Of a stretch of DNA of 62,655 nt, positions 1 through 62,655 are shown in pieces. The number at the start of each line of letters is the position of its first letter. Position 1 is the first letter of the stretch. The notes under the pieces were generated by a model. It saw only the letters and a list, made by a program, of their open reading frames with translations. It was not told the DNA's origin and made no database searches. Source of the stretch: an uncultured Pseudomonadota bacterium. Lineage in GTDB: Bacteria > Pseudomonadota > Alphaproteobacteria > RF32 > CAG-239. The translations under genes were made by a program, and so were the position numbers. Where the stretch lies: assembly GCA_902763905.1 (NCBI GenBank), contig CACWUA010000002.1, positions 6,075 through 68,729 of the forward strand. Reading direction: 5' to 3'.

Positions 1-1
1 G

Positions 2-1867
2 TTTGATTTATTGAATATACCGGATCCTACTTTTTTGTTTGTGGGCGGTGCAATTTATGTGGCCGGAATTTTCATCAGTTTAAGCGTCGGTATGTATTTT
101 GTTGACGCATCACTGAGACTTGGAATTGCCATTATATTTATGCCGATAAGCATTGCACTTTGGCCGTTTCCGCCGACAAGCAGCAAATTTATGGATAACT
201 TAAATACTATCATTCGCAACGGGTTATTGTTTGCATTGATGTCGGTCGGAATTTCATTTGCACTGTGTCTAATCAACGCCGGTCTTTTTGAAAGCGGAGA
301 TGCTGCTTTCTGGAGTGCGATTGAGCATCAGCAAACCGAGCTCTTAAGTGAGAACTTTTCCTTTTTCAGCACCCATATTTTGGTTGTGGGGTTTAGTTTG
401 ATTTATGGTTTCAGACTTTTAGAATCCAGCGTCAATAATTATTTGAACGCCTTTTTCAGCGACCCGATGTTCGGCAGTCAAAGTCCGATGAATCAAATGG
501 GCACACAAGCTTTCGGCATGGTCTCACAAAATATGGTAAAACCGGCAGCAAGTCTTGCCAAAGACATAGCAATGCACCAAACCGGACGGGCTATCGGCGG
601 TATCGGAACGGCAATCTCGGCAGAGGGACGCGGCAAAATTGCCGGAGGAATAAAAAATGTATACAGCGGTCTCAAAACTTTTGCCAAGAATCCGCGGCAG
701 ACATATAATCGAGCTATGACAATCGCTGGTAAAAAAGCTAATAACGCAATTCAAAGTGTCGGCCAAAAAGCCGAAAATGCAATTTTCGCAGCCGGTGAAG
801 GAGCTAAAAAGTTAGCTGACGGAATTTCGGCAATGGCTCCGATACCTCTGAGCGAGGATATTCGTCAAGACAGACTGCAGGGTAAATTGGAAAACGGTAA
901 ACGTCCGGTATTTGATGAAAATGCAGGTTTCCGCGGCAACAAAGGAATTAACAATAAAATCGACTATCTGACAAACAAATTCGGCAAATTTGCCCGAAAT
1001 AATATAGATGCAGTTACTCCCGCAGTGGGAAATTTCACTGAGAATGTGTTGGCGCATGGCGGCGGCGAAATAAATAATGCGGTGCGAACTGCGGAAGAAG
1101 GCGCAAAACAATGGACCGCAGATAAAATTGCCGACACTATCAATCAGGTAAACGCCATGCGCGGCTCCGAAGATCCGGCAGTTAGCGGCGATCAGATACG
1201 AGCCGGTGTACGCAATGCCGGTATCATTGCCGGTGCTAAATTAAATAAATTAGCGGATAAGGTAATCGACAGCGACATAGTTCAAGGCTTTAAGGAAGGT
1301 GCTGCAACTGCAGACCAAGCTCCAATTACACTTGAACCTTTGGCAGCTGTTTCGGCTCCGTTCAAAGCAGTGCGGCATCCGATTAAAACTTGTCGCAAAC
1401 TGGCTAATCTCAGTGAATCCTTCAACAATTATAAGCAAACATTGAAAGAGAATAGAGAGCTCACTACGCCGACAACCGGCAATAGCGGAGGTAATGCTCA
1501 ACAAACCCTAGAAAACAGCCAACCGAGCCGTACCCGTATCATTATGAAAGCTACAGGACAGATTGTAGCGCGCACTGCAAAAGATGTAGGTTCAAAAACA
1601 GAAAATGTCGGAAAATATGCAGCAAAAGCCGGCAAGGCAACAGCTAAACCAATCGGCAAAGCTGCCGGAAAGACAGCAGATGCTTTGGGTAAAACCTTAC
1701 AAGATTTCGGAGCATGGCTCGGCGACAATTCAAAAAGAGGCGGACAACGGGATAACAGTTCATGGCTGGAAAAATGGAACAGTGTTGTTGCCGATAAAAA
1801 GGCAAGAGAAGAAGAGGCTCAGGAAGAGAGCGATTACTACCGCGAGATGAGTGGCGGAGATAATTAA
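2..1867 (+). CDS. TrbL/VirB6-like type IV secretion inner-membrane protein, 5'-partial (frame open to window edge), with a long Gly/Lys/Ala-rich C-terminal extension
   Basis: Several N-terminal TM helices. The motif YFVDASLRLGIAIIFMPISIALWPFPPTSSKF follows the VirB6 pattern (DA..l...la.gP......F..T......W). It is paralogous to LIDCVLQLCIAAALVPCAIAAFAFKITEKYIKIIW in the next gene. No stop codon lies between position 2 and the TTG at 11. Confidence 0.6.
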   Translation, partial: FDLLNIPDPTFLFVGGAIYVAGIFISLSVGMYFVDASLRLGIAIIFMPISIALWPFPPTSSKFMDNLNTIIRNGLLFALMSVGISFALCLINAGLFESGDAAFWSAIEHQQTELLSENFSFFSTHILVVGFSLIYGFRLLESSVNNYLNAFFSDPMFGSQSPMNQMGTQAFGMVSQNMVKPAASLAKDIAMHQTGRAIGGIGTAISAEGRGKIAGGIKNVYSGLKTFAKNPRQTYNRAMTIAGKKANNAIQSVGQKAENAIFAAGEGAKKLADGISAMAPIPLSEDIRQDRLQGKLENGKRPVFDENAGFRGNKGINNKIDYLTNKFGKFARNNIDAVTPAVGNFTENVLAHGGGEINNAVRTAEEGAKQWTADKIADTINQVNAMRGSEDPAVSGDQIRAGVRNAGIIAGAKLNKLADKVIDSDIVQGFKEGAATADQAPITLEPLAAVSAPFKAVRHPIKTCRKLANLSESFNNYKQTLKENRELTTPTTGNSGGNAQQTLENSQPSRTRIIMKATGQIVARTAKDVGSKTENVGKYAAKAGKATAKPIGKAAGKTADALGKTLQDFGAWLGDNSKRGGQRDNSSWLEKWNSVVADKKAREEEAQEESDYYREMSGGDN

Positions 1868-1873
1868 AACGGG

Positions 1874-4800
1874 ATGAAGAACATGAGAAAAACGAGGTTA
1901 CATATCTTTTTATTTGTATTTTTACTCGGTATCATTATGCCGATTATTCCGGTGTATGCAGCCGGCGGCTCGTGTAATAATTCATGTTCACAAATCAGCG
2001 GAGAATGTATCGGAACCAGAGCTCTGCAAGGTTCTGCCTCCGCTAAAATGGATATTAATTGCTTAAAAACTAATTCTGCTTCTTCATGTTTTAATCAGGT
2101 GCCTATTACCGGCGGTACCGGCAACTACAATTCCATAGGTAAACGCTCGGCAACACGCAACCACTACGGAACGGATATCGGTGCCAGTAATACAACATCG
2201 GCTAAAGCATTAGCAGCAGCTGAAGGTGAAGTGATATACGCACGCTCAGCCGGCGGAAGCGGTTGGACTATTGCCATAAATCACAAAAAAAAATGTCAAG
2301 GCGGCGGTGGGTATCATACGGTTTATCGTCATTTATACAAGATGTTCGTCAGTGCAGGACAGCATGTTAATGCCAATGAACCTATAGGAATCGTCGGCGG
2401 TTCCAATACCGTCAACGGTAAAGTCTGCCATAATCCGGCTCAGCTGAAAAACTGTGCCAGCGGTTGGTATGCCATTCACTTGCATTTTGAATTATTGGAT
2501 GGTGAACTCTGCGGTAGCTGCAGCACACAGGCAACTCCATCAAAAGTTATGTCTCCATATTGCAAAGATGCGGCTGTGTTATGCGGCGGTTGTCCGGACA
2601 GTCAGGAATGTAAATGCACCAAAAATTGCGGCGGTGCTTTTGGTGATTCCAGTAACAGGCAAGCTCCGGGAGAGAGTTCAGGCGGCACAGCAGCGGGAGA
2701 AGTCAGTAGCAATACCAATGCGGCAGATGTTGATGCTTATTCCTCCAAAAACTGTTCGTTCGGCGAGTTTTTAGATTCAAAAAGCTGCGTATTCTGCAAC
2801 CTGTTTAAAATTATGTATAACTCCGCCAGCGATATCGCGCTTAATGCCAATAATCGGCTGGCAGCACCGAGTAAAAGTCTGGTTATTATCGGATTTTTGA
2901 TTTGGATGGCTATTTATTTCTTAAAACAAATAGGTACTTTTAATGCAACTTCTACCGGAGAGATGCTTAAAGGACTTTTGTTCCAAGGTTTCAGAGTTGC
3001 CGTTGTGGTGATTATTCTGAGCAATGCCATACCGCAGGTAATGAATTTGACGCTTAATCCGGTAATGCAGACAGGGTTTAACTTTGTGCAGAATCTCAGT
3101 GCGTTTTCCGTATGTGATGATTCACTCGATTATATGCAGAATATCAAAGGATTCGAAGACAGCTATTCCGCAGAAAACGCCGACGGAGGTCTGCCAAAAA
3201 ATGTAGGAAAAGCGATTATATGCAGCATGAAAAATCTTGAAGATGCTACCGGAACACTGATGGCTTTAGGCGACTACTCAATATGTTTAGCACACACCAA
3301 ACATACTATCAAAGGTGTAATCCCAAGCTTAGGCTATTTGTCAACCGGCTGGTTTTTATGGATAGTCGGAGCCATATTATTGATGGCATTTCCTTGGTGC
3401 CTGATTGATTGTGTTTTACAGTTGTGCATTGCCGCAGCACTGGTACCTTGCGCCATTGCCGCTTTTGCCTTTAAGATAACAGAAAAATATATTAAAATAA
3501 TTTGGTCATTCTTTATGAATGCCATGTTTAACTTTGTGTTTATGGCTTTGATTGTTTATATAATTAATTCGCACTTAAAAGATTGGATCGGACTTTCTAA
3601 GTTATCGCAAGCAGAACTGGACGAGCATGAAGATATCTTTATCAGCGGCGGAATCATCGATATGCTCGGCGGTCAATTCGAGGGTTTGGCTTGGTGGGGA
3701 ATCGGTGCCATCAAGCTCTTGGCAATGTGTTTCTTCTGTTGGACATTCTTTGATGAGGCCGCGGCTATGGCAAAGAAATTCGCCGATTCACCGGGATTGG
3801 GTGGTAGTAAAGGTATCGGTCGTATGGTTGGCGGAACCATGGCGCAGATGGGAACAAATTGGGGTTTGAAACCGGCAGCACATTATACAAAAAAAGGTGC
3901 ACAAGCTCTCGGTCGCGGCATCAATTCGGCCGTGGGTAACAGTTTCCGCAGCGGAGTAAACCATGGCAAAGGTTGGGCAATGGATAAACTTGCTAAACTG
4001 GGAATAGCTCAAAGCCAAATAACAAAAGATCCCAATACAGGCAAAACTATCGGATATAAGAGTAAAATCCGCTTGTTCGGACGCGATATTGAACGAAATG
4101 TTACACGCGATGAGAATGGTAACTGGTCATTGGAAAAAACAACGCATAAACGCTCGGCTATTGATAAAGCTTTTGAGGTAGCACGCGATGAAAACGGTAA
4201 TATAATAAGAGATGAAAACGGAATTCCTCAATATTTATCCCGTCAGCGTGTACTGGGTAAGGTCATCGGATATGAGGCGATGACGGCAACCCGCGATAAA
4301 AACGGTAATCTGCATTATGCAACCGCAGACGGCAGCCGTTCATTTACCATGGATAATGATGGCAAAATACTTTCATACAAAACACCTTATACCGGAACTC
4401 TGCTTGGCGGTTCACACGAAAAAACCGATCGTCATCAATACGGTACAACCAAAACCATCAATGATGGTATCTCCAAAACAGTTCAAAAATTTGATGCCAA
4501 CGGCAACCTTGTCAGTTCAGATACCGAGTTCAAAAATGTCAGCGCCTCTCATTTGATGAACACCGACGGAACACTTAATGCCAACTCTTTCAACCAAATT
4601 AAGAATGGCGCTAAAGATCCGGAAATTGCCGCTTCGTATATGGTGGAAGAGGTTATGAAGAGCCGCGGTATCGGACTTCCGGAGACTTTTGCCGACAGAA
4701 AAGTCAACCTTAATAAAGATGGTTCATTTACGATTGTTCAGAAAAATCTGGTAGGGCATGACAAGATATCCAATAAGGATTTGTACGAAACCAGAGTAGT

Positions 4801-5917
4801 CAATGCTCAAATCATAGGCAATCAGATGGTTATAGATATTACGGCCGTCGACTCCAGAGGCAACATTACACATCATAAGAGTAACGGAATCCAAACAATT
4901 GTCGATAAATTCACATTGCAATACGACAGCAAAGGCAATATTATGAAGGACAAAGACGGCAAATCGTTGTATAAATACAGCAGCTCGCCTCAATTCTCCG
5001 AATATTGGCAAAAACGCAACAGCGGTCATGGTGTGATTGCTACCGATGGCAGCTGGGGTAATCTGGTTGATCGCGACAAGGCTATGGCCGGATTTACACA
5101 ACAGGATTTTGATAAACATCTGGCTAAGATTAAGCTCAAAGAACTGCGGCGAACCAACACCCTGAATAAATTCAATAAAGAATTGAATACTAAAGGTTCG
5201 CAAATCAATGTTTTGAACGGACTGTTGAGCAAAGAAAGTTTGTCGCAGGCAGAAGTGATGGCACTCAATGCCGGATTGATGTCGACAATCGGAATTCCGC
5301 TTGATGAACTGCCGTTCGGAGCAAGTTCAGAAGATTTGCTATCGCCACTAAATGATACGCGTGATAAGAATAATCTGCCGTATACAGATAAACCAAACGA
5401 CGAAGATAAACCGGCAAATCCTCAGGAAGATGAGCGCAAGCGTCAGGAAGAGTCTAAAGCAAAAGCTGATGAAGATGAGCGCAAGCGTCAGGAAGAGTCT
5501 AAAGCAAAAGCTGATGAAGATGAGCGCAAGCGTCAGGAAGAGTCTAAAGCAAAAGCTGATGAAGATAAGCTTAAACGTGAAGCGGAAAAAGAAAAAAATC
5601 AGCGTTTGAAAGAAGAACATGAAGTACATGAAGTTGAAAGAGCACAGTTAGCCAAAGAGCGCGATAAAATCACGCAGCAATTCGCTGAAGTTGAAAAACA
5701 ACTGACTGCCGCCAAAGCTGCTGTCGATGCCGTCGGTCTGACCCCGCAGGAAAAACAACAGGCAGAGGCTGCTTACAATGCCTTATTAAGACAATCAAAT
5801 GCCCTGCGCGAAACTTTGGCGCGCAACAGAAAAGCAAACAATGATGCCATAAATGACTATAACTCTCGCGCCGATAAGCATAACAGTGAATTAGGAGATA
5901 AAAAGAAGTTGCAATAG
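1874..5917 (+). CDS. Giant (1347 aa) fusion protein: signal/TM anchor, M23 (LytM) metallopeptidase domain, Cys-rich linker, VirB6/TrbL-like polytopic domain, long repeat/coiled-coil C-terminal extension
   Basis: M23 Zn-ligand motifs HYGTD (His codon at 2162) and HLHFEL (2477). Multi-TM block around aa 330-620 with the VirB6-like F..T......W motif. C-terminal 3x EDERKRQEESKAKAD repeat. Starts 7 nt after the previous stop. Confidence 0.65.
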   Translation: MKNMRKTRLHIFLFVFLLGIIMPIIPVYAAGGSCNNSCSQISGECIGTRALQGSASAKMDINCLKTNSASSCFNQVPITGGTGNYNSIGKRSATRNHYGTDIGASNTTSAKALAAAEGEVIYARSAGGSGWTIAINHKKKCQGGGGYHTVYRHLYKMFVSAGQHVNANEPIGIVGGSNTVNGKVCHNPAQLKNCASGWYAIHLHFELLDGELCGSCSTQATPSKVMSPYCKDAAVLCGGCPDSQECKCTKNCGGAFGDSSNRQAPGESSGGTAAGEVSSNTNAADVDAYSSKNCSFGEFLDSKSCVFCNLFKIMYNSASDIALNANNRLAAPSKSLVIIGFLIWMAIYFLKQIGTFNATSTGEMLKGLLFQGFRVAVVVIILSNAIPQVMNLTLNPVMQTGFNFVQNLSAFSVCDDSLDYMQNIKGFEDSYSAENADGGLPKNVGKAIICSMKNLEDATGTLMALGDYSICLAHTKHTIKGVIPSLGYLSTGWFLWIVGAILLMAFPWCLIDCVLQLCIAAALVPCAIAAFAFKITEKYIKIIWSFFMNAMFNFVFMALIVYIINSHLKDWIGLSKLSQAELDEHEDIFISGGIIDMLGGQFEGLAWWGIGAIKLLAMCFFCWTFFDEAAAMAKKFADSPGLGGSKGIGRMVGGTMAQMGTNWGLKPAAHYTKKGAQALGRGINSAVGNSFRSGVNHGKGWAMDKLAKLGIAQSQITKDPNTGKTIGYKSKIRLFGRDIERNVTRDENGNWSLEKTTHKRSAIDKAFEVARDENGNIIRDENGIPQYLSRQRVLGKVIGYEAMTATRDKNGNLHYATADGSRSFTMDNDGKILSYKTPYTGTLLGGSHEKTDRHQYGTTKTINDGISKTVQKFDANGNLVSSDTEFKNVSASHLMNTDGTLNANSFNQIKNGAKDPEIAASYMVEEVMKSRGIGLPETFADRKVNLNKDGSFTIVQKNLVGHDKISNKDLYETRVVNAQIIGNQMVIDITAVDSRGNITHHKSNGIQTIVDKFTLQYDSKGNIMKDKDGKSLYKYSSSPQFSEYWQKRNSGHGVIATDGSWGNLVDRDKAMAGFTQQDFDKHLAKIKLKELRRTNTLNKFNKELNTKGSQINVLNGLLSKESLSQAEVMALNAGLMSTIGIPLDELPFGASSEDLLSPLNDTRDKNNLPYTDKPNDEDKPANPQEDERKRQEESKAKADEDERKRQEESKAKADEDERKRQEESKAKADEDKLKREAEKEKNQRLKEEHEVHEVERAQLAKERDKITQQFAEVEKQLTAAKAAVDAVGLTPQEKQQAEAAYNALLRQSNALRETLARNRKANNDAINDYNSRADKHNSELGDKKKLQ
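5426..5568 (+). repeat. Perfect 45-bp x3 in-frame tandem repeat (EDERKRQEESKAKAD) plus a partial fourth unit
   Basis: Units 5426-5470, 5471-5515 and 5516-5560 are identical at nucleotide level. Confidence 0.95.
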
Positions 5918-6055
5918 AGGCTGCAATAACTGAGATTTCCTCATACAACAAATAAACTAGAAAACACTTTGTATATAAATTTTATTTTTGTCTTGCATTT
6001 TGCACATAAGTACATATTATAAACGCAGATGTTATGTGTTAAATAGAGGCTTAAT

Positions 6056-7030
6056 ATGGAAGAAATTATTTTCCCAAACCAAATAAGAATGCATCGCCGT
6101 ATTCATGGTGTACCGATGCAGGAGTTGGCTGATCATTTGGGGGTCAGTTTGTCTGCAATTTCCAAAATAGAGAAAGGCTATCGTCGCTTAAATCAAGAAC
6201 AACTGATTCAAGTTGCTGAGTTGTTGGACTGTTCTTTGCAGGATTTATACGTAAACGAACAAAATTCTCAGCAAGAAGTTGTTCAAGCATGGAAGCGTGA
6301 ACAGGAGCGTCGCAGTAAAATCAATCAGACAGCCGGTTTGAAAACGTTGGGTGCAGGATTACGTCATATTCGCACCAGCAAAGGCCTTACGCTGATTGAA
6401 GTTTCCGAACATGCTGATATGACATTGTCTGTATATCATCGTATAGAAATGGGACAACGAGAAGTTTCAGATAAGGAATACAAGAATATTGCCAAGGCTT
6501 TGTCGATGCCGCTGGAACAATTGAAAGCGGCTATTCAAAAACTTGATGCCGACGGACAGTTGGAAGACATTATTGAACACAACGATACGCGCTACAAAGT
6601 TTTAAACAATGCCCGTTATGCCAATTTGGGTGCGATTACTACTGACAATAATGATGATATTATGGTTCCGCTTTATGGAAACGGCAATGCCGAAGGAAAT
6701 ATTATTATAAGCAGATCCGGTGCATTAAAAGAAATTGCTTGTCCGAGTAATCTGCGTAATAAAAACGATATTTATGCCATAAATCTGTGCACACGCCGTT
6801 TGGGTTCGTTGCTTTCGAATCGCGCTATATTGTTTATTGATCCGTCCGAAGTTGTAAGTGCGGGGGATATTGCGCTCTTCTATATCAACGAAACAGAAAC
6901 CAAATTGCTGAGCATACGAGAAGATGAAAAAGGTCAGCTTTATGGTTTGCGTTGGAACCCTGAAGAACGCGTTAATTTCAGCAACGAAGATTTAACCAAA
7001 ATTCACAAGGTTGCGGTTATTAATCTTTAA
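6056..7030 (+). CDS. Transcriptional regulator with two XRE-type HTH domains and a possible S24/LexA-like C-terminal domain
   Basis: Two HTH_3-like segments (QELADHLGVSLSAISKIEKGYRRLNQEQL and LIEVSEHADMTLSVYHRIEMGQREVSDKEY). The C-terminus RLGSLLSNRAILFIDPSEVVSAGDIALF...TKLLSI resembles the G.SM.P...GD.v.v...vKrl pattern of cI/LexA. Confidence 0.6.
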   Translation: MEEIIFPNQIRMHRRIHGVPMQELADHLGVSLSAISKIEKGYRRLNQEQLIQVAELLDCSLQDLYVNEQNSQQEVVQAWKREQERRSKINQTAGLKTLGAGLRHIRTSKGLTLIEVSEHADMTLSVYHRIEMGQREVSDKEYKNIAKALSMPLEQLKAAIQKLDADGQLEDIIEHNDTRYKVLNNARYANLGAITTDNNDDIMVPLYGNGNAEGNIIISRSGALKEIACPSNLRNKNDIYAINLCTRRLGSLLSNRAILFIDPSEVVSAGDIALFYINETETKLLSIREDEKGQLYGLRWNPEERVNFSNEDLTKIHKVAVINL

Positions 7031-7115
7031 GGCTTTATTTTATGCAATATTAATAAGATATTTACTCTCTCTATTTATAATAGGGAGAGTAAATATATAG
7101 TTTATAGGAAGTAAT

Positions 7116-9080
7116 ATGGCGGAGGCAGCGGAACAGGAAAATCCGACACAAGGAATCAGCTCGGAGTTGGATGAAGCAGCAGAATTCAGAGGCAGTAAAG
7201 AAGATCAGGAAGATTTACTGCTTACGGCTCAGCGTTATCTTAATATTTTCCATCAAATTCATATATTCAAAGCTGCAAAACGCAAAGAGTTTGATCAGCA
7301 ATTGCTTGAAATGCCTGAAAAAATTCGGCGTATATTGGCTATGTTGCCAGGGGGCCGCATTCTTTTGGAGCATATTGCGGAATTAGAGGCCCAACAAGGT
7401 ATTTTTAATTCTTCGCTGAGCAGTTTGATTGAACAAAAGCCAGCTTCGTCCGAGACTCCTGCAACAACTTCGGCAGCATCTGCGGTACAAGTTGTGCCTA
7501 CGGTGGTCAGTGCGCCGGTTGAACTCGGTAATGATTTTACTAAAGCATTAACGGAATCTTTCAGTACTTATTCGCAAAATTTACAAAAACTCAATGCCAA
7601 TATTCAACAAATTGCCGTACAACAGCAAAATTCTCAGATTAGCTCACCAACAGGGGCAAATATCAACATTGCCGACACCCTCAGCACTTTGTTAAAAGAA
7701 AATTCACAACAACAAATGGATGTTCTCAAAGATTTTGGCCAAACACTCTCCAAAACCATATTGGAATCGCAAAAAGAATTTATATCTTCGCTGCTTGATA
7801 AACAAAAAGAGAGTCAACCCCAGCACATTGTAGAAAAAGTCATTGTTCAGAGTGCAGCGCCGGCTGCTGAAGTGGTGAGTGCCGCACCAACCTTTGCTCA
7901 GCCGGTTGTTTCACAAACGGAAACGAAAGAAATCAACCCGACCTCGATTCAGGAAATAATCACAAAGCAGAATATTTCTCAATTTTCCAATGTCCGTGAG
8001 GCTTCGGCTAAAATTGATAATGTAAAACCGACTGAAAATAGCAAAAATGTTACCAAAGAAAATAATATTGCTCAAAAAATCTTACCGGAGATAAAATCAG
8101 AACAGAAGAATATCGAGCAGGAAGCTGCGTCTGTTCAAGTTTCTGATACGATCGAAATTGCCCTACCTAAAATCGAATCGAGCGTAAAAGAGACCGTGCC
8201 GACGAATAGCGGCAAAAATGACAAGAAGAAAGCCGAAAGTCAATACAAGAATAAAGAAAATAAAGAAAATAAAGAAAATAAGACAATCGATACAGTCTTG
8301 TCTCATCAGGAAAACAGTGTGCCTCATTTGCCTAGTGAAAAGAATAGAAAACAAGAAAAATCTTTACCGAAAAAAGATACTAAACAATCGCAGCAAAACG
8401 ATAAAAAAGGTGTTACCGAGGAAAAGAATAAGTCCTCTGACAGAAGTGTCGATATTGAAAATGAGCCTATTGATGAAGTGGTTGATATAGATATTGATGC
8501 CTTATTTGATGACGCATTTGCACCTAAGGACAAGAGCAAAAAAGACAATAAACCGGCAGATGCGCTCAGTGATGCGTTTGGTGTTGTCGAGCAGCCTAAG
8601 GACAAGAGCAAAAATAAAAAAGCAGAGTCGGAACCTGTGGTGTTACGTAATACCGGCTATGATTCGGCAATGCTTAAAATTAAAGAAGCACTTAATTCAA
8701 CCGATTCCGTGTCTCTTGATGACTTAAATATTACTCCGGTATCGTTGTCATCAGGGAAAGAAGAAAAAACAAACGATACTTTCAATGAATCTCCTGATTT
8801 GGAAAAAGTGTTTTCAGATTTTGCCGATGATAATGATAACAACACCCATTTGCAAGATATTGCCGATGATGACGAATGGGAATATGTTGATGAAAATGGG
8901 AATCCGATTGCACCGTCGGATAACGATGAATGGGAATACGTTGATGAAAACGGGAATCCGATTACACCGTCGGATAACGATGAATGGGAGTACGTTGATG
9001 AAAACGGAAATCCGATTACACCGTCAGATAACGATGAATGGGAATACGTTGATGAAAACGGAAATGTAATATCGTCTTAA
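7116..9080 (+). CDS. Acidic, low-complexity 654-aa protein with a conserved helical N-domain and four C-terminal DNDEWEYVDENGNPI(T/A)PS repeats; no signal peptide or TM
   Basis: Long ORF; repeats seen directly; also an NKENKENKENK microrepeat and duplicated PKDKSK segments. Confidence 0.7.
   Translation: MAEAAEQENPTQGISSELDEAAEFRGSKEDQEDLLLTAQRYLNIFHQIHIFKAAKRKEFDQQLLEMPEKIRRILAMLPGGRILLEHIAELEAQQGIFNSSLSSLIEQKPASSETPATTSAASAVQVVPTVVSAPVELGNDFTKALTESFSTYSQNLQKLNANIQQIAVQQQNSQISSPTGANINIADTLSTLLKENSQQQMDVLKDFGQTLSKTILESQKEFISSLLDKQKESQPQHIVEKVIVQSAAPAAEVVSAAPTFAQPVVSQTETKEINPTSIQEIITKQNISQFSNVREASAKIDNVKPTENSKNVTKENNIAQKILPEIKSEQKNIEQEAASVQVSDTIEIALPKIESSVKETVPTNSGKNDKKKAESQYKNKENKENKENKTIDTVLSHQENSVPHLPSEKNRKQEKSLPKKDTKQSQQNDKKGVTEEKNKSSDRSVDIENEPIDEVVDIDIDALFDDAFAPKDKSKKDNKPADALSDAFGVVEQPKDKSKNKKAESEPVVLRNTGYDSAMLKIKEALNSTDSVSLDDLNITPVSLSSGKEEKTNDTFNESPDLEKVFSDFADDNDNNTHLQDIADDDEWEYVDENGNPIAPSDNDEWEYVDENGNPITPSDNDEWEYVDENGNPITPSDNDEWEYVDENGNVISS
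8868..9070 (+). repeat. 54-bp x about 3.8 in-frame tandem repeat encoding D(D/N)DEWEYVDENGNPIxPS
   Basis: TGG codons at 8877 and 8931 fix the 54-nt period; the units are near-identical. Confidence 0.9.
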
Positions 9081-9160
9081 ACATATTAGAGGAAAGTACT
9101 CAAAAATATTTACAAATTTTATATTATTGGGTACAATACTTCGGAGAAAGGAACAAAAGT

Positions 9161-9655
9161 ATGACAGAGATTACAAATAATGCTGTTTCAAAGGAATCCT
9201 TATGGTATGTGGATAATTATATAGTACTGATTGACTATTATGATCGAACAATATCGCGAATTGCGGCACGTTGTGTGCGTATGGGTAATATTGCAATGGA
9301 AGAATATCCGCATTATTCATATATTCTCGATGTTTTGGAAGAAATATGCGATACCGGCAATTATATTTTGGAGCATGACGAATTACATCCTTATGTTGAG
9401 AAAAAGATTGCCGGAGGAATTGAAGCTCTGCGCAGAAATCTGTCGTTATACCAACAGGAACTCATAAATAATCAAACGCCGGAAATGTTGCGTACCGATC
9501 CGAACGAAGCAAAAAAATTAAATGAAGTTATGAGTAATTTCGATAAGGCTACGGATCCTACGGTTGGAGCCGGTATGAATATTGATGATTTAATGAATAA
9601 ACTAATGGCGGAAAATGCCATTGAAACCGGTGAAAATTCCGGTAATAAGCAATAA
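9161..9655 (+). CDS. Hypothetical acidic cytoplasmic protein (164 aa)
   Basis: ORF in an operon-like array; no recognisable motif. Confidence 0.5.
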   Translation: MTEITNNAVSKESLWYVDNYIVLIDYYDRTISRIAARCVRMGNIAMEEYPHYSYILDVLEEICDTGNYILEHDELHPYVEKKIAGGIEALRRNLSLYQQELINNQTPEMLRTDPNEAKKLNEVMSNFDKATDPTVGAGMNIDDLMNKLMAENAIETGENSGNKQ

Positions 9656-9671
9656 TGATAGGATACAGACC

Positions 9672-10985
9672 ATGAAGAAGACGCTCATTTCAGGAATATA
9701 TGTTTTTTCAGCGTTCTTAATAGTAACCATATCCGGTTGCATGAGTAGCAGTGAGGTTGTTCAAATGACACCGGAAGCTCAGGCTAAACAGCTTAAGTAT
9801 GAGTATGAGCACAACATGCAGTTGATGGAAGCGGAACCTGTACATAAAGATCCACAAGATCCGTTTATGATCCGAACAACCGAAGGCGCGAACGCTTTAG
9901 ACTTGGAAACACCTTTGCGTTGTAATGTAAACTGGGAAACGCAGCAAATGATTTTGACTTTGCCTTATGTTCGCTCGGCATTTAAGTTGGAAAGAAACGG
10001 GCAAAATGATGCGTTGCCGCGATTTGATGTTACCGGTTTTTCGTTTGATATGATGCCGGCAGAGCAGGCATTGGTGCGCCTGACAAAAGAGGCCGGAATC
10101 CGAGTTTCTTCCGCTGACGGGCCATATACCAGCATTTCCGCACAAGATTTGAAAGGTGAATTTTCCGAGGTTATAAAAATGATTGCCGAATCGGCGGATA
10201 TCTATTACACCTATAATGCAAAAGATAAAATTTTGACCTTAAGCCGCCGTGTTAATATGACACTTTATACTCCGCATTCTCGTCCGATTATATTGGGACT
10301 GATGGATGTTATTCGCGGAGCCGGCATTACTAATATTACAACCAACTGGGCTGATTATTCTATAACGTTTGATGCTGATGTTGAAACGCAAAAAAAGATG
10401 ATGGAGCTGATTAAGATTTTTGAAAACAGTCCAACTTTGGTTGCCTATGATGTCAGTGTGTTCCGCTTATATCCAAATGATCCGACCAGAGATATAGAAT
10501 GGAAAGAGATGCTGAATGCTTTTGATTTCGGTGCTATTACCACTGCGCAAACCGGCGTTATCGGACGCGTTTTAACCACAACCAATGATATATCCGTTGA
10601 AAAACTGCGCCAATTTTTAGGCAGTCAGGCGCGAATTGAAACCGTATCAGAGGGTAAGTTTGTAGTTCCGAATTTATGGCTGGCTCGTTTTGATATCGGC
10701 AAATGCAGTCAACCGGGGGCGGATCCGTATGGAATGTCCGTATTAGCTAAAGCATCGGTTGAGAAAAACAACGAAATATTTACGGATGTTACGGTTGAAG
10801 TTACCGATGGTCAAGTCACTAAGTTCAATATCCGCAATAAACTGGGCGAAAACTTTTTGATTATCGGTATGCCGAATGAATTGTTTGGGGTTCATTCACC
10901 TAAGTCAGAAACAATTATATTTATGGTTCCGCGTATCATCAGAACCTTAAAGACCAGTGAAACAATTAAAAATAAGATAAAATAA
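9672..10985 (+). CDS. Outer-membrane lipoprotein with secretin-like architecture (degenerate secretin C-domain)
   Basis: ATG at 9672 follows AGGA. Signal peptide with lipobox (FLIVTISG|C). The C-terminal ...GENFLIIGMPNELFGVHSPKSETIIFMVPRIIRT resembles the secretin C-terminal consensus (viGG..iP.lG.LF....eL.i.vtP.ii). Confidence 0.45.
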   Translation: MKKTLISGIYVFSAFLIVTISGCMSSSEVVQMTPEAQAKQLKYEYEHNMQLMEAEPVHKDPQDPFMIRTTEGANALDLETPLRCNVNWETQQMILTLPYVRSAFKLERNGQNDALPRFDVTGFSFDMMPAEQALVRLTKEAGIRVSSADGPYTSISAQDLKGEFSEVIKMIAESADIYYTYNAKDKILTLSRRVNMTLYTPHSRPIILGLMDVIRGAGITNITTNWADYSITFDADVETQKKMMELIKIFENSPTLVAYDVSVFRLYPNDPTRDIEWKEMLNAFDFGAITTAQTGVIGRVLTTTNDISVEKLRQFLGSQARIETVSEGKFVVPNLWLARFDIGKCSQPGADPYGMSVLAKASVEKNNEIFTDVTVEVTDGQVTKFNIRNKLGENFLIIGMPNELFGVHSPKSETIIFMVPRIIRTLKTSETIKNKIK

Positions 10986-10996
10986 GGGAGGATGTT

Positions 10997-11614
10997 ATGG
11001 AAGAAAATCAGAGCATGCCTAAAGTTCGTAAACTGAGAAAAATAAAAAGATCCAAACCACAAGAACAACCGCTGTCTTTTGGAACCCCGACAAAAGTTAA
11101 TTATTCTCAACCGGATTCATTTTTGGAAAAGGCATATAATCAGGAGTCCGAGGAAAACACCGTATTTGACAATAATGGCGATGCGGAGAACATCCATTTT
11201 ATTACTGAAGAAGAATTAATACCGCAAACTCAAGATTCAATATCCGTACTATTGCGCAATAAAACCGTGTTTATGTTGCTGATAATTGCAGGACTTATCG
11301 GGGCTATAACGGGATATCTGATGGCACCTTCAGCCAACGCCCCTGCTGCACGCGGGCTTGATGGTGTTGTTATCAACTCGGATATACCGGCAGGTCGCAG
11401 CCGTTGCGGTATTGCCGAGCCGCATCAGGGATGCGTTTTGTATATCATGAACCCGAAAAATCAGGAAGTCCAAGGCAAGTATTTCTATAATACGGCTGCG
11501 AAATGGACCAATCGCGAACGTTATCTAATTGAGACCAGCAATATGCACTACAGTTCTACACGGATTAAGCCGGGATATATTGCACAAATAAATATTCCGC
11601 CGCTTACATATTAA
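10997..11614 (+). CDS. Bitopic membrane protein (cytoplasmic N-tail, one TM, about 95-aa periplasmic domain with 2 Cys)
   Basis: GGGAGG RBS 5 nt upstream. TM segment VFMLLIIAGLIGAITGYLMAP. Starts 11 nt after the preceding gene. Confidence 0.6.
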   Translation: MEENQSMPKVRKLRKIKRSKPQEQPLSFGTPTKVNYSQPDSFLEKAYNQESEENTVFDNNGDAENIHFITEEELIPQTQDSISVLLRNKTVFMLLIIAGLIGAITGYLMAPSANAPAARGLDGVVINSDIPAGRSRCGIAEPHQGCVLYIMNPKNQEVQGKYFYNTAAKWTNRERYLIETSNMHYSSTRIKPGYIAQINIPPLTY

Positions 11615-11676
11615 ATTTAATGATAAATCATTCAACCCCCATTAAAATGGGGGTAGTCTGTATGGCATTAATGCAG

Positions 11677-11705
11677 AAAGCCGATAATTATATCGGCTTT
11701 TTATT
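11677..11705. terminator. Bidirectional Rho-independent terminator between the convergent + operon and atpG
   Basis: Stem AAAGCCGATA (11677-11686) pairs with TATCGGCTTT (11691-11700), flanked by T-rich sequence. It overlaps the atpG stop codon. Confidence 0.6.
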
Positions 11706-12590
11706 GTTGTTTTTTTCGTTCATGGCATTGGCTCCGGAAACCACATCAATTAACTCCCCTGTTATTTCCTCCTGCCTTTGCTGCTGAAATTCCAAATTCA
11801 TTGTTGCTAAATTTTCATCAATATTTTTTTCAGCGTTCTGCATATTAGTCATACGTATAAAATGTTCTGCCGCCAATGAAGAATTGATTTGCTTTGCCAG
11901 TGCTATCATCATTATTTCACCGACAAGTGCCGCAAACATTTTACCTTTATCAACCGGCATCATCGGAATATTGTTGGTATCCCACTTTTTATTTTTAAGT
12001 TTTAGCAAACTATCGGCATCAACCGGCAAAATTTTTTTCATTTCAACTGCCGTATTACCGGTATTACCGCGACGATGATAACATATATAGATATCGGTTA
12101 TACGCTGACTGCGCATCGCCTGTTCTATACGCATGATTATTGTTTCTGCCAATGAAATTACAGCCTTTACCGAATTAGAGGTGGCATAACCGGCTATCAG
12201 GCGTAAATCGGCTTGTTCTGCCAATTGTGATAATCTCTTACCGATAGTGATAAAACAGGTGCTGTCCGCAGCAATTTTACGCGTTTTGATAAATGACTGC
12301 ACATATTCGATTATTTCTCGATTGAAACGCCCTACCATACCGTTATCGGAGCCAATAATAATAGTCAGATAACGAGAATTACGAGAATTGGCTGAGATAA
12401 ATTGAGGTATCCCGTCGTGCATTGCTAAAATGTGAATTGCATCGCGCAAATTGCGTTGATACTTTTCCAATACAATGTTGGCTTGTTCATATTGCAATAT
12501 GCTGACAGATGACAATGTTTTCATATTGCCGACAATTTCCCGCAATTCCTGAGTAGTTTTTATTTTTCGCTGTAACGCTTCTGCCGGCAT
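11688..12590 (-). CDS. atpG: N-type ATPase gamma subunit
   Basis: Last gene of the atpDCQRBEFAG order; gamma-like length and termini. Confidence 0.8.
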   Translation of the reverse strand: MPAEALQRKIKTTQELREIVGNMKTLSSVSILQYEQANIVLEKYQRNLRDAIHILAMHDGIPQFISANSRNSRYLTIIIGSDNGMVGRFNREIIEYVQSFIKTRKIAADSTCFITIGKRLSQLAEQADLRLIAGYATSNSVKAVISLAETIIMRIEQAMRSQRITDIYICYHRRGNTGNTAVEMKKILPVDADSLLKLKNKKWDTNNIPMMPVDKGKMFAALVGEIMMIALAKQINSSLAAEHFIRMTNMQNAEKNIDENLATMNLEFQQQRQEEITGELIDVVSGANAMNEKNNNKKPI

Positions 12591-12595
12591 CTGCT

Positions 12596-14098
12596 CTATT
12601 CCTCACCGCTCATAATTTGAGAAAAAACTTGTATCATCTTTTCCATATCAGTATCGGATATCTTCTGCCGCATTTCAATGGAATGCGCAATTTTTTTAAA
12701 TCTGGTATTAAACACGCGTAATATGGTTTCTTGAGCACGGATGCTATCCGCAGTATCCATACCGTCAAACAAACCGACGTTAGCTGCTGCAAATATTGCT
12801 ATTTGTTCGGCAGCGCTCAACGGTGAAAAACGCCGTTGCTGCAAAACCGATCGAACTGCTTGACCGCGAGTTATGCGCTGCTGCGTCTCTTTATCAAGCT
12901 GTGTACCGAATTTGGTAAAAGATTCCAACTCTTCAAATTGCGCATAAAAGAGCTTAAGAGGTCCCACCACCGACTTATAGGCAGGAAGCTGAGCGTCTCC
13001 TCCCACGCGGGAAACCGATCGGCCGGTATCGATTGCCGGCATCATACCTTTTTGAAACATTTGCGCCGAAAGATATATCTGACCATCGGTAATTGAAATA
13101 ATGTTTGTCGGAATATAAGCCGAAATATTACCGGCTTCGGTGGAAACAATCGGCAAAGCGGTTAAGGAGCCACCGCCGACTTCTGCACGCAAATGAGTTG
13201 CTCGCTCCAATAAGCGCGAGTGAATATAGAAAATATCACCCGGAAAAGCTTCGCGCCCAGGTGGCCGACGCAACAATAATGACATTTGCCGATAGGCGCG
13301 GGCGTGGCTGGTTAAATCATCATACACCACCAAAACATCATATCCCTGCTGCATAAAATATTCACCTATGGTAGTAGCTGCGTATGGTGCAATAAATTGC
13401 ATTCCGGCTTCATCATCAGCGGCTGCCGATACCACTATGGTTTTATCCATAACATCATATTTTTGCAAATCGGCGATAATAGTTGCCACAGCGGCATTAC
13501 GCTGCCCGATAGCACAATAAATGCTGATTACTCCGCTGTTTTTCTGATTGATTATCGTATCAAGTGCGATTGCCGTTTTACCGGTTTGACGATCACCCAA
13601 TATCAACTCTCGCTGACCGCGTCCGATAGGCGTAAAAGCATCTACAGCTTTGATTCCGGTTTGCAAAGGTGTATCAACAGGTGCGCGATCCATAATCGGA
13701 ACCGCTTCTACTTCTATTGGGCGACGTTCATCGTAACTATACGGACCTTTGCCGTCAAGCGGCTCTCCTAAAGGATTTATTACCCGTCCCAATAAATTTT
13801 CGGTTACCGGAACATCAGAAACACGACCGGTACGGGCAACTTTGTCGCCGGCTTTAATTTTGGAAGGATTATCCAAAAACACAACACCTACAGTATCACG
13901 ATTCAGAGTTTGCACCATACCCTTAACATTGTGCGAAAACTGCAATAATTCATCCATTTGAGCATTTTTAAGTCCGCTGACGAGCGCCGTTCCTGAAGAA
14001 ACGGACTGCACCTCGCTTATTTCTTCCTTCTTGAGCGTTACGTCAGTTTTATCAATGCTTTGCTTTATGGCTTGCAATGTTTGTTTTGCTTCAATCAT
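12596..14098 (-). CDS. atpA: N-type ATPase alpha subunit
   Basis: Walker A GDRQTGKT and typical alpha-subunit sequence throughout. Confidence 0.95.
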   Translation of the reverse strand: MIEAKQTLQAIKQSIDKTDVTLKKEEISEVQSVSSGTALVSGLKNAQMDELLQFSHNVKGMVQTLNRDTVGVVFLDNPSKIKAGDKVARTGRVSDVPVTENLLGRVINPLGEPLDGKGPYSYDERRPIEVEAVPIMDRAPVDTPLQTGIKAVDAFTPIGRGQRELILGDRQTGKTAIALDTIINQKNSGVISIYCAIGQRNAAVATIIADLQKYDVMDKTIVVSAAADDEAGMQFIAPYAATTIGEYFMQQGYDVLVVYDDLTSHARAYRQMSLLLRRPPGREAFPGDIFYIHSRLLERATHLRAEVGGGSLTALPIVSTEAGNISAYIPTNIISITDGQIYLSAQMFQKGMMPAIDTGRSVSRVGGDAQLPAYKSVVGPLKLFYAQFEELESFTKFGTQLDKETQQRITRGQAVRSVLQQRRFSPLSAAEQIAIFAAANVGLFDGMDTADSIRAQETILRVFNTRFKKIAHSIEMRQKISDTDMEKMIQVFSQIMSGEE

Positions 14099-14873
14099 CT
14101 TTTCCTCGATTTAAGAATTGGGTTGCTTCCTTGTGCAAATTTTGGCCGAACTCGTACAAATATTCGCTTAAATTCCATGAAATAAGCTGTTCGTCCGCAG
14201 CAATACAGAGACCGCCGATAAGTTCGGAATTAACAGTAAAATCAAACGTTACAGACCGAGACAAACCCCAGACAGTCCGTAAAAAATCTTCAAGTTTTAC
14301 TTTATTTGCAACACTGAGAATCGATGCTGATTGAACTTCTATTTGCTTTTTATTCTGAAATGCTTCAGCATATTCGGCTTGCTTTTGCGGAGATAGAGAT
14401 GCTATTTGCTTTATCAATATTTCAACAGCAGCATCATTAATATCAATATTGGCAATCTGTCGCAGTGCTTTTTGCGCAAAATGATTGAATTGCACAGAAA
14501 CCGCTTTTTGCATAACAGAATCAAATCCGTTCTGTTCCGCTTCCATTCGTCGACGCCACTGTTTTTGCTTATTGATATACTCTGTATGTGCGCGCTCAGT
14601 CAATTCAGCCGCAAGCTCATCTGCTTCCTGATGTGCCTGTTGCAAGATTTCTTGTTTTTGCGCCTCTAATTTCTGCATCTGCTTTTCACATGCTTTTACT
14701 GTTTGCTGTGCTTTTTTTTGCGCTTCTTCAGCAGCCGATAATTCATCTGCCACCGCTTTTTGTCTTGCTTCAACCGCTTTTAGTACCGGCAAATACAAAA
14801 ACTTTCGCAGTAAAAAAAGCAAAATCAGCAAATTTATGACTTGTGCCACCAGTGTAAAAAGATCAATCCCCAT
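14091..14873 (-). CDS. atpF: N-type ATPase b subunit with a delta/OSCP-like C-terminal domain (b-delta fusion)
   Basis: N-terminal TM plus a long charged helix. The C-terminal ...NSELIGGLCIAADEQLISWNLSEYL matches the delta-subunit eLIGG...gd..iD.S motif. No separate atpH is present. Confidence 0.75.
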   Translation of the reverse strand: MGIDLFTLVAQVINLLILLFLLRKFLYLPVLKAVEARQKAVADELSAAEEAQKKAQQTVKACEKQMQKLEAQKQEILQQAHQEADELAAELTERAHTEYINKQKQWRRRMEAEQNGFDSVMQKAVSVQFNHFAQKALRQIANIDINDAAVEILIKQIASLSPQKQAEYAEAFQNKKQIEVQSASILSVANKVKLEDFLRTVWGLSRSVTFDFTVNSELIGGLCIAADEQLISWNLSEYLYEFGQNLHKEATQFLNRGKDD

Positions 14874-14892
14874 CGGTCCTCACGTAATTATT

Positions 14893-15162
14893 TTATTGAT
14901 TGACGGCATAATTCCAAAACGGATTGGCGTAAAGCGTCAAAAACGCTATCAAAAGCGCATATAACGCTGTTGTTTCCAACATTGCCAAGGTTACAAACAT
15001 TGTTGAACGAATCCGACCTGCCTCATCAGGTTGCTGAGCCATAGCTGTCAGAGCAGCAGCCGCAGCCTGCCCCTCACCAAGTGCCGAACCGATACTGCCG
15101 ATGCCCATACATAAACAGGCACCTAAAACCGAAACCGCTCCGATTATTGCATAAGAATCCAT
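14893..15162 (-). CDS. atpE: N-type ATPase c subunit with a full Na+-ligand set
   Basis: ATG at 15162 follows AAGGAG. An 89-aa hairpin protein. GEGQ and LETTALY match the I. tartaricus ligands Q32, E65, S/T66, T67 and Y70. Confidence 0.9.
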   Translation of the reverse strand: MDSYAIIGAVSVLGACLCMGIGSIGSALGEGQAAAAALTAMAQQPDEAGRIRSTMFVTLAMLETTALYALLIAFLTLYANPFWNYAVNQ

Positions 15163-15178
15163 TTTTTTCTCCTTTACA

Positions 15179-15919
15179 TTAAGTTGATAATTGTTCGTTC
15201 TCCGCTCTGACACTTGAAGTATAAACAAGTGCCAATAGCGCAAAAATATAAGCTTGGATTGAACCGGTCAGCAGTCCCAGTGTTTGCATGGTAAGCGGTG
15301 CCACAAACGGGATAAATGCGCTTAATATTCCGGCAAACATCACTCCGCTCAGCATATTACCAAACAAACGTAATCCCATGGCAAACACCGAAAATATCTC
15401 ACTAAATATATTCATCGGCAGCAACAAAGGGACCGGTTCGATAAATTTTCTCAGATATCCTTTGACACCGGCATTCTTAATAGAAAAATACGGAATAGCC
15501 AAGAATACAACCAATGCCAAAGCCATAGTTGTACTCAATGATGCTGTGGGCGGTCTGAACCATGGAATGAATGTAAGTAAATTAGCGGTGACAATAAAGC
15601 AAAACAAACCTAGAGCCATTGCAAAATATTTTTGACTGGCAGAACCGCTGGTTTCTTTTGCTTCTTTTTGCATCCAAATAACCAATGTTTCCAATATAAT
15701 TTGCAGTTTGGAAATACTTCTGCCGTTGTCGATTTTTCGCGTTGTCAACCAAGAAACAATTGTTATCAGAGCCATAACAATCCATGTATTAAAAATTGTA
15801 ACGTTGATGCTAAAATCACCGCACGCGATGAGCTTTATCGAATCAAAATTCTCCAATCCGATTGTTTTATCACTCCACGGCAAATCAAGCCAATGCGAAA
15901 AATCCGTTCTGCAAATCAT
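15179..15919 (-). CDS. atpB: N-type ATPase a subunit
   Basis: Polytopic protein; LRLFGNMLSG contains the conserved stator Arg. Confidence 0.9.
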   Translation of the reverse strand: MICRTDFSHWLDLPWSDKTIGLENFDSIKLIACGDFSINVTIFNTWIVMALITIVSWLTTRKIDNGRSISKLQIILETLVIWMQKEAKETSGSASQKYFAMALGLFCFIVTANLLTFIPWFRPPTASLSTTMALALVVFLAIPYFSIKNAGVKGYLRKFIEPVPLLLPMNIFSEIFSVFAMGLRLFGNMLSGVMFAGILSAFIPFVAPLTMQTLGLLTGSIQAYIFALLALVYTSSVRAENEQLST

Positions 15920-16257
15920 TTTTTATCCGTCAAATCCTTTGCCTCTTCAGTTATGTAGCGGCTTTTTTCTACCCAAATTATCCCGACTTTGGTCAGGAAA
16001 AATGCCAGAATATACAGTAAAATAACGGCAATGTTGCGGTGTCCGATTAAAATTAAAACCCCGAAAAACAACGTTATACGACATAGTGCGACCACTGCAT
16101 ATAACCTTACTTTGTGCTCCAATTTGCCATAATGATTTATACTCCAGCGCAAACTGTAAAAATATATCAGCCCAACTACAACACCGCTCAACAATGCTGC
16201 AATCAATCTCCATTCCTCAGCATTTTGCCACATCAGTTCCAAATATCCGCTATTCAT
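15916..16257 (-). CDS. atpR: N-ATPase accessory membrane protein AtpR
   Basis: About 113 aa with 3 TM helices and an Arg in a TM helix (SLRWSI). Its position between atpQ and atpB is diagnostic of N-ATPase operons. Confidence 0.7.
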   Translation of the reverse strand: MNSGYLELMWQNAEEWRLIAALLSGVVVGLIYFYSLRWSINHYGKLEHKVRLYAVVALCRITLFFGVLILIGHRNIAVILLYILAFFLTKVGIIWVEKSRYITEEAKDLTDKK

Positions 16258-16591
16258 TTTTTCCTCCTTTTTTCAGCGCGTCCATTTTTGCATCTAACTC
16301 GGCAATTTTACGATTTTCTATTGCAACCCACATATAAGCATTAAATATTCCCCATACAAATCCTACAAACAAAAATGACAACCGCCAAGAAAATTTTTGC
16401 GGAGCCGTCTCATCCAAATATCCACCGAACCATATTCCCAACAATACCGGTATAATAATCACCCCACCGAGAGAAGCTATCATTCCGAATCCGGAGCGCC
16501 AACGTCTGTACGGCCGTTGTTTAAGTAATTCTGCCTTATAAACCAGTTCATCACGCACTTTGGCATTTTGTACTTTTTCAAATTCTACCAT
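16250..16591 (-). CDS. atpQ: N-ATPase accessory membrane protein AtpQ (AtpI-like)
   Basis: Small 2-TM protein directly after atpC. I chose the internal Met (MVEFEK...) because the 16699 start would overlap atpC by about 120 nt. Confidence 0.65.
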   Translation of the reverse strand: MVEFEKVQNAKVRDELVYKAELLKQRPYRRWRSGFGMIASLGGVIIIPVLLGIWFGGYLDETAPQKFSWRLSFLFVGFVWGIFNAYMWVAIENRKIAELDAKMDALKKGGKNE

Positions 16592-16981
16592 TAAACTCGC
16601 CTTTACTGAGTTGGCCAAAGCCGCGAATAATTCCCAATTCCAGACGTGCCATGGCACTGTTGAACTCTTTTCTGCGCTCATCGGTTTGCTTAAAATCACG
16701 GTTGATAACCTCGGTCAGCTCATCGAGAGTGTCTCCCGTAACTGCATTTTGCACCGTTATTGTTACGACCGCACCTTTTTTAACAACAATACCGCGATGG
16801 CACGCCACATATTTTTCCTCATTTTGTTCAGTAGTATAAGTAACGATGTTTTCACCCATTGCCGCCGCAAAATCAACATGCTTAGGCAACAATGTGTAAT
16901 AGCCGTTCAAAGTTTCTACGGTAATTTTTTTTATTTTGCTTTTCAATACTTCTCCCAACGGAGTAAACACCATCAATTTCA

Positions 16982-16982
<1 letters not shown>
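16578..16982 (-). CDS. atpC: N-type ATPase epsilon subunit
   Basis: Epsilon-like 134-aa protein; ATGA overlap with the atpD stop at 16982. Confidence 0.85.
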
Positions 16983-18442
<1,460 letters not shown>

Positions 18443-18513
18443 TCAATCTTACCGAAAAGAATATATTAATTCGGTTAACTTAATCTTAAAAAGCAGTGAA
18501 AACGACTGTTTTT

Positions 18514-18933
18514 TCAAAGTTGGCGCAATATGGCCGCAATTATCGGCTTATCAGCCGGCGCAAAATCATATTGATTCAGTTCACGCAGTTCCACCCATTT
18601 ATATTGCTCATGTTCCAAAACAGCCGGAACATCTTTGCTTTGACAGGTAGCCCAGAATGCGTGCAAAATAATGGTGCCAAAATCATATTCATATTGCGAA
18701 TCAATAAAATGTTCGCCGACATTAATTTCCAACTGCATTTCTTCCATCAGTTCACGCACCAAACACTCTGGCAAAGTCTCTCCTTTTTCCAGTTTACCTC
18801 CGGGGAATTCCCATTTATATTCCAAACTTTTACCGTGTTTGCGTTGACCGATAAGTATTTTACCATCGCACATTATTAAACCGGCCGCCACATCACGTAC
18901 CGATTGAGAATTTATTTTTTCCGACGTATCCAT
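18514..18933 (-). CDS. mutT: Nudix hydrolase, MutT-like (8-oxo-dGTP diphosphatase)
   Basis: Nudix box GGKLEKGETLPECLVRELMEEMQL. ATG at 18933 is preceded by GGAGG. Confidence 0.8.
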   Translation of the reverse strand: MDTSEKINSQSVRDVAAGLIMCDGKILIGQRKHGKSLEYKWEFPGGKLEKGETLPECLVRELMEEMQLEINVGEHFIDSQYEYDFGTIILHAFWATCQSKDVPAVLEHEQYKWVELRELNQYDFAPADKPIIAAILRQL

Positions 18934-19024
18934 TTTGCCTCCGTAACACAATACTTTGTAGCATATTGACACCGCTTTGACAACGAATATATATAACATG
19001 TTCACAATAATTAAGGAGAAGGAC

Positions 19025-19276
19025 ATGAAGAAAATTTTTGCACTTTTGGCAGTTGCGCTTATTGGCATTTCCGCCGCCGACTGTATGGCCGGTAATCATG
19101 AATATAAAAACACGGAAGAATACAAAAAATTGGATAGCAATATGCGCACGGACTTGCAAAGTTGCCTCAGCAACACATCAATGACCACCGGAGACTGTAT
19201 TAAACAAACCAAGGAAAAATATAAAGAACAGAAAAAGATGATAAAAAAAGAATATAAGCATAAGATGAAAATGTAA
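19025..19276 (+). CDS. Small secreted Lys-rich protein (83 aa)
   Basis: AAGGAGAAGG RBS followed by MKKIFALLAVALIGISAADC, a signal peptide. Confidence 0.5.
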   Translation: MKKIFALLAVALIGISAADCMAGNHEYKNTEEYKKLDSNMRTDLQSCLSNTSMTTGDCIKQTKEKYKEQKKMIKKEYKHKMKM

Positions 19277-19344
19277 TACTTATTCCTGTATGAAAATATA
19301 CTACACAAAATGCAAAGAATTTAGTTATCACTCGGCTAGCATGT

Positions 19345-19555
19345 TGGCGCAGTGTACAACAAAAAGGTACATAAGCCAAAAAAATCCGGAGAATGGTTCT
19401 GATAGAAAAAGAGCGTTTTTCGCGGTGTACAAAAGAGGTACATAAGAAAAAAAATCCGGAGAATGAGGTAAATACGAAGGGGGATTTTGATGACGTGTAC
19501 ACAAATAGTACACGAAGAAAAATCCCCCAAGTAGTTACCCATTATACGGATTTTT
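19345..19555. repeat. Modular intergenic repeat, locus 1 (three units of about 70-73 nt, ending in a long hairpin and a conserved tail)
   Basis: GTGTAC cores at 19352, 19425 and 19495. Hairpin 19479-19528 (GGGGGATTTT...CGTGTAC...GTACACG...AAAATCCCCC). Tail AGTAGTTACCCATTATACGGATTTTT is shared with locus 3. Confidence 0.85.
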
Positions 19556-19600
19556 GCCTACCATGAGTAGGTGGTGCGACGAATATACTTACTCAGCCTC

Positions 19601-20956
19601 CTATAAGGGCAAAGTAATGAGTACCCTCAAGCCTCCCATTTCACTGTCTGACAACTCTATCGAACCACCATGTGAAACTATCACGTCTTTGGCAATAGCC
19701 AAGCCCAATCCCACACCCCCGGTGTCTTTGTTGCGTGAACCGTCAACCCGATAAAATGCCTTAAACACATCATCACGTTTATCCACCGGTATACCCGGAC
19801 CGTTGTCATCAACGCTGAGTTGGACATGTTTGTTATCGCTATCCAGCTTAACGGCAATGGTATCACCGTAATGAAAAGCGTTTTCGATTATATTGGTAAG
19901 AGCGCGACGCAGTGCTTGTTCACGTCCCTGCACGGCGCTGACATCGTAGTTGGTGGCAAAACGCACCATCGCATTGGAATTTTTGCGATATTTATTAATG
20001 ATACCGGCAATCATCTCGTTTAAGTCAACGAATGTGGATTTTTCTCCACCCTCGCCGCTAACGAATGCCAAATAACCGTCAAGCATTTTTTCCATTTCAT
20101 CAATATCTTGAACAAATTCTCTGTTCTCTTTACTATCCGGCAGCATTGCTATTTGCAATTTCATGCGGGTAAGCGGTGTCCGTAAATCATGCGAAACACC
20201 GGCTAACATTTGCGTTCTTTCCGAGATTTGGCGCATAATGCGCTCTTTCATTTTAGTAAAGGCCAAACCGGCGCGGCGCACTTCAATCGAACCGAACGGT
20301 TTGAACTTGGTGTTGATACCTTTACCGAAATCTTCGGCCGCCTCAGCCAATTGCGAAATCGAGCGTGCTTGCACCCGCAAGAACAGAGCCGCCACCACGA
20401 ACAACAACAAAGCACTTCCTATCATCCATAACACAAATCCGAAAATCGATGAGCTAAAAATATTTTTAGCCGGAGTATTAAAAACATACAACCCTTGATT
20501 ACTGTCAACCAAAACATTAAGATTAGAGTGATGCTCGGTTAAAAATATTTCGGTATTAGCTTGAGGAAACTGTTTTTTGAGAGCATCTTCCAAATATTTT
20601 GTAACGAAATGATTGTTCTTTTTATTTTCGCGCCATACCGAATGCTTGCTGTCATTATCATAAAATGATACATCCAGATTATACAGCGCTGCAGCCAACT
20701 GACGCACCCGCTCAAAATCAACTCCGTCGTTTTTAAGCTGGATCACAAACGCCATATTCTCGGTCAGATTTTCGGACAAATGGCGACCGACGCGTTTCCA
20801 GTTACCATCCAAAAAAGCGTAAATGGATACCACTTGCACCACAATCAGCGGAATAAAAATCAGCAACATTGTGCGGAAAAACATCGTCTTCGGCAACAAT
20901 TTGCGCTTCATTATCGTTAAAAAATTATCTACTTTTTTAGGAAATCTGATATGCAT
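19601..20956 (-). CDS. Sensor histidine kinase (EnvZ/ChvG-like: 2 TM, HAMP, HisKA, HATPase)
   Basis: H-box SHDLRTPLT; G-boxes DNGPGI and GGVGLGLAI. Confidence 0.9.
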   Translation of the reverse strand: MHIRFPKKVDNFLTIMKRKLLPKTMFFRTMLLIFIPLIVVQVVSIYAFLDGNWKRVGRHLSENLTENMAFVIQLKNDGVDFERVRQLAAALYNLDVSFYDNDSKHSVWRENKKNNHFVTKYLEDALKKQFPQANTEIFLTEHHSNLNVLVDSNQGLYVFNTPAKNIFSSSIFGFVLWMIGSALLLFVVAALFLRVQARSISQLAEAAEDFGKGINTKFKPFGSIEVRRAGLAFTKMKERIMRQISERTQMLAGVSHDLRTPLTRMKLQIAMLPDSKENREFVQDIDEMEKMLDGYLAFVSGEGGEKSTFVDLNEMIAGIINKYRKNSNAMVRFATNYDVSAVQGREQALRRALTNIIENAFHYGDTIAVKLDSDNKHVQLSVDDNGPGIPVDKRDDVFKAFYRVDGSRNKDTGGVGLGLAIAKDVIVSHGGSIELSDSEMGGLRVLITLPL

Positions 20957-20965
20957 TTTATACTC

Positions 20966-21655
20966 CTATTCCGTTAATAACATATAGCCTCTGCCGCGCA
21001 CTGTCTGCAAATAACGCGGATTTTTGCTATCCGCCTCGATTTTTTTGCGCAATCGTGTAATTTGCACATCAATCGAGCGTGGATTTTGTCCGGCTCCCAA
21101 CATTTCCGCCAACCGTTCCCGAGTGAAAATCTGCCCGTTTTTTTGCCCCAAAACACTCAAAATCGATTGTTCTACCGGTGTAATATGGACAACTCCTTCA
21201 TTTTTGCGGCGAAACTCTTTAGTACTCAGATTGTAGGTGCAATCCCCCATTTTAAGAAGATTAACCATCTCTTTTTTAGTTTCTGGAATACGGCGCAAAA
21301 TATTGTTTATGCGCAAAACCAATTCTTTTGGCTCAAAAGGTTTAGGCAAATAATCATCTGCTCCTGCTTCTAAACCGTTTATGCGATCTTCAGTTGTGCC
21401 CATAGCAGTCAACACAATGGCAGGGATATCGCTGACAATGCGAAGTTTTTGCAAAAATTCAATACCTGTTTCATTGGGCATCATAACATCGACAATCAAC
21501 AAATCAAAGTGATACTGCTTAAGAAACATTCGTGCATTTTCGGCATCATAAGCTCCGGTTACGGCAAATCCGTTTTCTTGCAAATAACGTTGCAAAAGAT
21601 TGCGCAATCGCAAATCATCATCTATTACCAAAATATGCGCACATTCTTTTTGCAT
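20966..21655 (-). CDS. OmpR-family response regulator
   Basis: Receiver domain (ILVIDDD...DLLIVDVMMP) plus a winged-helix C-terminus (YLQTVRGRGY). Confidence 0.9.
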   Translation of the reverse strand: MQKECAHILVIDDDLRLRNLLQRYLQENGFAVTGAYDAENARMFLKQYHFDLLIVDVMMPNETGIEFLQKLRIVSDIPAIVLTAMGTTEDRINGLEAGADDYLPKPFEPKELVLRINNILRRIPETKKEMVNLLKMGDCTYNLSTKEFRRKNEGVVHITPVEQSILSVLGQKNGQIFTRERLAEMLGAGQNPRSIDVQITRLRKKIEADSKNPRYLQTVRGRGYMLLTE

Positions 21656-21670
21656 GCCCAGACCTGTTTG

Positions 21671-22330
21671 TTATTTGGCATGTTTTTTACCGATTGGCGC
21701 ACGTCGTGTTTTTTTCTGTGTTTTTATGGCATCTGCCGGCTTAACTTGCGTGGCATTCTTCTGAGCTTCTTCGGCCCTTACATAATCCAAACTTTTCTGA
21801 TAATATTGATATCCTGTGATAAAAGTTAAGATAGCAGCCACCCACAGCAAAAATTCCCCCATATAACTCCATCCGATCCACAATTGGCGAAACAGCATCA
21901 TTGCCAGTGCGACCATTTGAAAACCTGTTTTCCATTTTGCCAGTTTGGTTACGGGTAATCCGGCATTGACTTCGCGCAGAAATTCACGTAGACCCGAAAC
22001 CAATATCTCACGACACAAAATTACAAATACCGGAACAATCGTATAATCAAACGTATACATATCAGGTTTAGCTAAAATAACAACCAAAGCCGTTCCAACC
22101 AAAAGCTTATCAGCTATCGGATCAAGCAAACGACCGAATGCCGATGTCTGATTCCATGCACGAGCCAAGTAGCCGTCAAAATAATCGGTAATTGAAGCGG
22201 CAACAAACAATATGGCTGCAAACATAGACCAAAAGAACGTATTAAACGGCGGAAATTGAAACGCTGAAACAAAAATAAGCGGAATCACTGCAATTCGCGA
22301 TAATGTCAATATGTTAGGTAAATTATACAC
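21671..22330 (-). CDS. pgsA: CDP-diacylglycerol--glycerol-3-phosphate 3-phosphatidyltransferase
   Basis: CDP-alcohol phosphatidyltransferase motif DYFDGYLARAWNQTSAFGRLLDPIADKL. Confidence 0.85.
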   Translation of the reverse strand: MYNLPNILTLSRIAVIPLIFVSAFQFPPFNTFFWSMFAAILFVAASITDYFDGYLARAWNQTSAFGRLLDPIADKLLVGTALVVILAKPDMYTFDYTIVPVFVILCREILVSGLREFLREVNAGLPVTKLAKWKTGFQMVALAMMLFRQLWIGWSYMGEFLLWVAAILTFITGYQYYQKSLDYVRAEEAQKNATQVKPADAIKTQKKTRRAPIGKKHAK

Positions 22331-22392
22331 GAGAACACTCCCATCAGATTCAAAAAATTAACATTAATATGGTTTTACTATAAACATTTTTT

Positions 22393-24198
22393 TTAATTAT
22401 GAAAGTATTTATATATTTTTTCCGCCGTTTTTTTACTGATTCCGGCAACTTTCTGCAAGTCGGCAAGACTGGCTGCTTTTATTTGTTCCGCCGAACCGAA
22501 GAAATTAAGCAAATCACGTTTGCGCTTAGCCCCGATACCATCTATCTCATCCACTACCGATTTAAACATCGATTTGGCTCGTTTTTTACGATGCGTTCCA
22601 ATAGCAAAACGATGGGCTTCATCTCGGATATTTTGCATATAAAATGCTATTGGCGATTGAAACGGCAAATCAAAACTTTCCCGTCCCAAAATGTGATAAA
22701 ATTCTTTGCCTGCATTGCGTTCCGGACCTTTGGATATGGCAATAATCGTGATGCCCGACAAATCATATCCGGAAAGTGCTTCATGAACTGCATGTAACTG
22801 CCCCAGACCGCCGTCCAATAAAATCACATCAGGACGATTTTCCGCACTCATTCGTTCAAAACGGCGCAGCAAAACTTCTTTCATCATGGCAAAATCGTCA
22901 TTGGTATTATCGGTATATTTTATATTAAAAGTGCGGTATGATTTTTTATCGAATCCTTCCGGGGTTGCCACAATCATTGCCCCTACCGCATAACTTCCCT
23001 GATTATGTGAATTATCATATACTTCAATACGTTGCGGCACTCGTGGTAATGCAAAATACTTTTGCATCTCCGATAAATTGGCTCTAACCGTTGCATTTTC
23101 CGCAAGACGGCGCTCTATCGCCGCAACGGCATTCTCGTATGCACGTTCAATCAATTTAGCTTTATTACCCTTTTTATAATAATTTATCTTAGCACCGATT
23201 GCCTCCTGCAAAAATTCTTTATTCTCCAATTGCTTTGATACATATATTTCCTTCGGCGGAATATGCTCGGCATAAAAAGTACTCAAAAATCCCTCCAAAA
23301 TATCGATTTCATTCATATCCGCCGCTTGCTTCGGAAAATATGGTATATTGCCGCAATTCTGTCCCGAACGAATAAAAAATACTTGGATACAAACCATATT
23401 TTTATGTTTTGCAACCGCTACCGCATCGGCTGACATAATATCGGCATATTCCACATTATATCCGCCTTGAATACTGCTTAAAGTACGTATTCGGTCTCGC
23501 AAAATAAGAGCTGTTTCATAATCGGTATTTGCGCTGGCCTCTTGCATTTGCAGCGACCATTTTTCTTTCAGTTCACTGTTGCGTCCCTCCAAAAACGCCA
23601 CCACCTCATCAACCGTCTTGTGATATTCATCGCGGCTGATTTTGCCCACACAAGGGGCACTGCAGCGCTTAATCTGATACAACATGCACGGTCTGTCCCG
23701 ATTGGCGAAAACACTATCGCGGCATGAGCGCAATTTGAATGTTTTCTGAATAATGTCCACCACATTGTTAACGGCAGCGGCGCTGGCAAATGGTCCGAAA
23801 TATTTGCATTTGTCACGGCGAATTCCCCTGCTCTTACGCAAAGCCGGAAAATCTTCCTGCAAATTTATCATTAAATGGGGAAAAGTCTTATCATCTTTGA
23901 GTAATATGTTATATTTCGGCTCCAATTTTTTAATTAAATCATTTTCCATCAACAGCGCTTGAGCTTCATTTTCAACAATGATAAATTCCATTTTATCAAC
24001 CTCTGAAACCATACGCTTAATATGATCCGGCAACTTATCAAAATGAGTATAGGCTACAATGCGTTTTTTGATACTTTTGGCTTTTCCGACATATAAAACT
24101 TTACCGTTTTTATCAAGCATCCGATAAACCCCGGGATTAAGCGGCGCAATTTTGACGTATCCTTTGATTACTTCTATTCCATGCTGAATATTTGTCAT
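22393..24198 (-). CDS. uvrC: Excinuclease ABC subunit C
   Basis: GIY-YIG N-terminus (GVYRMLDKNGKVLYVGKAKSIKKRI); full-length UvrC-like protein with a C-terminal HhH. Confidence 0.95.
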   Translation of the reverse strand: MTNIQHGIEVIKGYVKIAPLNPGVYRMLDKNGKVLYVGKAKSIKKRIVAYTHFDKLPDHIKRMVSEVDKMEFIIVENEAQALLMENDLIKKLEPKYNILLKDDKTFPHLMINLQEDFPALRKSRGIRRDKCKYFGPFASAAAVNNVVDIIQKTFKLRSCRDSVFANRDRPCMLYQIKRCSAPCVGKISRDEYHKTVDEVVAFLEGRNSELKEKWSLQMQEASANTDYETALILRDRIRTLSSIQGGYNVEYADIMSADAVAVAKHKNMVCIQVFFIRSGQNCGNIPYFPKQAADMNEIDILEGFLSTFYAEHIPPKEIYVSKQLENKEFLQEAIGAKINYYKKGNKAKLIERAYENAVAAIERRLAENATVRANLSEMQKYFALPRVPQRIEVYDNSHNQGSYAVGAMIVATPEGFDKKSYRTFNIKYTDNTNDDFAMMKEVLLRRFERMSAENRPDVILLDGGLGQLHAVHEALSGYDLSGITIIAISKGPERNAGKEFYHILGRESFDLPFQSPIAFYMQNIRDEAHRFAIGTHRKKRAKSMFKSVVDEIDGIGAKRKRDLLNFFGSAEQIKAASLADLQKVAGISKKTAEKIYKYFHN

Positions 24199-25866
24199 TC
24201 AGACTCCGATCAAAACTTTGGCTGCGGCACGCGCTTCATCACTTATAACCTCACCGGAAAGCATACGGGCTATTTCTTCCTGTTTTTCAACATCGGATAA
24301 CAAACGCACCGTAGTCACGGTTGCACCGTCTTTTGTAAATTTTTCAACCTTAAAATGATGTTCTCCGAATGCGGCAACCTGCGGTGAATGTGTTACCACC
24401 ATAACCTGTTTGACTTTACCCAGCTTTGCCAGTTTTTCTCCCACCGCTTGCGCCGTAGCACCGCCGATACCGGCATCAACTTCATCAAAAATCATGGTTT
24501 CAACTGCGCCGATTTGCCCCAAATTAACCTTTAAGGCCAGCATAAACCGAGACAACTCACCGCCGGAAGCTATTTTGCTTAAATTTCCGAAAGGAGTTCC
24601 ACTGTTGGTAGAAACCAAAAAGCACACCTCATCGCCGCCGCGTTCATTCCATTTATTCTCTTCTTTTAATGTAATCTGCGTCTTAAACCGTGCCTTTTCC
24701 ATCTTCAGTGCCGGAAGTTCGGACATCACACCGGCATCCAGCCGAGCCGCTGCCTCTTGCCGCATCTGATGTAAATCCTGCGCCTGTTTTTTATAATTCT
24801 TCCAAGCTTCCGCCTCTTTGGCTTGCAACTCACTTAAATCATCTCTACCATGTTCCAGACACGCAATTTTAGCCTCCAATTCTTGCCAAACCGCCGGCAA
24901 CTCATCGACAGTTGTATGATGTTTGCGAGCCAAATCCTTAAGAGTGAACAAACGTTCTTCCAGAGCATTTATTTCATCTTGATTTAAATTAATTGCATTC
25001 AATGAACTTTCTATTTCGCCGGCAGCTTCCTGAGTGTTTACCAAAGCCGTATCCAGCATTTCATAAATAGCGGCATATTTATCTTCCGTAACAGCATTAA
25101 CTCTTGCCAGTGCCGCTTGTGCCTGCCGTAAAAAATCCGGCACTCCCGCTGTTTGGCGATAAAGTGCGTTATAAGCTGCTTGCAAGCCTTCGATAATTTT
25201 TTCCGAATTCATCGCATATCGCCGTTTTTGTTCCAATTCAGCCAATTCGTTTTCCCGCGGTTTGACTTGTGCAAATTCTTTAATCCAATGGATTAAATTT
25301 TCTTCCTCCTCTTGTGCCTCACGCAAAGATTCTTCCGCTTTTTCCCGCTCGTCTCTGGCTATTTTGTAGGCTTCAAACGATTGTTTTACCTTGCCTATTA
25401 CTGCCCCGTAATTTCCATACGCATCCAAAACCGTCAAATGAGTTTCCGTATTTAAGAGCCCCTGATTATCAAACTGTCCATGTACTTCAACTAAGCATCC
25501 GCCGATTTCTTTCAGTAATTTCAGAGTTATCGGCTGATCGTTGAAAAAAACTTTTCCGCGTCCGTCTTGTGTCAAGGTGCGGCTTATCATAATTTCGTCG
25601 CCGATTTCCAAATCATGTTCTTTACACAAATGCTGTAATGTCTCATTCTTTTTTTGACATTCAAATACGGCATTAACGACAAGTTTATCACATCCTTGGC
25701 GAATCATTGCCACATCGGCACGCTGCCCCAACAGCAATCCTAAGGAATCGAGTAAAATAGATTTACCGGCACCGGTCTCTCCGCTCATCACCGTAAAACC
25801 GGCGGATAAATCCAGATCTAATTTATCAATCAAAATAACATTTCTAATTGATAAAGATTTAAGCAT
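24199..25866 (-). CDS. recN: DNA repair protein RecN
   Basis: Walker A GETGAGKS, coiled-coil middle region, C-terminal SGGELSR signature. Confidence 0.95.
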   Translation of the reverse strand: MLKSLSIRNVILIDKLDLDLSAGFTVMSGETGAGKSILLDSLGLLLGQRADVAMIRQGCDKLVVNAVFECQKKNETLQHLCKEHDLEIGDEIMISRTLTQDGRGKVFFNDQPITLKLLKEIGGCLVEVHGQFDNQGLLNTETHLTVLDAYGNYGAVIGKVKQSFEAYKIARDEREKAEESLREAQEEEENLIHWIKEFAQVKPRENELAELEQKRRYAMNSEKIIEGLQAAYNALYRQTAGVPDFLRQAQAALARVNAVTEDKYAAIYEMLDTALVNTQEAAGEIESSLNAINLNQDEINALEERLFTLKDLARKHHTTVDELPAVWQELEAKIACLEHGRDDLSELQAKEAEAWKNYKKQAQDLHQMRQEAAARLDAGVMSELPALKMEKARFKTQITLKEENKWNERGGDEVCFLVSTNSGTPFGNLSKIASGGELSRFMLALKVNLGQIGAVETMIFDEVDAGIGGATAQAVGEKLAKLGKVKQVMVVTHSPQVAAFGEHHFKVEKFTKDGATVTTVRLLSDVEKQEEIARMLSGEVISDEARAAAKVLIGV

Positions 25867-26966
25867 TATTCAGAACCTTCCTCACCTTTTACCAATGATC
25901 CGCCTCCAAACAATCCGCCAAACCAACTTGTCTTTTCCTCTTTAGCTTCCTCGACCGGTGTTGCTTGCTCGGCAGTAGTTTCTTCTACAGCTGCCGCGGC
26001 CTCCGCCGTTTTTTCATCGGAACCGAACCAACCGCTGAACCAACTTGTCTTTTCCTCTTTAGTTTCTTCTGCCGGTGCTGCTTGTTCGGCAACCGTTGCT
26101 TCTACAGCTTCCGCGGCCTCCGCCGTTTTTTCATCGGAACCGAACCAACCGCTGAACCAGCTGCTTTTCTTTGCGTTTTCCTCTTTAACTTCCTCAACCG
26201 GTGTTGCTACTTTTTCAGGTTTGATATCTGTACCGATTTTTTGCATAATTTTTGCAGCTTTTGCTGTCCATTTGCCATCTGGATAGTTGTTTTTCAAAAT
26301 TTTATAATATCCCTGAGCATAACTGTTCAATCCTAAGATAGCATATATTTCAACTTCACGATATAATGCTTCTTCTATTTGAATTGTTGTCTGATAATTT
26401 TCAAGAACCACATTAAAGCGATTAAGGGCCGATAAATAATTTCCGTCATGCAAATAATAACGCCCGATTATCATTTCTTGTCCGGCCTTATAGTCTTCAG
26501 TCAGACTCATTTTGCCCATTGCATTTTTGGCATATTCGCTATCCGGAAACAAAGCTATGAGCTGTGAGAAGGTTGCGGCGGCATTTGCCGTATCTCCCTG
26601 ATCTTTTTCCGATGCCGAAATTTGATCGTAATAGCACATACCTTTCAAATACAGAGCATACGGCACATCCTTGTTGCTCGGATGATATTTGATAAAACGA
26701 TCAACCGCCATAATGGCTTCATCATATTTTTCATCTTTGTAATAAGCGAAAGCTCCCATAAGTTTCGACTTTACCGCCCATTGAGAATAAGGGTGATCAG
26801 TTTCCACCTTTTCAAACAACTCTGCCGCTTTGGCATACTTTGTTGCCCCTAAATTTTCATAAGCCATATTATACAAATCTTCTGCCGACATTGAATCGTA
26901 GTCTATATCGGAAGCGCAACCGCCAATTAATAAAATACCGAATATTGCTGTATAAATTTTTCTCAT
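25866..26966 (-). CDS. bamD: BamD/YfiO-like outer-membrane assembly lipoprotein with a repeat-containing C-terminal extension
   Basis: Lipobox LLIGG|C and TPR-like body. Sits between lpxC and recN, as in Alphaproteobacteria. ATG at 26966 lies 1 nt after the lpxC stop. Confidence 0.8.
   Translation of the reverse strand: MRKIYTAIFGILLIGGCASDIDYDSMSAEDLYNMAYENLGATKYAKAAELFEKVETDHPYSQWAVKSKLMGAFAYYKDEKYDEAIMAVDRFIKYHPSNKDVPYALYLKGMCYYDQISASEKDQGDTANAAATFSQLIALFPDSEYAKNAMGKMSLTEDYKAGQEMIIGRYYLHDGNYLSALNRFNVVLENYQTTIQIEEALYREVEIYAILGLNSYAQGYYKILKNNYPDGKWTAKAAKIMQKIGTDIKPEKVATPVEEVKEENAKKSSWFSGWFGSDEKTAEAAEAVEATVAEQAAPAEETKEEKTSWFSGWFGSDEKTAEAAAAVEETTAEQATPVEEAKEEKTSWFGGLFGGGSLVKGEEGSE
25900..26170 (-). 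repeat. 117-bp (39-aa) tandem repeat x about 2.3 in the bamD 3' region (SWFSGWFGSDEKTAEAA...EEKT)
   Basis: CCAACTTG anchors at 25923 and 26040 give a 117-nt period. Confidence 0.9.
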
Positions 26967-26967
26967 T

Positions 26968-27825
26968 TTAACCCTCAACTATTTCATAATTTTCCGAATC
27001 CGCAAATAATTTTTTCAACACTTCATTGTTATGATAGTGCCCGCTGTGCCATGCTTCGATTTCTGCCAACACGGCATATCCCGAAGTATACATATCGCCG
27101 ATACAATCCAGAGTTTTATGATTTACACATTCGTTAGCGACTCTAAAACCTCCGGCATTCAAAATATTTTCTCCGTCCAAAACCACCGCATTATCCAAAC
27201 TACCGCCTTTAATCAGACCAATCGAGCGCAAATAATCAATTTGATATTTTTCACAGAATGTGCGTGCCGGAGCAATGTTTCGTGCGAATATTTCTTCGCT
27301 TATTTCTCCCGAAAACTCTTGATGCCCAACAATTTTTGACGGAAAATCTATTACGAATTTTATCTTAGGCGAATCACTCGGTCGTAACACGATATAATTC
27401 CCTTTATCATCTTTGAATTCCACTTGCTTTTTAACCCGCAAATATTTTTTAGGGGTGTTTTGCGTAACAAGCGACACGTTCTTAAGTGTATTATAAAAAA
27501 TCTTGGCACTGCCGTCCATTATGGGAACCTCAGGATTGTTTACCTCGATTACGACATTGTCGATTTCTAAAATATACAAGACTGCCATGACGTGTTCGAT
27601 TGTACTGACAACTTGCTTATCACAATTGCCTAAACAAGTACAATTACGGGTGTCGGCGACTTGCGAATACAAGGCCGGAAAGCGATTGTTTTCCGCCAAA
27701 TCCGTACGCACAAAAACAATACCCGTATCCGCCGGAGCCGGTTTAAAAATCAGTCGACTTTCGCAACCGCTGTGCAACCCCACACCGATAATTTCAACTG
27801 CTTTCGACAATGTTTTTTGTTGCAT
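26968..27825 (-). CDS. lpxC: UDP-3-O-acyl-N-acetylglucosamine deacetylase
   Basis: Typical LpxC N-terminus (QKTLSKAVEIIGVGLHSG) and HKTLD motif. Confidence 0.95.
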   Translation of the reverse strand: MQQKTLSKAVEIIGVGLHSGCESRLIFKPAPADTGIVFVRTDLAENNRFPALYSQVADTRNCTCLGNCDKQVVSTIEHVMAVLYILEIDNVVIEVNNPEVPIMDGSAKIFYNTLKNVSLVTQNTPKKYLRVKKQVEFKDDKGNYIVLRPSDSPKIKFVIDFPSKIVGHQEFSGEISEEIFARNIAPARTFCEKYQIDYLRSIGLIKGGSLDNAVVLDGENILNAGGFRVANECVNHKTLDCIGDMYTSGYAVLAEIEAWHSGHYHNNEVLKKLFADSENYEIVEG

Positions 27826-27851
27826 TTATCCCCCTCTTGAAATCAATAATT

Positions 27852-28255
27852 GAAGGCAATCTATAAGCCGAGTTCTGTACACAATTTGCTTTATCTCTAA
27901 AGACAAAGATTTTGTGCGATAGCTATTCATCTACGCCAAACGTTACCGCTTAGCTGGTGCGACCCACCTCTGGAGCGAGTCGGAAACATCTCGTATAGTT
28001 TAATAAAGACATTAAACTCTCCTAATTTGGTCTTACATCAGATAGGGCTTGCCTTGCCATGCGCATTACTGCACACGCGGTGAGCTCTTACCTCGCCTTT
28101 TCAACCTTACCGCGATATACGCGGCGGTAATTTTCTGCGGCGCTTTCCCGTGGATTACTCCAGCCGGACGTTATCCGGTATCTTGTTTCCGTGAAGCCCG
28201 GACTTTCCTCATCTTCGGATTTTCCTTTCCGAGACGCAGCTATCCGATTGCCTTC
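27852..28255 (-). ncRNA. rnpB: RNase P RNA, bacterial type A
   Basis: Minus strand carries GAGGAAAGTCCGGGC (P4 5' strand, 28197-28211) and ACAGAACTCGGCTTATAG (P4 3' strand). P1 closes with GAAGGCAATC (28246-28255) pairing to GATTGCCTTC (27852-27861). Confidence 0.9.
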
Positions 28256-28383
28256 TTAACAGAGATAACCCGTTTTTATCTCAAAATCAATGTTTTTTAA
28301 GCCTTTTCACAACTTTTAATCAAATCTTAAGTATTATCGGTTAAATTTGCGGATAGAACAATTGGTTAGAAAGGAGTTTTTTC

Positions 28384-29001
28384 ATGAAAAAATTGTTATT
28401 GATAACTTCGGCTCTGGTAATTGGCGTGTTTGCCGCTCAAGAAGCCATGGCTGATTGTAACGGTATATATGTAGGTATCCGTGCCGGCAGTGCCAAACAT
28501 AACTATTCTAAAAAAGACCATTTTAATATGGACGGTTTGGACTCGCATGTGTTTATGTGGAGCGGTGCCTTAGGTTATCGTTACAACTATTATCGTACCG
28601 AACTCGAATATGTTTGGCGCGACAAAGATAAATGGACGATGACTTCCGGAAGTGCTTCGGATAAGCTTAGCTTCCAGACTCAGTCGTTTATGTGGAATCA
28701 TTATATTGACTTTTTGCCGTATAATTGGTGGTCTCCGTATGTAGGGGCAGGTCTCGGTTTTACCAAGATGAAATATCATGATACATATACCAATAATAAA
28801 TATGGTGAGGTTATTGATCAAACAGCGGGTTATAACACCACTCCGACGAAGTTCACTTGGTCTGTCGGCGGCGGTTTGACTTTGAAAGTTACAAACAAAT
28901 TCAATATCGATGCCGGCTACCGTTATTATGATATGGGCTCCATCCACAAGATGGATGTTAAAGCACACGAAATTTATGGCGGCTTACGTTACGTATTCTA
29001 A
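28384..29001 (+). CDS. Outer-membrane beta-barrel protein (Omp25/Omp31/OmpW-like porin family)
   Basis: Signal peptide, alternating beta-strand pattern, C-terminal GGLRYVF. Confidence 0.8.
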   Translation: MKKLLLITSALVIGVFAAQEAMADCNGIYVGIRAGSAKHNYSKKDHFNMDGLDSHVFMWSGALGYRYNYYRTELEYVWRDKDKWTMTSGSASDKLSFQTQSFMWNHYIDFLPYNWWSPYVGAGLGFTKMKYHDTYTNNKYGEVIDQTAGYNTTPTKFTWSVGGGLTLKVTNKFNIDAGYRYYDMGSIHKMDVKAHEIYGGLRYVF

Positions 29002-29018
29002 TATCATTAGGTCTTTTG

Positions 29019-29045
29019 AGAGCCGCCCGCAAAGCGGCTCTTTTT
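29019..29045 (+). terminator. Rho-independent terminator
   Basis: AGAGCCGC (29019-29026) pairs with GCGGCTCT (29034-29041), followed by a T-run. Confidence 0.8.
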
Positions 29046-29074
29046 GACTCAAAAAATTAACGGGAGAAAACAAT

Positions 29075-30418
29075 ATGGCAGATAAACTTTTCGGAACGGA
29101 CGGTATGCGCGGTATTGCCAATCAATATCCGCTGACGATTGATTTTTGCATGAAACTGGGTAATGTTTTGGGACGGCATTTTTGCACTGACAAACAGAGA
29201 ATCGCCATTGCCCGCGATACCAGAATATCCGGCACAATGCTGTGTAATGCACTTGCCGCCGGACTAACTGCTCAGGGAGTAGATGTACTTGATTTGGGAA
29301 TTATTCCGACTCCGTTATGCACAACACTGACTCCGCAGCTGGAAGTTGATATGAGCATAATGATTACGGCTTCGCATAATCCGTACCGCGACAACGGAAT
29401 TAAACTGATTAATGCGGAAGGTGATAAATTTTCCGATGTTGATACGGCAAAAGTCGAGGAGTTGATAAGAGCTCCGTACAATCCACAATACAGTGAACAG
29501 AAAATCGGACAGGTCATTGCTTGCGAATGCGGAATTGATGATTATTTTGATGCGGTAAATTCTCTGGCCGGAGACGATGCTCTGCACGGTATGAAAATAG
29601 CGCTTGATTCGGCCAATGGTGCGTTTTCCGAAATTCTGCCATACGTTTTCAAATATCTCGGAGCCGATGTTATCAGCTTATCCGATGCTCCGGACGGCTA
29701 CAACATCAACGAAAATTGCGGTTCGCAACACACCGAAAATCTGGCCAAAACCGTAACGGAAAACGGCTGTATGCTCGGCGTGGCGGTTGACGGCGACGGC
29801 GACAGAATCATTATTTGCGACGAAAACGGCAAACGGCTCAACGGCGACCAAATCATTGCTTATTTAGCCAAGTACCTAAAAGAACATAATTTGCTAAAAG
29901 GTAATGCCGTTGTTTCCACTCTTTATTCCAATATGGGCTTAGGCAAATACATTCGCTCGCTCGGCTTGGAACATTACGCTTCGGCGGTCGGCGAACGCTA
30001 TGTTATAGAAAAAATGCGTGAAGTCGGCAGCAATCTCGGCGGCGAAGAATCCGGACACATGGTGTTGAGCGATTATTCGCGTACCGGCGATGCTATGCTG
30101 GCGGCGATTGTGGTTTGTTTGGGAATTAAAGAAAGCGGCAAAAAAGTCAGCGAAATCTTTCCGGTATTTCAACCGTTCCCGACCGAAGCACACAATCTGC
30201 GCTTTGAAAACAAAGAAATCATCGGTAAAATCCTCGAAAATACCGAAGTTAAAAAATGTATTGACGAGGTTAACGCCAATTTGAACGGACACGGCTCGCT
30301 GATTATCCGCAAATCGGGAACGGAGCCGGTGTTGCGCCTCAAAATTGAAGATGAAAATGCCGAATTTGCCGCGGCACAAGCAAAAATTATGCTTGATTGT
30401 ATCAATAAATGTGCTTAA
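29075..30418 (+). CDS. glmM: Phosphoglucosamine mutase
   Basis: FGTDGMRG N-terminus and active-site TASHNP. Confidence 0.95.
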   Translation: MADKLFGTDGMRGIANQYPLTIDFCMKLGNVLGRHFCTDKQRIAIARDTRISGTMLCNALAAGLTAQGVDVLDLGIIPTPLCTTLTPQLEVDMSIMITASHNPYRDNGIKLINAEGDKFSDVDTAKVEELIRAPYNPQYSEQKIGQVIACECGIDDYFDAVNSLAGDDALHGMKIALDSANGAFSEILPYVFKYLGADVISLSDAPDGYNINENCGSQHTENLAKTVTENGCMLGVAVDGDGDRIIICDENGKRLNGDQIIAYLAKYLKEHNLLKGNAVVSTLYSNMGLGKYIRSLGLEHYASAVGERYVIEKMREVGSNLGGEESGHMVLSDYSRTGDAMLAAIVVCLGIKESGKKVSEIFPVFQPFPTEAHNLRFENKEIIGKILENTEVKKCIDEVNANLNGHGSLIIRKSGTEPVLRLKIEDENAEFAAAQAKIMLDCINKCA

Positions 30419-30451
30419 ATAACATATATCAATATTTAACGGAGAAATCAA

Positions 30452-30859
30452 ATGGGAGCTTTTCTTAAACTTATTTTCAGTATATTGTTGAATCCGATTG
30501 TGCTCATCGGTTTGGGTATCAGCGGATATATCATCTTTTATTACGGATTGCAAAACTATCGCCAGTTGGCCTCCATTCCGTATGTTTACGTTGCGCTGTG
30601 GGGAATTTGTCTGATTTATGCTTTGGTGCTGAAACACGAGTATATTCCGAACAGCAATAAAGTTGATTGGTGGGCCACTTTCAAAAGTTCGTTCGGGCAT
30701 TTGATTGTTTTGATGCTGACGATTGTTGTGGCTTGCGGTGCTTATTATGTTTCGCAAGATAACTGGGGTGAAAAACTCGACCGTTATGCCCGCAACCAAA
30801 AGGTTCAGGATACTTTGCCGATTAATCAACAAAGAACGATAAATCAGCAAAGATATTAA
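30452..30859 (+). CDS. Hypothetical membrane protein (4 TM)
   Basis: GGAGA RBS and hydrophobic segments. Confidence 0.6.
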   Translation: MGAFLKLIFSILLNPIVLIGLGISGYIIFYYGLQNYRQLASIPYVYVALWGICLIYALVLKHEYIPNSNKVDWWATFKSSFGHLIVLMLTIVVACGAYYVSQDNWGEKLDRYARNQKVQDTLPINQQRTINQQRY

Positions 30860-30872
30860 TTTGCAAACACCG

Positions 30873-30911
30873 AAAAAACAGCCGTTTCAGCAATGAGGCG
30901 GCTGTTTTTTT
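30873..30911 (+). terminator. Rho-independent terminator (A-run/T-run flanked)
   Basis: CAGCCG (30879-30884) pairs with CGGCTG (30899-30904), followed by TTTTTTT. Confidence 0.75.
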
Positions 30912-30936
30912 GCATCGCCGACGGCATCTGTTTTGC

Positions 30937-30965
30937 TTGACTTATACGGGAAAATATTGTAAACT
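30937..30965 (+). promoter_or_regulatory. Sigma70-like promoter TTGACT-N17-TAAACT
   Basis: -35 at 30937-30942 and -10 at 30960-30965, with an exact 17-nt spacer. Confidence 0.5.
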
Positions 30966-30971
30966 GAAAGT

Positions 30972-31050
30972 GATAAAATTAGGGATTATGTTTGAGATTT
31001 AAATACACATTTTGTGTTTATTTATCTTCAGGCATAATCCTTTTGTGTTT
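30972..31050 (+). ncRNA. Candidate small RNA or leader: long imperfect hairpin followed by a U-tract
   Basis: AGGGATTATG (30981-30990) pairs with CATAATCC (31033-31040), followed by TTTTGTGTTT. It lies just downstream of the promoter above and contains no ORF. Confidence 0.3.
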
Positions 31051-31326
31051 GAAATAAATAAATATAATAATTCCGCGGATATTGATGGCAACATTGATGT
31101 TTTGCGGAGACCTTTATTGACAAGCTTTATCCAACCGTTTGGAATTGAAGCACGATGACTTTACGAAACAGGAGCCTGATAAACTCCCATAGCGACGAGA
31201 TGTGGTTATGACTTAAAATTCGTATCGATATTGTGTTAAAGACCAAACTTCAGTGTTGGATTCAGTAAGTCAATATGACAATGCCGTATGGAAATCAGGG
31301 CTGGGTAAAAATTCTGATTATCTGAT

Positions 31327-31548
31327 ATGAAGAGTAATATCTTTTATATCATTGTAAATGTTATTGGTATCGTTTTTGGGTTTTTTGCAGCCATCATGGC
31401 TGTAAAAAACAGCGATTACGGGTGTATGTTGTTAATGGCAATAACTGTGAACGTTAGTGTCGTGTTGACAATAACATTTACACTAAAAGCAATTCGCGTA
31501 ATTGTGCGCGAGGAGCTTGAAAAGAAAAATACTAAGCAAGAGAGTTAA
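31327..31548 (+). CDS. Possible small 2-TM membrane protein (73 aa)
   Basis: ORF followed by a hairpin plus T-run (31530-31570), but no clear Shine-Dalgarno. Confidence 0.35.
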   Translation: MKSNIFYIIVNVIGIVFGFFAAIMAVKNSDYGCMLLMAITVNVSVVLTITFTLKAIRVIVREELEKKNTKQES

Positions 31549-31577
31549 CCCTCTTTTGCTTAGTTTTTTTATGCGAT

Positions 31578-31822
31578 TATTTTTTATCCGCATACGGATT
31601 ATTCGCCTTGCGTCATCAAGACATAGAATGTCATCCCTCGCACGGCACAGCGTGTCCGTGCGTCAAGGGATCTCGACTTTTGGCACATCAGTGCCACTTC
31701 TGAATCATATAAAAATTGCGCTACGCAAAGATAAGATTCCTTGACGAAGTGACGCACCGCGCACCTCGAGAAATGACTGTTTTATTCTATTTTTTATCCG
31801 CATACGGATTATCCGCCTTGCG
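31578..31822. repeat. 35-bp direct repeat (34/35 identical) duplicating the der 3' end, bracketing a 175-nt structured segment
   Basis: Copy A is 31578-31612 and copy B is 31788-31822 (TATTTTTTATCCGCATACGGATTAT[T/C]CGCCTTGCG). Copy B encodes the der C-terminus and stop. Confidence 0.9.
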
Positions 31823-33172
31823 CACGGTAATGCGAATCGGAATCCCGCCCATATTGAAAGTCTGGCGCAAACTGTTGAGCAAATAGCGGAAATACGATTC
31901 CGGCAAGCCTTCCGGATTGCTCGAAAAAATATAAAACGACGGCGGACGGGTTTTGGCTTGGGTGATATACTTCAGCTTGATACGGCGTTTATTCTTGCCG
32001 AGCGGCGCCGGATTTTGTTCTTGTACATCGGCAAACCACTTGTTGAGCGGCGCGGTCGGAATCCGCATATTCCACCGTTCATACACCTTCAACAGCGCGC
32101 GCATCAGCTTATCAAGGCCTTCTTTTTTGAGTGCCGAAATGGTTACGGTCGGCACTCCGGCGGCCTGTGTCAGCGAAGTTTCCAATTTATAATTCAACTT
32201 TTCAAGCGTTTCTTTACGCTTGGCAATATCCCATTTGTTGACGGCAATTACCAACGCTCTGCCCTCGTCCAACACATTGCGGGCAATAGTCAAATCCTGC
32301 TTATCCAATACCGCATCGGCATCCAAAACCAACACCACCACCTGCGCCATATTGGCCGCATATTTGGTGCTTTCCACCGACATTTTTTCCAAGCTGTTCA
32401 CTACTTTAGATTGGCGACGCAAACCGGCGGTATCCACCAGATTAAATTTGTGCCCTTGCCAGCTCCATTCGGTAGTGATGGCATCGCGTGTCATACCGGC
32501 TTCCGGACCGGTCAGCATACGGTTTTCGCCCAACAACGCATTAACCAATGTCGATTTCCCGACATTCGGTCGACCGACAAACGCCACCTGAATCGGACGA
32601 TTATCTTTTATCGGCTCAAAATCTTCGGGAATCATCCCTATTGTTGCAACTTGCGGGGTTTCGGCCTCTTTTTTCTGCTTTTCCTCATCTAAATGCATCA
32701 GTTCCACATAAAGCGAATCGAAGCCGATACCGTGTTCGGCCGAAAAAATTATCGGATCGCCGAGCCCGAGTTTATATGCCTCACCGATACCGTTTTCCTG
32801 CTGTTTTCCCTCGCATTTGTTAGCCAATAAAATCACCGGTTTATGCGTGCGGCGTACCAAGTCGGCAAACTGCTCGTCATAAGGTTGCACTCCGACTCTG
32901 GCATCAAACAAAAACAGGCACACATCGGCATCATTTATGGCCATTTGTGTTTGCAACCACATCCGGCTTTCCATATTGTCGGTGGTAGAATATTCATAAC
33001 CGGCGGTATCAATCACTTCCAAATCCAAGTCCTTAAACTTGGCCGGTGCCATTTTGCGGTCACGCGTCACCCCCGGCATATCGTGCACAATAGCCAGTTT
33101 TTTTCCGACCAAGCGGTTAAAAAGCGTCGACTTACCAACATTAGGACGTCCGATGACTGCAACTTTAAGCAC
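31787..33172 (-). CDS. der: Ribosome-associated GTPase Der/EngA
   Basis: Two G-domains (GRPNVGKST twice) plus a KH-like C-terminus. Confidence 0.95.
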   Translation of the reverse strand: MLKVAVIGRPNVGKSTLFNRLVGKKLAIVHDMPGVTRDRKMAPAKFKDLDLEVIDTAGYEYSTTDNMESRMWLQTQMAINDADVCLFLFDARVGVQPYDEQFADLVRRTHKPVILLANKCEGKQQENGIGEAYKLGLGDPIIFSAEHGIGFDSLYVELMHLDEEKQKKEAETPQVATIGMIPEDFEPIKDNRPIQVAFVGRPNVGKSTLVNALLGENRMLTGPEAGMTRDAITTEWSWQGHKFNLVDTAGLRRQSKVVNSLEKMSVESTKYAANMAQVVVLVLDADAVLDKQDLTIARNVLDEGRALVIAVNKWDIAKRKETLEKLNYKLETSLTQAAGVPTVTISALKKEGLDKLMRALLKVYERWNMRIPTAPLNKWFADVQEQNPAPLGKNKRRIKLKYITQAKTRPPSFYIFSSNPEGLPESYFRYLLNSLRQTFNMGGIPIRITVRKADNPYADKK

Positions 33173-33181
33173 GTTTTTCTC

Positions 33182-34495
33182 CTATTTATAGGCCACGATT
33201 TTGGCGTTTGAGGTCGTGAAGATGACATAACCGCCGGCCACAATCGGTGCGGCATTCAAATCCTCATTGACATCAATTTTGCCGGTCTGTTTTCCGGTTT
33301 GCGGACTATAAACCAAAACATTACCATCAGAAAGAGCAACCATTAGCTGGTTATTTATCAACATCGGGGCATAAACCGTGATTTTGGAGGCCTTTTTGCC
33401 CAAATCCAATGCTGTTGCCCACAAAACATTGCCGTTTTCTTTGTTAACCGCAACCAGCTCATTGTCATTGGTTACCACAAACAAAGTATTACCTGACAGC
33501 AACGGAGTTACGACACCACCGATTTTCTTCTGCCACAGCGGGGTACCGCTTCGCATGTCTATCGCCGTAAATACATCGGCGCTTCCCAAAAAGTAAACCA
33601 TGTTTCCTTCAACTATCGGCGAAGCTTTTATGGTGTGTAAAAATGTTGAAGAATACGCATAACTGTTTTCCACTAAATCGGTAGACCATAAAGGAGTACC
33701 GATGGTTGCTCCGAACGCTTGCGCTTCACCGTTGGAAAATCCGGTTACAACGATATCATGCGCTTTACTGTATGCGGCCGGTGCCCCTCCCATAAGAGTG
33801 GTATTTTCCATAGCGGTATCATAATCCCATATTACATCTCCGGTGCCGGCATTTAAGGCAAAGAAATGATTATCCGCACTTTGTACAAACACCTTATTGG
33901 CTGCTACCGTAGGCGCAATGCGCAGAGGCATTCCCAAATTACGTTCCCAGATTTTTGAACCGTCTTCAATGTTTGCGGCAATCACATAGCCGTAACCGGT
34001 AGTGACGTATATTTTGCCGTTTTCTATGGCAAGTCCCACACCTTTAAGCGCGGTGTTGCCGACATTATTGTCATCAACCAATTCAACCTGCCACAAATTC
34101 TTGCCGTCAGTCAGCCCAAATGCGCTTAAACGTCCTTCGGCATCAAGCGTATATACAGTGCCGTCTTTAACCAGAGGTTTTGCCAATAAGGCTTCCCGTT
34201 TTGAACTTCCGGTACCGAAATCTGTTTTCCACTGCTTTTGCAAATCGGAACTTGCTCTGCCGTTCGGCATAATGTGCTGAGCATTGGCTTCTTTTTGCAG
34301 CCAATTACCCGATGACGGCTCAGCAATCTTAATATATGACGAACCGTCAGCCACGTCAGGCTTGATTGACGTAGACGTATTCAATACAGAAATACGCGTA
34401 CCTACCGGAAGCACCTTTTTGGTGCAAGCTCCTAAAATCAGTACGGACAACAAACATCCGCAACCCAATAAAACTCGACTGTTTAACATTTTCAC
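33182..34495 (-). CDS. bamB: BamB-like outer-membrane assembly lipoprotein (PQQ-like beta-propeller)
   Basis: Lipobox LILGA|C and repeated propeller blades. Sits between the yfgM-like gene and der. Confidence 0.85.
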   Translation of the reverse strand: MKMLNSRVLLGCGCLLSVLILGACTKKVLPVGTRISVLNTSTSIKPDVADGSSYIKIAEPSSGNWLQKEANAQHIMPNGRASSDLQKQWKTDFGTGSSKREALLAKPLVKDGTVYTLDAEGRLSAFGLTDGKNLWQVELVDDNNVGNTALKGVGLAIENGKIYVTTGYGYVIAANIEDGSKIWERNLGMPLRIAPTVAANKVFVQSADNHFFALNAGTGDVIWDYDTAMENTTLMGGAPAAYSKAHDIVVTGFSNGEAQAFGATIGTPLWSTDLVENSYAYSSTFLHTIKASPIVEGNMVYFLGSADVFTAIDMRSGTPLWQKKIGGVVTPLLSGNTLFVVTNDNELVAVNKENGNVLWATALDLGKKASKITVYAPMLINNQLMVALSDGNVLVYSPQTGKQTGKIDVNEDLNAAPIVAGGYVIFTTSNAKIVAYK

Positions 34496-34504
34496 CTCTG
34501 AATA

Positions 34505-35269
34505 TTACATATCACTGATTGAAGACAACATATCTTTTACGCGATTTATGAAACCTTCCGGTAAATCCTTGTTTTTAAGGATTTTGCCGTAAATTTCTTT
34601 TGCACCTTCAATGTTGCCGTTTTTGATTGCGGACATTGCCAATAAATCCTGAACAGCAGGTGTCCATGAATTATCTGTTTCCATCAGCGGCTTTACCAGT
34701 GCGACAAATTCTTCATAGCCGAGAGAATCGACGCGATATGAAGCAAGTTTCACCAAAGCAATATGCTTTACTTCTTCATTGACATTTTTTTCCGCCGCAA
34801 GTTTTTCCAACATTGATAATGCTTCTTCTTGCTTATTTTCCGATAAAAGCACATTAGCTATTTGCAATTTGGCAAAATCACTGAATATTCCCTGATTATC
34901 GGTGGAAATTTTTTGCAAAGCGGCAATTGTTTCTTCTGAGTTATCTTGCAATTGCACCGCTGCCATATAATTTTCAGTACGATTCTGGTTACGCAAAACT
35001 TTCCACTCATGCAGCTTATCAAACGAAACTGCAGCAGAAACCGCCAACACGACAAACGCCACTATAAATAACCCGTATTTATCCCATAAAACTTTCAGAT
35101 TATCATTTTTAACATCTTCATCAACTTCTTGAATAAACGCATCTGTCAATTCAGGATTGACATCGGATAAATCACGCCGACCGCGACGCGGTGCCGCAGG
35201 AGTTCCCGACTTTACGGCGGTAACATTTTTAGTATTGATTTCGTTTTTGTTTCTAACTGATTTAGCCAT
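34505..35269 (-). CDS. YfgM-like TPR membrane protein
   Basis: Single TM (LFIVAFVVLAVSAAV) plus a TPR-like periplasmic domain. Conserved position upstream of bamB. Confidence 0.65.
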   Translation of the reverse strand: MAKSVRNKNEINTKNVTAVKSGTPAAPRRGRRDLSDVNPELTDAFIQEVDEDVKNDNLKVLWDKYGLFIVAFVVLAVSAAVSFDKLHEWKVLRNQNRTENYMAAVQLQDNSEETIAALQKISTDNQGIFSDFAKLQIANVLLSENKQEEALSMLEKLAAEKNVNEEVKHIALVKLASYRVDSLGYEEFVALVKPLMETDNSWTPAVQDLLAMSAIKNGNIEGAKEIYGKILKNKDLPEGFINRVKDMLSSISDM

Positions 35270-35348
35270 TTCTTTTCCCTTTTTAAAATAACTTAATTCA
35301 AAATTTTTCTATTCATAACAAAAAAACAAACATAAAGCAAATCATTTT

Positions 35349-36533
35349 TTATTTTACGATTTCCCTTATCACGCAACCGCGTATCCAACGTAAATCACGC
35401 AACGGTATGTTTTTTCCGAAAACTATGTTATTATCATGTGAAATAATCGACAGATAATAGCGGTCCGTTACCGGATTGTGACCGATATCAACCGATTCAA
35501 TATCTTCTTTCGGTAAAAATTCGGCATCCATCCGTAAAATCGAAAGATTATGTCCCAGAACGACTTCGGAACGAGTAATAATCAATACGTCTTTGCTCAA
35601 AATACAAACCGTAATAAACAACACAAGAGCCATGCATACCAGCAAAATCGAGGCAAATCCCCATACTCCGGTAAACGGCAAAATAGTTGCGTAGTTTATG
35701 ACTGAAAATATAGTCAAAGCGGTTAATCCGATTGCAGCAGCAACCGATAAAATCGAATATACATCGAAGAACAAACGCCTCTCACGGATAATAACTTTAT
35801 CTTTTTTGCATTTATATTGGAATACTTCCGGCGCATGTTCTTCTTCGCGGAACAATTCTGCCAAATTCCAACGTTTAGACATCTCGCGCAATGTTTTGCT
35901 CAATTCGCCATGATGCCTAGAAACCAAGCCCCTATCTGTCATAAACAACGCCGGCATACGCATTTTTTCGGCATAATATTCCCACTTTTTGCGTACACCA
36001 TCGCCGCTGGTTGTTATATATAACGGAACGCGCAATTTTTTATCTTTATGGTATAATTCGACAATATAACGATTTCGATTCATCAGACCGAATTGGTAGT
36101 ATTCAACCGTTAACAGAACTCCGAGATAATTGTACAGTTTTTCCGTCAAAACTTCAGGTTCACCCCACATAGGATAATGTGTTACTTTAATATTTTCCCC
36201 ATCAAAATTGATTGTTTTACAACGACGCATGGCAATAACGGAAAGTATGATAACCAATAATCCGAAAAATAAAATAAATGTATCGAAAGAATAACGCAGC
36301 ACAAACAATTGATGCGCCGTAAAATCTGTTTCGGTCTGGAAATTATAACTCTCATCACTGGTTTTCAAAAAATAGCAAATAATTTCAAAAGCACCTAAAA
36401 CAAAAAACATTATACCGCTAAAAAAACCCCACCATGCTATTTTGCGAGCTATTTTATCGGTTTTTGCAGTCGGAAGTTTCTCGATATCCAGCTTAAAATC
36501 ATGGCTGTAGTGATTAGGTACCTGATAGGTCAT
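35349..36533 (-). CDS. Hypothetical polytopic membrane protein
   Basis: Two pairs of TM helices, each followed by a soluble module of about 130 aa; no motif recognised. Confidence 0.55.
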   Translation of the reverse strand: MTYQVPNHYSHDFKLDIEKLPTAKTDKIARKIAWWGFFSGIMFFVLGAFEIICYFLKTSDESYNFQTETDFTAHQLFVLRYSFDTFILFFGLLVIILSVIAMRRCKTINFDGENIKVTHYPMWGEPEVLTEKLYNYLGVLLTVEYYQFGLMNRNRYIVELYHKDKKLRVPLYITTSGDGVRKKWEYYAEKMRMPALFMTDRGLVSRHHGELSKTLREMSKRWNLAELFREEEHAPEVFQYKCKKDKVIIRERRLFFDVYSILSVAAAIGLTALTIFSVINYATILPFTGVWGFASILLVCMALVLFITVCILSKDVLIITRSEVVLGHNLSILRMDAEFLPKEDIESVDIGHNPVTDRYYLSIISHDNNIVFGKNIPLRDLRWIRGCVIREIVK

Positions 36534-36675
36534 TTTATTCTCCTTGTTTCATAAACAGCCTCATTCTATACCCGTAAAAAAATTTTTTCATCATTTTTTT
36601 TAAATAATGTTTGTTTTTATAATATTTAAGTGTACTATCGCTTTATGGATATCAAAAAAAACAATGGTGTAGTCT

Positions 36676-38340
36676 ATGCTTAGTACAAACATATTTTATT
36701 CGGGGTATAATGTTCTTTTCAGCATTATGTCTCTGTTTATAGGTATAAGTTCCGTATTTTTGATCAGAGGTTCCAAAGATTTTCGCGGGCTTTTTCTGTT
36801 TCAATTGGGCGGTCTGCTGATGATTTTGCTCACATACCTGACAACACAAGATCATCTGCTATATAAAATCGGACTTAATGATAACTTTGTTATTTTTGTA
36901 CTGACGTTGTTGTCCGGTCTGATTTCTATTTTGTGGATAAATTCAGCTACTGAGCTTTATAACCATCGTTTGGCCAACCGTGAGGCTTTGACTATTTATA
37001 CCACTTTGACGGCAACGCTATGTGTTTATTATTCTTTCATCGGTTATAATGCGGGGCAGACATTTTTGCTACGTCCGATGTTTTTGCTTATCAGTATTAC
37101 CATGTTGTTTCTGAGTAGTCTGGTTTGCTTGATAAGGCGTGTGAATATCGGCTATTTTCTGCTTAGTCTTTCACTGTTTTTGCTGTTAGGTAAATTAACT
37201 GTATCGACTTTTTTCTACCAATATAACTGGCTGAATTTGAACATATTTAACTGGATTTGGACTTATATTTTTGCCGTGGCTGTTATATTTATGCGCTTTG
37301 ATATGTATCGAAGTGATTTAAAACAATCTTGGAATACAATCGACAAGCTAAATCTGCAGATTATAAATATGATTGACACCTCACCGTTTCCGATTGTTAT
37401 TGTGGATGCAAAAACCTGCAAATTTTTAACCATAAACAATAAGGCCTCTTTATTGTTCGGCTTTACTCGCAAAGACGCAGTTTATCATTTATTGGAAGAA
37501 ATTATGGTAGATGAACAGAATCGTTGCAAATTTTTAACCAATCTGCAACAACGCGGATCTTTGGATGATTATGACGTTATGGTTTGCAATGTATTAAGCG
37601 TTACGCCGTTTTGGATGTCTGCTTCCGTAAAATCTATGCAGCACAACGGTATTGACGCATTTTATATCACTTTTCAAGATATAGCTTTGCGCAAAGAGAG
37701 GGAAAATAATTTACAAAATCAAGCCCATAAGGATCCTTTGACTTTGGCATGGAATCGCCTGTATTTTGAAAAATTCGTGCCGGAAAAAATTAAAGAATGT
37801 ATTCATTATGCTCAAAATTTCAGTCTGCTATTGATTGATGCCGATAAATTTAAGAAAATTAATGATAAATACGGACATAAAGTCGGAGACTTGGTGCTAA
37901 TTGAAATTGCCGAACTTTGCCGCAATTCACTGCGTGATGATGATATTGTGGCTCGGTTCGGCGGTGAGGAATTCGTGATTTTTCTCAATGACACCGATTT
38001 GCGTTCGGCAACCAGAGTAGCCGAGCGTTTGCGTCAAAGTATAGAAAGTGCTGCAATAAAAGATGATGAAGATAATATCATTAAGGTTACAGTCAGTATC
38101 GGTGTTGTTTCATCTGAAAAGACAAACAGTCTGGAAGTGTTACTGCGCCAAGTTGATGACGCTATGTATTTGGCAAAACACAACGGACGCAATCAAGTGG
38201 CTGTTTATGACGAACAACAGGTAAAGTCGTATCAAAGCAAAAAATCAAAGTCGGCAAAACGTGATATTCATCCGGTGTTTCAGAATGAAGAAAGCGAAGA
38301 AATATCGTTGCTTGACAATTACGGCAGTCAGCATTTTTAA
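36676..38340 (+). CDS. Diguanylate cyclase: multi-TM sensor, PAS, GGDEF
   Basis: Active-site RFGGEEF with a PAS-like segment before it. Confidence 0.9.
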   Translation: MLSTNIFYSGYNVLFSIMSLFIGISSVFLIRGSKDFRGLFLFQLGGLLMILLTYLTTQDHLLYKIGLNDNFVIFVLTLLSGLISILWINSATELYNHRLANREALTIYTTLTATLCVYYSFIGYNAGQTFLLRPMFLLISITMLFLSSLVCLIRRVNIGYFLLSLSLFLLLGKLTVSTFFYQYNWLNLNIFNWIWTYIFAVAVIFMRFDMYRSDLKQSWNTIDKLNLQIINMIDTSPFPIVIVDAKTCKFLTINNKASLLFGFTRKDAVYHLLEEIMVDEQNRCKFLTNLQQRGSLDDYDVMVCNVLSVTPFWMSASVKSMQHNGIDAFYITFQDIALRKERENNLQNQAHKDPLTLAWNRLYFEKFVPEKIKECIHYAQNFSLLLIDADKFKKINDKYGHKVGDLVLIEIAELCRNSLRDDDIVARFGGEEFVIFLNDTDLRSATRVAERLRQSIESAAIKDDEDNIIKVTVSIGVVSSEKTNSLEVLLRQVDDAMYLAKHNGRNQVAVYDEQQVKSYQSKKSKSAKRDIHPVFQNEESEEISLLDNYGSQHF

Positions 38341-38350
38341 GGAAAAAAAC

Positions 38351-39484
38351 ATGAATTGCAAGTATCAGAATATATGCGGAGGCTGCCCGCTGCGCAACAC
38401 AGATCAGTCAGTTTATCGTCAGAGCAAACTGGAGCATTTTAAAAAAATTGTTTTCCATCTTCACCAAAAGCAGATTGCTTTCGGTGAGCCTTTTTTTGCA
38501 CAAGATGGTCAGCGTCGTCGTGCAGAAATGGCTTTTAAGTACAAAAAAGGAAGAATTATTTTAGGATTTAATGCCGAGCAGAGCCATGAATTAATCGATA
38601 TAGAATCATGTCCGGCACTACTGTCTGATATCAACAAGATTATGCCACAGATACGGATTTTTTTACTAAATATTTGCATACTGAAAACAACCCGCAAAAT
38701 CAAAAACAAATATATTACCGACAGTATCTCGCAAGGCGAAATTCATATCACTTCCGCTGCCAACGGTATTGATATTTTACTGGAAATCAACGAAAAAATC
38801 ACTATGGAACATCGTATGGAAATATGCAATTTTGCAAACAGTAACCCACAGATTATACGGATTTCCGTCGGCCCTAAAAATACCAAGCCGGAGACGATTA
38901 TAGAAAAAATCAAGCCGTGTATAAGCATTGCCGGCAGACAAGTTTTTATTCCGGCCGGAACATTTTTGCAGGCCTCCGTTGCCGGTGAAAAAGCTCTGAT
39001 TGCAGCGGTATTGAAATATATCGGCAGCACTGCAGGCAATATTGCCGATTTATTCTGCGGTGTCGGCACTTTTTCGTATCCGTTGGCGCAGAATATCAAA
39101 AATAAAATAACAGCGATTGATTCTTCTGACGAACTGCTTGACAGTTTCCAGAAAACCATAAACTTTCTGACCATTCCCAACATTAAAATAGAAAAAAAGA
39201 ACTTATTTAAATATCCGTTGAATGCAGATGAATTGAAAAAATTTGCGGCAATTGTTTTTGATCCTCCGCGCGCCGGAGCAGCAGCACAAGTTCTGCAAAT
39301 TGCAACCGCACCTTATGAGGATAAACCGCTCAAAATTGTTGCAGTTTCATGTAATCCGCATACATTCATCAACGATGCCAATTGCCTATTGGACAGCGGG
39401 TACAAATTAACCGAGATAATCATGGTGGATCAATTTGTTTATTCAAGGCATTTTGAATTGGTCGCCATGTTTGAAAAAGCTTAA
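38351..39484 (+). CDS. RumA/RlmD-family RNA (uracil-5-)-methyltransferase
   Basis: ATG at 38351 follows AAGGA. Fe-S ligands Cx5CxxC (CKYQNICGGC) plus IESCP. SAM motif DLFCGVGTF and the catalytic VSCNP motif. Confidence 0.85.
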   Translation: MNCKYQNICGGCPLRNTDQSVYRQSKLEHFKKIVFHLHQKQIAFGEPFFAQDGQRRRAEMAFKYKKGRIILGFNAEQSHELIDIESCPALLSDINKIMPQIRIFLLNICILKTTRKIKNKYITDSISQGEIHITSAANGIDILLEINEKITMEHRMEICNFANSNPQIIRISVGPKNTKPETIIEKIKPCISIAGRQVFIPAGTFLQASVAGEKALIAAVLKYIGSTAGNIADLFCGVGTFSYPLAQNIKNKITAIDSSDELLDSFQKTINFLTIPNIKIEKKNLFKYPLNADELKKFAAIVFDPPRAGAAAQVLQIATAPYEDKPLKIVAVSCNPHTFINDANCLLDSGYKLTEIIMVDQFVYSRHFELVAMFEKA

Positions 39485-39499
39485 TTTAAGGAGAATAAA

Positions 39500-41464
39500 A
39501 TGAGTCTGACAAATAATAAACTGCAACAAATGGCCACAGCGTTGCGCATTTTGAGTGCCGAAGCCATAAACAAGGCCAATTCCGGACATCCGGGAATGCC
39601 GCTCGGTATGGCTGATGTGGCAACCGTTCTGTTTGCCAAATATCTGCACATCAACCCGTCGGTGCCGCAATGGTTTAACCGCGACCGCTTTGTGCTCTCG
39701 GCCGGCCACGGCTCAATGCTCTTATATTCGCTGTTTTATTTTTTGGGATATCCCGATGTTACCATTGAAGATATCAAGAACTTCCGCCAACTCGGCTCCA
39801 ATACCGCCGGACATCCGGAATACGGCCATTTAAGCGGTATTGATATGACTACCGGACCGCTCGGACAGGGTATTTCTTCGGCTGTGGGTATGGCTTTGGC
39901 CGAGCGCGTGCTCAATGCTCGTTTCGGCGATGATTTATGCAATCACTACACTTATGCTATATGCGGTGACGGCTGCCTGATGGAAGGTATTTCCGAAGAA
40001 GCGATTTCGCTGGCCGGATTATGGAAATTGAATAAGCTGATTGTTTTTTGGGACAACAACAACATTACCATTGACGGCACGGTGGATAAGTCCAACGGCA
40101 CCGACCAAATTGCCCGTTTTAAGGCAGTCGGTTGGAATACCATAGGTATTAACGGTCATAATTACGAAGAAATCGCAACGGCAATTGAAAAAGCGCAAAA
40201 ATCCGATAAACCTACATTGATTGCCTGCAAAACCGTTATCGGCTGTGGTGCCCCGAATAAATGCGGCACTCCGAAGGTGCACGGTTCTCCGCTCGGTGAA
40301 GAAGAATTGACGGCAATGAAGCAACAGCTCGGTTGGACTTACGCACCTTTTGAAATGCCGGCGGAAGTTATCGCCGCTTGGCGTGCCGCTGCGCAAAAAT
40401 CTGCAGTGCTGTATGACAACTGGCAAAAAGCCGCCGCCCAAAATGCCGAATTTACCGATTACATCAACAATGTTTTGCCGCAAAATTGGGATAAAGCCCT
40501 TAATGAACTAAAAAGCAAAACGATTAAGGAACAAACCAAAGTTGCCACTCGCAAAGCTTCGCAAATGTGTTTGGAAAATATTGTGAAATATATTCCGCAG
40601 ATTATCGGCGGTTCGGCGGATTTGGCGGCGTCGAATCTGACCTTTGTTGAAGGAATGAAAACCATTACCGCCGCCGATTATAACGGCAACAATATCATGT
40701 ACGGCATCCGCGAGCACGCCATGGGGGCGATTATGAACGGATTGGCCTTGCACGGCGGGGTTATTCCTTACGGCGGCACATTCTTTGTGTTCTCCGATTA
40801 TATGCGTCCGGCGATGCGTTTGGCGGCGCTGATGGGTTTGCGGGTAATCTATGTTTTGACGCACGACTCCATCGGTGTGGGCGAGGACGGACCGACACAC
40901 CAGCCGATTGAACATCTGGCCGCTTATCGGGCAATGCCGAACATCAACGTATTCCGCCCGTGCGATGTGGTGGAAACGGCCGAAGCGTGGCAGTTGGCGC
41001 TTAAAAACACACATACGCCGAGTATTTTGGCACTCTCACGGCAAAGTGTTCCGACCTTGCGTCATTCAAGCGAAGTCAATCTGACTTCCAAAGGAGCTTA
41101 TGTAATTTCGCCGAGTATCCATAAGCCGATTGCCACGATTATTGCCACCGGCACCGAAGTTTCGTTGGCAATTGCGGCGCAGAAAATATTGGCGGCGGAA
41201 AATATCGGTGTTAATGTAGTATCCATGCCGTGTCAGGAATTATTTGACGCACAACCGGCGGAATATAAGCGGGCAGTATTGGGCGACTTGCCGCGAATCG
41301 CCGTCGAGGCCGGAAGTTCTTACGGTTGGGAACGATACACAGGATTTAACGGTACAATTATCGGCATTGACAGTTTCGGTGCTTCCGGCAAGGGTGATGA
41401 GGTTTATAAGCACTTCGGAATCACGGCGGAAAATATTGTTGCCAGCGTTAAAAAATATCTGTAA
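39500..41464 (+). CDS. tkt: Transketolase
   Basis: SGHPGMPLGMA, GDGCLMEG and other transketolase hallmarks. Confidence 0.95.
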   Translation: MSLTNNKLQQMATALRILSAEAINKANSGHPGMPLGMADVATVLFAKYLHINPSVPQWFNRDRFVLSAGHGSMLLYSLFYFLGYPDVTIEDIKNFRQLGSNTAGHPEYGHLSGIDMTTGPLGQGISSAVGMALAERVLNARFGDDLCNHYTYAICGDGCLMEGISEEAISLAGLWKLNKLIVFWDNNNITIDGTVDKSNGTDQIARFKAVGWNTIGINGHNYEEIATAIEKAQKSDKPTLIACKTVIGCGAPNKCGTPKVHGSPLGEEELTAMKQQLGWTYAPFEMPAEVIAAWRAAAQKSAVLYDNWQKAAAQNAEFTDYINNVLPQNWDKALNELKSKTIKEQTKVATRKASQMCLENIVKYIPQIIGGSADLAASNLTFVEGMKTITAADYNGNNIMYGIREHAMGAIMNGLALHGGVIPYGGTFFVFSDYMRPAMRLAALMGLRVIYVLTHDSIGVGEDGPTHQPIEHLAAYRAMPNINVFRPCDVVETAEAWQLALKNTHTPSILALSRQSVPTLRHSSEVNLTSKGAYVISPSIHKPIATIIATGTEVSLAIAAQKILAAENIGVNVVSMPCQELFDAQPAEYKRAVLGDLPRIAVEAGSSYGWERYTGFNGTIIGIDSFGASGKGDEVYKHFGITAENIVASVKKYL

Positions 41465-41602
41465 CAACCAAATAAAAACGGCGGAAATTCACATTTTTGC
41501 CGTTTTTTTTACAAAAATGCTTGACAAAATATAAATAAAGTGCTAAAAAGTACGTTGCAATAGATATTAGTTATATATTAGAAACAATCAAAATTTCATA
41601 TT

Positions 41603-41974
41603 ATGGAAAGGAAGCTTATTACCGGTACAATAGTTACATTGGTGACTTATCCGGAGTATCTCTCGGTAATTGATATTCCCCATTATGGAGAGTACAACAG
41701 CCCGAGAATCATGAAACTTACCCCGTGTATCAAGCACGGCCGTAAGTATTTGGATCTCCGCACCGAGCGCGAGGTCGTACCTTCAAAGTCCACTCTTGAG
41801 TGGATCAATCTCTCAGGAACCGTGTTCCGTTATCCTGACGGACACAATGTGTTGGTCTCGAAGAAATTGGACGGTTCCGGCTACTTCGTAGCAAAAGAGA
41901 TCGCCGAGCAGGACATCACCAGCAGTATGATGCCACGGCGCATTTTTGATAGAACGAAGAAGAAAAGTGCATAG
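41603..41974 (+). CDS. Hypothetical protein (123 aa)
   Basis: ORF followed by a strong terminator; no motif recognised. Confidence 0.5.
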   Translation: MERKLITGTIVTLVTYPEYLSVIDIPHYGEYNSPRIMKLTPCIKHGRKYLDLRTEREVVPSKSTLEWINLSGTVFRYPDGHNVLVSKKLDGSGYFVAKEIAEQDITSSMMPRRIFDRTKKKSA

Positions 41975-41978
41975 ATTA

Positions 41979-42015
41979 AACTCCCGAAAGTTAAAATCTT
42001 TCGGGAGTTTTTTTT
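41979..42015 (+). terminator. Rho-independent terminator
   Basis: AACTCCCGAAAG pairs with CTTTCGGGAGTT (12 bp), followed by TTTTTT. Confidence 0.9.
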
Positions 42016-42027
42016 GCGCCTATTGCA

Positions 42028-42064
42028 ATGAAAAATCCCTGACGACTTAGCGACAGGGATTTTA
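42028..42064 (-). terminator. Rho-independent terminator for the 1068-aa gene
   Basis: AAATCCCTG (42033-42041) pairs with CAGGGATTT (42054-42062), with a T-run on the minus strand. Confidence 0.75.
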
Positions 42065-42085
42065 TGACAATAATGACGAATCAAG

Positions 42086-45000
42086 TTATCTGTTGTTTAA
42101 TTTTTTCATGTTCCCCATTTCATCAAGTGTCCGTCTTTTCGAAGCTTTATTCTCATCGCGAGAAGTTTCCGAAGTGGTTCTGACCAAAGCATCTTCAGCC
42201 GAGTCAATAAATTTTTCGAAGCTGAAAACTTTCTTATTGGCCTCTACCGTTTTACCGTCAATCACCGTTGTAGTGCGCTGATTAGGATTTGTTACATCAA
42301 CTTCGTTATCTTTGCGGAAGAAAGCATCACGAATAATTTTAATCAGCTTGGAAGTCGGACGATGAGTTTTATATTCATCTTTCAATTCCTGAGAAGTCGG
42401 CCACAAAATTGCCTTATCTATTTCTTCTTTGGTCATCGATTTACCCGCATTCTTAAGCTCGGCTTGTTTTTGCAAAACTTGCTTATAGCCAATCGGATCA
42501 AGAATATCGGCATTGCTGCGCTGAGCATACGAACCATTAAAGTTGGATACATTATCGTTAATTATTTTATCAATTTTCCGGCGACGTTCTTGTAAGAACT
42601 CGAGCATCGGTTTACCACCTGCTGCAACCCGTTCTTTCTCAACATTTTCATAATACGCCTTATAACCGGCATCAAAGGTCATCGGATTAACAGTCAATGT
42701 CTTCATTTTCCCGTCTTCGCCTCTTACTTTCTTTTCTGCCGGATTATAACCATGAACCATCCAATATTCCTCATCCAGATATTTACGCTCTTCCGGAGTC
42801 GGAACTTTTATTATAACTTTCGGCGGAGTCTTATCCACCGGCGGAGTTTTATCCGTAGGCGGAGTCTGCACCGGCGGAGTTTTATCCGTAGGCGGAGTCT
42901 GCACCGGCGGCGGAGTTTGTGATGTTTTCACACCGATAATTTTATCGGCAATCGCACCAATCCGTTTTTTCATTCCGCTGAAGGCGCCTTTTACCGGTTC
43001 CCAATAACCAAGACCAAATAATTTTTCACCGCCGTGATTGATTACCTCACCTACTTTGCCCGCAACCATTGTAAAGTGTTTACCTATATCGTATCCGGCA
43101 TCGGCATTTTCATTGAATGACTGAACAGGATGAGCTTCCGGACCTGTGCCAAACAAAGTAATCTTACCGGCATCATTGACATTATCGTCAATCTGCATAC
43201 CGATAACATTGTCAATTTTTGTAAGCATACTCGCCAAACCGTCAGGATTTGAGGATTTGCCGGTAGAAACCACCTCTTTTAAGGCATCAATATAATTCAT
43301 ATCCGAACCATCCGGCATTTTCATCGATAAATACTCGCCTACGGTTGTACCTACCGGAACATGCAACACATTAACAGCATAGTCGGTATTAATCGGAGTG
43401 TCCGGTTTCGGAGCCAAATAAGCCAACTGTTCAAATTTGTAACTCAATACATCCGTATTAGGTATGTAATCAGGATTTTGCGGATTATTGGCAATATCGG
43501 TATAAAATTGTCTGTCATCACCGATTGCCTGTGTAATAGCAGAACGCAGATTGGTTACCGCATCCGAAGAAACCACATTCGGATCAGACGGATCTTGTAA
43601 ATCAGGAGCAACGTGAAAACGATTCAAAAATTCGCTGAAACGAGGATCATCTAAGCGATTTGTGGCATGCTGATGTTCAATATTGCTGTAATTATGCGAA
43701 TCCGGACCTTGTTCTACGTGTCCCGGAGTGTCCGGACCTTTTTCCTGCCAAGCCGGTGTAACTCCGATCATTGAGCCGATGTAGCTTCCCAATCCGCCGC
43801 CCACAGCAATAGCAGATACTTTTTTCAGTGACTGCAACAGTGCTTTACGTTTGGTAAGACCATGTTGGCGAGCTTCTTTATAGGTTCCGTATCCGGCAAC
43901 AGCCAAGCATCCGGCACCTAATGCTGCAGCTACCGGAACATTTCCCGTTATCAAACAAGCACCGGCGGCAAATCCGAGTGTTGATGCAATATTGGTTGTC
44001 GCATACGGTTGCTTGGTCAAAAATTCGCGTAATTTCGGCTTTTGATTGTTTGCCTTAGCTTCCTTTTTATAATTTTTCCAATTCATATACATACCGACAC
44101 CGGCCATGGCCATACTGGTAACGCCTGCTACCATCGGCAACGCTTTTGTTACCGCGACGGCCGGAGCAAGGGCCGTCAATCCTAAAGCGCTTGCAGCGTG
44201 TGCACATCCGAGCGTGGCACCATAAGTTAGCAACTTCTGTGCCAAACTGGCACCTGCCGTCCATACCGCGGTCTTAAACCAATTGACGCTGTATTCTCCT
44301 TTTTCATCAAAGCGTGTTCCTTTGCGAGCATCATATTTTTCAATCGGGGCATACATTCTTTTCAGCAATGCATCTTTCGGATTATCAATGTGGTCTTCAC
44401 TTGCCAAACGTCCGATAATACCCATTGTATCATTGATTGAAAGCTGAGTTGCGGCATTAAATCCCCGAATCGACATATGTAGTGGTCTCTCCGGATCTGC
44501 CATACGAGCTTTGAACTCATTTAAATATTTTTCATCCGTAAATCTATCCGGTTCAATCAGTGCATTATGAACGTTTTCTTCCGCTGTTGCCCAAGCAAAC
44601 GCTTGAATTTTTAGTCTATCCTGAAATGCAGCCTGTAAATCTTCATCTGATATTGATTTAACATCAGCCGACATATTCTCGATAATGGTATTATTGCGGG
44701 CAAAATCAATCATTGTTTGCAATTGACTGTTTGGTTTCACGTACATACCCTGCTGCCAAGTCAATGATTCCTGATTTGTCTGCGGATTAATAAATTGCGG
44801 TACGACCTGCCCTTTTTCATCGTAAAAACGAATATTACTCAAGAATTTGTTTGTCTCATCATCTAAACCTATATTCTCGAAACGTTTGGTTAATTCTTGA
44901 TGATTTTTACGCACCTGATTAATATTATCTTTGGTTATATCGGCAATTCCGCGATCTGTGTCATAGTCCGCAATATCCATTTTCAATTTTTTATCAACGG

Positions 45001-45292
45001 CATCAATTTTTGCTTGTTGCGGCTCCGAAGCATACGGACGGCGAGCAGCCAACATTTCCTTGTAACCCTCATAAATATCGGCGATGTTAACTCTGTCGTC
45101 ATAATTAAAATTATCGCGAACAATATTTCGAATACCGGTATAATATTCATCGGTGAGCCTATCCATGCGTGCGGCGATAATATCCTGACGTTTAATCAAA
45201 TCGTCGACTTCATCTCCTTTGGCTTTGGCTATTTCTTCGCCGTAGTAATTATATACCTGTGTCAAAATTGTCGGCGGTACAACTTTCATCAT
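42086..45292 (-). CDS. Large (1068 aa) hypothetical protein with no signal peptide, a central cluster of Gly/Ala-rich hydrophobic hairpins and a Pro/Thr repeat
   Basis: Long ORF. Hydrophobic block around aa 345-510. Contains TPPVQTPPTDK repeats. Confidence 0.7.
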   Translation of the reverse strand: MMKVVPPTILTQVYNYYGEEIAKAKGDEVDDLIKRQDIIAARMDRLTDEYYTGIRNIVRDNFNYDDRVNIADIYEGYKEMLAARRPYASEPQQAKIDAVDKKLKMDIADYDTDRGIADITKDNINQVRKNHQELTKRFENIGLDDETNKFLSNIRFYDEKGQVVPQFINPQTNQESLTWQQGMYVKPNSQLQTMIDFARNNTIIENMSADVKSISDEDLQAAFQDRLKIQAFAWATAEENVHNALIEPDRFTDEKYLNEFKARMADPERPLHMSIRGFNAATQLSINDTMGIIGRLASEDHIDNPKDALLKRMYAPIEKYDARKGTRFDEKGEYSVNWFKTAVWTAGASLAQKLLTYGATLGCAHAASALGLTALAPAVAVTKALPMVAGVTSMAMAGVGMYMNWKNYKKEAKANNQKPKLREFLTKQPYATTNIASTLGFAAGACLITGNVPVAAALGAGCLAVAGYGTYKEARQHGLTKRKALLQSLKKVSAIAVGGGLGSYIGSMIGVTPAWQEKGPDTPGHVEQGPDSHNYSNIEHQHATNRLDDPRFSEFLNRFHVAPDLQDPSDPNVVSSDAVTNLRSAITQAIGDDRQFYTDIANNPQNPDYIPNTDVLSYKFEQLAYLAPKPDTPINTDYAVNVLHVPVGTTVGEYLSMKMPDGSDMNYIDALKEVVSTGKSSNPDGLASMLTKIDNVIGMQIDDNVNDAGKITLFGTGPEAHPVQSFNENADAGYDIGKHFTMVAGKVGEVINHGGEKLFGLGYWEPVKGAFSGMKKRIGAIADKIIGVKTSQTPPPVQTPPTDKTPPVQTPPTDKTPPVDKTPPKVIIKVPTPEERKYLDEEYWMVHGYNPAEKKVRGEDGKMKTLTVNPMTFDAGYKAYYENVEKERVAAGGKPMLEFLQERRRKIDKIINDNVSNFNGSYAQRSNADILDPIGYKQVLQKQAELKNAGKSMTKEEIDKAILWPTSQELKDEYKTHRPTSKLIKIIRDAFFRKDNEVDVTNPNQRTTTVIDGKTVEANKKVFSFEKFIDSAEDALVRTTSETSRDENKASKRRTLDEMGNMKKLNNR
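42821..42920 (-). repeat. 33-bp tandem repeat encoding (TPPVQTPPTDK)n
   Basis: GGCGGAGTTTTATCCGTAGGCGGAGTCTGCACC occurs twice, with partial flanking copies. Confidence 0.85.
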
Positions 45293-45319
45293 CTGCTCAT
45301 TATTGGCAGTTCTGACAAT

Positions 45320-46480
45320 TTAGTCGGCAAACAAAGCATTAAATTCATGACTATCTTTATCCGACAAAGATGCAATAGCATTCTGCGCCGCGGTGTATAC
45401 TTTACTTTGATCTCGTAATTCCTCTGCCGAAAGTTGCGGATTAATTTTTCCCATTTCAAGCAGAATATTATATTTTAGTCTATCGAATTTGGCTTCGTTT
45501 TTATCGGAATTATCTTCAAATACACGTGCGTCTTGCACAATAAACTCATCTTGTTTGTTGTTGCCATTATCATTACCACCGTGATTGTTATCATTATCCG
45601 TCAAGGTGTCAACACTTTGTTTATTTTCATTTTCCGGCTGTTGGTGCGGTATCACACTAACGTTAAGCGTTTCCTCTTTTTCTTTTTGTTCGGTCGCCGG
45701 ATATATCACACTAACGTTAAGCGTTTCCTCTTTTTCTTTTTGTTCGGTCGCCGGAGATATCACGCCCACGTTAAGCGTATTTTCCGCATTCTCTACATTG
45801 TCATATTCTCCGGCAAGCCATGCCACATAGTCAATATTTTCTTCGAGCTTTTGCATCCGTGCAATCACTTCTGCCCGTCTTTCCGGAGTCATATTGTCAT
45901 AAACGTTCCGTAATTTATTGATATCAAATCTCTCTGCTTCAAGCTCTTGTCTGATAACAGCTTGCATATCGTCTGTGCCCAGCTCATTAAACGCCATGCC
46001 GTATTTTTCCTGCGCCAATTTATCTAATTCATCACTCCGATGACGTAAAGTCGTATTGCGCAAAAAATCATAAAACTCGATATTGGCGAGTTCGTATTGC
46101 TCACGAATATTTGTCAGACTTCTTTTTTGCAAATCGTTTGTAATTTGTTCAAGAGAAACACCTTTTTCTTTGGCATCATAATTCTTTACGGAAATATAAA
46201 TCTGTTGAGCCGGAGAAAGCTGATCAAAACTGCGTATAGTACTGAGTTCTGTGGCAGTCAATGCTTCCATATCTTCCTTGTTGTTAGCCTGTCTTATTTC
46301 TTCCAAAAACTCCTTATCCGCATCGCCTAAATCATCAGTGTGACTTTTAAAGCTCATCAGCAGTGCAGTCTGCTCATAGTCCGCAATTTGCGACAAGTTT
46401 GCAATTCCGAATTCTTTTTGAATAAAGTCTAAAAATTCTGCATTATCCTTAACATCGGAAAAATTATTATAAATAGCCAT
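45320..46480 (-). CDS. Hypothetical acidic 386-aa protein with three TLNV(S/G)VI.PATEQKEKEE repeats
   Basis: AGGAGAA RBS, strong promoter upstream, 27-nt gap to the downstream large gene. Confidence 0.7.
   Translation of the reverse strand: MAIYNNFSDVKDNAEFLDFIQKEFGIANLSQIADYEQTALLMSFKSHTDDLGDADKEFLEEIRQANNKEDMEALTATELSTIRSFDQLSPAQQIYISVKNYDAKEKGVSLEQITNDLQKRSLTNIREQYELANIEFYDFLRNTTLRHRSDELDKLAQEKYGMAFNELGTDDMQAVIRQELEAERFDINKLRNVYDNMTPERRAEVIARMQKLEENIDYVAWLAGEYDNVENAENTLNVGVISPATEQKEKEETLNVSVIYPATEQKEKEETLNVSVIPHQQPENENKQSVDTLTDNDNNHGGNDNGNNKQDEFIVQDARVFEDNSDKNEAKFDRLKYNILLEMGKINPQLSAEELRDQSKVYTAAQNAIASLSDKDSHEFNALFAD
45651..45790 (-). repeat. 54-bp x about 2.6 tandem repeat
   Basis: ATCAC anchors at 45651, 45705 and 45759. 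Confidence 0.9.
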
Positions 46481-46514
46481 GGTCGTTCTCCTGAATATAT
46501 AAATCTATACGTTC

Positions 46515-46542
46515 AGTTTAGCATATTTTTGTGTTTTGTCAA
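46515..46542 (-). promoter_or_regulatory. Sigma70-like promoter TTGACA-N16-(TGC)TAAACT
   Basis: Minus-strand -35 at 46537-46542 and extended -10 at 46515-46520. Confidence 0.55.
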
Positions 46543-46581
46543 ATATTTTCGCAAAATATTATGTTAAATTTTTGTGACAAT

Positions 46582-46607
46582 AAAAAACGGCGGATTTAAT
46601 TCCGCCG
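46582..46607 (-). terminator. Rho-independent terminator after the peroxiredoxin gene
   Basis: CGGCGGA (46588-46594) pairs with TCCGCCG (46601-46607), followed by TTTTTT on the minus strand. Confidence 0.8.
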
Positions 46608-46623
46608 CTAATGTAAAATTTTA

Positions 46624-47316
46624 TTAAATTGTCAGATTATTCGTTGCCGTTTGCGAACGCATCAAGCATCCCAATCCGCGGCATATTGCTTCGTCCAACG
46701 CCAGCAATTTATCGATAATTCGCAAGGTTTCATCAACGCTGCGCTCCATTTCTTTGTCATAAACCGCCTGATAGCGAACGGTATAGTTGCGGTCAATCAA
46801 AAAAGTTGCCCGTTGCGCCATACCGTCAGAGCGCAGAACTCCGTAGCCGCGGCTGATTTGTTTATTGATATCCGATACCAAAGGAAAACCCACCTGCCCG
46901 ATACCGCCGTCGGCCAGTGACATTTTGCGCCAAGCCGCATGCGCCGCCACCGAATCGACGCTGACCGCCACTAATTTAACTCCGCGATTGGCAAATGTTT
47001 CGTAAGCCTGATTAAAATTGCTGATTTCCAGCGGGCACACCGCCGAAAAATCCGCCAGATAAAACACGAGCAACGCATAACTGTTGCTGATATAATCAAA
47101 AAAATTAAAACTGTCGCTGATTGTGTTATCGGCAAAAACCGCCGGCGCGCTGAAATTAAGGGCTTGGCTGCCGACCCCGACCGGCGTACAAGTTTCGGTT
47201 ATGAGATTTTCCGCCACATAACTGCGTCCCAAATTGCCGGGGGAAGTACAGCCGCAGTTATCATCATCGGCACAATCGCAGCGACTGGCATAATCATATT
47301 TCCATACTTTTGACAT
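46624..47316 (-). CDS. Peroxiredoxin (AhpC/TSA family) with a Cys-rich N-terminal extension
   Basis: Peroxidatic motif FSAVCPLE. The N-terminus carries CDCADDDNCGC. Confidence 0.8.
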   Translation of the reverse strand: MSKVWKYDYASRCDCADDDNCGCTSPGNLGRSYVAENLITETCTPVGVGSQALNFSAPAVFADNTISDSFNFFDYISNSYALLVFYLADFSAVCPLEISNFNQAYETFANRGVKLVAVSVDSVAAHAAWRKMSLADGGIGQVGFPLVSDINKQISRGYGVLRSDGMAQRATFLIDRNYTVRYQAVYDKEMERSVDETLRIIDKLLALDEAICRGLGCLMRSQTATNNLTI

Positions 47317-47376
47317 ATTATCCTCCTTTTCAGAACGAAAATATGCGCAAAACCCACGATTTCAATAAATAAAAAA

Positions 47377-47633
47377 GGCACAGCGCGCTAAAAACTCGGA
47401 TAATCGCGTTAATAAGAAGAGGGATTCCGACGACAAAGCATAAGAAATTGCGCTTAAACCGCGGATAATGAGTCTGATAGAAAAAGGCTTTTTCCCGTAG
47501 TGTACAAAATTTCCGGCACAGCGCGCTAAAAACTCGGATAATTGCGTTAATACGAAGAGGGATTCCGACGACGTGTACACAAAAGGTACACGAGGAGAAA
47601 TCCCTCAAGTAGTAACCGATTAGACGAGTTTTT
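47377..47633. repeat. Modular intergenic repeat, locus 2 (with an internal duplication of about 138-bp period)
   Basis: 47377-47434 and 47515-47572 differ at 2 of 58 nt. Hairpin 47557-47606 (GAGGGATT...CGTGTAC...GTACACG...AATCCCTC). The element abuts the dnaK stop. Confidence 0.85.
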
Positions 47634-49544
47634 TTACTTTACTTCTTCGAAGTCGGCATCAACCACCCCTTCATCTTTGTTGTCAGATGAAGCGGCTCCG
47701 GCATCGGCACCCTGTTGGGCGCCTGTTGCACCTTGAGCTTGTTGCGATTTATACATAGCTTCGCCGAGTTTCATTGAGGCCTGCATCAAGGCATCGGTCT
47801 TGGACTTCAAATCTTCGAGATTTTCTTTTTCCATCGCCGCCTTGGTGTCTTCCAAAGCCTTATTGATGGCGTCTTTTTCGGACGAAGAAATCTTGTCGCC
47901 GTATTCCTTAAGGTTCTTTTCAACTTCGTGAACCAAACCTTCCGCGTGGTTTTTGGCTTCTACCAATTCCTTGCGCTGTTTATCGGCTTCGGCATTGGCC
48001 TCGGCATCTTTAACCATCTTATTGATTTCGTCGTCGCTCAAACCGCCGGAAGCTTGAATGCGAATGGCTTGTTCTTTGTTGGTGGCCTTATCTTTGGCCG
48101 AAACGTTCACAATACCGTTGGCATCAATATCGAAAGTAACTTCAATTTGCGGCATACCGCGCGGTGCCGGCGGAATACCCACCAAATCAAACTGACCGAG
48201 CAATTTGTTATGCGCGGCAATTTCGCGCTCGCCTTGGAATACGCGAATAGTAACCGCGGTTTGCCCGTCTTCGGCCGTTGAAAATACTTGGCTCTTTCTG
48301 GTTGGAATAGTGGTGTTGCGGTCAATCAAACGGGTGAACACACCACCCAGTGTTTCAATACCGAGTGACAGCGGGGTAACATCCAAAAGCAACACGTCTT
48401 TAACGTCGCCCATCAACACACCGCCCTGAATAGCGGCACCTACGGCAACAACTTCATCAGGGTTAACGCCCTTATGCGGCTCTTTGCCGAAGATTTCCTT
48501 AACTTTTTCCTGAACTTTCGGCATACGCGTCATACCGCCGACCAAGATAACTTCGCTGATGTCGCTTGCTTTCAAACCGGCATCGGCCAAAGCTTTTTTG
48601 CAAGGTTCCGCAGTTTTTTCAATCAAATCTTCAACCAAAGATTCCAATTTGGCGCGAGTTAACTTGATGTTCAAGTGTTTGGCACCCGAGCTGTCCGCCG
48701 TAATAAACGGCAGGTTAACATCGGTCTGCGTGGTGGAAGATAGTTCGATTTTGGCTTTTTCAGCCGCTTCTTTCAAACGTTGCAAAGCAAGTCTGTCGGA
48801 ACGCAAATCAATACCCTGCTCTTTTTTAAACTCATCAGCCAAATAATTCACAATGCGTTGGTCAAAGTCTTCACCGCCCAAGAAGGTATCGCCGTTGGTG
48901 GCCTTTACTTCAAACACACCATCGCCGATTTCCAAAATGGAAACATCGAACGTACCGCCGCCCAAGTCATATACCACAATGGTACCGGACGCTTTTTTAT
49001 CCATACCGTAAGCAAGCGCGGCCGCAGTCGGTTCGTTGATAATCCGCAAAACTTCCAAACCGGCGATTTTACCGGCATCTTTAGTGGCCTGACGTTGCGA
49101 ATCGTTAAAATATGCCGGCACCGTAATCACGGCCTTGTCAATGGTTTCGCCCAAATAACTCTCGGCATATTCTTTGATTTTCTGCAATACAAACGCGGAA
49201 ATTTGCGACGGAGCATATTTTTGCCCTTTAGCCTCTACCCACGCGTCGCCGTTGTCGCCGGAAATAATTTTAAACGGCGAATGTTCCTTAAATTTGCTGA
49301 CTTCAGCCGAATCATAACGACGGCCGATTAAACGCTTAATGGCAAACAGGGTATTTTCCGGATTGGTAACTGCCTGACGCTTTGCCGGATATCCGACCAA
49401 ACGCTCGGTGTCGGTAAACGCCACCATCGAAGGGGTGGTTCTTGCACCCTCGGAATTTTCCAAAACTTTGGCATCTTTGCCATCCATAACGGCAAAACAA
49501 GAGTTGGTTGTACCCAAATCGATACCGATAACTTTATTACTCAT
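47634..49544 (-). CDS. dnaK: Molecular chaperone DnaK
   Basis: [15 protein letters not shown] start preceded by AAGGAGG; full Hsp70 sequence. Confidence 0.97.
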
Positions 49545-49578
49545 TTTAATAAATCCTCCTTTTTTCTTTCTAGAGAGG

Positions 49579-49608
49579 TATATAGGGAGTAAATTTTTCC
49601 GATGCAAG
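49579..49608 (-). promoter_or_regulatory. Candidate sigma32 (RpoH) heat-shock promoter for dnaK
   Basis: Minus strand reads CTTG-N18-CCTATAT, against the alphaproteobacterial RpoH consensus CTTG-N17-CYTATNT. Confidence 0.45.
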
Positions 49609-49660
49609 TATGGCAACGATTTTTTTTATATTTTTTTGGGGTACTGTTATATATAAAGCA

Positions 49661-49691
49661 AAAAAAACCGCCTCTTTTGAGACGTTTTTTT
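49661..49691. terminator. Bidirectional hairpin terminator
   Basis: CGCCTC (49669-49674) pairs with GAGACG (49679-49684, one G-U pair), flanked by A8 and T7 runs. Confidence 0.55.
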
Positions 49692-49881
49692 ATAAATCGG
49701 CACAGCCTCGCTAAAAACTCGGATAGCGTGCGTAAATACGCAGTAAGCGGGTTGGTGCAGTGAATAATACAGCAACTAAAAATACGGAGAATGCGGTAAA
49801 TACGAAGGGTTTTTCGATAACGTGTACACAAAAGGTACACGAAGAGAAAAACCCCGAGTAGTTACCCATTATACGGATTTT
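49689..49881. repeat. Modular intergenic repeat, locus 3
   Basis: Hairpin 49807-49854 (GGGTTTTTC...CGTGTAC...GTACACG...GAAAAACCC). Same tail as locus 1. It abuts the stop of the ompA-like gene. Confidence 0.85.
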
Positions 49882-50520
49882 TTATTGAGCGTTGATGAGG
49901 TAAATTTCAACTCTGCGATTTTGTGCCCTGCCGGCTTCCGTATCATTACTGGCAATCGGTTGCTTGGAACCGGCACCGGCGGCATATAAGCGCGAACCGG
50001 CAACACCGCGCATGGCTAAATAATTGGCAACCGTGCGCGCACGACGTTCGGAAAGCGGATTATTGATTTTATCATTTCCGGTACTGTCGGTATGACCGAT
50101 AATCTGTAACTTGGTTTTGTCATATTCTTTAGCCACTTGCGCTACTGAATCAAGTACCGCATTGGCAGATGTTTTCATCACATCATTATTGGTATCAAAG
50201 GTAATGCTATTTGGCATAATCAGGCGAATGTTGTCACCGTCGCGTGCCACCTGCACACCGGTTCCGGCAAGCTTTTGACGCAGTTTGCTTTCCTGAATAT
50301 CCATATAGCCACCGGTAGCCGCACCGGCCGCGCCGCCGATACCGGCACCGATTAATGCGCCTTTTTCACCGCCGACAAGCGCACCGACACCGGCACCTAC
50401 CGCCGCACCGATACCCGTGCCCCACGCGGTTTTCGCCACTTTGCTTTCGCCGGTATAGGCATCAGTTGCACAACCGTTAAGCAACCCTAAGGCCACTAAG
50501 CATAACATAAGTTTTTTCAT
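49882..50520 (-). CDS. OmpA-family lipoprotein with a glycine-zipper N-domain
   Basis: Lipobox LLNG|C, a Gly-zipper stretch, and OmpA_C motifs (TDSTGNDKINNPLSERRA...NRRVEI). Confidence 0.9.
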   Translation of the reverse strand: MKKLMLCLVALGLLNGCATDAYTGESKVAKTAWGTGIGAAVGAGVGALVGGEKGALIGAGIGGAAGAATGGYMDIQESKLRQKLAGTGVQVARDGDNIRLIMPNSITFDTNNDVMKTSANAVLDSVAQVAKEYDKTKLQIIGHTDSTGNDKINNPLSERRARTVANYLAMRGVAGSRLYAAGAGSKQPIASNDTEAGRAQNRRVEIYLINAQ

Positions 50521-50531
50521 TTATTTTCTCC

Positions 50532-53168
50532 TTAAAAATTAGCAATGCGTGCCAAAGCTTCTTCAACTTTAGCCTTATTTTCGAGAGCCTCGGCCTGACG
50601 GCGTTTTTCTTCTGCCACAACTTTTTCCGGTGCCTTGGATACGAATTCCTTGTTATTCAACTTGCGGGCGTAACCGTCCAAGTTTTTATTCAAGGTTTCG
50701 AGCTCTTTATTGAGGCGCTCGCGCTCCGCCGCAAAATCAACCACGCCTTTAAGCGGAATTAAAATTGTAGTGTCACGACATACGGTTTGTACCATATCTT
50801 TGCTGATTTCCATATTGCCGAGCGGTGCCAATTTATCCAAACGAGCCAAATTGCAAATCAGATTATTTTGGGCAATCAGCGTTGCCAAATCAACATCGGA
50901 AGCCTTAACGTAAGCTGTTAGTTTTGCCACTGCCGGCAAATTCATTGCCGCGCGCAAAGAACGTACGGCAGAAATAAATTCAACCGCGCGGTCAATCACG
51001 CGTTTATCTTCTTCGCCGAATACCTCGTGCTGCGGCCATTCCGCCTTAATCAAGTCAACTTCGCGCGTTGTCAGATTATTCCACAACTCGGTTGTAACAA
51101 ACGGCATAAACGGGTGCAGAATTATCAAAATTCTATCCAATACCCATGCGGCCGTAGCTCTGGTTTCATTGATTTTCTCGTCACTGCCGCCGTAAAATAT
51201 CGGCTTGGTCAATTCAATATACCAATCGCAGAAAGTACCCCAAACAAACTGATACACCGCATTTGCCGCATCGGAAAAACGATAATTGTTCAAATTGTCG
51301 GTAACGTTTTTGGTGGCCTCTTTAGCTTTGGCAACAATCCACTTGTTAATAGGGAACTTAACATTTTTAATGTCAAAATCCTTAACCGAATAGCACTGAT
51401 TTATTTCACAAAAACGGGCGGCATTCCACAGTTTGGTGGCAAAATTGCGATAGCCCTGAATGCGCGAATCCGAAAGGTTGATGTCGCGTCCTTGGGTTTC
51501 CGACGAAGCCATAAAGAAACGCAAAGCATCGGCACCGTATTTTTCGATGGTTTCCATCGGGTCAACGGTATTGCCTTTGGATTTACTCATTTTGCGTCCC
51601 TGTTCGTCGCGTACCAAACCGTGAATATAGCACTTTTTGAACGGAACGCGCTTCATCATGTACATACTCATCATCATCATGCGGGCAACCCAGAAAAAGA
51701 TGATATCAAAGCCGGTAACCAATACCGAAGTCGGATAAAATGTTTTTAAGTATTCGGTAGCTTCCGGCCAACCCAAAGTAGAAAATGCCCATAATCCCGA
51801 AGAAAACCACGTATCCAATACGTCGGTTTCGCGACGTAACTCAACGTGTTTTCCATAGTGTTTATCGGCCGCCGCTTGTGCTTCTTCTTCGTTTTCTTCG
51901 CAGAAAATCGTTTCATCCGGACCATACCAAATCGGCATCTGATGTCCCCACCAAAGCTGGCGCGAAATGCACCACGGCTGAATATTGTTCATCCATTCAA
52001 AATAAGTTTTTTCATAAACCGCCGGCACAAATTCCATTTCTTTATCATGAACGGCGCGGCGTGCTTCCACCGCCAATTTCGGAGCATCAACAAACCATTG
52101 GTCGGTCATATACGGCTCGATTACCACACCGCTGCGGTCGCCGTACGGAATCACCATCGGATGGTCTTCGATTTTTTCCATCAGCCCGAGTTTTTCCAAC
52201 TCTTCAATAGTCTTAACGCGCGCTTCTTGTGTTGTCATACCGGCATATGGAGTGTTTTCGTTAAGGGTGGCATTCGAATTTAAAATGTTAATCATCGGCA
52301 GATTATGACGCTTACCGACTTCAAAGTCGTTAAAGTCGTGCGCCGGCGTAATCTTTACCGCACCCGTACCCTTTTCCGGATCGGCGTGATCGTCGGCAAT
52401 AATCGGAATAACGCGATTGGCAATCGGCAAAATGCAGTTTTTACCAATGAGATGTTTCAACTTCGGATTATCTTTGGAAACTGCCACCGCCGTATCGCCG
52501 AACATGGTTTCCGGACGCGTGGTGGCAATATGGATAAATTCATTCGGATTATCCTCCAACGGATATTTGTAATAATACATTTTACCCACAGTTTCTTTTT
52601 GTACCACTTCCAAGTCGGAAACCGCGGTTTCGAGTGCCGGATCCCAGTTAACCAACTTTTTAGCCTTATAAATCAGGCCGTCTTTATAGAGAGAGACAAA
52701 GATTTTGCGAACGGCGCGGGAAAGCCCCTCATCCATGGTAAAACGCTCGCGGCTCCAATCACACGAAGCACCCAAGCGGCGTAACTGTTTACAAATGGTG
52801 CCGCCGGATTGTTTTTTCCATTCCCAAACGGTTTCGATGAATTTTTCGCGTCCCAAATCGTGGCGAGTTAAGCCCTGTTTGGCCAAATTGCGCTCCACCA
52901 CCATCTGCGTGGCAATACCGGCATGGTCTGTCCCCGGCTGCCATAAAACTTTTTTGCCGAGCATACGATTATAGCGGATTAAAATATCCTGCAACGTATT
53001 ATCAAGCGCGTGCCCCATATGCAGCACACCGGTAACGTTCGGCGGCGGAATCACGATGGAAAACGCCTCTTTGTCTGAACGCATATCAGGTTGAAAAGCG
53101 CCCGTTTTTTCCCATTTTTCATAAATTTTTTCTTCAAATTCCTTCGGATTATAGTTTTTCTCTAACAT
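50532..53168 (-). CDS. valS: Valine--tRNA ligase
   Basis: HMGH (HIGH-type) and KMSKS motifs plus a C-terminal coiled coil. The ATG at 53168 is preferred because of its purine-rich RBS. Confidence 0.95.
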   Translation of the reverse strand: MLEKNYNPKEFEEKIYEKWEKTGAFQPDMRSDKEAFSIVIPPPNVTGVLHMGHALDNTLQDILIRYNRMLGKKVLWQPGTDHAGIATQMVVERNLAKQGLTRHDLGREKFIETVWEWKKQSGGTICKQLRRLGASCDWSRERFTMDEGLSRAVRKIFVSLYKDGLIYKAKKLVNWDPALETAVSDLEVVQKETVGKMYYYKYPLEDNPNEFIHIATTRPETMFGDTAVAVSKDNPKLKHLIGKNCILPIANRVIPIIADDHADPEKGTGAVKITPAHDFNDFEVGKRHNLPMINILNSNATLNENTPYAGMTTQEARVKTIEELEKLGLMEKIEDHPMVIPYGDRSGVVIEPYMTDQWFVDAPKLAVEARRAVHDKEMEFVPAVYEKTYFEWMNNIQPWCISRQLWWGHQMPIWYGPDETIFCEENEEEAQAAADKHYGKHVELRRETDVLDTWFSSGLWAFSTLGWPEATEYLKTFYPTSVLVTGFDIIFFWVARMMMMSMYMMKRVPFKKCYIHGLVRDEQGRKMSKSKGNTVDPMETIEKYGADALRFFMASSETQGRDINLSDSRIQGYRNFATKLWNAARFCEINQCYSVKDFDIKNVKFPINKWIVAKAKEATKNVTDNLNNYRFSDAANAVYQFVWGTFCDWYIELTKPIFYGGSDEKINETRATAAWVLDRILIILHPFMPFVTTELWNNLTTREVDLIKAEWPQHEVFGEEDKRVIDRAVEFISAVRSLRAAMNLPAVAKLTAYVKASDVDLATLIAQNNLICNLARLDKLAPLGNMEISKDMVQTVCRDTTILIPLKGVVDFAAERERLNKELETLNKNLDGYARKLNNKEFVSKAPEKVVAEEKRRQAEALENKAKVEEALARIANF

Positions 53169-53231
53169 TTTTCTTTCCATAAATTAAAATTGTTGCGCAT
53201 AAATTCAAACAAAAGGGAGGAAGAAACCTTT

Positions 53232-53528
53232 TCAGGCTTTATTTTCTTCCTTTACGCGCACTCGACCGACCTCAGAGCGGCAGGTACCGAAATATTGACG
53301 ATATTTTTTCATCATCTTTTTTGCCACATCGTCAAAGCTCCATACCCCCATTTTATACGGAATATCCTCGCGTTTCACCAACATCTTTTTAGATAAAACG
53401 AACACATCATCCTCCGGACGTTTACCGCGATAAAACGATTGGAAATAAGTTTTCCTTTCGTTGTTTACAATGGCTGCCCGAATATTTTTCAAGATATCGT
53501 CGATCGACTCCTCTTGTGTGTTATCCAT
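53232..53528 (-). CDS. Short DUF2497/PopZ-like protein (N-terminal motif only)
   Basis: EESIDDILKNIRAAI resembles the PopZ/DUF2497 N-terminal motif (E.sMEEILasIRrII). Conserved neighbourhood next to valS. Confidence 0.45.
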   Translation of the reverse strand: MDNTQEESIDDILKNIRAAIVNNERKTYFQSFYRGKRPEDDVFVLSKKMLVKREDIPYKMGVWSFDDVAKKMMKKYRQYFGTCRSEVGRVRVKEENKA

Positions 53529-53720
53529 AAAATTATACTCCGAGTTAAAATATCAACTGGGGTGGATTGTAGCAAAATTTATTTTAATTAGCAACTGTTT
53601 TTATCCGTTTTTTCGCAATTATAGCCTTATAGGAAATCCATATTTTTTGACAAAAAGCTTGACTTACAACATAAATATGATAAGATTAACCTGTATTGAA
53701 GATAAACAGGAGCTCTGATC

Positions 53721-55427
53721 ATGGATAACTGCGAAAAAAAACAAAAAATCGAACAAATCAAAAAGGGTATTGAAACAGGTAGCAAAATTGCCGGTAAAGT
53801 CGGTAAAAAAATCTTGGAAGCAACCGGTGAAACCGCCAAGAAAACGTATCAAAAATACAAAAAACTTAATAAAGCAGCTAAGAAAGATTTACACAGCGGT
53901 TTACTTGTCGCCGGAGGTGTTATCGGACTTTCCGGCTTGATATATACAAGTAAATATATGCCTGATAATCAGCAGGAATCATTGATTCAAAGCCATAATG
54001 CCAAGGTTGATTCTGTTATGGCGGCATTGACCAAAACCTACAAAATAACCGACAAAGAAAGTATCATGGAACTTTATAGGGCATCTCTGCCTCTGATACA
54101 AGCTTCGATGATTCCAACAGAGATATTTATTGCTCATGGTTATAACGACGGAACCGGCAGCTCTGCAAATTCCGTCGGTATAGGCATGTTTGAGCTTCCT
54201 GTGGACGGCAACCCAAACACTCCTGAATGGATTTCTACCAGCGAATACTTGAAAAAAAACCCTGAAACAACTGTTGATTTTAAAAAAGCATTAGACTTTG
54301 TGAACTGGTATTTCACAATTCGAAAAGAAAACGGCATAAAAGGACAGAGATTGGAAATGATGTATCGACACCTTAAAGGAGCCGAAGTTAACCCGCACCA
54401 ATTTACGGCCTTAGCCACATGCACTTTCAACGGTCCAGCCCGAGGATACAAATTTTGTGATTATGTCCGCGAAAATTATAACAATCCCATAGCATGCGCT
54501 CACTATTTGACTACTCTTGAACCTCGCAGAAAAGACTGCCGAGACGGCATTCTGGTGCGCCACACTTCCGAAGCTTGCATGTTTATGTATCCGGAATATG
54601 CCCTTGCCACATATTCATTTAAACAAAAAGAAGGTATAAACAGCAAAGGTGTGAAATATTATATAACATCGGTTAATCAAACTACTCCTACACAATGCAT
54701 AAAGGTTCGAGAAGATTTAGCCAAAGGTAGTACAAAAGAATTAGCTCAACATCGCAATCACATTATAAAATATGTCTGCAAAGGCGGTCAATCTATTATT
54801 GATTTGGCAAATACGATTAAAGACGAGAAAGCAAAAGCTGATTTCTTGCGCTACTATACGGGAGAAACCACTGCGATATTCGAAAACTCTCGTGCTGAAA
54901 TCACTTATGACGCCGCACTTAAAGAATATAATGCCGGCAACTATGAAAAAGCGTTGGAAGGCTTCCAAAAACTACGGGCAAACGGCTATGACGGTGCAGA
55001 TTTACGCAACGATATTGCCATTACACATTATAATCTGGGACACTATAAAGAATGTATCGAAGAATGCCGTTCCGTCTTGCAAACCGGAGAAAAACATGAA
55101 TACGCAAAAGCTACATATAATGCCGGAAAATCTTATGAGGCAATGGGCGAATATGAGAACGCATATAAAAATTATGAGCGTTCGGTGATTATGGGGGAAA
55201 AGTATCGCGCCAACGACACCATAATGAAAATATACAAAAAAGCCATACAGCGAACGGATAGTATTATCAAAAGTCTGCAGCCTCAGACAAAAAATGCGGT
55301 GCAAAGAGCTCAGAAGAATGTTATCAGTAAAACATCGTCTAAGGCTCACAAAACAGTTAAGCCGACAACGAAGTCAAAATCCAATATGAATACACAGATG
55401 GCAAAGCAATCAAAACGCGGGCGATAG
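53721..55427 (+). CDS. Membrane-anchored lysozyme-like (GH24-like) protein with C-terminal TPR repeats and a basic tail
   Basis: TM LLVAGGVIGLSGLIY. TEIFIAHGYNDGTGSSANSVGIG matches E....Y.D..G..T.G.G, and HQFTALATCTFNG matches the q..AL.S..FN.G pattern. TPR-like AEITYDAALKEYNAGNYEKALEGF... Confidence 0.45.
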   Translation: MDNCEKKQKIEQIKKGIETGSKIAGKVGKKILEATGETAKKTYQKYKKLNKAAKKDLHSGLLVAGGVIGLSGLIYTSKYMPDNQQESLIQSHNAKVDSVMAALTKTYKITDKESIMELYRASLPLIQASMIPTEIFIAHGYNDGTGSSANSVGIGMFELPVDGNPNTPEWISTSEYLKKNPETTVDFKKALDFVNWYFTIRKENGIKGQRLEMMYRHLKGAEVNPHQFTALATCTFNGPARGYKFCDYVRENYNNPIACAHYLTTLEPRRKDCRDGILVRHTSEACMFMYPEYALATYSFKQKEGINSKGVKYYITSVNQTTPTQCIKVREDLAKGSTKELAQHRNHIIKYVCKGGQSIIDLANTIKDEKAKADFLRYYTGETTAIFENSRAEITYDAALKEYNAGNYEKALEGFQKLRANGYDGADLRNDIAITHYNLGHYKECIEECRSVLQTGEKHEYAKATYNAGKSYEAMGEYENAYKNYERSVIMGEKYRANDTIMKIYKKAIQRTDSIIKSLQPQTKNAVQRAQKNVISKTSSKAHKTVKPTTKSKSNMNTQMAKQSKRGR

Positions 55428-55478
55428 TTATACTTTTATCATTAATTATCAGCCGATTATTTATTCCGCCGCAAAAAC

Positions 55479-55516
55479 AAAAAAATCCGCAGAGATTATT
55501 TCTCCGCGGATTTTTA
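55479..55516. terminator. Bidirectional terminator between convergent genes
   Basis: ATCCGCAGAG pairs with CTCCGCGGAT (one mismatch), flanked by A- and T-runs. Confidence 0.65.
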
Positions 55517-55534
55517 TGTATATATGTAACATTT

Positions 55535-56896
55535 TTATTCGTCTTCAATCGACAAACTCAACCACTTACCGCGTGTATTGTAGTAATTTGCTTCCGCATC
55601 ATAATAGTTGACATTAAGTCCCATTTTTTCAGCGGTCAGTTTACCCATCGACTGCATCAATTGCAAACCGGCAACATAGTAGTCGTGGCGTGCTTTAACT
55701 TCATTTACTTGCGATTGCAGCAAAGTCTGATATGCATTCAATACATCTAACACCGTACGATTACCCAAAGACTCTTCTTTTTGTGTTCCTTCCAAAGCAA
55801 TTGCCGAAGCTTTAACCTGCTCGCCGATAGATGCAATATTCGACTTACTGGTCTGCATCAGCGCCCAGTTTGCCGTAACACCGGAAACCACCGCACGTTC
55901 TGCCTCTTGCAATTTTTCCCGTGCCTCCCAACGCTGATATTTACTCTTGCGAATATTGGCTCTGGTAGCACCACCTGTATATAAAGGCACCGTCATATTA
56001 ATCGTATATTCCGTGCTATGTGTAGACGGATCGCGTCCGGTATGGGTAGAATTTTCGCTGCGTCCCGAAGCTGCAGTAAAACTAACTTCCGGCAACAGTG
56101 CTCCTTCTTGGCTCTTTACATTATATTTTGCCGCTTTCATCGCACGTTTTGCCGCATTCAGCGTATAATTATTCTGTATGGCATATTTCATGGCTTCTTT
56201 TTCCGTAACTGGGAAACGCTCGCTTAAATTATCAGGAAACTTAACATCTTCCGGTAAATGTCCGACGATACGATGATAGTAGTCACGCGAAACGGCCAAA
56301 TTACCTTCCGCCGACACCACATCTGACTGTGCCTGAGCATAACTGGCTCTGGATTGCGCTACGTCGGTACGCGTTACTTCTCCGACTTTATAGCGGGCCA
56401 TAGTCTCATCAAGTTGCTTTTTCAGCAGATTTTCATTGTTTTTCTGTAGCTTTACAATTGCTTCGTCACGCACTACATCCAAGTAAGAGGTCGAGGCGCC
56501 CAGCAATATTTCCTGCTCGACGGCATACAATGTATCTATACCGGATTTTGCCCGTTGATCTGCAGCTTTTACACCGTGATAAGTTTGGCCACCGCTGAAT
56601 AAAGACTGCTTGATTGCACCGTTGTAACCCTTAGTGTATCCGTCAACAGTCGGATTACCGGTGGTGTGTCTGTGCGTATCAGAATAACTTCCTCCGGCAG
56701 TAATGGTCGGACGAAAACCTGACCGTGCCAAAGCGGCATCTTCGTTTGCAGCTCCGCTTGTGGCGCGCTGACCGTGTAATGTCGGATTGGTATTATATGC
56801 CGCCGACATAGCTTCAAAAATTGTCTCGGCATCGGCGGAAAAACTTATCAACACGCAGGCCGCAGTCATTGTCAAAATCTTACTTATATAATTCAT
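55535..56896 (-). CDS. tolC: TolC-family outer-membrane efflux protein
   Basis: Signal peptide from the Met at 56896. Two OEP repeats with typical coiled-coil pattern. Confidence 0.85.
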   Translation of the reverse strand: MNYISKILTMTAACVLISFSADAETIFEAMSAAYNTNPTLHGQRATSGAANEDAALARSGFRPTITAGGSYSDTHRHTTGNPTVDGYTKGYNGAIKQSLFSGGQTYHGVKAADQRAKSGIDTLYAVEQEILLGASTSYLDVVRDEAIVKLQKNNENLLKKQLDETMARYKVGEVTRTDVAQSRASYAQAQSDVVSAEGNLAVSRDYYHRIVGHLPEDVKFPDNLSERFPVTEKEAMKYAIQNNYTLNAAKRAMKAAKYNVKSQEGALLPEVSFTAASGRSENSTHTGRDPSTHSTEYTINMTVPLYTGGATRANIRKSKYQRWEAREKLQEAERAVVSGVTANWALMQTSKSNIASIGEQVKASAIALEGTQKEESLGNRTVLDVLNAYQTLLQSQVNEVKARHDYYVAGLQLMQSMGKLTAEKMGLNVNYYDAEANYYNTRGKWLSLSIEDE

Positions 56897-57054
56897 TGTA
56901 TTATCTCGCATTTCCTTTCTTTGCTCTAAGCTTATAGAGTAGATTTTAAAAAAAATAAATGATAAGTTTAAAGTTATCTTCAATTTATAAATAAAAGTGC
57001 TATATTGTTAAATAATTTTCAATCAATTTTACATATATATCAGTATAAATCGGT

Positions 57055-59418
57055 ATGTTAAAATATTATGGGAGATATACATTGAAAGAAGAAAAATACT
57101 TGAACGTGTTGGATGCCGCCAGATTGAAACTTTCCATCGAACACTATATTAAATATTTTATCGGCAAACGTGCCTGCGAAATTACCAAAGAAGAGGCATT
57201 TAACGTGGTTGCTTTGGCTGTACGCGAATTTGCCATGGATAAAATGTACGAAACAATCGCGCGCTACAATCGTGTCGGTTCAAAACGTATTTATTATCTC
57301 TCCATAGAATATCTGATCGGACGTTCGCTCGAAAACAATTTGTATAATCTGGGCTTATATGATATATTAAAAAGTATCAAAATCGACGGCTGGCCGGATC
57401 TATCATTACAGGAAATTTTTGATGCGGAATATGATCCCGCTCTCGGTAACGGAGGTTTGGGACGCTTGGCTGCCGGATACCTCGACTCGATGGCTTCACT
57501 CGGTATTCCGGGGTTTGGTTACGGCATCAACTATCAATTCGGATTATTTAAGCAAAAATTTGAAAACGGTTATCAGGTAGAGCAAGCGGACAGCTGGTTG
57601 GAAGAAAATTCCCCTTGGCAATTTGCCAGATATGATCGCACTGTTACCATCCCTATAGGCGGACACGTAGAAATGTATACAAAACCTGACGGTAAAATCG
57701 GTTATATATGGGCCGATACGCACCGTCTCTACGGCGTACCTTATGATTTTCCGATTGTCGGATATGATGGAAAATCGGTCAATTATTTACGCCTGTTTTC
57801 GGCCAAAACCGATGAAGAACTGGACTTAAACATTTTTAACAGCGGCGGTTACATTGAAGCGGTGCGTGATAAAATTCGCACCGAAACGATTTCTAAAGTG
57901 CTTTACCCGTCAGATAACGTTGTTTCCGGAAAAGAATTGCGTCTGGCGCAACAATACTTCTTTGTTTCTTGTGCAATTCAAGATATTATTCGTCGCTTTT
58001 TGGAAAAGAGCAACGATTTCAGTAAGCTGCCTGATTATGTCTGCATTCAGCTTAACGACACTCATCCGGCGCTGGCTATTGTCGAAATGATGCGGCAATT
58101 GCTTGATGTATATAACCAAGAATGGGACGAATCGTGGGATATTGTTACCAAAGTTTTTGCTTATACCAACCACACATTATTGCCGGAGGCACTGGAAAAA
58201 TGGCCAAGCAATATTATAAGTCATTATTTGCCGCGGCACTTGCAGATTATTTATGAAATCAACCGTCGCTTTATGGAATTTGCGCGTTCACGCTTTGGAG
58301 ATGATGTGTATAAATTGGGTAAAGTCGCGATTGTAGACGGTGAAGGCGATAATCAGGTCATTCGCATGGCAAACCTATCGATTGTCGGCTCTTTTTCAGT
58401 AAACGGCGTGGCTAAGTTACATACTGAACTGGTTAAGCATTCTTTGGTACCGGAATTTTATGAATTATGGCCGGAGAAGTTTCATAACATTACCAACGGA
58501 ATTACACCGCGGCGCTGGTTATTGCACGCCAATAATAATTTGGCAATGTTAATTTGTGATAAAATAGGCATAGACTGGATTACGGATCTTGATTTGCTGC
58601 GCTCGCTAGAAAAATACAGCAATGATAAATCTTTCATAAAGAAGTTTCGTGAAATTAAGCTGGCCAATAAGCGGCGTTTGGTACAAAACGCATACAAAGC
58701 TACCCGCATTATGATTAATCCGGAAAGCATGTGTATTGTACACGCCAAACGTATTCATGAATATAAGCGTCAATTAATGACTGTTTTGCAGATCATCGGT
58801 GATTATTTGGCAATAATCAATGATCATGTACGCCCGATTACGCCGAAAACTTATATATTTGCCGGCAAGGCGGCTCCTTCATACAGCTTAGCCAAGTTGA
58901 TTATAAAATTAATCAATAACGTAGCCGAAGTAATCAATAATGATCAGCGTGTGGACGGCTTGCTTAAAGTTGTGTTTATCCCGGATTACAAAGTATCTGT
59001 TGCCGAATATCTTATTCCGGCCGCAGATTTGAGCTGTCAGGTTTCAACTGCGGGGTTTGAAGCATCGGGCACAAGCAATATGAAATTTGCTTTAAACGGA
59101 GCTCTGACCATTGGAACTTACGACGGAGCAAACATAGAAATCCGCGAGGCGGTAGGAGAAGATAACTTCTATTTATTCGGTCTGACCGAAGATGAAATCC
59201 GCAAACGTCGTATGAACTATAATCCGCGTGAAATTTATGAAAAATCAGAATACATCAAGCGTATTTTGAATGCAGTCAATTCTGCGATGTTTGCCGATGC
59301 CAACTATCCGCAGCAGTTTACGCCGATTTTTGATTTGCTCTTAAACAGCGATTACTACTTTATTTTAGCTGACTTAGAAGACTTCAACAAAACAATTCAT
59401 CCGGAGGCTTTTCTATGA
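57055..59418 (+). CDS. glgP: Glycogen/maltodextrin phosphorylase, C-terminally truncated at the compositional junction
   Basis: EASGTSNMKFALNG holds the PLP-binding Lys. The ORF ends soon after ...YYFILADLEDF and lacks the conserved C-terminal segment ending in the FSSDR(T/S)I region. Confidence 0.85.
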   Translation: MLKYYGRYTLKEEKYLNVLDAARLKLSIEHYIKYFIGKRACEITKEEAFNVVALAVREFAMDKMYETIARYNRVGSKRIYYLSIEYLIGRSLENNLYNLGLYDILKSIKIDGWPDLSLQEIFDAEYDPALGNGGLGRLAAGYLDSMASLGIPGFGYGINYQFGLFKQKFENGYQVEQADSWLEENSPWQFARYDRTVTIPIGGHVEMYTKPDGKIGYIWADTHRLYGVPYDFPIVGYDGKSVNYLRLFSAKTDEELDLNIFNSGGYIEAVRDKIRTETISKVLYPSDNVVSGKELRLAQQYFFVSCAIQDIIRRFLEKSNDFSKLPDYVCIQLNDTHPALAIVEMMRQLLDVYNQEWDESWDIVTKVFAYTNHTLLPEALEKWPSNIISHYLPRHLQIIYEINRRFMEFARSRFGDDVYKLGKVAIVDGEGDNQVIRMANLSIVGSFSVNGVAKLHTELVKHSLVPEFYELWPEKFHNITNGITPRRWLLHANNNLAMLICDKIGIDWITDLDLLRSLEKYSNDKSFIKKFREIKLANKRRLVQNAYKATRIMINPESMCIVHAKRIHEYKRQLMTVLQIIGDYLAIINDHVRPITPKTYIFAGKAAPSYSLAKLIIKLINNVAEVINNDQRVDGLLKVVFIPDYKVSVAEYLIPAADLSCQVSTAGFEASGTSNMKFALNGALTIGTYDGANIEIREAVGEDNFYLFGLTEDEIRKRRMNYNPREIYEKSEYIKRILNAVNSAMFADANYPQQFTPIFDLLLNSDYYFILADLEDFNKTIHPEAFL

Positions 59419-59996
59419 ACATCTGTGTATTCGGCGCTTCTTCCGAGCGCATTGATCCCGCCTGTTTTGCCGACGCGCAGGAGCTCGGGGCGCTGATTGC
59501 CCGGGGCGGGCACCGTCTCGTATTCGGCGCGGGGCGGGAGGGGCTGATGGGCGCCTGCGCCCGCGGCGTACTGCAGGAGGGCGGCAGGCCGCTCGGCATC
59601 GCGCCGCGCTTTTTTGACGAGCCCGGCGTCCTGCTGCACGACGGCTGCGAGCTTCTTTTCACTGAGACCGTGGCCGAGCGCAAAAGTCTCATGGAAGAGG
59701 CGGCGGACGCCTTCATCGCCCTGCCGGGCGGAATCGGAACCTATGAGGAATTCTTCGAGGCGCTGACGCTCAAGCAGCTCGGCTGCCACCAAAAGCCCAT
59801 GGCGCTGCTCAATACCCTCGGCTGCTTTGACGCCCTCGACGCCCTCCTGCGCGGTACGGCGGAGCGGGGTTTCATGAGCGCGGAAGTATTGGGACTGTAT
59901 GCCCTGTGCAACACGCCGCAGGCTGCTCTCGATCACGTCACACGGCCTGTGAGCGCGCCGTCCGCGCCGCGGCCTTTGAGCGAATACAGCCGATAA
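59415..59996 (+). CDS. LOG-family (TIGR00730) nucleotide phosphoribohydrolase
   Basis: GAGREGLMG and LPGGIGTYEEFFE motifs. GGAGG RBS at 59402-59406. GC-rich codon usage. Confidence 0.85.
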   Translation: MNICVFGASSERIDPACFADAQELGALIARGGHRLVFGAGREGLMGACARGVLQEGGRPLGIAPRFFDEPGVLLHDGCELLFTETVAERKSLMEEAADAFIALPGGIGTYEEFFEALTLKQLGCHQKPMALLNTLGCFDALDALLRGTAERGFMSAEVLGLYALCNTPQAALDHVTRPVSAPSAPRPLSEYSR

Positions 59997-60104
59997 CGCC
60001 CCCCGCCTGACCTTGTTTTCCGTTTTTTTCTTTATGGGCTATTGAATTGAGCTTGTTTTTTTGATAGTATAGGTTATTAAAAAAAAGAAAAGCTGAAAAC
60101 GAAT

Positions 60105-62114
60105 ATGAAAAACAAGGACTGGAACATCCCATATACCAGGCCCTGTGTTTCGCGCGACCTCGCAGAGGCGGGTTTTTCACCGCTTCTGTGCCAGGTTCTC
60201 GCGCTGCGCGGGGTCGACAGCGCGGAAAAGGCCCGGCGTCTCCTGTATGGCGGGAAGGAATCCCTCTGCGATCCGATGCTCATGCTCGGCATGGACAAGG
60301 CGCGGGACCGGGTTCTGCGCGCCATTGAGCGGAAGGAGACCGTGGCGGTCTACGGCGACTATGACGTGGACGGCATCACCTCCACCTGTATGCTGACGGA
60401 CTGGCTGCGCGGCAAGGGCCTCACCTGCTATTACTATATCCCCGACCGGAATGAAGAGGGCTACGGGCTCAACTGCCTTGCGCTGGATTCTCTCAAGGCC
60501 CGGGGCGTGACGCTGGTCATCACGGTGGACTGCGGCATCACCGCCGTGGAGGAGGCCGCCCATGCCCGGGAAATCGGCGTGGACATGGTCATCACCGACC
60601 ACCATGAGTGCAGGCCGGACGCCCTGCCCGACGCCGTTGCCGTCGTGGACTGCAAGCAGGAGGGGGACGCTTACCCCAACAAGAGTCTCGCCGGGGTGGG
60701 CGTGGCGCTCAAGCTGGTCTGCGCCTGCGAGGGCGAATCCGACACCGTCCTGGAGCGCTACGCAGATCTCGCCGCCATCGGCACGGTGGCCGATGTAATG
60801 CCTCTGACCGAGGAAAACCGCTATCTCGTCCGACTCGGTCTCGAACAGATCGCCCGCAAGCCGAGGCCGGGTCTTGCCGCCATGCTGCGGGAATCGGCGA
60901 TCTCTCCGGCGCGCCTTACCGCCTCGACCATCGGCTTCAGTCTCGCCCCCCGGCTCAACGCGGCGGGCAGACTTGGCAGGGCTTCCGTCGCGGCAAAGCT
61001 CATTCTGAGCCGGGATGAGAACGTCGCCGCCTCCCTCGCCCGTGACCTGTGCGAGCTCAACCGCCGCCGTCAGAGCATTGAGAACGAGATCTGGAAGGAG
61101 GCAAACGCCCAGCTTGCCGGGAAGAAGGTCGACGGGCCCATCGTGCTGGCGAGCGAGCGCTGGAACCAGGGTGTGATCGGGATTGCGGCCTCCCGCCTTG
61201 CCGAGCAGTATTCCCTGCCCGCCATCATCGTCTGTCTCAACGGCGACGTCGGAAAGGGCTCCTGCCGCAGCTACGGCGGCTTCAATCTCTATGAGGCGCT
61301 CTCTGCCTGCTCGGATCAGCTCATCGGTTTCGGCGGGCACGCGCTGGCGGCGGGTCTGAACGTCCGGCGCGAGAAGCTGGAGGATTTCCGCGCCGCCCTG
61401 CGCGAATACTACAACGCGAACAAGCCCGAGCCTGTCCCGGAGGTGCAGTGTGATCTGCTCATCACGGATCCCGCCCTTCTTTCGCTGGACAACGTCCGCT
61501 CCCTCGATCTGCTGGAGCCTTACGGGAACGCAAATCCCAAGCCTCTCATGTGCATGAGCGGGGTGACGCTGGAGTCCCTGAGCGAGGTGGGCGGCGGCAA
61601 GCACGCCCGTTTTCGCGTCCGTCTGGGCGCGTCCTCCTTTGAATGTATTTTCTTCTCTCACAGCGCCGGCGATACCGGCGTGCGGGAGGGTGAACAGATC
61701 GATATCGCCTTTACCCCGCAGGTCAACGAGTACCGCGGCAACGTGACGGTACAGCTTGTCGCCGCCGCGGTGAGGCCCCACGATCCCCGCGCGCTGTGCA
61801 ACGCGATCCTGCACAATGAGGCGTCCTGTCTCTGGGCCGCGGCCGGCTACTGCCCGGAGCGTCCTGATTTTGTACGCATATGGCGCGGCATGAAGCCCGG
61901 CTTCCGGGTCGGCGCCGATACCGACGGGGTTCTCGCCCAGTGCCTGCGGGATATGGAGCCGGAAAAGTACAGTCTCTGTCTTATGGTCCTGAAGGAAACC
62001 GGCCTGCTCAGCGGCGGGACGGACGGGATTTACGGGGCGCAGCCGGCGCAGATTTCCGGCAAAGCCGATCTGGAGGCAACAACGCTTATCCGCAGTCTGC
62101 GGAGTTATCAGTAA
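60105..62114 (+). CDS. recJ: Single-stranded-DNA-specific exonuclease RecJ
   Basis: DHH motifs (VYGDYDVDGITS, TVDCG, ITDHH) and DHHA1 (GGHALAAG). Confidence 0.93.
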   Translation: MKNKDWNIPYTRPCVSRDLAEAGFSPLLCQVLALRGVDSAEKARRLLYGGKESLCDPMLMLGMDKARDRVLRAIERKETVAVYGDYDVDGITSTCMLTDWLRGKGLTCYYYIPDRNEEGYGLNCLALDSLKARGVTLVITVDCGITAVEEAAHAREIGVDMVITDHHECRPDALPDAVAVVDCKQEGDAYPNKSLAGVGVALKLVCACEGESDTVLERYADLAAIGTVADVMPLTEENRYLVRLGLEQIARKPRPGLAAMLRESAISPARLTASTIGFSLAPRLNAAGRLGRASVAAKLILSRDENVAASLARDLCELNRRRQSIENEIWKEANAQLAGKKVDGPIVLASERWNQGVIGIAASRLAEQYSLPAIIVCLNGDVGKGSCRSYGGFNLYEALSACSDQLIGFGGHALAAGLNVRREKLEDFRAALREYYNANKPEPVPEVQCDLLITDPALLSLDNVRSLDLLEPYGNANPKPLMCMSGVTLESLSEVGGGKHARFRVRLGASSFECIFFSHSAGDTGVREGEQIDIAFTPQVNEYRGNVTVQLVAAAVRPHDPRALCNAILHNEASCLWAAAGYCPERPDFVRIWRGMKPGFRVGADTDGVLAQCLRDMEPEKYSLCLMVLKETGLLSGGTDGIYGAQPAQISGKADLEATTLIRSLRSYQ

Positions 62115-62655
62115 TGGAGAAAGCCATGGATACGCAGGAACTGAAAAACAATATACAAGACCCCGACGCTCAGTTTGAGGCGCTTGTCCAGAAGATTGAG
62201 GACGGTACCCACAGCATGGACATGGGCCGCATCCGCGCCGCCTATGACATGGCGAAGATGGCCCACGCCGGTCAGAAACGGAAGGACGGCTCCCCCTATG
62301 TGACGCACTGCATCGCCGCCGCCGACATCAGCGTGGACATCGGTCTGGATGAGGATTCCATCATCGCGGCCCTGCTGCATGACGTGATCGAGGACACCAG
62401 CCTCACCCACGCGGACATTGCCAAGCAGTTCGGCCCCGCGGTGGCCGATATTGTGGAGGGTGTCACCAAGCTGACGCGGGTGCAGTACACCAGCAAGGAG
62501 GACGAGCAGGCGGAAAACCTGCGCAAGATGCTCCTTGCGATGGCAAAGGACATCCGCGTGGTGCTCATCAAGATCGCCGACCGCCTCCACAACATGCGCA
62601 CCATGGCCTACCAGACGCCGGAGAAGCAGAAATCCAAGTCGCTGGAGACCATGGA
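62114..62655 (+). CDS. relA: Bifunctional (p)ppGpp synthetase/hydrolase RelA/SpoT, 3'-partial (not in the supplied ORF track)
   Basis: My own translation from the ATG at 62114 (TAATG overlap with recJ): MEKAMDTQ...HAGQKRKDGSPYVTHCI...ALLHDVIEDT...ADRLHNMRT, which is the HD hydrolase domain. It runs off the window. Confidence 0.9.
   Translation, partial: MEKAMDTQELKNNIQDPDAQFEALVQKIEDGTHSMDMGRIRAAYDMAKMAHAGQKRKDGSPYVTHCIAAADISVDIGLDEDSIIAALLHDVIEDTSLTHADIAKQFGPAVADIVEGVTKLTRVQYTSKEDEQAENLRKMLLAMAKDIRVVLIKIADRLHNMRTMAYQTPEKQKSKSLETM

Follow-up and report, generated by a model that had tools for sequence, protein, structure and literature searches.

Envelope-spanning machines need to breach the sacculus without lysing the cell, and the textbook route of diderm type IV secretion systems (T4SSs) through it is VirB1, a lytic transglycosylase that acts as a separate, soluble protein and can often be dispensed with. 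Within the window, a stretch of 62,655 nt from an uncultured alphaproteobacterium, we confirmed that a single gene couples an intact M23 peptidase, predicted to face the periplasm, with a VirB6-like T4SS membrane subunit. The gene, paralogue f of a VirB6-like cluster (positions 1874–5917 on the + strand, as are all features given below), starts with an ATG at 1874 and codes for 1347 aa in the open reading frame (ORF) list, an extent backed by 72 full-length homologue clusters and 49 genome loci. Five parts follow one another in the protein, namely a signal peptide, the M23 domain, a linker containing 11 Cys, ~330 aa of polytopic domain and a ~700-aa tail free of Cys. An earlier note on this DNA had ended the gene at 3740, stopping short of the large C-terminal extension; the actual stop is at 5917, and the interval 1874–3740 spans aa 1–622 only.

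The earlier note had itself raised a sequencing frameshift as a possible source of the fusion, and an assembly or frameshift artefact merging two genes is one competing account, in favour of which nothing was found. The single ORF recurred in 72 protein clusters (32–99% identity) and its gene loci were found in 49 species-level genomes (MAGs), in which full-length orthologues form one uninterrupted ORF; among uncultured Alphaproteobacteria of the gut and rumen, the M23/VirB6-like fusion is kept in ~46 species, and the fused ORF turned up in assemblies made independently of one another, their samples coming from goat, sheep, deer, yak, reindeer, horse, rabbit and human. One relative, the MAG JAFSWL01 (RGIG3536), is 94% identical to the window. 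Furthermore, variants lacking the M23 domain retain the same signal peptide and linker, which indicates one gene with a modular insert. Clusters, genomes and M23-less variants together rule out a frameshift fusion, and an artefact of either kind is extremely improbable. An exhaustive search, in which the top 150 matches were filled by the clade, gave 1359 representatives at 50% identity (E<=0.001). Public names for these proteins were only ‘M23 family metallopeptidase', ‘DD-metalloendopeptidase' or ‘hypothetical', and no description of a VirB6–hydrolase fusion was found in the published literature searched, in line with the earlier note, which was aware of none. Wide prior annotation of the architecture, by which the note would have been refuted, was thus not seen. 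The analysis brings to light a large unannotated protein family that is common in metagenomes of the rumen and the human gut.

The N-terminus carries a predicted Sec signal peptide (aa 1–29, MKNMRKTRLHIFLFVFLLGIIMPIIPVYA/AG; positions 1874–1960) with four K/R and no acidic residues, in which a K/R-rich start precedes a strongly hydrophobic segment (aa 9–27; Kyte–Doolittle 2.61) that ends at the putative cleavage site VYA/AG. This agrees with the signal or anchor sequence proposed earlier, and the N-terminus is conserved among orthologues, including the M23-less ones. The M23 (LytM) metallopeptidase domain that follows (aa ~78–210; positions 2105–2503) was identified by Pfam Peptidase_M23 (PF01551, aa 96–184; E=6.1e-15; score 55.6 bits, cut-off 28.7), by NCBIfam, whose best matches were the Gram-negative peptidoglycan endopeptidases MepM, ShyA and Pgp3, and by PDB sequence matches to Pgp3-type M23. 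The complete LytM/M23 signature reported earlier at about aa 95–210 is present: the HxxxD motif with its Zn ligands (H97-Y-G-T-D101; positions 2162–2176), the central catalytic His (H153) and the HxH motif (H202-L-H204-F-E-L; H202-L-H204 at positions 2477–2485). All 47 full-length orthologues keep the HxH motif; the H and D of HxxxD are kept in 46 of 47, and all five residues (H97, D101, H153, H202 and H204) likewise in 46 of 47. This retention across 32–99% identity speaks for selection acting on catalysis. An insertion of ~16 residues, bracketed by C185 and C194, lies just ahead of HxH and accounts for the end of the Pfam match at aa 184. A phmmer alignment that took H186 as the first His of HxH was rejected, as the HLHFE consensus lies at aa 202–206, past the insertion. 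No SLT (GH23-like, VirB1-type) domain occurs in the 1347-aa protein, M23 being the hydrolase found there by Pfam and NCBIfam.

Between the enzyme and the membrane lies a Cys-rich linker (aa 211–310; positions 2504–2803), Gly/Ser-rich at ~aa 255–290, with 11 Cys within aa 213–308, including CGSC and CGGCPDSQECKCTKNC. The Cys-rich linker with CGSC had been recognized before, with a count of about 12 Cys; the count here is 11. Among orthologues, many of the linker Cys are invariant or show conservation of 90% or more. The N-terminal ~300 aa hold 13–23 Cys in every M23-bearing orthologue and the 350–1700-aa tail 0–2, and on such sequence features we predict that the M23 domain lies extracytoplasmically. 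A sublineage of close relatives (L009–L011) has lost the M23 domain cleanly, the linker directly following the signal peptide, so that the domain is dispensable in these members; outgroup orthologues never had it.

The VirB6/TrbL-like polytopic membrane domain (aa ~311–640; positions 2804–3793), with a ~100-aa periplasmic loop (aa 387–489), was assigned from an AF2 model, Foldseek, profile homology and paralogy to the upstream TrbL-like genes. Its hydrophobic segments fall at ~aa 335–354, 366–386, 490–532, 546–567 and 604–626, and the charge pattern, K-rich at 533–545 and after the last segment (inside) and acidic at 568–603 (outside), is consistent with a five-helix N-out/C-in arrangement, as has been reported for VirB6 of Agrobacterium and Brucella with its periplasmic N-terminus (PMC6536674). 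Direct sequence searches gave little: the 1347-aa protein had no match to Pfam TrbL (PF04610) at E<=0.01, NCBIfam returned none for the membrane domain, only 3 of 20 orthologue cores matched Pfam TrbL at E<=1 (best E=0.075), and PDB sequence-profile searches with the domain returned noise only and no VirB6. Because there was no direct Pfam match, the designation ‘VirB6-like' had to rest on more than sequence search. The AF2 model (pLDDT 73.7), a kind of check suggested in the earlier note, resembled only R388 TrwI/VirB6: the top Foldseek matches in the PDB were TrwI/VirB6 chains 7o3v, 8rt9 and 8rtd (prob 1.00; TM 0.62–0.66 per target), 9 of the 13 top matches were R388 TrwI/VirB6 chains (prob 0.75–1.00; TM 0.51–0.66 per target) and no other match exceeded TM 0.3, the best E-values being marginal (6.7e-3) though specific.

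Transitive homology points the same way. The f-family HMM matched a 1180-aa protein of locus L060 at E=2e-81, and this relative passes Pfam TrbL (32.9 bits against a gathering cut-off of 25.9); one relative is named ‘type IV secretion system protein' by NCBI. Paralogues a, b and c each matched TrbL (E=3e-4 to 9e-4), and precomputed PF04610 assignments were present in 13 proteins retrieved by the paralogue profile, mostly of the paralogue-c type, and also on members of the outgroup loci L062 and L063. Fold and transitive homology thus support the VirB6-like nature of the domain as modelled, as the earlier note had supposed. VirB6/TrbL proteins have an essential conserved Trp in the TM–cytoplasmic region. 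Here W508 (in FPW) does not vary within the family, and a conserved ACWPFK is shared by paralogues a and b; these Trp are at most candidate counterparts of the Agrobacterium residue. Searches further afield added little: an all-paralogue profile retrieved clade members only from a set of 5.8 billion proteins, tblastn of the membrane core against 72,556 plasmids gave no match, and the TrbL-positive relatives gave one marginal match in the same plasmids (E=0.06), an Erythrobacter ‘type IV secretion system protein'.

The tail contains a conserved β-rich C-terminal domain with D-x-N-G-N hairpin repeats (aa ~710–1100; positions 4001–5173), Cys-free throughout the family and confidently modelled (AF2 pLDDT 87.5). 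The model had no structural neighbour in the PDB (TM <=0.15), and a sequence search of the tail against the PDB found nothing. Within the charged end of this tail, Tandem Repeats Finder (TRF) and translation located a 45-nt tandem repeat, EDERKRQEESKAKAD, present in 3.2 copies (positions 5426–5570).

The M23-bearing gene closes a tandem series of six VirB6-like genes, or of five units if the split d/e pair is counted as one. Its upstream neighbour, paralogue e, is truncated by the window start, only its 3' part being present (positions 1–1867), and its stop sits 6 nt upstream of the target ATG; it has a weak TrbL match (E=0.0023), aligns with just the C-terminal two thirds of the VirB6-like profile, and is orthologous to positions 7949–9799 of locus L005 and 4302–6830 of L001. 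Downstream, a double-HTH (Xre-type) regulator (positions 6056–7030; Pfam HTH_3 E=2e-21) always adjoins the array and is 62–84% identical in all relatives, outgroups L062 and L063 included. It is followed by an acidic repeat protein with 54-nt repeats, DNDEWEYVDENGNPITPS (positions 7116–9080; repeat search and translation), syntenic in relatives, and by three conserved genes that accompany the array (positions 9161–11614), coding for a 164-aa protein, a ~437–456-aa lipoprotein with the lipobox ISGC and a bitopic protein of 205 aa. These three show 52–86% identity across the clade and outgroups (37–62% for the 205-aa protein), and the 164-, 456- and 205-aa proteins had no informative match in Pfam, NCBIfam or the PDB. 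PDB matches of the 205-aa protein were to designed WRAP-T proteins only.

No VirB4, VirB8–11 or VirD4 was found in the window, nor within 10 kb of the gene at any of the 49 loci. Upstream of the array, relatives have a ~300-aa gene faintly matching the alpha/beta-hydrolase family and, in a related contig, a divergent rRNA operon, which accounts for the breaks of contigs at this point; virB3/virB4 were sought there and not found. Locus L058 has a 16S gene at positions 554–2058. The array lies among housekeeping genes, beside the rRNA operon and ATP synthase genes. At outgroup locus L063, the homologous cluster abuts VirB11 (TIGR02788 E=8e-40) and VirB10 (NF038091 E=3e-27), the three conserved genes adjoining both.

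Wall hydrolases were not confined to paralogue f. In at least 28 of 49 species, paralogue d or e bears a Hydrolase_2/SleB-like domain, which the M23-less sublineage retains as well, and another lineage has SLT and GDSL-like (SGNH-type) domains inserted into the periplasmic loop of a VirB6-like protein. VirB6-like subunits therefore contain three unrelated hydrolase classes, namely M23 (f), SleB-like (d or e) and SLT with GDSL-like (other lineage), which points to the VirB6 stalk base as the site at which wall opening is organized. Strengthened by these other fusions, sacculus opening is the most likely role of the M23 domain as read from sequence.

On balance we favour, with modest confidence, a model in which the gene product belongs to a set of six VirB6-like inner-membrane proteins, encoded in tandem in a chromosomal T4SS gene islet of an uncultured rumen/gut alphaproteobacterium, and the tethered M23 domain of this product opens the sacculus locally. 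The Sec signal peptide would carry the N-terminus out of the cytoplasm, and the M23 domain, which precedes linker and membrane domain in the protein, is predicted to fold in the periplasm as an active Zn-endopeptidase. The ~100-aa linker, presumably disulfide-rich, would tie the enzyme to the first helix of the VirB6-like domain. By its homology to R388 TrwI/VirB6, the membrane domain may lie on the machine's central axis, where it would form the base of the periplasmic stalk, and this placement would confine cutting to the point at which the apparatus crosses the sacculus; the tethered enzyme would cleave peptide cross-links only there, replacing VirB1 without a free lytic enzyme. The SleB-like hydrolase on the neighbouring split paralogue (d/e) probably cuts glycan strands alongside, and the ~700-aa Cys-free tail is probably cytoplasmic. 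The VirB6 stalk base of R388 is a homo-pentamer. An extension of the model, which we regard as speculative and rather unlikely, would have the five units (a, b, c, split d+e and f) form a hetero-pentamer in place of such a base, carrying a two-enzyme drill with a SleB-like glycan cutter (d/e) and an M23 peptide cutter (f) that might act on the cell's own sacculus and on the wall of a contacted cell.

Could the enzyme be aimed outwards? As a weapon, the M23 domain would sit at the tip of the VirB6-like platform or be released from it and cut the wall of a contacted bacterium, as in a killing, predatory or epibiotic T4SS. Effectors of bacteria-killing T4SSs do degrade peptidoglycan (PMC6536674), the lifestyle of the hosts, uncultured Alphaproteobacteria from gut and rumen, is unknown, the cluster holds two hydrolase types, as is often so in polymorphic toxins, and the family varies in length and has a Cys-free tail. 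However, the effectors of X-T4SSs are separate soluble proteins recruited by VirD4 (PMC6536674), whereas here the M23 domain is N-terminal to a five-helix membrane anchor without a recognizable cleavage site or secretion signal, and no immunity-like gene was identified adjoining; we consider this reading unlikely.

There are two further readings. The VirB6-like array may have ceased to belong to a secretion machine and serve as a membrane scaffold, placing wall hydrolases for ordinary growth, division or shape control. Its housekeeping surroundings, the absence of ATPase and outer-membrane core genes from its vicinity in the window's clade, and the best M23 matches, to the housekeeping endopeptidases MepM and ShyA and the shape enzyme Pgp3, are in keeping with this, but L063 has the same gene set beside VirB10 and VirB11, and in Rickettsiales a scattered arrangement of T4SS islets with VirB6 arrays is the norm (PMC2653234). 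A scaffold of this kind is in our view quite unlikely. Still less probable, to the point of being very doubtful, is that the M23 domain is a non-catalytic LytM-type factor (EnvC/NlpD-like) that binds peptidoglycan or activates another hydrolase. Degenerate LytM factors are known to be without the Zn ligands and the catalytic His. phmmer against the PDB did also match the LytM domain of EnvC (E=3e-4), and there was a weak NCBIfam match to the amidase activator ActS (E=0.004), but every Zn ligand and the catalytic His are present and conserved (46 of 47 full-length orthologues), so that ligand loss, another caveat of the earlier note, was not seen and a degenerate factor was rejected.

Under the favoured model of local sacculus opening by a tethered M23 domain, the fusion offers a natural test case for spatial control by tethering. 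It may also help to explain why some host-associated Alphaproteobacteria have four or five giant VirB6 paralogues, their extra mass being partly enzymatic cargo.

Among known systems, the protein shares with VirB6/TrbL (A. tumefaciens VirB6; R388 TrwI, PDB 7O3V/8RT9) a polytopic inner-membrane fold, a periplasmic N-terminus, a cytoplasmic C-terminus and a large periplasmic loop past the second helix, as far as model and topology prediction go. Canonical VirB6 is ~300 aa long and without an enzymatic domain, whereas here ~300 aa (M23 and Cys linker) precede the core and ~700 aa follow it, and the sequence similarity of the 1347-aa protein itself falls below the Pfam threshold. In the rvh system (RvhB6a–e) of Rickettsiales, which are likewise host-associated Alphaproteobacteria, several very divergent and oversized VirB6-like genes with variable flanks also stand in tandem on the chromosome (PMC2653234), and the five VirB6 units of rvh are matched here if split d/e is one unit. 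In rvh, however, virB3–virB4 lie directly upstream of the virB6 array, in the place taken here by the rRNA operon, and the rvh literature examined gives no peptidoglycan hydrolase domains for RvhB6 proteins; with this gene content, the rvh type of the earlier note was assumed rather than shown. Systems of the rvh type are further marked by the absence of VirB5 and, in some lineages, of VirB1. The note's statement that rvh systems lack VirB1 holds in part, as the Wolbachia wMel T4SS is said to lack VirB1 whereas virB1 was identified in Rickettsia (Gillespie 2009). PrgK of pCF10 (LytM, SLT and CHAP) is a further membrane-tethered wall hydrolase with a LytM/M23 domain dedicated to a T4SS (PMC12857230), but it belongs to a Gram-positive system, is held by a single anchor helix and forms a protein separate from the VirB6 homologue, whereas here the hydrolase is part of a VirB6-like subunit in a diderm; Gram-negative VirB1 proteins, in turn, are soluble SLT enzymes, in contrast to an M23 domain within a membrane subunit. 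In FlgJ of Salmonella-type flagella, a rod-cap domain is fused to a muramidase. Machine, folds and the bond cleaved all differ, and by analogy only, the two proteins would follow the same logic, in which a central-axis structural subunit of an envelope-spanning machine bears the enzyme that opens the sacculus.

The target gene, the final gene of a conserved array, spans positions 1874 to 5917 (+) and encodes a protein of 1,347 aa; the interval 1874-3740, proposed in an earlier note from the sequence alone, has the correct start, but its end covers only the first 622 residues. The N-terminus, in which four Lys/Arg residues precede a 19-residue hydrophobic core (Kyte-Doolittle 2.61) ending in VYA|AG, has the features of a typical export signal, so that export is predicted, in line with the proposed signal or anchor sequence. 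Pfam places Peptidase_M23 at residues 96-184 (E=6.1 × 10−15; 55.6 bits versus a cut-off of 28.7), and the best NCBIfam matches of this domain are MepM, ShyA and Pgp3, which are Gram-negative peptidoglycan endopeptidases. Both motifs quoted for the LytM/M23 signature are present (H97-YGT-D101 and H202-L-H204-FEL); the Pfam match ends early because ~16 inserted residues, bracketed by C185 and C194, lie directly ahead of the HxH motif. The Cys-rich linker described for the protein follows, with 11 Cys (residues 213-308) rather than ~12, and hydropathy reveals hydrophobic segments past it at residues ~335-354, 366-386, 490-532, 546-567 and 604-626. The C-terminal half comprises a beta-rich domain at positions 4001-5173 (confident AlphaFold2 model of residues 700-1110, pLDDT 87.5) with no structural neighbour in the PDB (TM≤0.15), and a charged tail with a 45-nt repeat (3.2 copies); the ~700-residue tail is without any Cys in the target and Cys-free in nearly all orthologues.

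A search of 5.8 billion proteins yielded 72 homologue clusters (32-99% identity), nearly all spanning the full-length architecture, and a scan of species-representative genomes revealed 49 loci with a target homologue, all in uncultured Alphaproteobacteria; the sources are the rumen of goat, sheep, deer, yak and reindeer, as well as horse, rabbit and the human gut. The nearest is that of a goat-rumen MAG (L007; 94% identity). Public annotation of the family reads 'M23 family metallopeptidase' or 'hypothetical'. In the alignment of 49 sequences, 47 with an M23 domain, H97, D101, H153, H202 and H204 are all kept in 46 of the 47, the remaining one being D101Y; the loss of Zn ligands against which the earlier note had cautioned is not seen in the target. 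The M23 domain is cleanly missing in three closely related species (L009-L011), where the same signal peptide joins the Cys linker directly, and was never present in two more distant relatives (L062 and L063); M23 thus represents a module that was gained inside a single gene. This distribution excludes a merger of two genes, and the recurrence of the full-length architecture across clusters and loci likewise argues against a sequencing frameshift, a possibility that had been raised beforehand. Taken together, the comparative data indicate that the M23 fusion is real and under selection.

The assignment of the membrane domain to VirB6 is not visible as a direct TrbL (PF04610) match: Pfam gave none for the target protein and matched 3 of 20 orthologue cores at E≤1 (best E=0.075), and PDB sequence profiles of the domain found no match. 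The assignment is supported by three independent lines, namely fold, transitive homology and paralogy. When an AlphaFold2 model of residues 283-705 (pLDDT 73.7, pTM 0.64) was searched against the PDB, 9 of the top 13 fold matches were TrwI/VirB6 chains of the R388 stalk (7o3v, 8rt9 and 8rtd; probability 0.75-1.00, TM 0.51-0.66 per target), and all others had TM values not above 0.3. An HMM from target orthologues alone matched a 1,180-aa protein of L060, a locus of another lineage, at E=2 × 10−81, and this protein is itself above the Pfam TrbL threshold (32.9 versus 25.9 bits). Furthermore, the five genes immediately upstream encode paralogues of the membrane domain, three of which match TrbL (E=3 × 10−4 to 9 × 10−4 each); precomputed PF04610 is found on thirteen proteins from a paralogue-profile search, mostly of the paralogue-c type, and one relative is named 'type IV secretion system protein' by NCBI.

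In Agrobacterium and Brucella, the N-terminus of VirB6 is periplasmic and the C-terminus cytoplasmic, and its helix pairs are readable as single long helices (PMC6536674). If residues 490-532 form one long helix, as in the AlphaFold2 model, the target has five helices and its charge distribution is consistent with an N-out, C-in layout: the 103-residue loop 387-489, with three conserved Cys, and the acidic loop 568-603 face out, and the K-rich loop 533-545 and the segment past the last helix (13 K/R per 94 residues) face in. Cys asymmetry agrees with this layout, the first ~300 residues containing 13-23 Cys in every M23-bearing orthologue and the tail 0-2. Charge and Cys distribution together predict a periplasmic location and membrane tethering for the M23 domain, and disulfides are likewise predicted.

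The array starts with a ~300-aa gene product with a faint alpha/beta-hydrolase-family match, followed by paralogue a, a two-helix protein of 62-103 aa, paralogues b and c, paralogue d with the first two core helices only, paralogue e with the remainder of the core only, and the target, paralogue f, which ends the VirB6-like array. Genes d and e constitute one split unit (L007 6846-9994, L005 6765-9799 and window 1-1867, the last being the 3' part of e), covering profile positions ~13-124 and ~170-400, respectively, and the split is kept across the clade. The two-helix protein (L005 3170-3385, L003 3060-3371 and L063 814-1002) lies at the array start, flanked by paralogues a and b in the clade of the window, and is a candidate VirB3- or VirB2-like subunit. 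Downstream of the target are a double-HTH regulator, an acidic protein that always follows it (7116-9080; a 54-nt repeat, DNDEWEYVDENGNPITPS, present in 3.6 copies), and a trio of conserved proteins without known function (9161-11614), of 164 aa, ~450 aa (a lipoprotein) and 205 aa (bitopic). This trio is more conserved than the VirB6-like genes, stays with the array even when reordered (L062) and is a candidate for unrecognised T4SS parts. A divergent rRNA operon lies upstream of the array, because of which most contigs break there; the upstream region is therefore not virB3-virB4. At L058 1-2058 (−) this operon (16S, two tRNAs and 23S start) adjoins the cluster and provides a full 16S for clade placement. 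Otherwise the window is made up of housekeeping genes, among them those for ATP synthase, RNase P RNA, DnaK, ValRS, BamB and Der, and bacterial RNase P RNA class A at 27848-28255 (−; 269 bits) confirms a chromosomal context. Adjacent large ORFs of 1,068 and 386 aa at 42086-46480 (−) are without a Pfam match and almost Cys-free, and G+C rises from ~0.42 to ~0.64 over the last 3.2 kb (59400-62655; a 193-aa ORF and RecJ), which could represent a chimeric assembly join or recent transfer.

Neither the window nor any 10-kb flank shows a VirB4, VirB8-11 or VirD4. The same gene set in L063 (GC 0.36; regulator 62% identical, unknowns 37-60%) adjoins a full-length VirB11 (TIGR02788, E=8 × 10−40) and a giant 1,888-aa VirB10 (NF038091, E=3 × 10−27) at 14868-18746 (−); the array is thereby connected with a P-type T4SS, by gene association in a relative only. 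Within the giant protein, a weak YD-repeat match lies upstream of the VirB10 domain.

Other VirB6-like proteins also carry hydrolase domains. Pfam detects an N-terminal Hydrolase_2 (SleB-like) domain on paralogue d or e (E=2.4 × 10−13 in L058 and 3 × 10−6 in L001), and a homologous segment occurs in at least 28 of the 49 species, among them the nearest relative of the window and the M23-less sublineage. In L060, a 1,661-aa VirB6-like protein (13629-18614) has SLT (residues 1163-1287, E=2.4 × 10−14) and GDSL-like (SGNH-type; residues 928-1091, E=1 × 10−6, slightly under the Pfam cut-off) domains inserted in its periplasmic loop; in the neighbouring protein, the N-terminal 470 aa contain 48 Cys. 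Periplasmic parts of VirB6-like proteins have thus received wall hydrolases of three unrelated classes, and this recurrence provides the strongest indirect evidence in favour of the idea that a peptidase built into the channel protein opens the sacculus.

The domains, their order and conservation, and the homology to VirB6 lead us to infer local wall opening as the function of the target. R388 VirB6 is the base of the central stalk, and by homology the cleavage of peptide cross-links by the tethered M23 domain would be confined to the assembly site; the enzyme would act jointly with the SleB-like domain on d/e and take the place of a free VirB1. The protein might alternatively be a weapon against target cells or a housekeeping scaffold, or its M23 domain a non-catalytic LytM factor; each of these is less well supported than local wall opening. 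The observation made in the earlier note is confirmed, and its interpretation, with corrections, is supported, enzymatic activity being predicted from sequence.

Among known systems, that of Rickettsia includes five VirB6 paralogues, all oversized (PMC2653234). The reported absence of VirB1 from rvh systems applies to Wolbachia wMel but not to Rickettsia, where virB1 has been identified. Full-text searches of the published literature found no description of a VirB6-hydrolase fusion, in agreement with the earlier note, which knew of no described example. VirB1 proteins are soluble SLT enzymes in Gram-negative bacteria and membrane-anchored in Gram-positive bacteria, where PrgK includes a LytM domain, and in both groups they are separate from VirB6 (PMC12857230). 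In contrast, the target appears to combine two known kinds in one protein, namely an extended VirB6 and a wall hydrolase of the type associated with T4SSs.

Follow-up and report, generated by a model that had tools for sequence, protein, structure and literature searches.

A shortened lipoprotein secretin encoded beside VirB6-like genes in gut and rumen Alphaproteobacteria

Type II and type III secretion systems, type IV and Tad pili and filamentous phages use secretins as their portals in the outer membrane, each encoded together with the machine that it serves. In a 62,655-nucleotide (nt) stretch of DNA from an uncultured Pseudomonadota bacterium (GCA_902763905.1 CACWUA010000002.1:6075-68729; the window), a gene for a lipoprotein with a secretin-like C terminus adjoins a row of VirB6-like genes, and not a pilus or a type II or III machine. 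Because of this setting, the module may belong to an undescribed envelope-spanning apparatus, and the locus raises the question of whether the lipoprotein is a secretin at all and, if so, which apparatus it serves.

Five plus-strand open reading frames, the fourth with alternative starts at 9615 and 9672, encode a regulator and four further proteins, separated by intergenic gaps of 85, 80, 16 and 11 nt (Table 1). The sequence-only reading had described this region as a dual-HTH regulator followed by a four-gene operon. The genes, their gaps, the lipobox, the single transmembrane (TM) helix, the acidic pI values and the hairpin that closes the operon were all found where it had placed them, as were the two HTH_3 stretches of the regulator, and its descriptions of an acidic repeat protein devoid of an export signal and of a small acidic cytoplasmic protein agree with the predicted properties of both products. 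The closing hairpin, which it had taken for a bidirectional terminator, is terminator-like on the plus strand, the one direction that the analysis bears out.

Table 1 Features of the locus, in window coordinates
Feature	Position	Strand	Details
VirB6/TrbL-like polytopic membrane protein, cut by window start	11..1867	+	Pfam TrbL E 0.002, 18.2 bits, below cut-off
M23 peptidase, VirB6-like polytopic region and long repeat-rich hydrophilic tail, fused	1874..5917	+	Peptidase_M23 E 6e-15
Repressor-type regulator: two XRE-type HTH and CI/LexA-like C-terminal domain	6056..7030	+	HTH_3 x2, E 2e-21
18-bp-stem hairpin between regulator and operon	7058..7096	+	terminator-like site; RNA fold -23.3 kcal/mol, z -5.8
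Acidic repeat-rich protein, 654 aa	7116..9080	+	pI 4.5; no TM segment, no signal peptide
Sigma-70-like promoter match, best in region	9109..9137	+	80-nt gap 5′ of p164; TTTACA-17-TACAAT, 10/12 positions; consensus match only
p164, small acidic cytoplasmic protein, 164 aa	9161..9655	+	pI 4.6; no TM segment
Lipoprotein secretin homologue	9672..10985	+	lipobox, N0/STN-like and ring-building N-domain, shortened secretin domain
Bitopic inner-membrane protein, 205 aa	10997..11614	+	one hydrophobic helix at about 82-113
Terminator-like hairpin closing operon	11675..11702	+	overlaps stop codon of convergent atpG

Database searches agreed with the earlier statement that none of the four operon products belongs to a recognised family. 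The lipoprotein has no match in Pfam or NCBIfam even at E ≤ 1, including PF00263, TIGR02519 and TIGR02520, none in PHROGs, and no sequence match in the PDB with either the single sequence or the family profile; p164 and the bitopic protein are likewise without a match in Pfam, NCBIfam and PHROGs, in which the acidic protein gave weak, sub-threshold repeat matches (SSSPR-51) and no family assignment. Phmmer connects the lipoprotein to PF00263 proteins (E 1e-10 to 1e-4), and an hhalign alignment of its family with PF00263 lipoprotein secretins (probability 100%, E 4e-41, 339 columns) begins in the N0 region and runs on to the PRxIR motif at the C terminus. With an AlphaFold (AF2) monomer model (pLDDT 87.8) as the query, the best 40 Foldseek matches in the PDB are all secretins, headed by BfpB (1.4e-9) and followed by PilQ, InvG and GspD; f1 pIV is also among the structural matches. 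The TM-scores are low (0.13-0.23), as expected because a monomer model was compared with chains from assembled rings, and they indicate that the fit to secretins is local. The model also matches the N-domain crystal structures of EscC, GspD and XcpQ (E 2.5e-3 to 7e-3) and contains beta-alpha-beta units at 94-252, and the aligned relatives carry STN, in line with N0/STN-like and RBM domains. Profile alignment and predicted fold together identify the lipoprotein as a true but shortened, divergent secretin homologue, as had been suspected from its C terminus, and neither comparison led to a non-secretin family.

The ATG at 9672 has AGGA 8 nt upstream and lies at the position equivalent to that at which homologues begin. 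The lipobox reads MKKTLISGIYVFSAFLIVTISG-C (TISG-C), and the cysteine is conserved in lipobox context in most members of the lipoprotein's own family. Public gene calls take a longer, 454-aa start for the lipoprotein.

Compared with its relatives, the lipoprotein lacks about 60 residues of the secretin domain, whose core spans 141-166 aa (median 155) as against 195-242 aa (median 216). The hhalign alignment has three deletions, of 19, 21 and 12+8 residues; the first falls where pIV, ExeD and BfpB have their GATE1 stretch, and the second and third, judged by known secretin structures, presumably fall on gate and loop features. Complete inner-barrel gate hairpins (GATE1/GATE2) were not found in the lipoprotein. 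The outer strands and the PRxIR motif are strongly conserved, which suggests that the barrel is kept.

The closest relatives of the lipoprotein by sequence reach their highest scores, still below cut-off, with the MshL and PilN models. Like the type IVb and MSHA lipoprotein secretins (BfpB, TcpC, R64 PilN and MshL), the lipoprotein combines a lipobox, an N0/STN-like and a ring-building domain and a PRxIR end; unlike them, it is unmatched by TIGR02519, TIGR02520 and PF00263, lacks the GATE1 stretch, and is encoded with p164, the acidic protein and a novel bitopic protein, where nothing nearby encodes a pilin, an ATPase, a platform protein or a prepilin peptidase. It thus has neither the TIGR02520 PilN or TIGR02519 MshL equivalog match nor the pilus operon location. 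HxcQ of Pseudomonas aeruginosa is a self-piloting liposecretin without a separate pilotin, and the lipidated secretin described here is likewise without a pilotin-like gene. However, the secretin domain of HxcQ is full-length and gated, and HxcQ itself is part of a complete type II secretion system (T2SS) operon, whereas the present lipoprotein lies outside a T2SS operon and is shortened.

The lipoprotein secretin is encoded at about 330 loci in species-representative genomes, and its carriers are uncultured gut and rumen Alphaproteobacteria. Genes occur in the conserved order VirB6-like array, CI-like dual-HTH repressor, acidic protein, p164, secretin and bitopic protein. The seven-gene block is preserved in all fetched relatives whose flanks are long enough (secretin 56-98% identical), whereas the downstream ATPase operon is not so conserved. 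The block order is retained at L091, where the secretin is about 30-35% identical. L093, from a distant lineage, encodes the regulator, an acidic N-domain protein, p164 and the secretin without adjacent VirB6-like or bitopic genes, and the VirB6 link is therefore frequent, not universal. The gene-neighbourhood check of the proposed operon accordingly found its four genes co-conserved in relatives, and the regulator and VirB6-like genes along with them. Across 83 homologues, the core domain of p164 (residues 15-70) shows >95% conservation, and a p164 homologue is encoded directly upstream of the secretin at L083, L084, L090, L091, L092 and L093; judged by sequence and gene order, this domain is the constant genetic partner of the secretin.

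The resemblance to MshL- and PilN-like pilus secretins, with BfpB as the best structural match, would also fit a secretin that forms the channel of a type IV pilus, Tad or T2SS machine encoded elsewhere, its adjacency to VirB6-like genes being inherited order devoid of function. The arrangement at L093 is compatible with this, as is the reach of the searches, which covered about 10 kb around the loci. Nevertheless, the secretin gene of a pilus or T2SS normally belongs to the operon of that machine, and at about 90 related loci from many species we found no pilin, prepilin motif, traffic ATPase or platform gene within about 10 kb, in keeping with the sequence-only description of an unaccompanied secretin-like gene. 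In addition, p164, the acidic protein and the regulator still accompany secretins of about 30% identity, whereas downstream synteny decays, and the loss of gate hairpins is unlike functional pilus secretins. We consider a pilus or T2SS channel unlikely.

The upstream genes are paralogues of an 827-aa protein whose gene lies slightly outside the window, on its upstream side, and whose score exceeds the TrbL cut-off (PF04610; 27.6 bits against 25.9), which bears out the claim that the cluster directly follows VirB6-like genes. The product truncated by the window start is 700 aa long in the full contig, has a full-length copy at L088 and is paralogous to the 827-aa protein (E 8.5e-11). The M23 fusion protein, with about 6 TM segments and a 45-nt tandem repeat in its gene (5426-5570), is paralogous to VirB6-like proteins of 829 aa (E 2e-34) and 827 aa (E 1e-24), and PF04610 is carried by many homologues of a 482-aa VirB6-like paralogue. 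Because the 827-aa paralogue exceeds the cut-off and the window copies are paralogous to it, the array can be assigned a VirB6/TrbL subunit of a type IV secretion system (T4SS).

With at least five tandem VirB6/TrbL-like paralogues bearing long hydrophilic, repeat-rich extensions on an alphaproteobacterial chromosome, the array resembles the rvh T4SS of Rickettsiales, of which multicopy RvhB6 is a hallmark (PMC11077975). Unlike the rvh array, it has cell-wall hydrolase domains (M23 and SleB-like) fused to its VirB6-like paralogues, is followed by a secretin operon and is not preceded by VirB3 or VirB4, neither of which was found 5′ of the array up to the contig end. To our knowledge, rvh systems use VirB7, VirB9 and VirB10, not a secretin. 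A VirB4-type ATPase was absent from the 15 kb upstream to the contig end, from the window and from a Walker-motif scan of all loci, and no VirB7, VirB8, VirB9, VirB10 or VirB11 gene was seen in the loci examined; there is thus neither an energy source nor a connection to a true T4SS at these loci. A less likely reading is that the secretin, in place of VirB7, VirB9 and VirB10, forms the outer-membrane channel of a VirB6-based hybrid secretion system derived from a T4SS, which would span the envelope of gut Alphaproteobacteria and export the signal-less acidic protein with p164 as a cytoplasmic chaperone or docking factor. DotD, TraK and Xanthomonas VirB7, T4SS outer-membrane proteins with an N0-like domain only, illustrate that secretin-derived domains are usable in T4SS outer-membrane complexes, and a chain of the Legionella Dot/Icm outer-membrane complex (7mud_Ad) is a weak Foldseek match of the lipoprotein (E 6e-3). 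Unlike these proteins, the lipoprotein retains the whole secretin architecture, including the beta-domain.

In the acidic protein, an N-terminal domain of ~60 aa (residues about 33-95) is conserved and the rest is hypervariable; homologues range from 217 to 1010 aa in length and share this domain alone, which is recognisable at L093 and, via L093, at L091. A 54-nt tandem repeat in its gene (3.6 copies, 8874-9065) encodes DNDEWEYVDENGNPI. The bitopic protein, encoded downstream of the secretin at 84 loci, including L090 and L091, has the basic motif RKLRKIKR in its cytoplasmic part, along with a disordered linker, a single TM helix and, in the periplasm, a domain of 85 aa, in which an alignment of homologues reveals two invariant cysteines. 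Its topology is that of GspC, PilP and VirB10, as the sequence-only reading had noted, whereas its predicted fold is not: the periplasmic domain is predicted to be beta-alpha-alpha-beta (AF2 pLDDT 85-94), not a beta-sandwich, and has no significant structural match (best Foldseek E 0.44). A GspC-HR/PilP adaptor or VirB10 is therefore not supported, and the protein has a match to none of them.

The same beta-alpha-alpha-beta order agrees with the order of secondary structure in LysM, and LysM proteins are among the non-significant Foldseek matches (E 1-6; a Volvox LysM gave a TMt of 0.65). FimV/HubP, TsaP and GspA/ExeA are secretin-associated peptidoglycan-binding proteins, and in FimV/HubP a LysM domain and a TM helix occur together with an acidic repeat region. 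The present set is similar in that an inner-membrane-anchored partner with a small periplasmic alpha/beta domain of LysM-like topology is encoded beside a secretin and an acidic repeat protein. These likenesses, and the loss from the beta-domain of residues that include the GATE1 stretch and a conserved loop before the last strand, would suit a secretin-derived ring or scaffold in the periplasm or outer membrane that is not a channel and acts with the bitopic and acidic proteins as an envelope tether or wall landmark, roughly in the way that FimV/HubP or TsaP act around true secretins. This reading is improbable in our view: the conserved outer strands and PRxIR motif argue for a barrel, and, unlike its proposed counterparts, the bitopic protein gave no sequence match to LysM or another peptidoglycan-binding family (Pfam LysM, PF01476, in 0 of 30 homologues), and its structural likeness is not significant.

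The regulator is 53-97% identical across 64 loci, and its N terminus, MEEIIFPNQIRM, is retained in distant lineages. Its two HTH stretches and the coverage of residues 95-319 by phrog_4 ('transcriptional repressor') assign it to the CI/LexA-type repressors. Self-cleavage is not implied, because neither Pfam Peptidase_S24 nor the catalytic Ser/Lys residues were detected. The arms of the hairpin that follows (7058..7096) vary compensatorily in relatives, and in more distant relatives its place is taken by a canonical terminator, with a conserved TTAACYTGAAATTTAC box also present; the hairpin would be either the terminator of the regulator or an operator.

A CI/LexA-like repressor next to VirB6-like genes and cell-wall hydrolases, both typical of conjugative elements, could suggest that the block was left behind by a mobile element, such as a filamentous prophage with a pIV-type secretin or an integrative conjugative element, and is governed by its CI-like repressor; both the f1 pIV match and a distant relative on an Erythrobacter megaplasmid would agree with this. 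However, the block is chromosomal and lies in the same context amid core genes, it is spread over species-representative genomes with the secretin, p164 and regulator highly conserved, the examined loci yielded no gene for an integrase, a relaxase, a Zot-like ATPase, a coat protein or replication, and there is no tRNA gene within the window. We regard such an origin as very improbable.

Our preferred reading, held with middling confidence, is that the lipoprotein forms a self-piloting secretin ring of an undescribed module that probably works with the VirB6-like proteins. Homology, fold, shortening of the domain and synteny are shown by the comparisons above; ring formation, partners, cargo and the direction of transport are inferred. 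The lipoprotein would be exported by Sec, lipidated and then sorted to the outer membrane, where, by analogy with BfpB, TcpC, PilN and MshL, the ring could assemble without a separate pilotin, its N0-like and ring-building domains hanging into the periplasm; secretins assemble as 12-17-mer double-walled barrels in the outer membrane. As the beta-domain is without most gate hairpins, the pore would probably be narrower, ungated or otherwise closed, and a gateless secretin may conduct nothing. The secretin would be co-produced from one operon with the bitopic protein, p164 and the acidic protein, probably under the control of the repressor encoded just upstream. The periplasmic domain of the bitopic protein, which would contain a disulfide, may anchor the ring at the inner membrane or at the cell wall, and the hypervariable acidic protein is a candidate surface product or, purely conjecturally, the cargo. 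The VirB6/TrbL-like proteins, whose array the module directly follows in most lineages, and their fused hydrolases would most likely form the inner-membrane and wall-crossing part of one apparatus, related to, yet distinct from, the canonical T4SS.

Collectively, these findings describe a shortened secretin that is missed by current annotation pipelines, yet is widespread in gut and rumen Alphaproteobacteria. Whatever its function, four new protein families become definable and are candidates for inclusion in family databases: short lipoprotein secretins, p164 domains, the conserved N-domains of the acidic proteins, and the bitopic partners. Should the genetic link prove functional, it would represent a new way to build an envelope-spanning system and would add to the debate on the evolution of T4SS outer-membrane complexes.

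The lipoprotein encoded by the fourth gene of the cluster is close to certain to belong to the secretin superfamily. Its best start is the ATG at 9672, which is preceded by AGGA 8 nt upstream and shared as a start point by the homologues, and the resulting N-terminus (MKKTLISGIYVFSAFLIVTISGC) is a signal peptide bearing a lipobox. Neither the lipoprotein sequence nor its family profile had a match in PDB sequence searches. Searched in full with HMMER, 1.8 billion cluster representatives yielded some 60 full-length family members, 25–52% identical, and beyond them, at E values of 1e-10 to 1e-4, proteins carrying PF00263. These PF00263 relatives are lipoproteins too, and their top models are the MshL and PilN pilus-secretin models, with scores below the cut-off. 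Profile–profile comparison of the lipoprotein family with the PF00263 group gave a probability of 100% (E 4e-41, 339 columns), and the match begins in the N0/STN-like region and reaches as far as the C-terminal PRxIR motif. Furthermore, the AlphaFold2 model, computed from 39 family sequences (mean pLDDT 87.8), retrieved only secretins among the top 40 Foldseek matches in the PDB, with BfpB of the type IVb bundle-forming pilus first (E 1.4e-9), followed by PilQ, InvG and GspD, and with N0–N1 crystal structures at about 3e-3. The Foldseek TM-scores are low, as expected because a compact monomer model is compared with chains from assembled rings.

Alignment with the PF00263 relatives revealed three deletions in the secretin domain, of 19, 21 and 12+8 residues. 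The span between two shared anchor residues is 141–166 residues (median 155) in the family and 195–242 residues (median 216) in the PF00263 relatives, and the two ranges do not overlap. The first deletion takes out the stretch aligning with 'VGQxVPxxTG...' of f1 pIV, ExeD and BfpB, which we take to be the GATE1 hairpin. An invariant cysteine (C345) lies at the site of this deletion and a second (C84) in a conserved N-terminal segment, and a C345–C84 pair is a plausible candidate disulfide. The lipoprotein is likely still to form a ring, because the N-domains, outer strands and C-terminal motif are conserved. A reading of the shortened protein as a non-conducting scaffold seems unlikely.

The five same-strand open reading frames (ORFs) proposed in the sequence-only reading were borne out, with spacings of 85, 80, 16 and 11 nt in order (Table). 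Direct searches of Pfam, NCBIfam and PHROGs with the four operon products gave nothing, including for p164 (the small acidic protein), the lipoprotein and the bitopic protein. The p164 protein has a pI of 4.6 and no transmembrane (TM) segment, and its PDB sequence matches are weak, with E values of 6e-5 for a tape measure protein and 0.04–0.4 for the type III secretion filament chaperone CesA (p164 residues 78–129). We treated both as helical-composition matches and set them aside; the CesA match could be a lead towards a chaperone role or reflect mere helical composition. The large acidic protein has a pI of 4.5, lacks a hydrophobic segment and ends in 3.6 copies of a 54-nt repeat. Its gene (also L085, 10975–12703, and L087, 10975–12754; locus coordinates) is highly variable, with products of 217–1010 aa and a repeat number that differs between near-identical strains, and just its 3′ end is called in two public assemblies. 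The gene probably evolves fast or assembles poorly.

Features of the secretin operon and of the upstream VirB6-like array (window positions unless a locus is named)
Feature	Position	Description
Array gene 1		296-aa protein, upstream of the window
Array gene 2		829-aa VirB6-like protein
Array gene 3	L088 3824–4048	74-aa ORF with two TM segments, between two VirB6-like paralogues
Array gene 4		827-aa protein, above the Pfam TrbL/VirB6 cut-off (27.6 bits)
Array gene 5		482-aa TrbL-like protein; many homologues carry PF04610
Array gene 6		343-aa protein; SleB-type hydrolase domain in a relative
Array genes 7–8	window start	700-aa and 1311-aa proteins
Regulator	6056–7030	Dual-HTH repressor
Hairpin between regulator and operon	7058–7096	18-bp stem, −23.3 kcal/mol, z −5.8
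Acidic protein	7116–9080	654-aa repeat protein
p164	9161–9655	164-aa acidic protein
Lipoprotein	9672–10985	Secretin-superfamily lipoprotein
Bitopic protein	10997–11614	205 aa, single hydrophobic helix
Terminator-like hairpin, cluster end	11675–11702	Overlaps the stop codon of convergent atpG (alternative F1F0 ATPase operon)

The bitopic protein had been likened to GspC, PilP or VirB10. The topology agrees with this proposal, but the predicted periplasmic fold speaks against each of these identities, which were rejected on that ground. Across 30 homologues, a basic cytoplasmic motif (RKLRKIKR) and a variable linker precede one TM helix, which is followed by an 85-residue periplasmic domain carrying two invariant cysteines and the C-terminal end IKPGYIAQINIPP. 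AlphaFold2 confidently predicts a beta-alpha-alpha-beta arrangement for this domain (pLDDT 85–94). A PDB search with the bitopic profile found nothing, and Foldseek with the periplasmic domain gave no significant match (best E 0.44); several LysM proteins are among the weak Foldseek matches, and none of the homologues has a Pfam LysM hit.

The regulator carries two HTH_3 domains (Pfam), and its second HTH together with the C-terminal 140 residues matches the CI-type phage repressor family phrog_4 (residues 95–319). The arms of the hairpin that follows the regulator gene show compensatory changes among relatives, and a conserved TTAAYAAGAAATTTAC box overlaps the left arm (window 7040–7110). In relatives farther away the hairpin gives way to a canonical terminator, after which the same conserved box follows (TTAACYTGAAATTTAC). 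The hairpin is most simply read as the terminator of the regulator gene, and box and palindrome together could form a putative operator. The strongest promoter-like match of the region precedes p164 (9109–9137).

A pattern scan covering a single genome for each species yielded 330 confirmed loci, and the neighbourhood comparison rests on the best 80 of these. In every locus with enough flank, the gene order is VirB6-like, M23-VirB6-like, regulator, acidic protein, p164, secretin and bitopic protein. Identity to the window proteins is 56–98% for the secretin, 60–97% for p164, 53–97% for the regulator and 32–93% for the bitopic protein, and drops to 25–30% for the acidic and VirB6-like proteins. 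A much more distant lineage (L091), with a secretin about 30–35% identical, keeps this order, VirB6-like proteins included: its regulator has 329 aa, its acidic protein is followed by a 500-aa protein with a C-terminal p164 domain, and the bitopic protein after the secretin has 171 aa. The same order is seen from the regulator onward in L090. Another locus, L093, encodes the regulator, a 217-aa protein with the N-domain of the acidic protein, a 406-aa p164-domain protein and the secretin, and lacks adjacent VirB6-like genes and the bitopic gene; upstream of its regulator (L093 1762–4206) are instead two secreted Cys-rich, Ser/Lys-rich proteins of 484 and 329 aa. In each of the six lineages examined, the p164 domain immediately precedes the secretin. 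One metagenome-assembled genome (MAG), MGYG-HGUT-03859, has two differing p164–secretin–bitopic modules on separate contigs (L051 and L081; secretins 65% and 63% identical to that of the window), which points to a genuine duplication or to a mixed bin.

The contig extends 15 kb farther upstream of the window, and all proteins of the array, including the two that open the window, are mutual paralogues. The 829-aa protein was considered as a divergent VirB4 and rejected, being another VirB6-like paralogue. The 74-aa protein has no family match; a VirB2- or VirB3-like subunit would be compatible with its size and topology. Multicopy RvhB6 is a hallmark of Rickettsiales rvh systems (PMC11077975); the array resembles these in its multiple VirB6-like paralogues but differs in that no VirB3 or VirB4 gene precedes it. 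Across all loci, a motif scan turned up ABC and FtsK ATPases only, and neither a traffic ATPase nor a prepilin. In two independent assemblies the sequence breaks off a few hundred bases before the 296-aa gene (L088 1–275; L089 1–573), which suggests a repeat there, such as an rRNA operon or IS element.

Because the linkage to the VirB6-like array is conserved, the best single explanation, which we hold with moderate confidence, is that the secretin module and the array would form a joint apparatus; the lack of a pilus or type II secretion gene nearby supports this reading. That the secretin serves a machine encoded elsewhere in the genome appears improbable, and the more specific proposal of the secretin as a type IV secretion portal exporting the acidic protein is likewise doubtful.

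Elsewhere the window carries chromosomal core genes (uvrC, recN, bamD, lpxC, RNase P RNA, der, bamB, dnaK, valS and glgP), and a mobile-element remnant as the origin of the block is very improbable. Plasmid searches returned one distant secretin-family relative, on the Erythrobacter aureus megaplasmid NZ_CP031358 (L094, 330424–335481), and no match to the VirB6-like protein. This relative (377 aa) has a signal peptide without a lipobox. The protein encoded before it has 1304 aa, with five TM segments at the N-terminus and an otherwise extremely acidic sequence rich in coiled coils, and 9 kb upstream there is a gene for an M23 peptidase. In the window, a complete F1F0 ATPase operon of the alternative (N-type) kind (11688–18433, minus strand; gamma subunit matching TIGR03323, AtpR and ATPase_gene1 present in relatives) converges with the secretin operon and adjoins it in close relatives, not in many others; among the loci compared it is often replaced. 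At 60001–62655, GC content rises from about 0.42–0.48 to 0.63 over recJ (60105–62114; RecJ E 2e-89), which could mark horizontal acquisition or a chimeric contig end. Two adjacent large minus-strand ORFs (42086–45292, 1068 aa; 45320–46480, 386 aa) have no Pfam match at E ≤ 0.001.

The nearest genome is a MAG from goat rumen labelled 'Alphaproteobacteria bacterium' (98% identity). Every relative belongs to a MAG of rumen or gut origin that bears the label Alphaproteobacteria, Azospirillum sp. or Candidatus Scatocola; these are presumably members of the uncultured gut order often called RF32. We found no description of the cluster in the literature searched. The lipoprotein family is a new, widespread subfamily of the known secretin superfamily, in which the domain reduction is unusual and the conserved gene context is unprecedented.

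Follow-up and report, generated by a model that had tools for sequence, protein, structure and literature searches.

A short exact word shared by an alphaproteobacterium and an Oscillospiraceae bacterium at a probable metagenome assembly misjoin

Introduction

Chimeric contigs mixing several genomes arise where shared k-mers link assembly graphs (reviewed in PMC7299287). The locus described here lies near the end of a 62,655-nt stretch of DNA (the window, analysed over its whole length) and resembles such inter-genome contigs of short-read metagenomes in its unrelated flanks, in the abrupt change of G+C, codon use and tetranucleotides, in a gene truncated at the join, in a crossover that falls within a short shared word, and in the low-abundance short piece at the contig end (PMC7299287). 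No difference in anatomy was found between the two; the likeness is one of sequence and not of read-level evidence.

Like a horizontally acquired genomic island, this locus shows an abrupt change of composition and a host gene that is interrupted. Unlike an island, the window lacks mobility genes, a tRNA and repeats at the flanks, its foreign segment is core chromosomal cargo in the native order of the donor and is missing from near-identical strains, and only one boundary is visible, the window ending inside relA. Homology-facilitated or microhomology-mediated illegitimate recombination would likewise place a junction within a 20-nt identity, but it is a biological process whose products need fixing in a population, whereas in the present case an independent assembly contains the locus of the same clone without interruption. 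Very probably, the window is a chimeric contig, an in-silico join of about 59.4 kb from an uncultured alphaproteobacterium with about 3.25 kb from the chromosome of an Oscillospiraceae bacterium. Its relevant features are the following.

1-59381, no strand: segment of the left parent only, an uncultured alphaproteobacterium, about 42% G+C; 99.1-100% identity to independent contigs where these align
57055-59418, plus strand: chimeric glgP open reading frame, 787 aa; residues 1-782 native, PEAFL and the stop from the other genome
59382-59401, no strand: crossover interval, exact 20-mer CTTCAACAAAACAATTCATC common to both parents; the origin of bases inside it is not assignable
59402-62655, no strand: segment of the right parent only, an Oscillospiraceae bacterium, 62.9% G+C, extending to the window end
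59403-59407, plus strand: GGAGG ribosome-binding site native to LOG, kept upstream of LOG in L004, L005, L006, L007 and L020
59415-59996, plus strand: LOG/TIGR00730-family gene, complete, 193 aa (TIGR00730, 148.5 bits; PF03641)
60105-62114, plus strand: recJ, complete, 669 aa (TIGR00644, 528 bits; DHH, DHHA1 and RecJ_OB domains)
62114-62655, plus strand: 5' fragment of relA/spoT (HD domain), cut at the window end (TIGR00691 positions 1-138; PF13328)

Compositional break

Counted over the window, G+C is 42.2% at 1-59401 and 62.9% at 59402-62655. The largest compositional step anywhere in the window falls in the region of the 59401/59402 join, with a 500-nt-versus-500-nt G+C step of +0.262 at 59431 compared with 0.178 for the runner-up in the whole window. 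The first-pass annotation had based its break on 17/60 G+C in 59341-59400 and 44/60 in 59461-59520, and a recount returned exactly these values. Its proposal to compare GC3 and tetranucleotides on each side was carried out: GC3 is about 0.4 on the left and about 0.8 on the right (0.38-0.43 in the three genes left of the join versus 0.78-0.84 in the three right of it), and in its tetranucleotide profile the right segment is 19.5 standard deviations away from 18 equal-sized left-hand chunks (z = 19.5). The right segment shows no sign of amelioration in either G+C or GC3. The break is thus real, as had been claimed, but the switch, first placed at 59380-59420, is narrowed to a crossover at 59382-59401, an interval set by sequence and not by G+C.

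The alphaproteobacterial flank

GlgP homologues 82-87% identical to the window protein carry the name Alphaproteobacteria bacterium, which bears out the alphaproteobacterial character earlier read from the left flank. TolC is encoded in the left segment, and LpxC, LpxI and LpxB in colinear contigs. The habitat of this organism is probably the ruminant gut.

Four independent contigs from four assemblies (L001, ERZ27280026; L002, ERZ1029111; L028, ERZ1048161; L029, ERZ1029116) match the window with 99.1-100% identity up to the join, the first two over 43667-59401 and the other two over 45527-59401, and in all four the match ends exactly at 59401. L001 is 100% identical to the window over 13.7 kb and, in record coordinates, reaches about 40 kb past the site. 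A further contig from the same sample, L021, matches the window at 14199-35866 with 99.995% identity over 21.7 kb. Beyond the site the four contigs continue as ...GGGCAGAAGAGG... and share one native order, in which a full GlgP is followed by GT2, lpxI, lpxB and comEC, at 39.5% G+C. Over 14199-35866 and 43667-59401, the stretches of the left part that were compared, no further chimeric join was found, and independent contigs run colinear with the window.

The Oscillospiraceae flank

LOG and RecJ share 65-76% identity with proteins recorded under the name Oscillospiraceae bacterium (Firmicutes/Bacillota), in agreement with the Firmicutes origin first suggested for the right flank, and RecJ is 98% identical to P0241. 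Nearly all LOG homologues among the matches listed are about 193 aa long. The relA ATG overlaps the recJ stop as TAATG (62112-62116), a coupling already pointed out in the first-pass annotation and present also in L020; the GGAGG site, given there as 59402-59406, had to be moved by one position to 59403-59407.

Five independent right-type contigs (L004, L005, L006, L007 and L020), from the right-hand organism or its close relatives, encode LOG proteins 85-98% identical to that of the window. Their matches begin at 59382-59403 and run rightwards only, and upstream of LOG they carry different DNA. The identity of L020 to the window is 96.5% across 59386-62655, and that of L004 is 95.8% across 59382-60387. 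In L005 and L007, the sole contigs whose upstream gene has a family match, the DNA upstream of LOG encodes a divergent permease that matches PF11449 (ArsP_2). The order ArsP_2 (minus strand), LOG, recJ, relA, dtd holds in L017-L019; it is a conserved chromosomal synteny, whose LOG protein is named by NCBI from an Oscillospiraceae MAG.

Three antisense open reading frames (60177-61814, 59397-59936 and 62108-62590) were considered as genes and rejected, having no Pfam match and lying antisense to well-supported genes. Such long antisense frames in the GC-rich part are treated as spurious, as is usual in high-G+C DNA.

The crossover word and the truncated glgP

Alignment places the 20-mer CTTCAACAAAACAATTCATC in the left parents L001 and L002 as well as in the right parents L004 and L007, each differing from the window on the side that the window abandons; L028 and L029 likewise carry it. 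In the left parent the word lies within glgP, and in the right parent in the intergenic leader of LOG (native sequence ...TATT followed by CTTCAAC), with 13 nt between it and the start codon of that gene. A close right-hand relative, L020, has three mismatches within it, and to judge from L004 and L007 the right-hand strain of the window itself probably has the exact word. The window holds one copy, against zero expected by chance.

Scans of two public collections, one of genome contigs and one of metagenome contigs, returned neither parent at this word and no copy of the junction, only chance matches: three unrelated ones in 596 Gb of genomes and six in the metagenome collection (Puniceicoccales, Smithella and others), where chance alone predicts roughly one match per 0.5 Tb. 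With matches at about chance level, the 20-mer is neither a repeat nor the end of a mobile element.

The window glgP frame is a true glgP (1010 bits) and yet fails a full-length match to TIGR02093/PF00343 that includes the C-terminal region: it covers positions 3-760 of 804 in TIGR02093, versus 3-804 of 804 for the native copy in L001. All of the best 120 GlgP homologues are 810-847 aa long, and native GlgP is 828 aa in L001, L002, L028 and L029. The truncation described in the first-pass annotation is therefore upheld, while the foreign tail proposed there, NKTIHPEAFL, is foreign only in part. By comparison with L001, NKTIH is native GlgP, the native protein reading ...DFNKTIH and then, where the window departs from it, RAEEDYINKDLW..., and the native gene ...CATC followed by GGGCAGAAG. 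The window protein thus lost 46 native residues and gained only PEAFL and a stop.

Explanations of the join

The flanks belong to different organisms, they continue differently elsewhere, and an exact word of about the size of k is common to both parents. An overlap of this kind indicates a misjoin in a k-mer graph and strongly disfavours a blunt concatenation. Taxonomic origins, crossover point, shared word and the native continuation of either parent are observed, whereas the making of the join by an assembler, and the assembler and k concerned, are inferred. The shared 20-mer would form one node linking both genomes in a de Bruijn or overlap graph of small k (about 20-21); the true continuations would be pruned, e.g., through low or uneven coverage, and the assembler would enter on one genome and exit on the other. 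Multi-k assemblers mostly undo a link of 20 nt once k grows larger, and therefore an extra condition, either a local coverage gap or pruning, must be assumed. The truncated GlgP with its PEAFL tail and stop, the apparent ATGA stop/start coupling of glgP and LOG, and the ribosome-binding site 'inside' glgP would then very likely be by-products of the join.

The same signature, a crossover inside a short shared word, is expected if real chimeric DNA arose in vitro by a template switch at the 20-nt microhomology, whether in PCR of the library or in amplification of whole genomes, and its reads were assembled faithfully, and only reads could separate this from an in-silico join. Such an origin is nevertheless very unlikely: chimeras made in vitro are individually rare and would need to beat the native path in the graph, nothing points to the use of amplification, and an in-silico origin is the simpler one, given that the overlap of 20 nt equals the smallest k with which common assemblers work. 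A genuine horizontal transfer, in which an alphaproteobacterial strain took up an Oscillospiraceae chromosomal segment of 3.25 kb or more (LOG-recJ-relA) into glgP via illegitimate recombination at the microhomology, would also leave such a trace, and it would accord with the occurrence of both organisms in one habitat and with a sequence that runs unbroken through the join, without Ns. If true, housekeeping genes would have passed from one phylum to another very recently, and the C-terminus of GlgP would have been inactivated. It is rendered very improbable by the intact glgP found in essentially the same clone (L001, and L021 of the same sample) and in three other assemblies, by a cargo of core housekeeping DNA that keeps the gene order native to Oscillospiraceae and begins in its own intergenic leader, and by G+C and GC3 that are wholly unameliorated. 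Integrase, transposase and terminal repeats are absent, no tRNA was found in the window, and the repeats in 57000-62655 are short and at chance level only, none of them terminal or direct. The genes concerned are LOG, recJ and relA, and a mobile-element boundary was rejected on the grounds of these absences. Nor does the junction occur in any other record: when the truncated GlgP, LOG and RecJ were each sought as exact proteins, no further instance of the join came up, so that the glgP-LOG adjacency in independent genomes, named beforehand as the finding that would speak against an artefact, was encountered neither there nor in the 20-mer scans.

Least probable of all is a blunt concatenation, in which two contigs of a contaminated bin, or deliberately chosen sequences, were set end to end. 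It would suit a right-hand piece that is short (3.25 kb) and forms the last part of the window, and contaminant contigs do occur in MAG files. Pasting would, however, leave the shared word absent or duplicated, while the 20-mer is exact and in single copy; at a joint placed at random, identity over 20 nt would have a chance of about 4^-20 (roughly 1e-12), and the join has no N run. The main claim of the first-pass annotation, that two unrelated genomes are artefactually joined, is sustained by both flanks continuing differently in independent assemblies. Among the three kinds of artefact it offered, assembly chimera fits, binning falls away as it joins no sequences, and deliberate concatenation is contradicted by the single-copy 20-nt overlap.

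Consequences for annotation

The composition break is almost certainly an artefact and not biology, and its relevance is one of quality control. As the join is almost certainly artefactual, nothing should be inferred across 59382-59401, and the earlier warning that gene links across this point are unsafe holds, the flanks being of two genomes. Trusting the join would yield wrong annotations: a short variant of glgP, a translationally coupled glgP-LOG operon, and Firmicutes-type recJ and relA in an alphaproteobacterium. If the contig is part of a MAG, its last 3.25 kb are contamination and should be trimmed at 59382-59401. The case may serve as a worked example of how comparison of each flank with independent public assemblies can map a chimera to the base without reads and point to its mechanism, here a shared 20-mer.

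Source assemblies

The samples labelled 'STEW19-1' are from rumen and hold left-type as well as right-type contigs. This label, together with k87_ contig names that fit the MEGAHIT k-list of a published rumen study, suggests that this study is its source (PMC6785717); single samples were assembled there with IDBA-UD, with k not set (PMC6785717). Both organisms were recovered from the same studies, and contigs of both types are found in the accession series ERZ27280026/ERZ27280208 and again in ERZ1029111/ERZ1029114/ERZ1029116. The default smallest k of IDBA-UD is 20. Usage with '--mink 20' also occurs.

Composition and genes at the junction

The window is almost certainly an artefactual chimera, not a biological feature, with the crossover placed by sequence comparison at 59382-59401. 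G+C content is 42.2% over positions 1-59401, with a 1-kb profile of 34-50% throughout, and 62.9% over 59402-62655. The abrupt break described in the first-pass annotation is exactly reproduced in the counts (17/60 at 59341-59400 versus 44/60 at 59461-59520), and nowhere in the window do adjacent 500-nt blocks differ more than at 59431 (+0.262; runner-up 0.178). The flank comparison that it proposed gives the same picture: GC3 rises across the break from 0.38-0.43 (three left-hand genes) to 0.78-0.84 (three right-hand genes), and in tetranucleotide profile the right segment is 19.5 standard deviations away from the centroid of the left part, computed over 18 chunks of equal size.

Genes flanking the junction
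55535-56983 (-), TolC-family outer-membrane protein gene
57055-59418, glycogen/maltodextrin phosphorylase (glgP) ORF, 787 aa, TIGR02093
59415-59996, TIGR00730/LOG gene, complete, 193 aa
60105-62114, recJ, complete, 669 aa
from 62114, relA/spoT, first 180 codons
59397-59936 (-), antisense ORF over LOG, 179 aa
60177-61814 (-), antisense ORF over recJ, 545 aa
62108-62590 (-), antisense ORF over relA, 160 aa

The recJ stop and the relA ATG overlap as TAATG, the coupling already noticed on this side. None of the long antisense ORFs, all in the 63% G+C segment, gives a Pfam match; spurious reading frames of this kind are usual where G+C is high, and this is their most likely nature. The gene at 53721-55427 (+) encodes a 568-aa protein whose ends are lysine-rich; apart from a weak C-terminal TPR match it has no assigned family, and its exact sequence is kept across several rumen assemblies.

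Native continuations of the two flanks

Of the 804 positions in the TIGR02093 profile, the GlgP ORF of the window covers just 3-760, and the best 120 database homologues are all 810-847 aa, so the ORF is genuinely and unusually truncated. Exact-sequence look-up of two neighbouring left-hand proteins led to four contigs that extend to the junction, each independent and from a different assembly.

Alphaproteobacterial contigs reaching the junction (identity to the window)
L001 (= L027), ERZ27280026, k141_91305, 62.7 kb, 100%
L002, ERZ1029111, k87_5002468, 59.4 kb, 99.95%
L028, ERZ1048161, scaffold_1246, 62.1 kb, 99.1%
L029, ERZ1029116, k87_43342739, 34.8 kb, 99.1%

The match stops at exactly 59401 in 4/4, and all four read GGGCAGAAGAGGACTATATAAAC... 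beyond it. Native GlgP has 828 aa, running from ...DFNKTIH into RAEEDYINKDLWTKKAIMNVARIGYFSSDRSVMEYAKEIWNIKPVE and the stop, and spans the full family profile; GT2 glycosyltransferase, lpxI, lpxB and comEC follow downstream at 39.5% G+C. The conserved C-terminus is thus lost as claimed (46 native residues). The supposedly unrelated tail NKTIHPEAFL is foreign only in PEAFL and the stop, since the left contigs continue DFNKTIH into the complete protein and NKTIH is native. Independent contigs are colinear with the remainder of the left part at all places checked; for example, 14199-35866 is 99.995% identical to L021, a second contig from the sample of L001. Named GlgP homologues (82-87% identity) come from 'Alphaproteobacteria bacterium' MAGs, in keeping with the proposed origin of this flank.

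On the right, LOG and RecJ homologues with a named source are Oscillospiraceae MAGs, which bears out the Firmicutes-like reading; nearly every LOG homologue has 193 aa, and those of RecJ have about 669 aa. The nearest matches are contig L020 (Logan SRR6874844), with 96.5% nucleotide identity from 59386 through 62655, where the window ends, and L004, with 95.8% over 59382-60387; L005, L006 and L007 (LOG 85-88% identical) align solely from about 59382-59403 rightwards. The DNA 5' of LOG in right-side contigs is G+C-rich, unlike the window, and in L005 and L007 it carries a divergently transcribed permease gene with a PF11449 (ArsP_2) hit. Longer contigs whose LOG protein is named by NCBI as from an Oscillospiraceae MAG share the conserved order ArsP_2 (-), LOG, recJ, relA, dtd, MBL hydrolase, pfk. 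Named homologues, upstream DNA and gene order together indicate that the right segment is an ordinary stretch of the Oscillospiraceae core chromosome; the window enters it within the LOG leader, 13 nt before the start codon. GGAGG, located at 59403-59407 and not at 59402-59406 as previously given, is kept in all right-side contigs compared and is LOG's own ribosome-binding site.

Origin of the join

When the window is aligned against both parent sets, left parents read ...GACTTAGAAGA[CTTCAACAAAACAATTCATC]GGGCAGAAG... and right parents L004 and L007 ...TATACTATT[CTTCAACAAAACAATTCATC]CGGAGGCTTTTCTATGAAC... (20-mer bracketed); the window passes from left-parent sequence through CTTCAACAAAACAATTCATC (59382-59401) into right-parent sequence. 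The 20-mer is single-copy in the window (chance expectation none, even allowing two mismatches). A repeat or mobile-element end is rejected: the word turns up just 3 times in reference genomes totalling 596 Gb and 6 times in the metagenome collection, each time in unrelated DNA, which is about what chance predicts (one per 4^20/2, roughly 0.5 Tb).

The join is most simply read as a graph misjoin during assembly at this shared 20-mer. For an assembler with a smallest k of about 20-21, that word would form a single node or k-1 overlap, and the contig path would come in on one genome and go out on the other. Since chance alone should give two genomes of some 2.5 Mb each on the order of ten 20-mers in common, the precondition is commonplace. 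Such misjoins, in which shared k-mers link graphs and yield chimeric contigs, are directly described for metagenome assembly (PMC7299287). Left-type and right-type contigs are both yielded by the ERZ272800xx/ERZ272802xx series, the ERZ10291xx series and 'STEW19-1' rumen samples; by accession series and sample labels, both organisms co-occur in the same studies. The smallest k of IDBA-UD is 20 by default. Single samples of the cattle-rumen study were assembled by IDBA-UD with k left unset (PMC6785717), '--mink 20' usage is found in bioRxiv 10.1101/212506, and contig names beginning 'k87_' are consistent with the MEGAHIT co-assemblies (k-list 27...87) of that study (Stewart et al., 2019). It is conjectured that the window derives from an IDBA-UD-type single-sample rumen assembly.

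Chimeric molecules formed in vitro, separable from an in-silico join only by reads, are improbable. Real horizontal transfer by microhomology-mediated recombination would be expected to leave an identical junction, but is more improbable still: an independent assembly of essentially the same clone, 100% identical over 13.7 kb, has an uninterrupted glgP, and what would have been transferred is housekeeping core DNA that retains donor synteny and shows no compositional amelioration, in line with the doubt already raised about recJ and relA as cargo. No integrase, tRNA or flanking repeat was found, and the entire 62.6-kb window has no tRNA gene. The junction is absent from all other records searched, as is the glgP-LOG adjacency, whose occurrence in independent genomes had been named as counter-evidence. 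The assembly chimera first suggested stands; the binning error alone and the blunt or deliberate concatenation offered beside it are effectively excluded by the single-copy overlap, 20-nt identity at an arbitrary blunt joint having a probability of about 1e-12.

With an assembly misjoin, the truncated GlgP, the PEAFL tail, the ATGA overlap with LOG and the 'internal' ribosome-binding site are by-products of the join. Both flanks continue differently in independent contigs, two unrelated genomes are joined, and the warning against linking genes across this point is justified; the sequence should be split at the 20-mer, with no inference across 59382-59401.

Other features of the alphaproteobacterial part

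27848-28255 (-), RNase P RNA, bacterial class A, complete (RF00010, 269 bits, model 1-367/367)
25921-26159, tandem repeat, 117 nt, 2.0 copies, 90% match, inside ORF 25866-26978 (-)
45650-45778, tandem repeat, 54 nt (18 codons), inside ORF 45320-46480 (-)
5426-5570, in-frame tandem repeat, 45 nt x 3.2, inside large ORF 1874-5917
8874-9065, in-frame tandem repeat, 54 nt x 3.6, inside large ORF 7116-9080
42821-42916, in-frame tandem repeat, 15-33 nt units, inside large ORF 42086-45292

By colinearity with L021, the RNase P RNA sits between lpxC and an outer-membrane beta-barrel gene, and the L021 gene colinear with ORF 25866-26978 has PF13525 YfiO and TPR hits. Short-read assemblies evidently break at the 117-nt repeat: the independent contigs L023, L024, L025 and L026 all stop at 26023-26187, in or just beside it, and contig L022 aligns there in two gapped pieces. 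Copy number of the 54-nt repeat at 45650-45778 differs among otherwise near-identical strains; L001 aligns in two overlapping pieces, as if one unit fewer, and L002 without gaps. The three large ORFs look like repeat-containing surface or secreted proteins.

The ERZ27280026 contigs k141_1214222 and k141_91305 abut, by inferred coordinates, at about 36680-36750 with a gap of about 75 nt; the window is continuous there, and the surrounding kilobase is its most A+T-rich (33.8% G+C). One of the two ends, again by inferred coordinates, about 90 nt from position 1, suggesting a window start close to a natural contig end.
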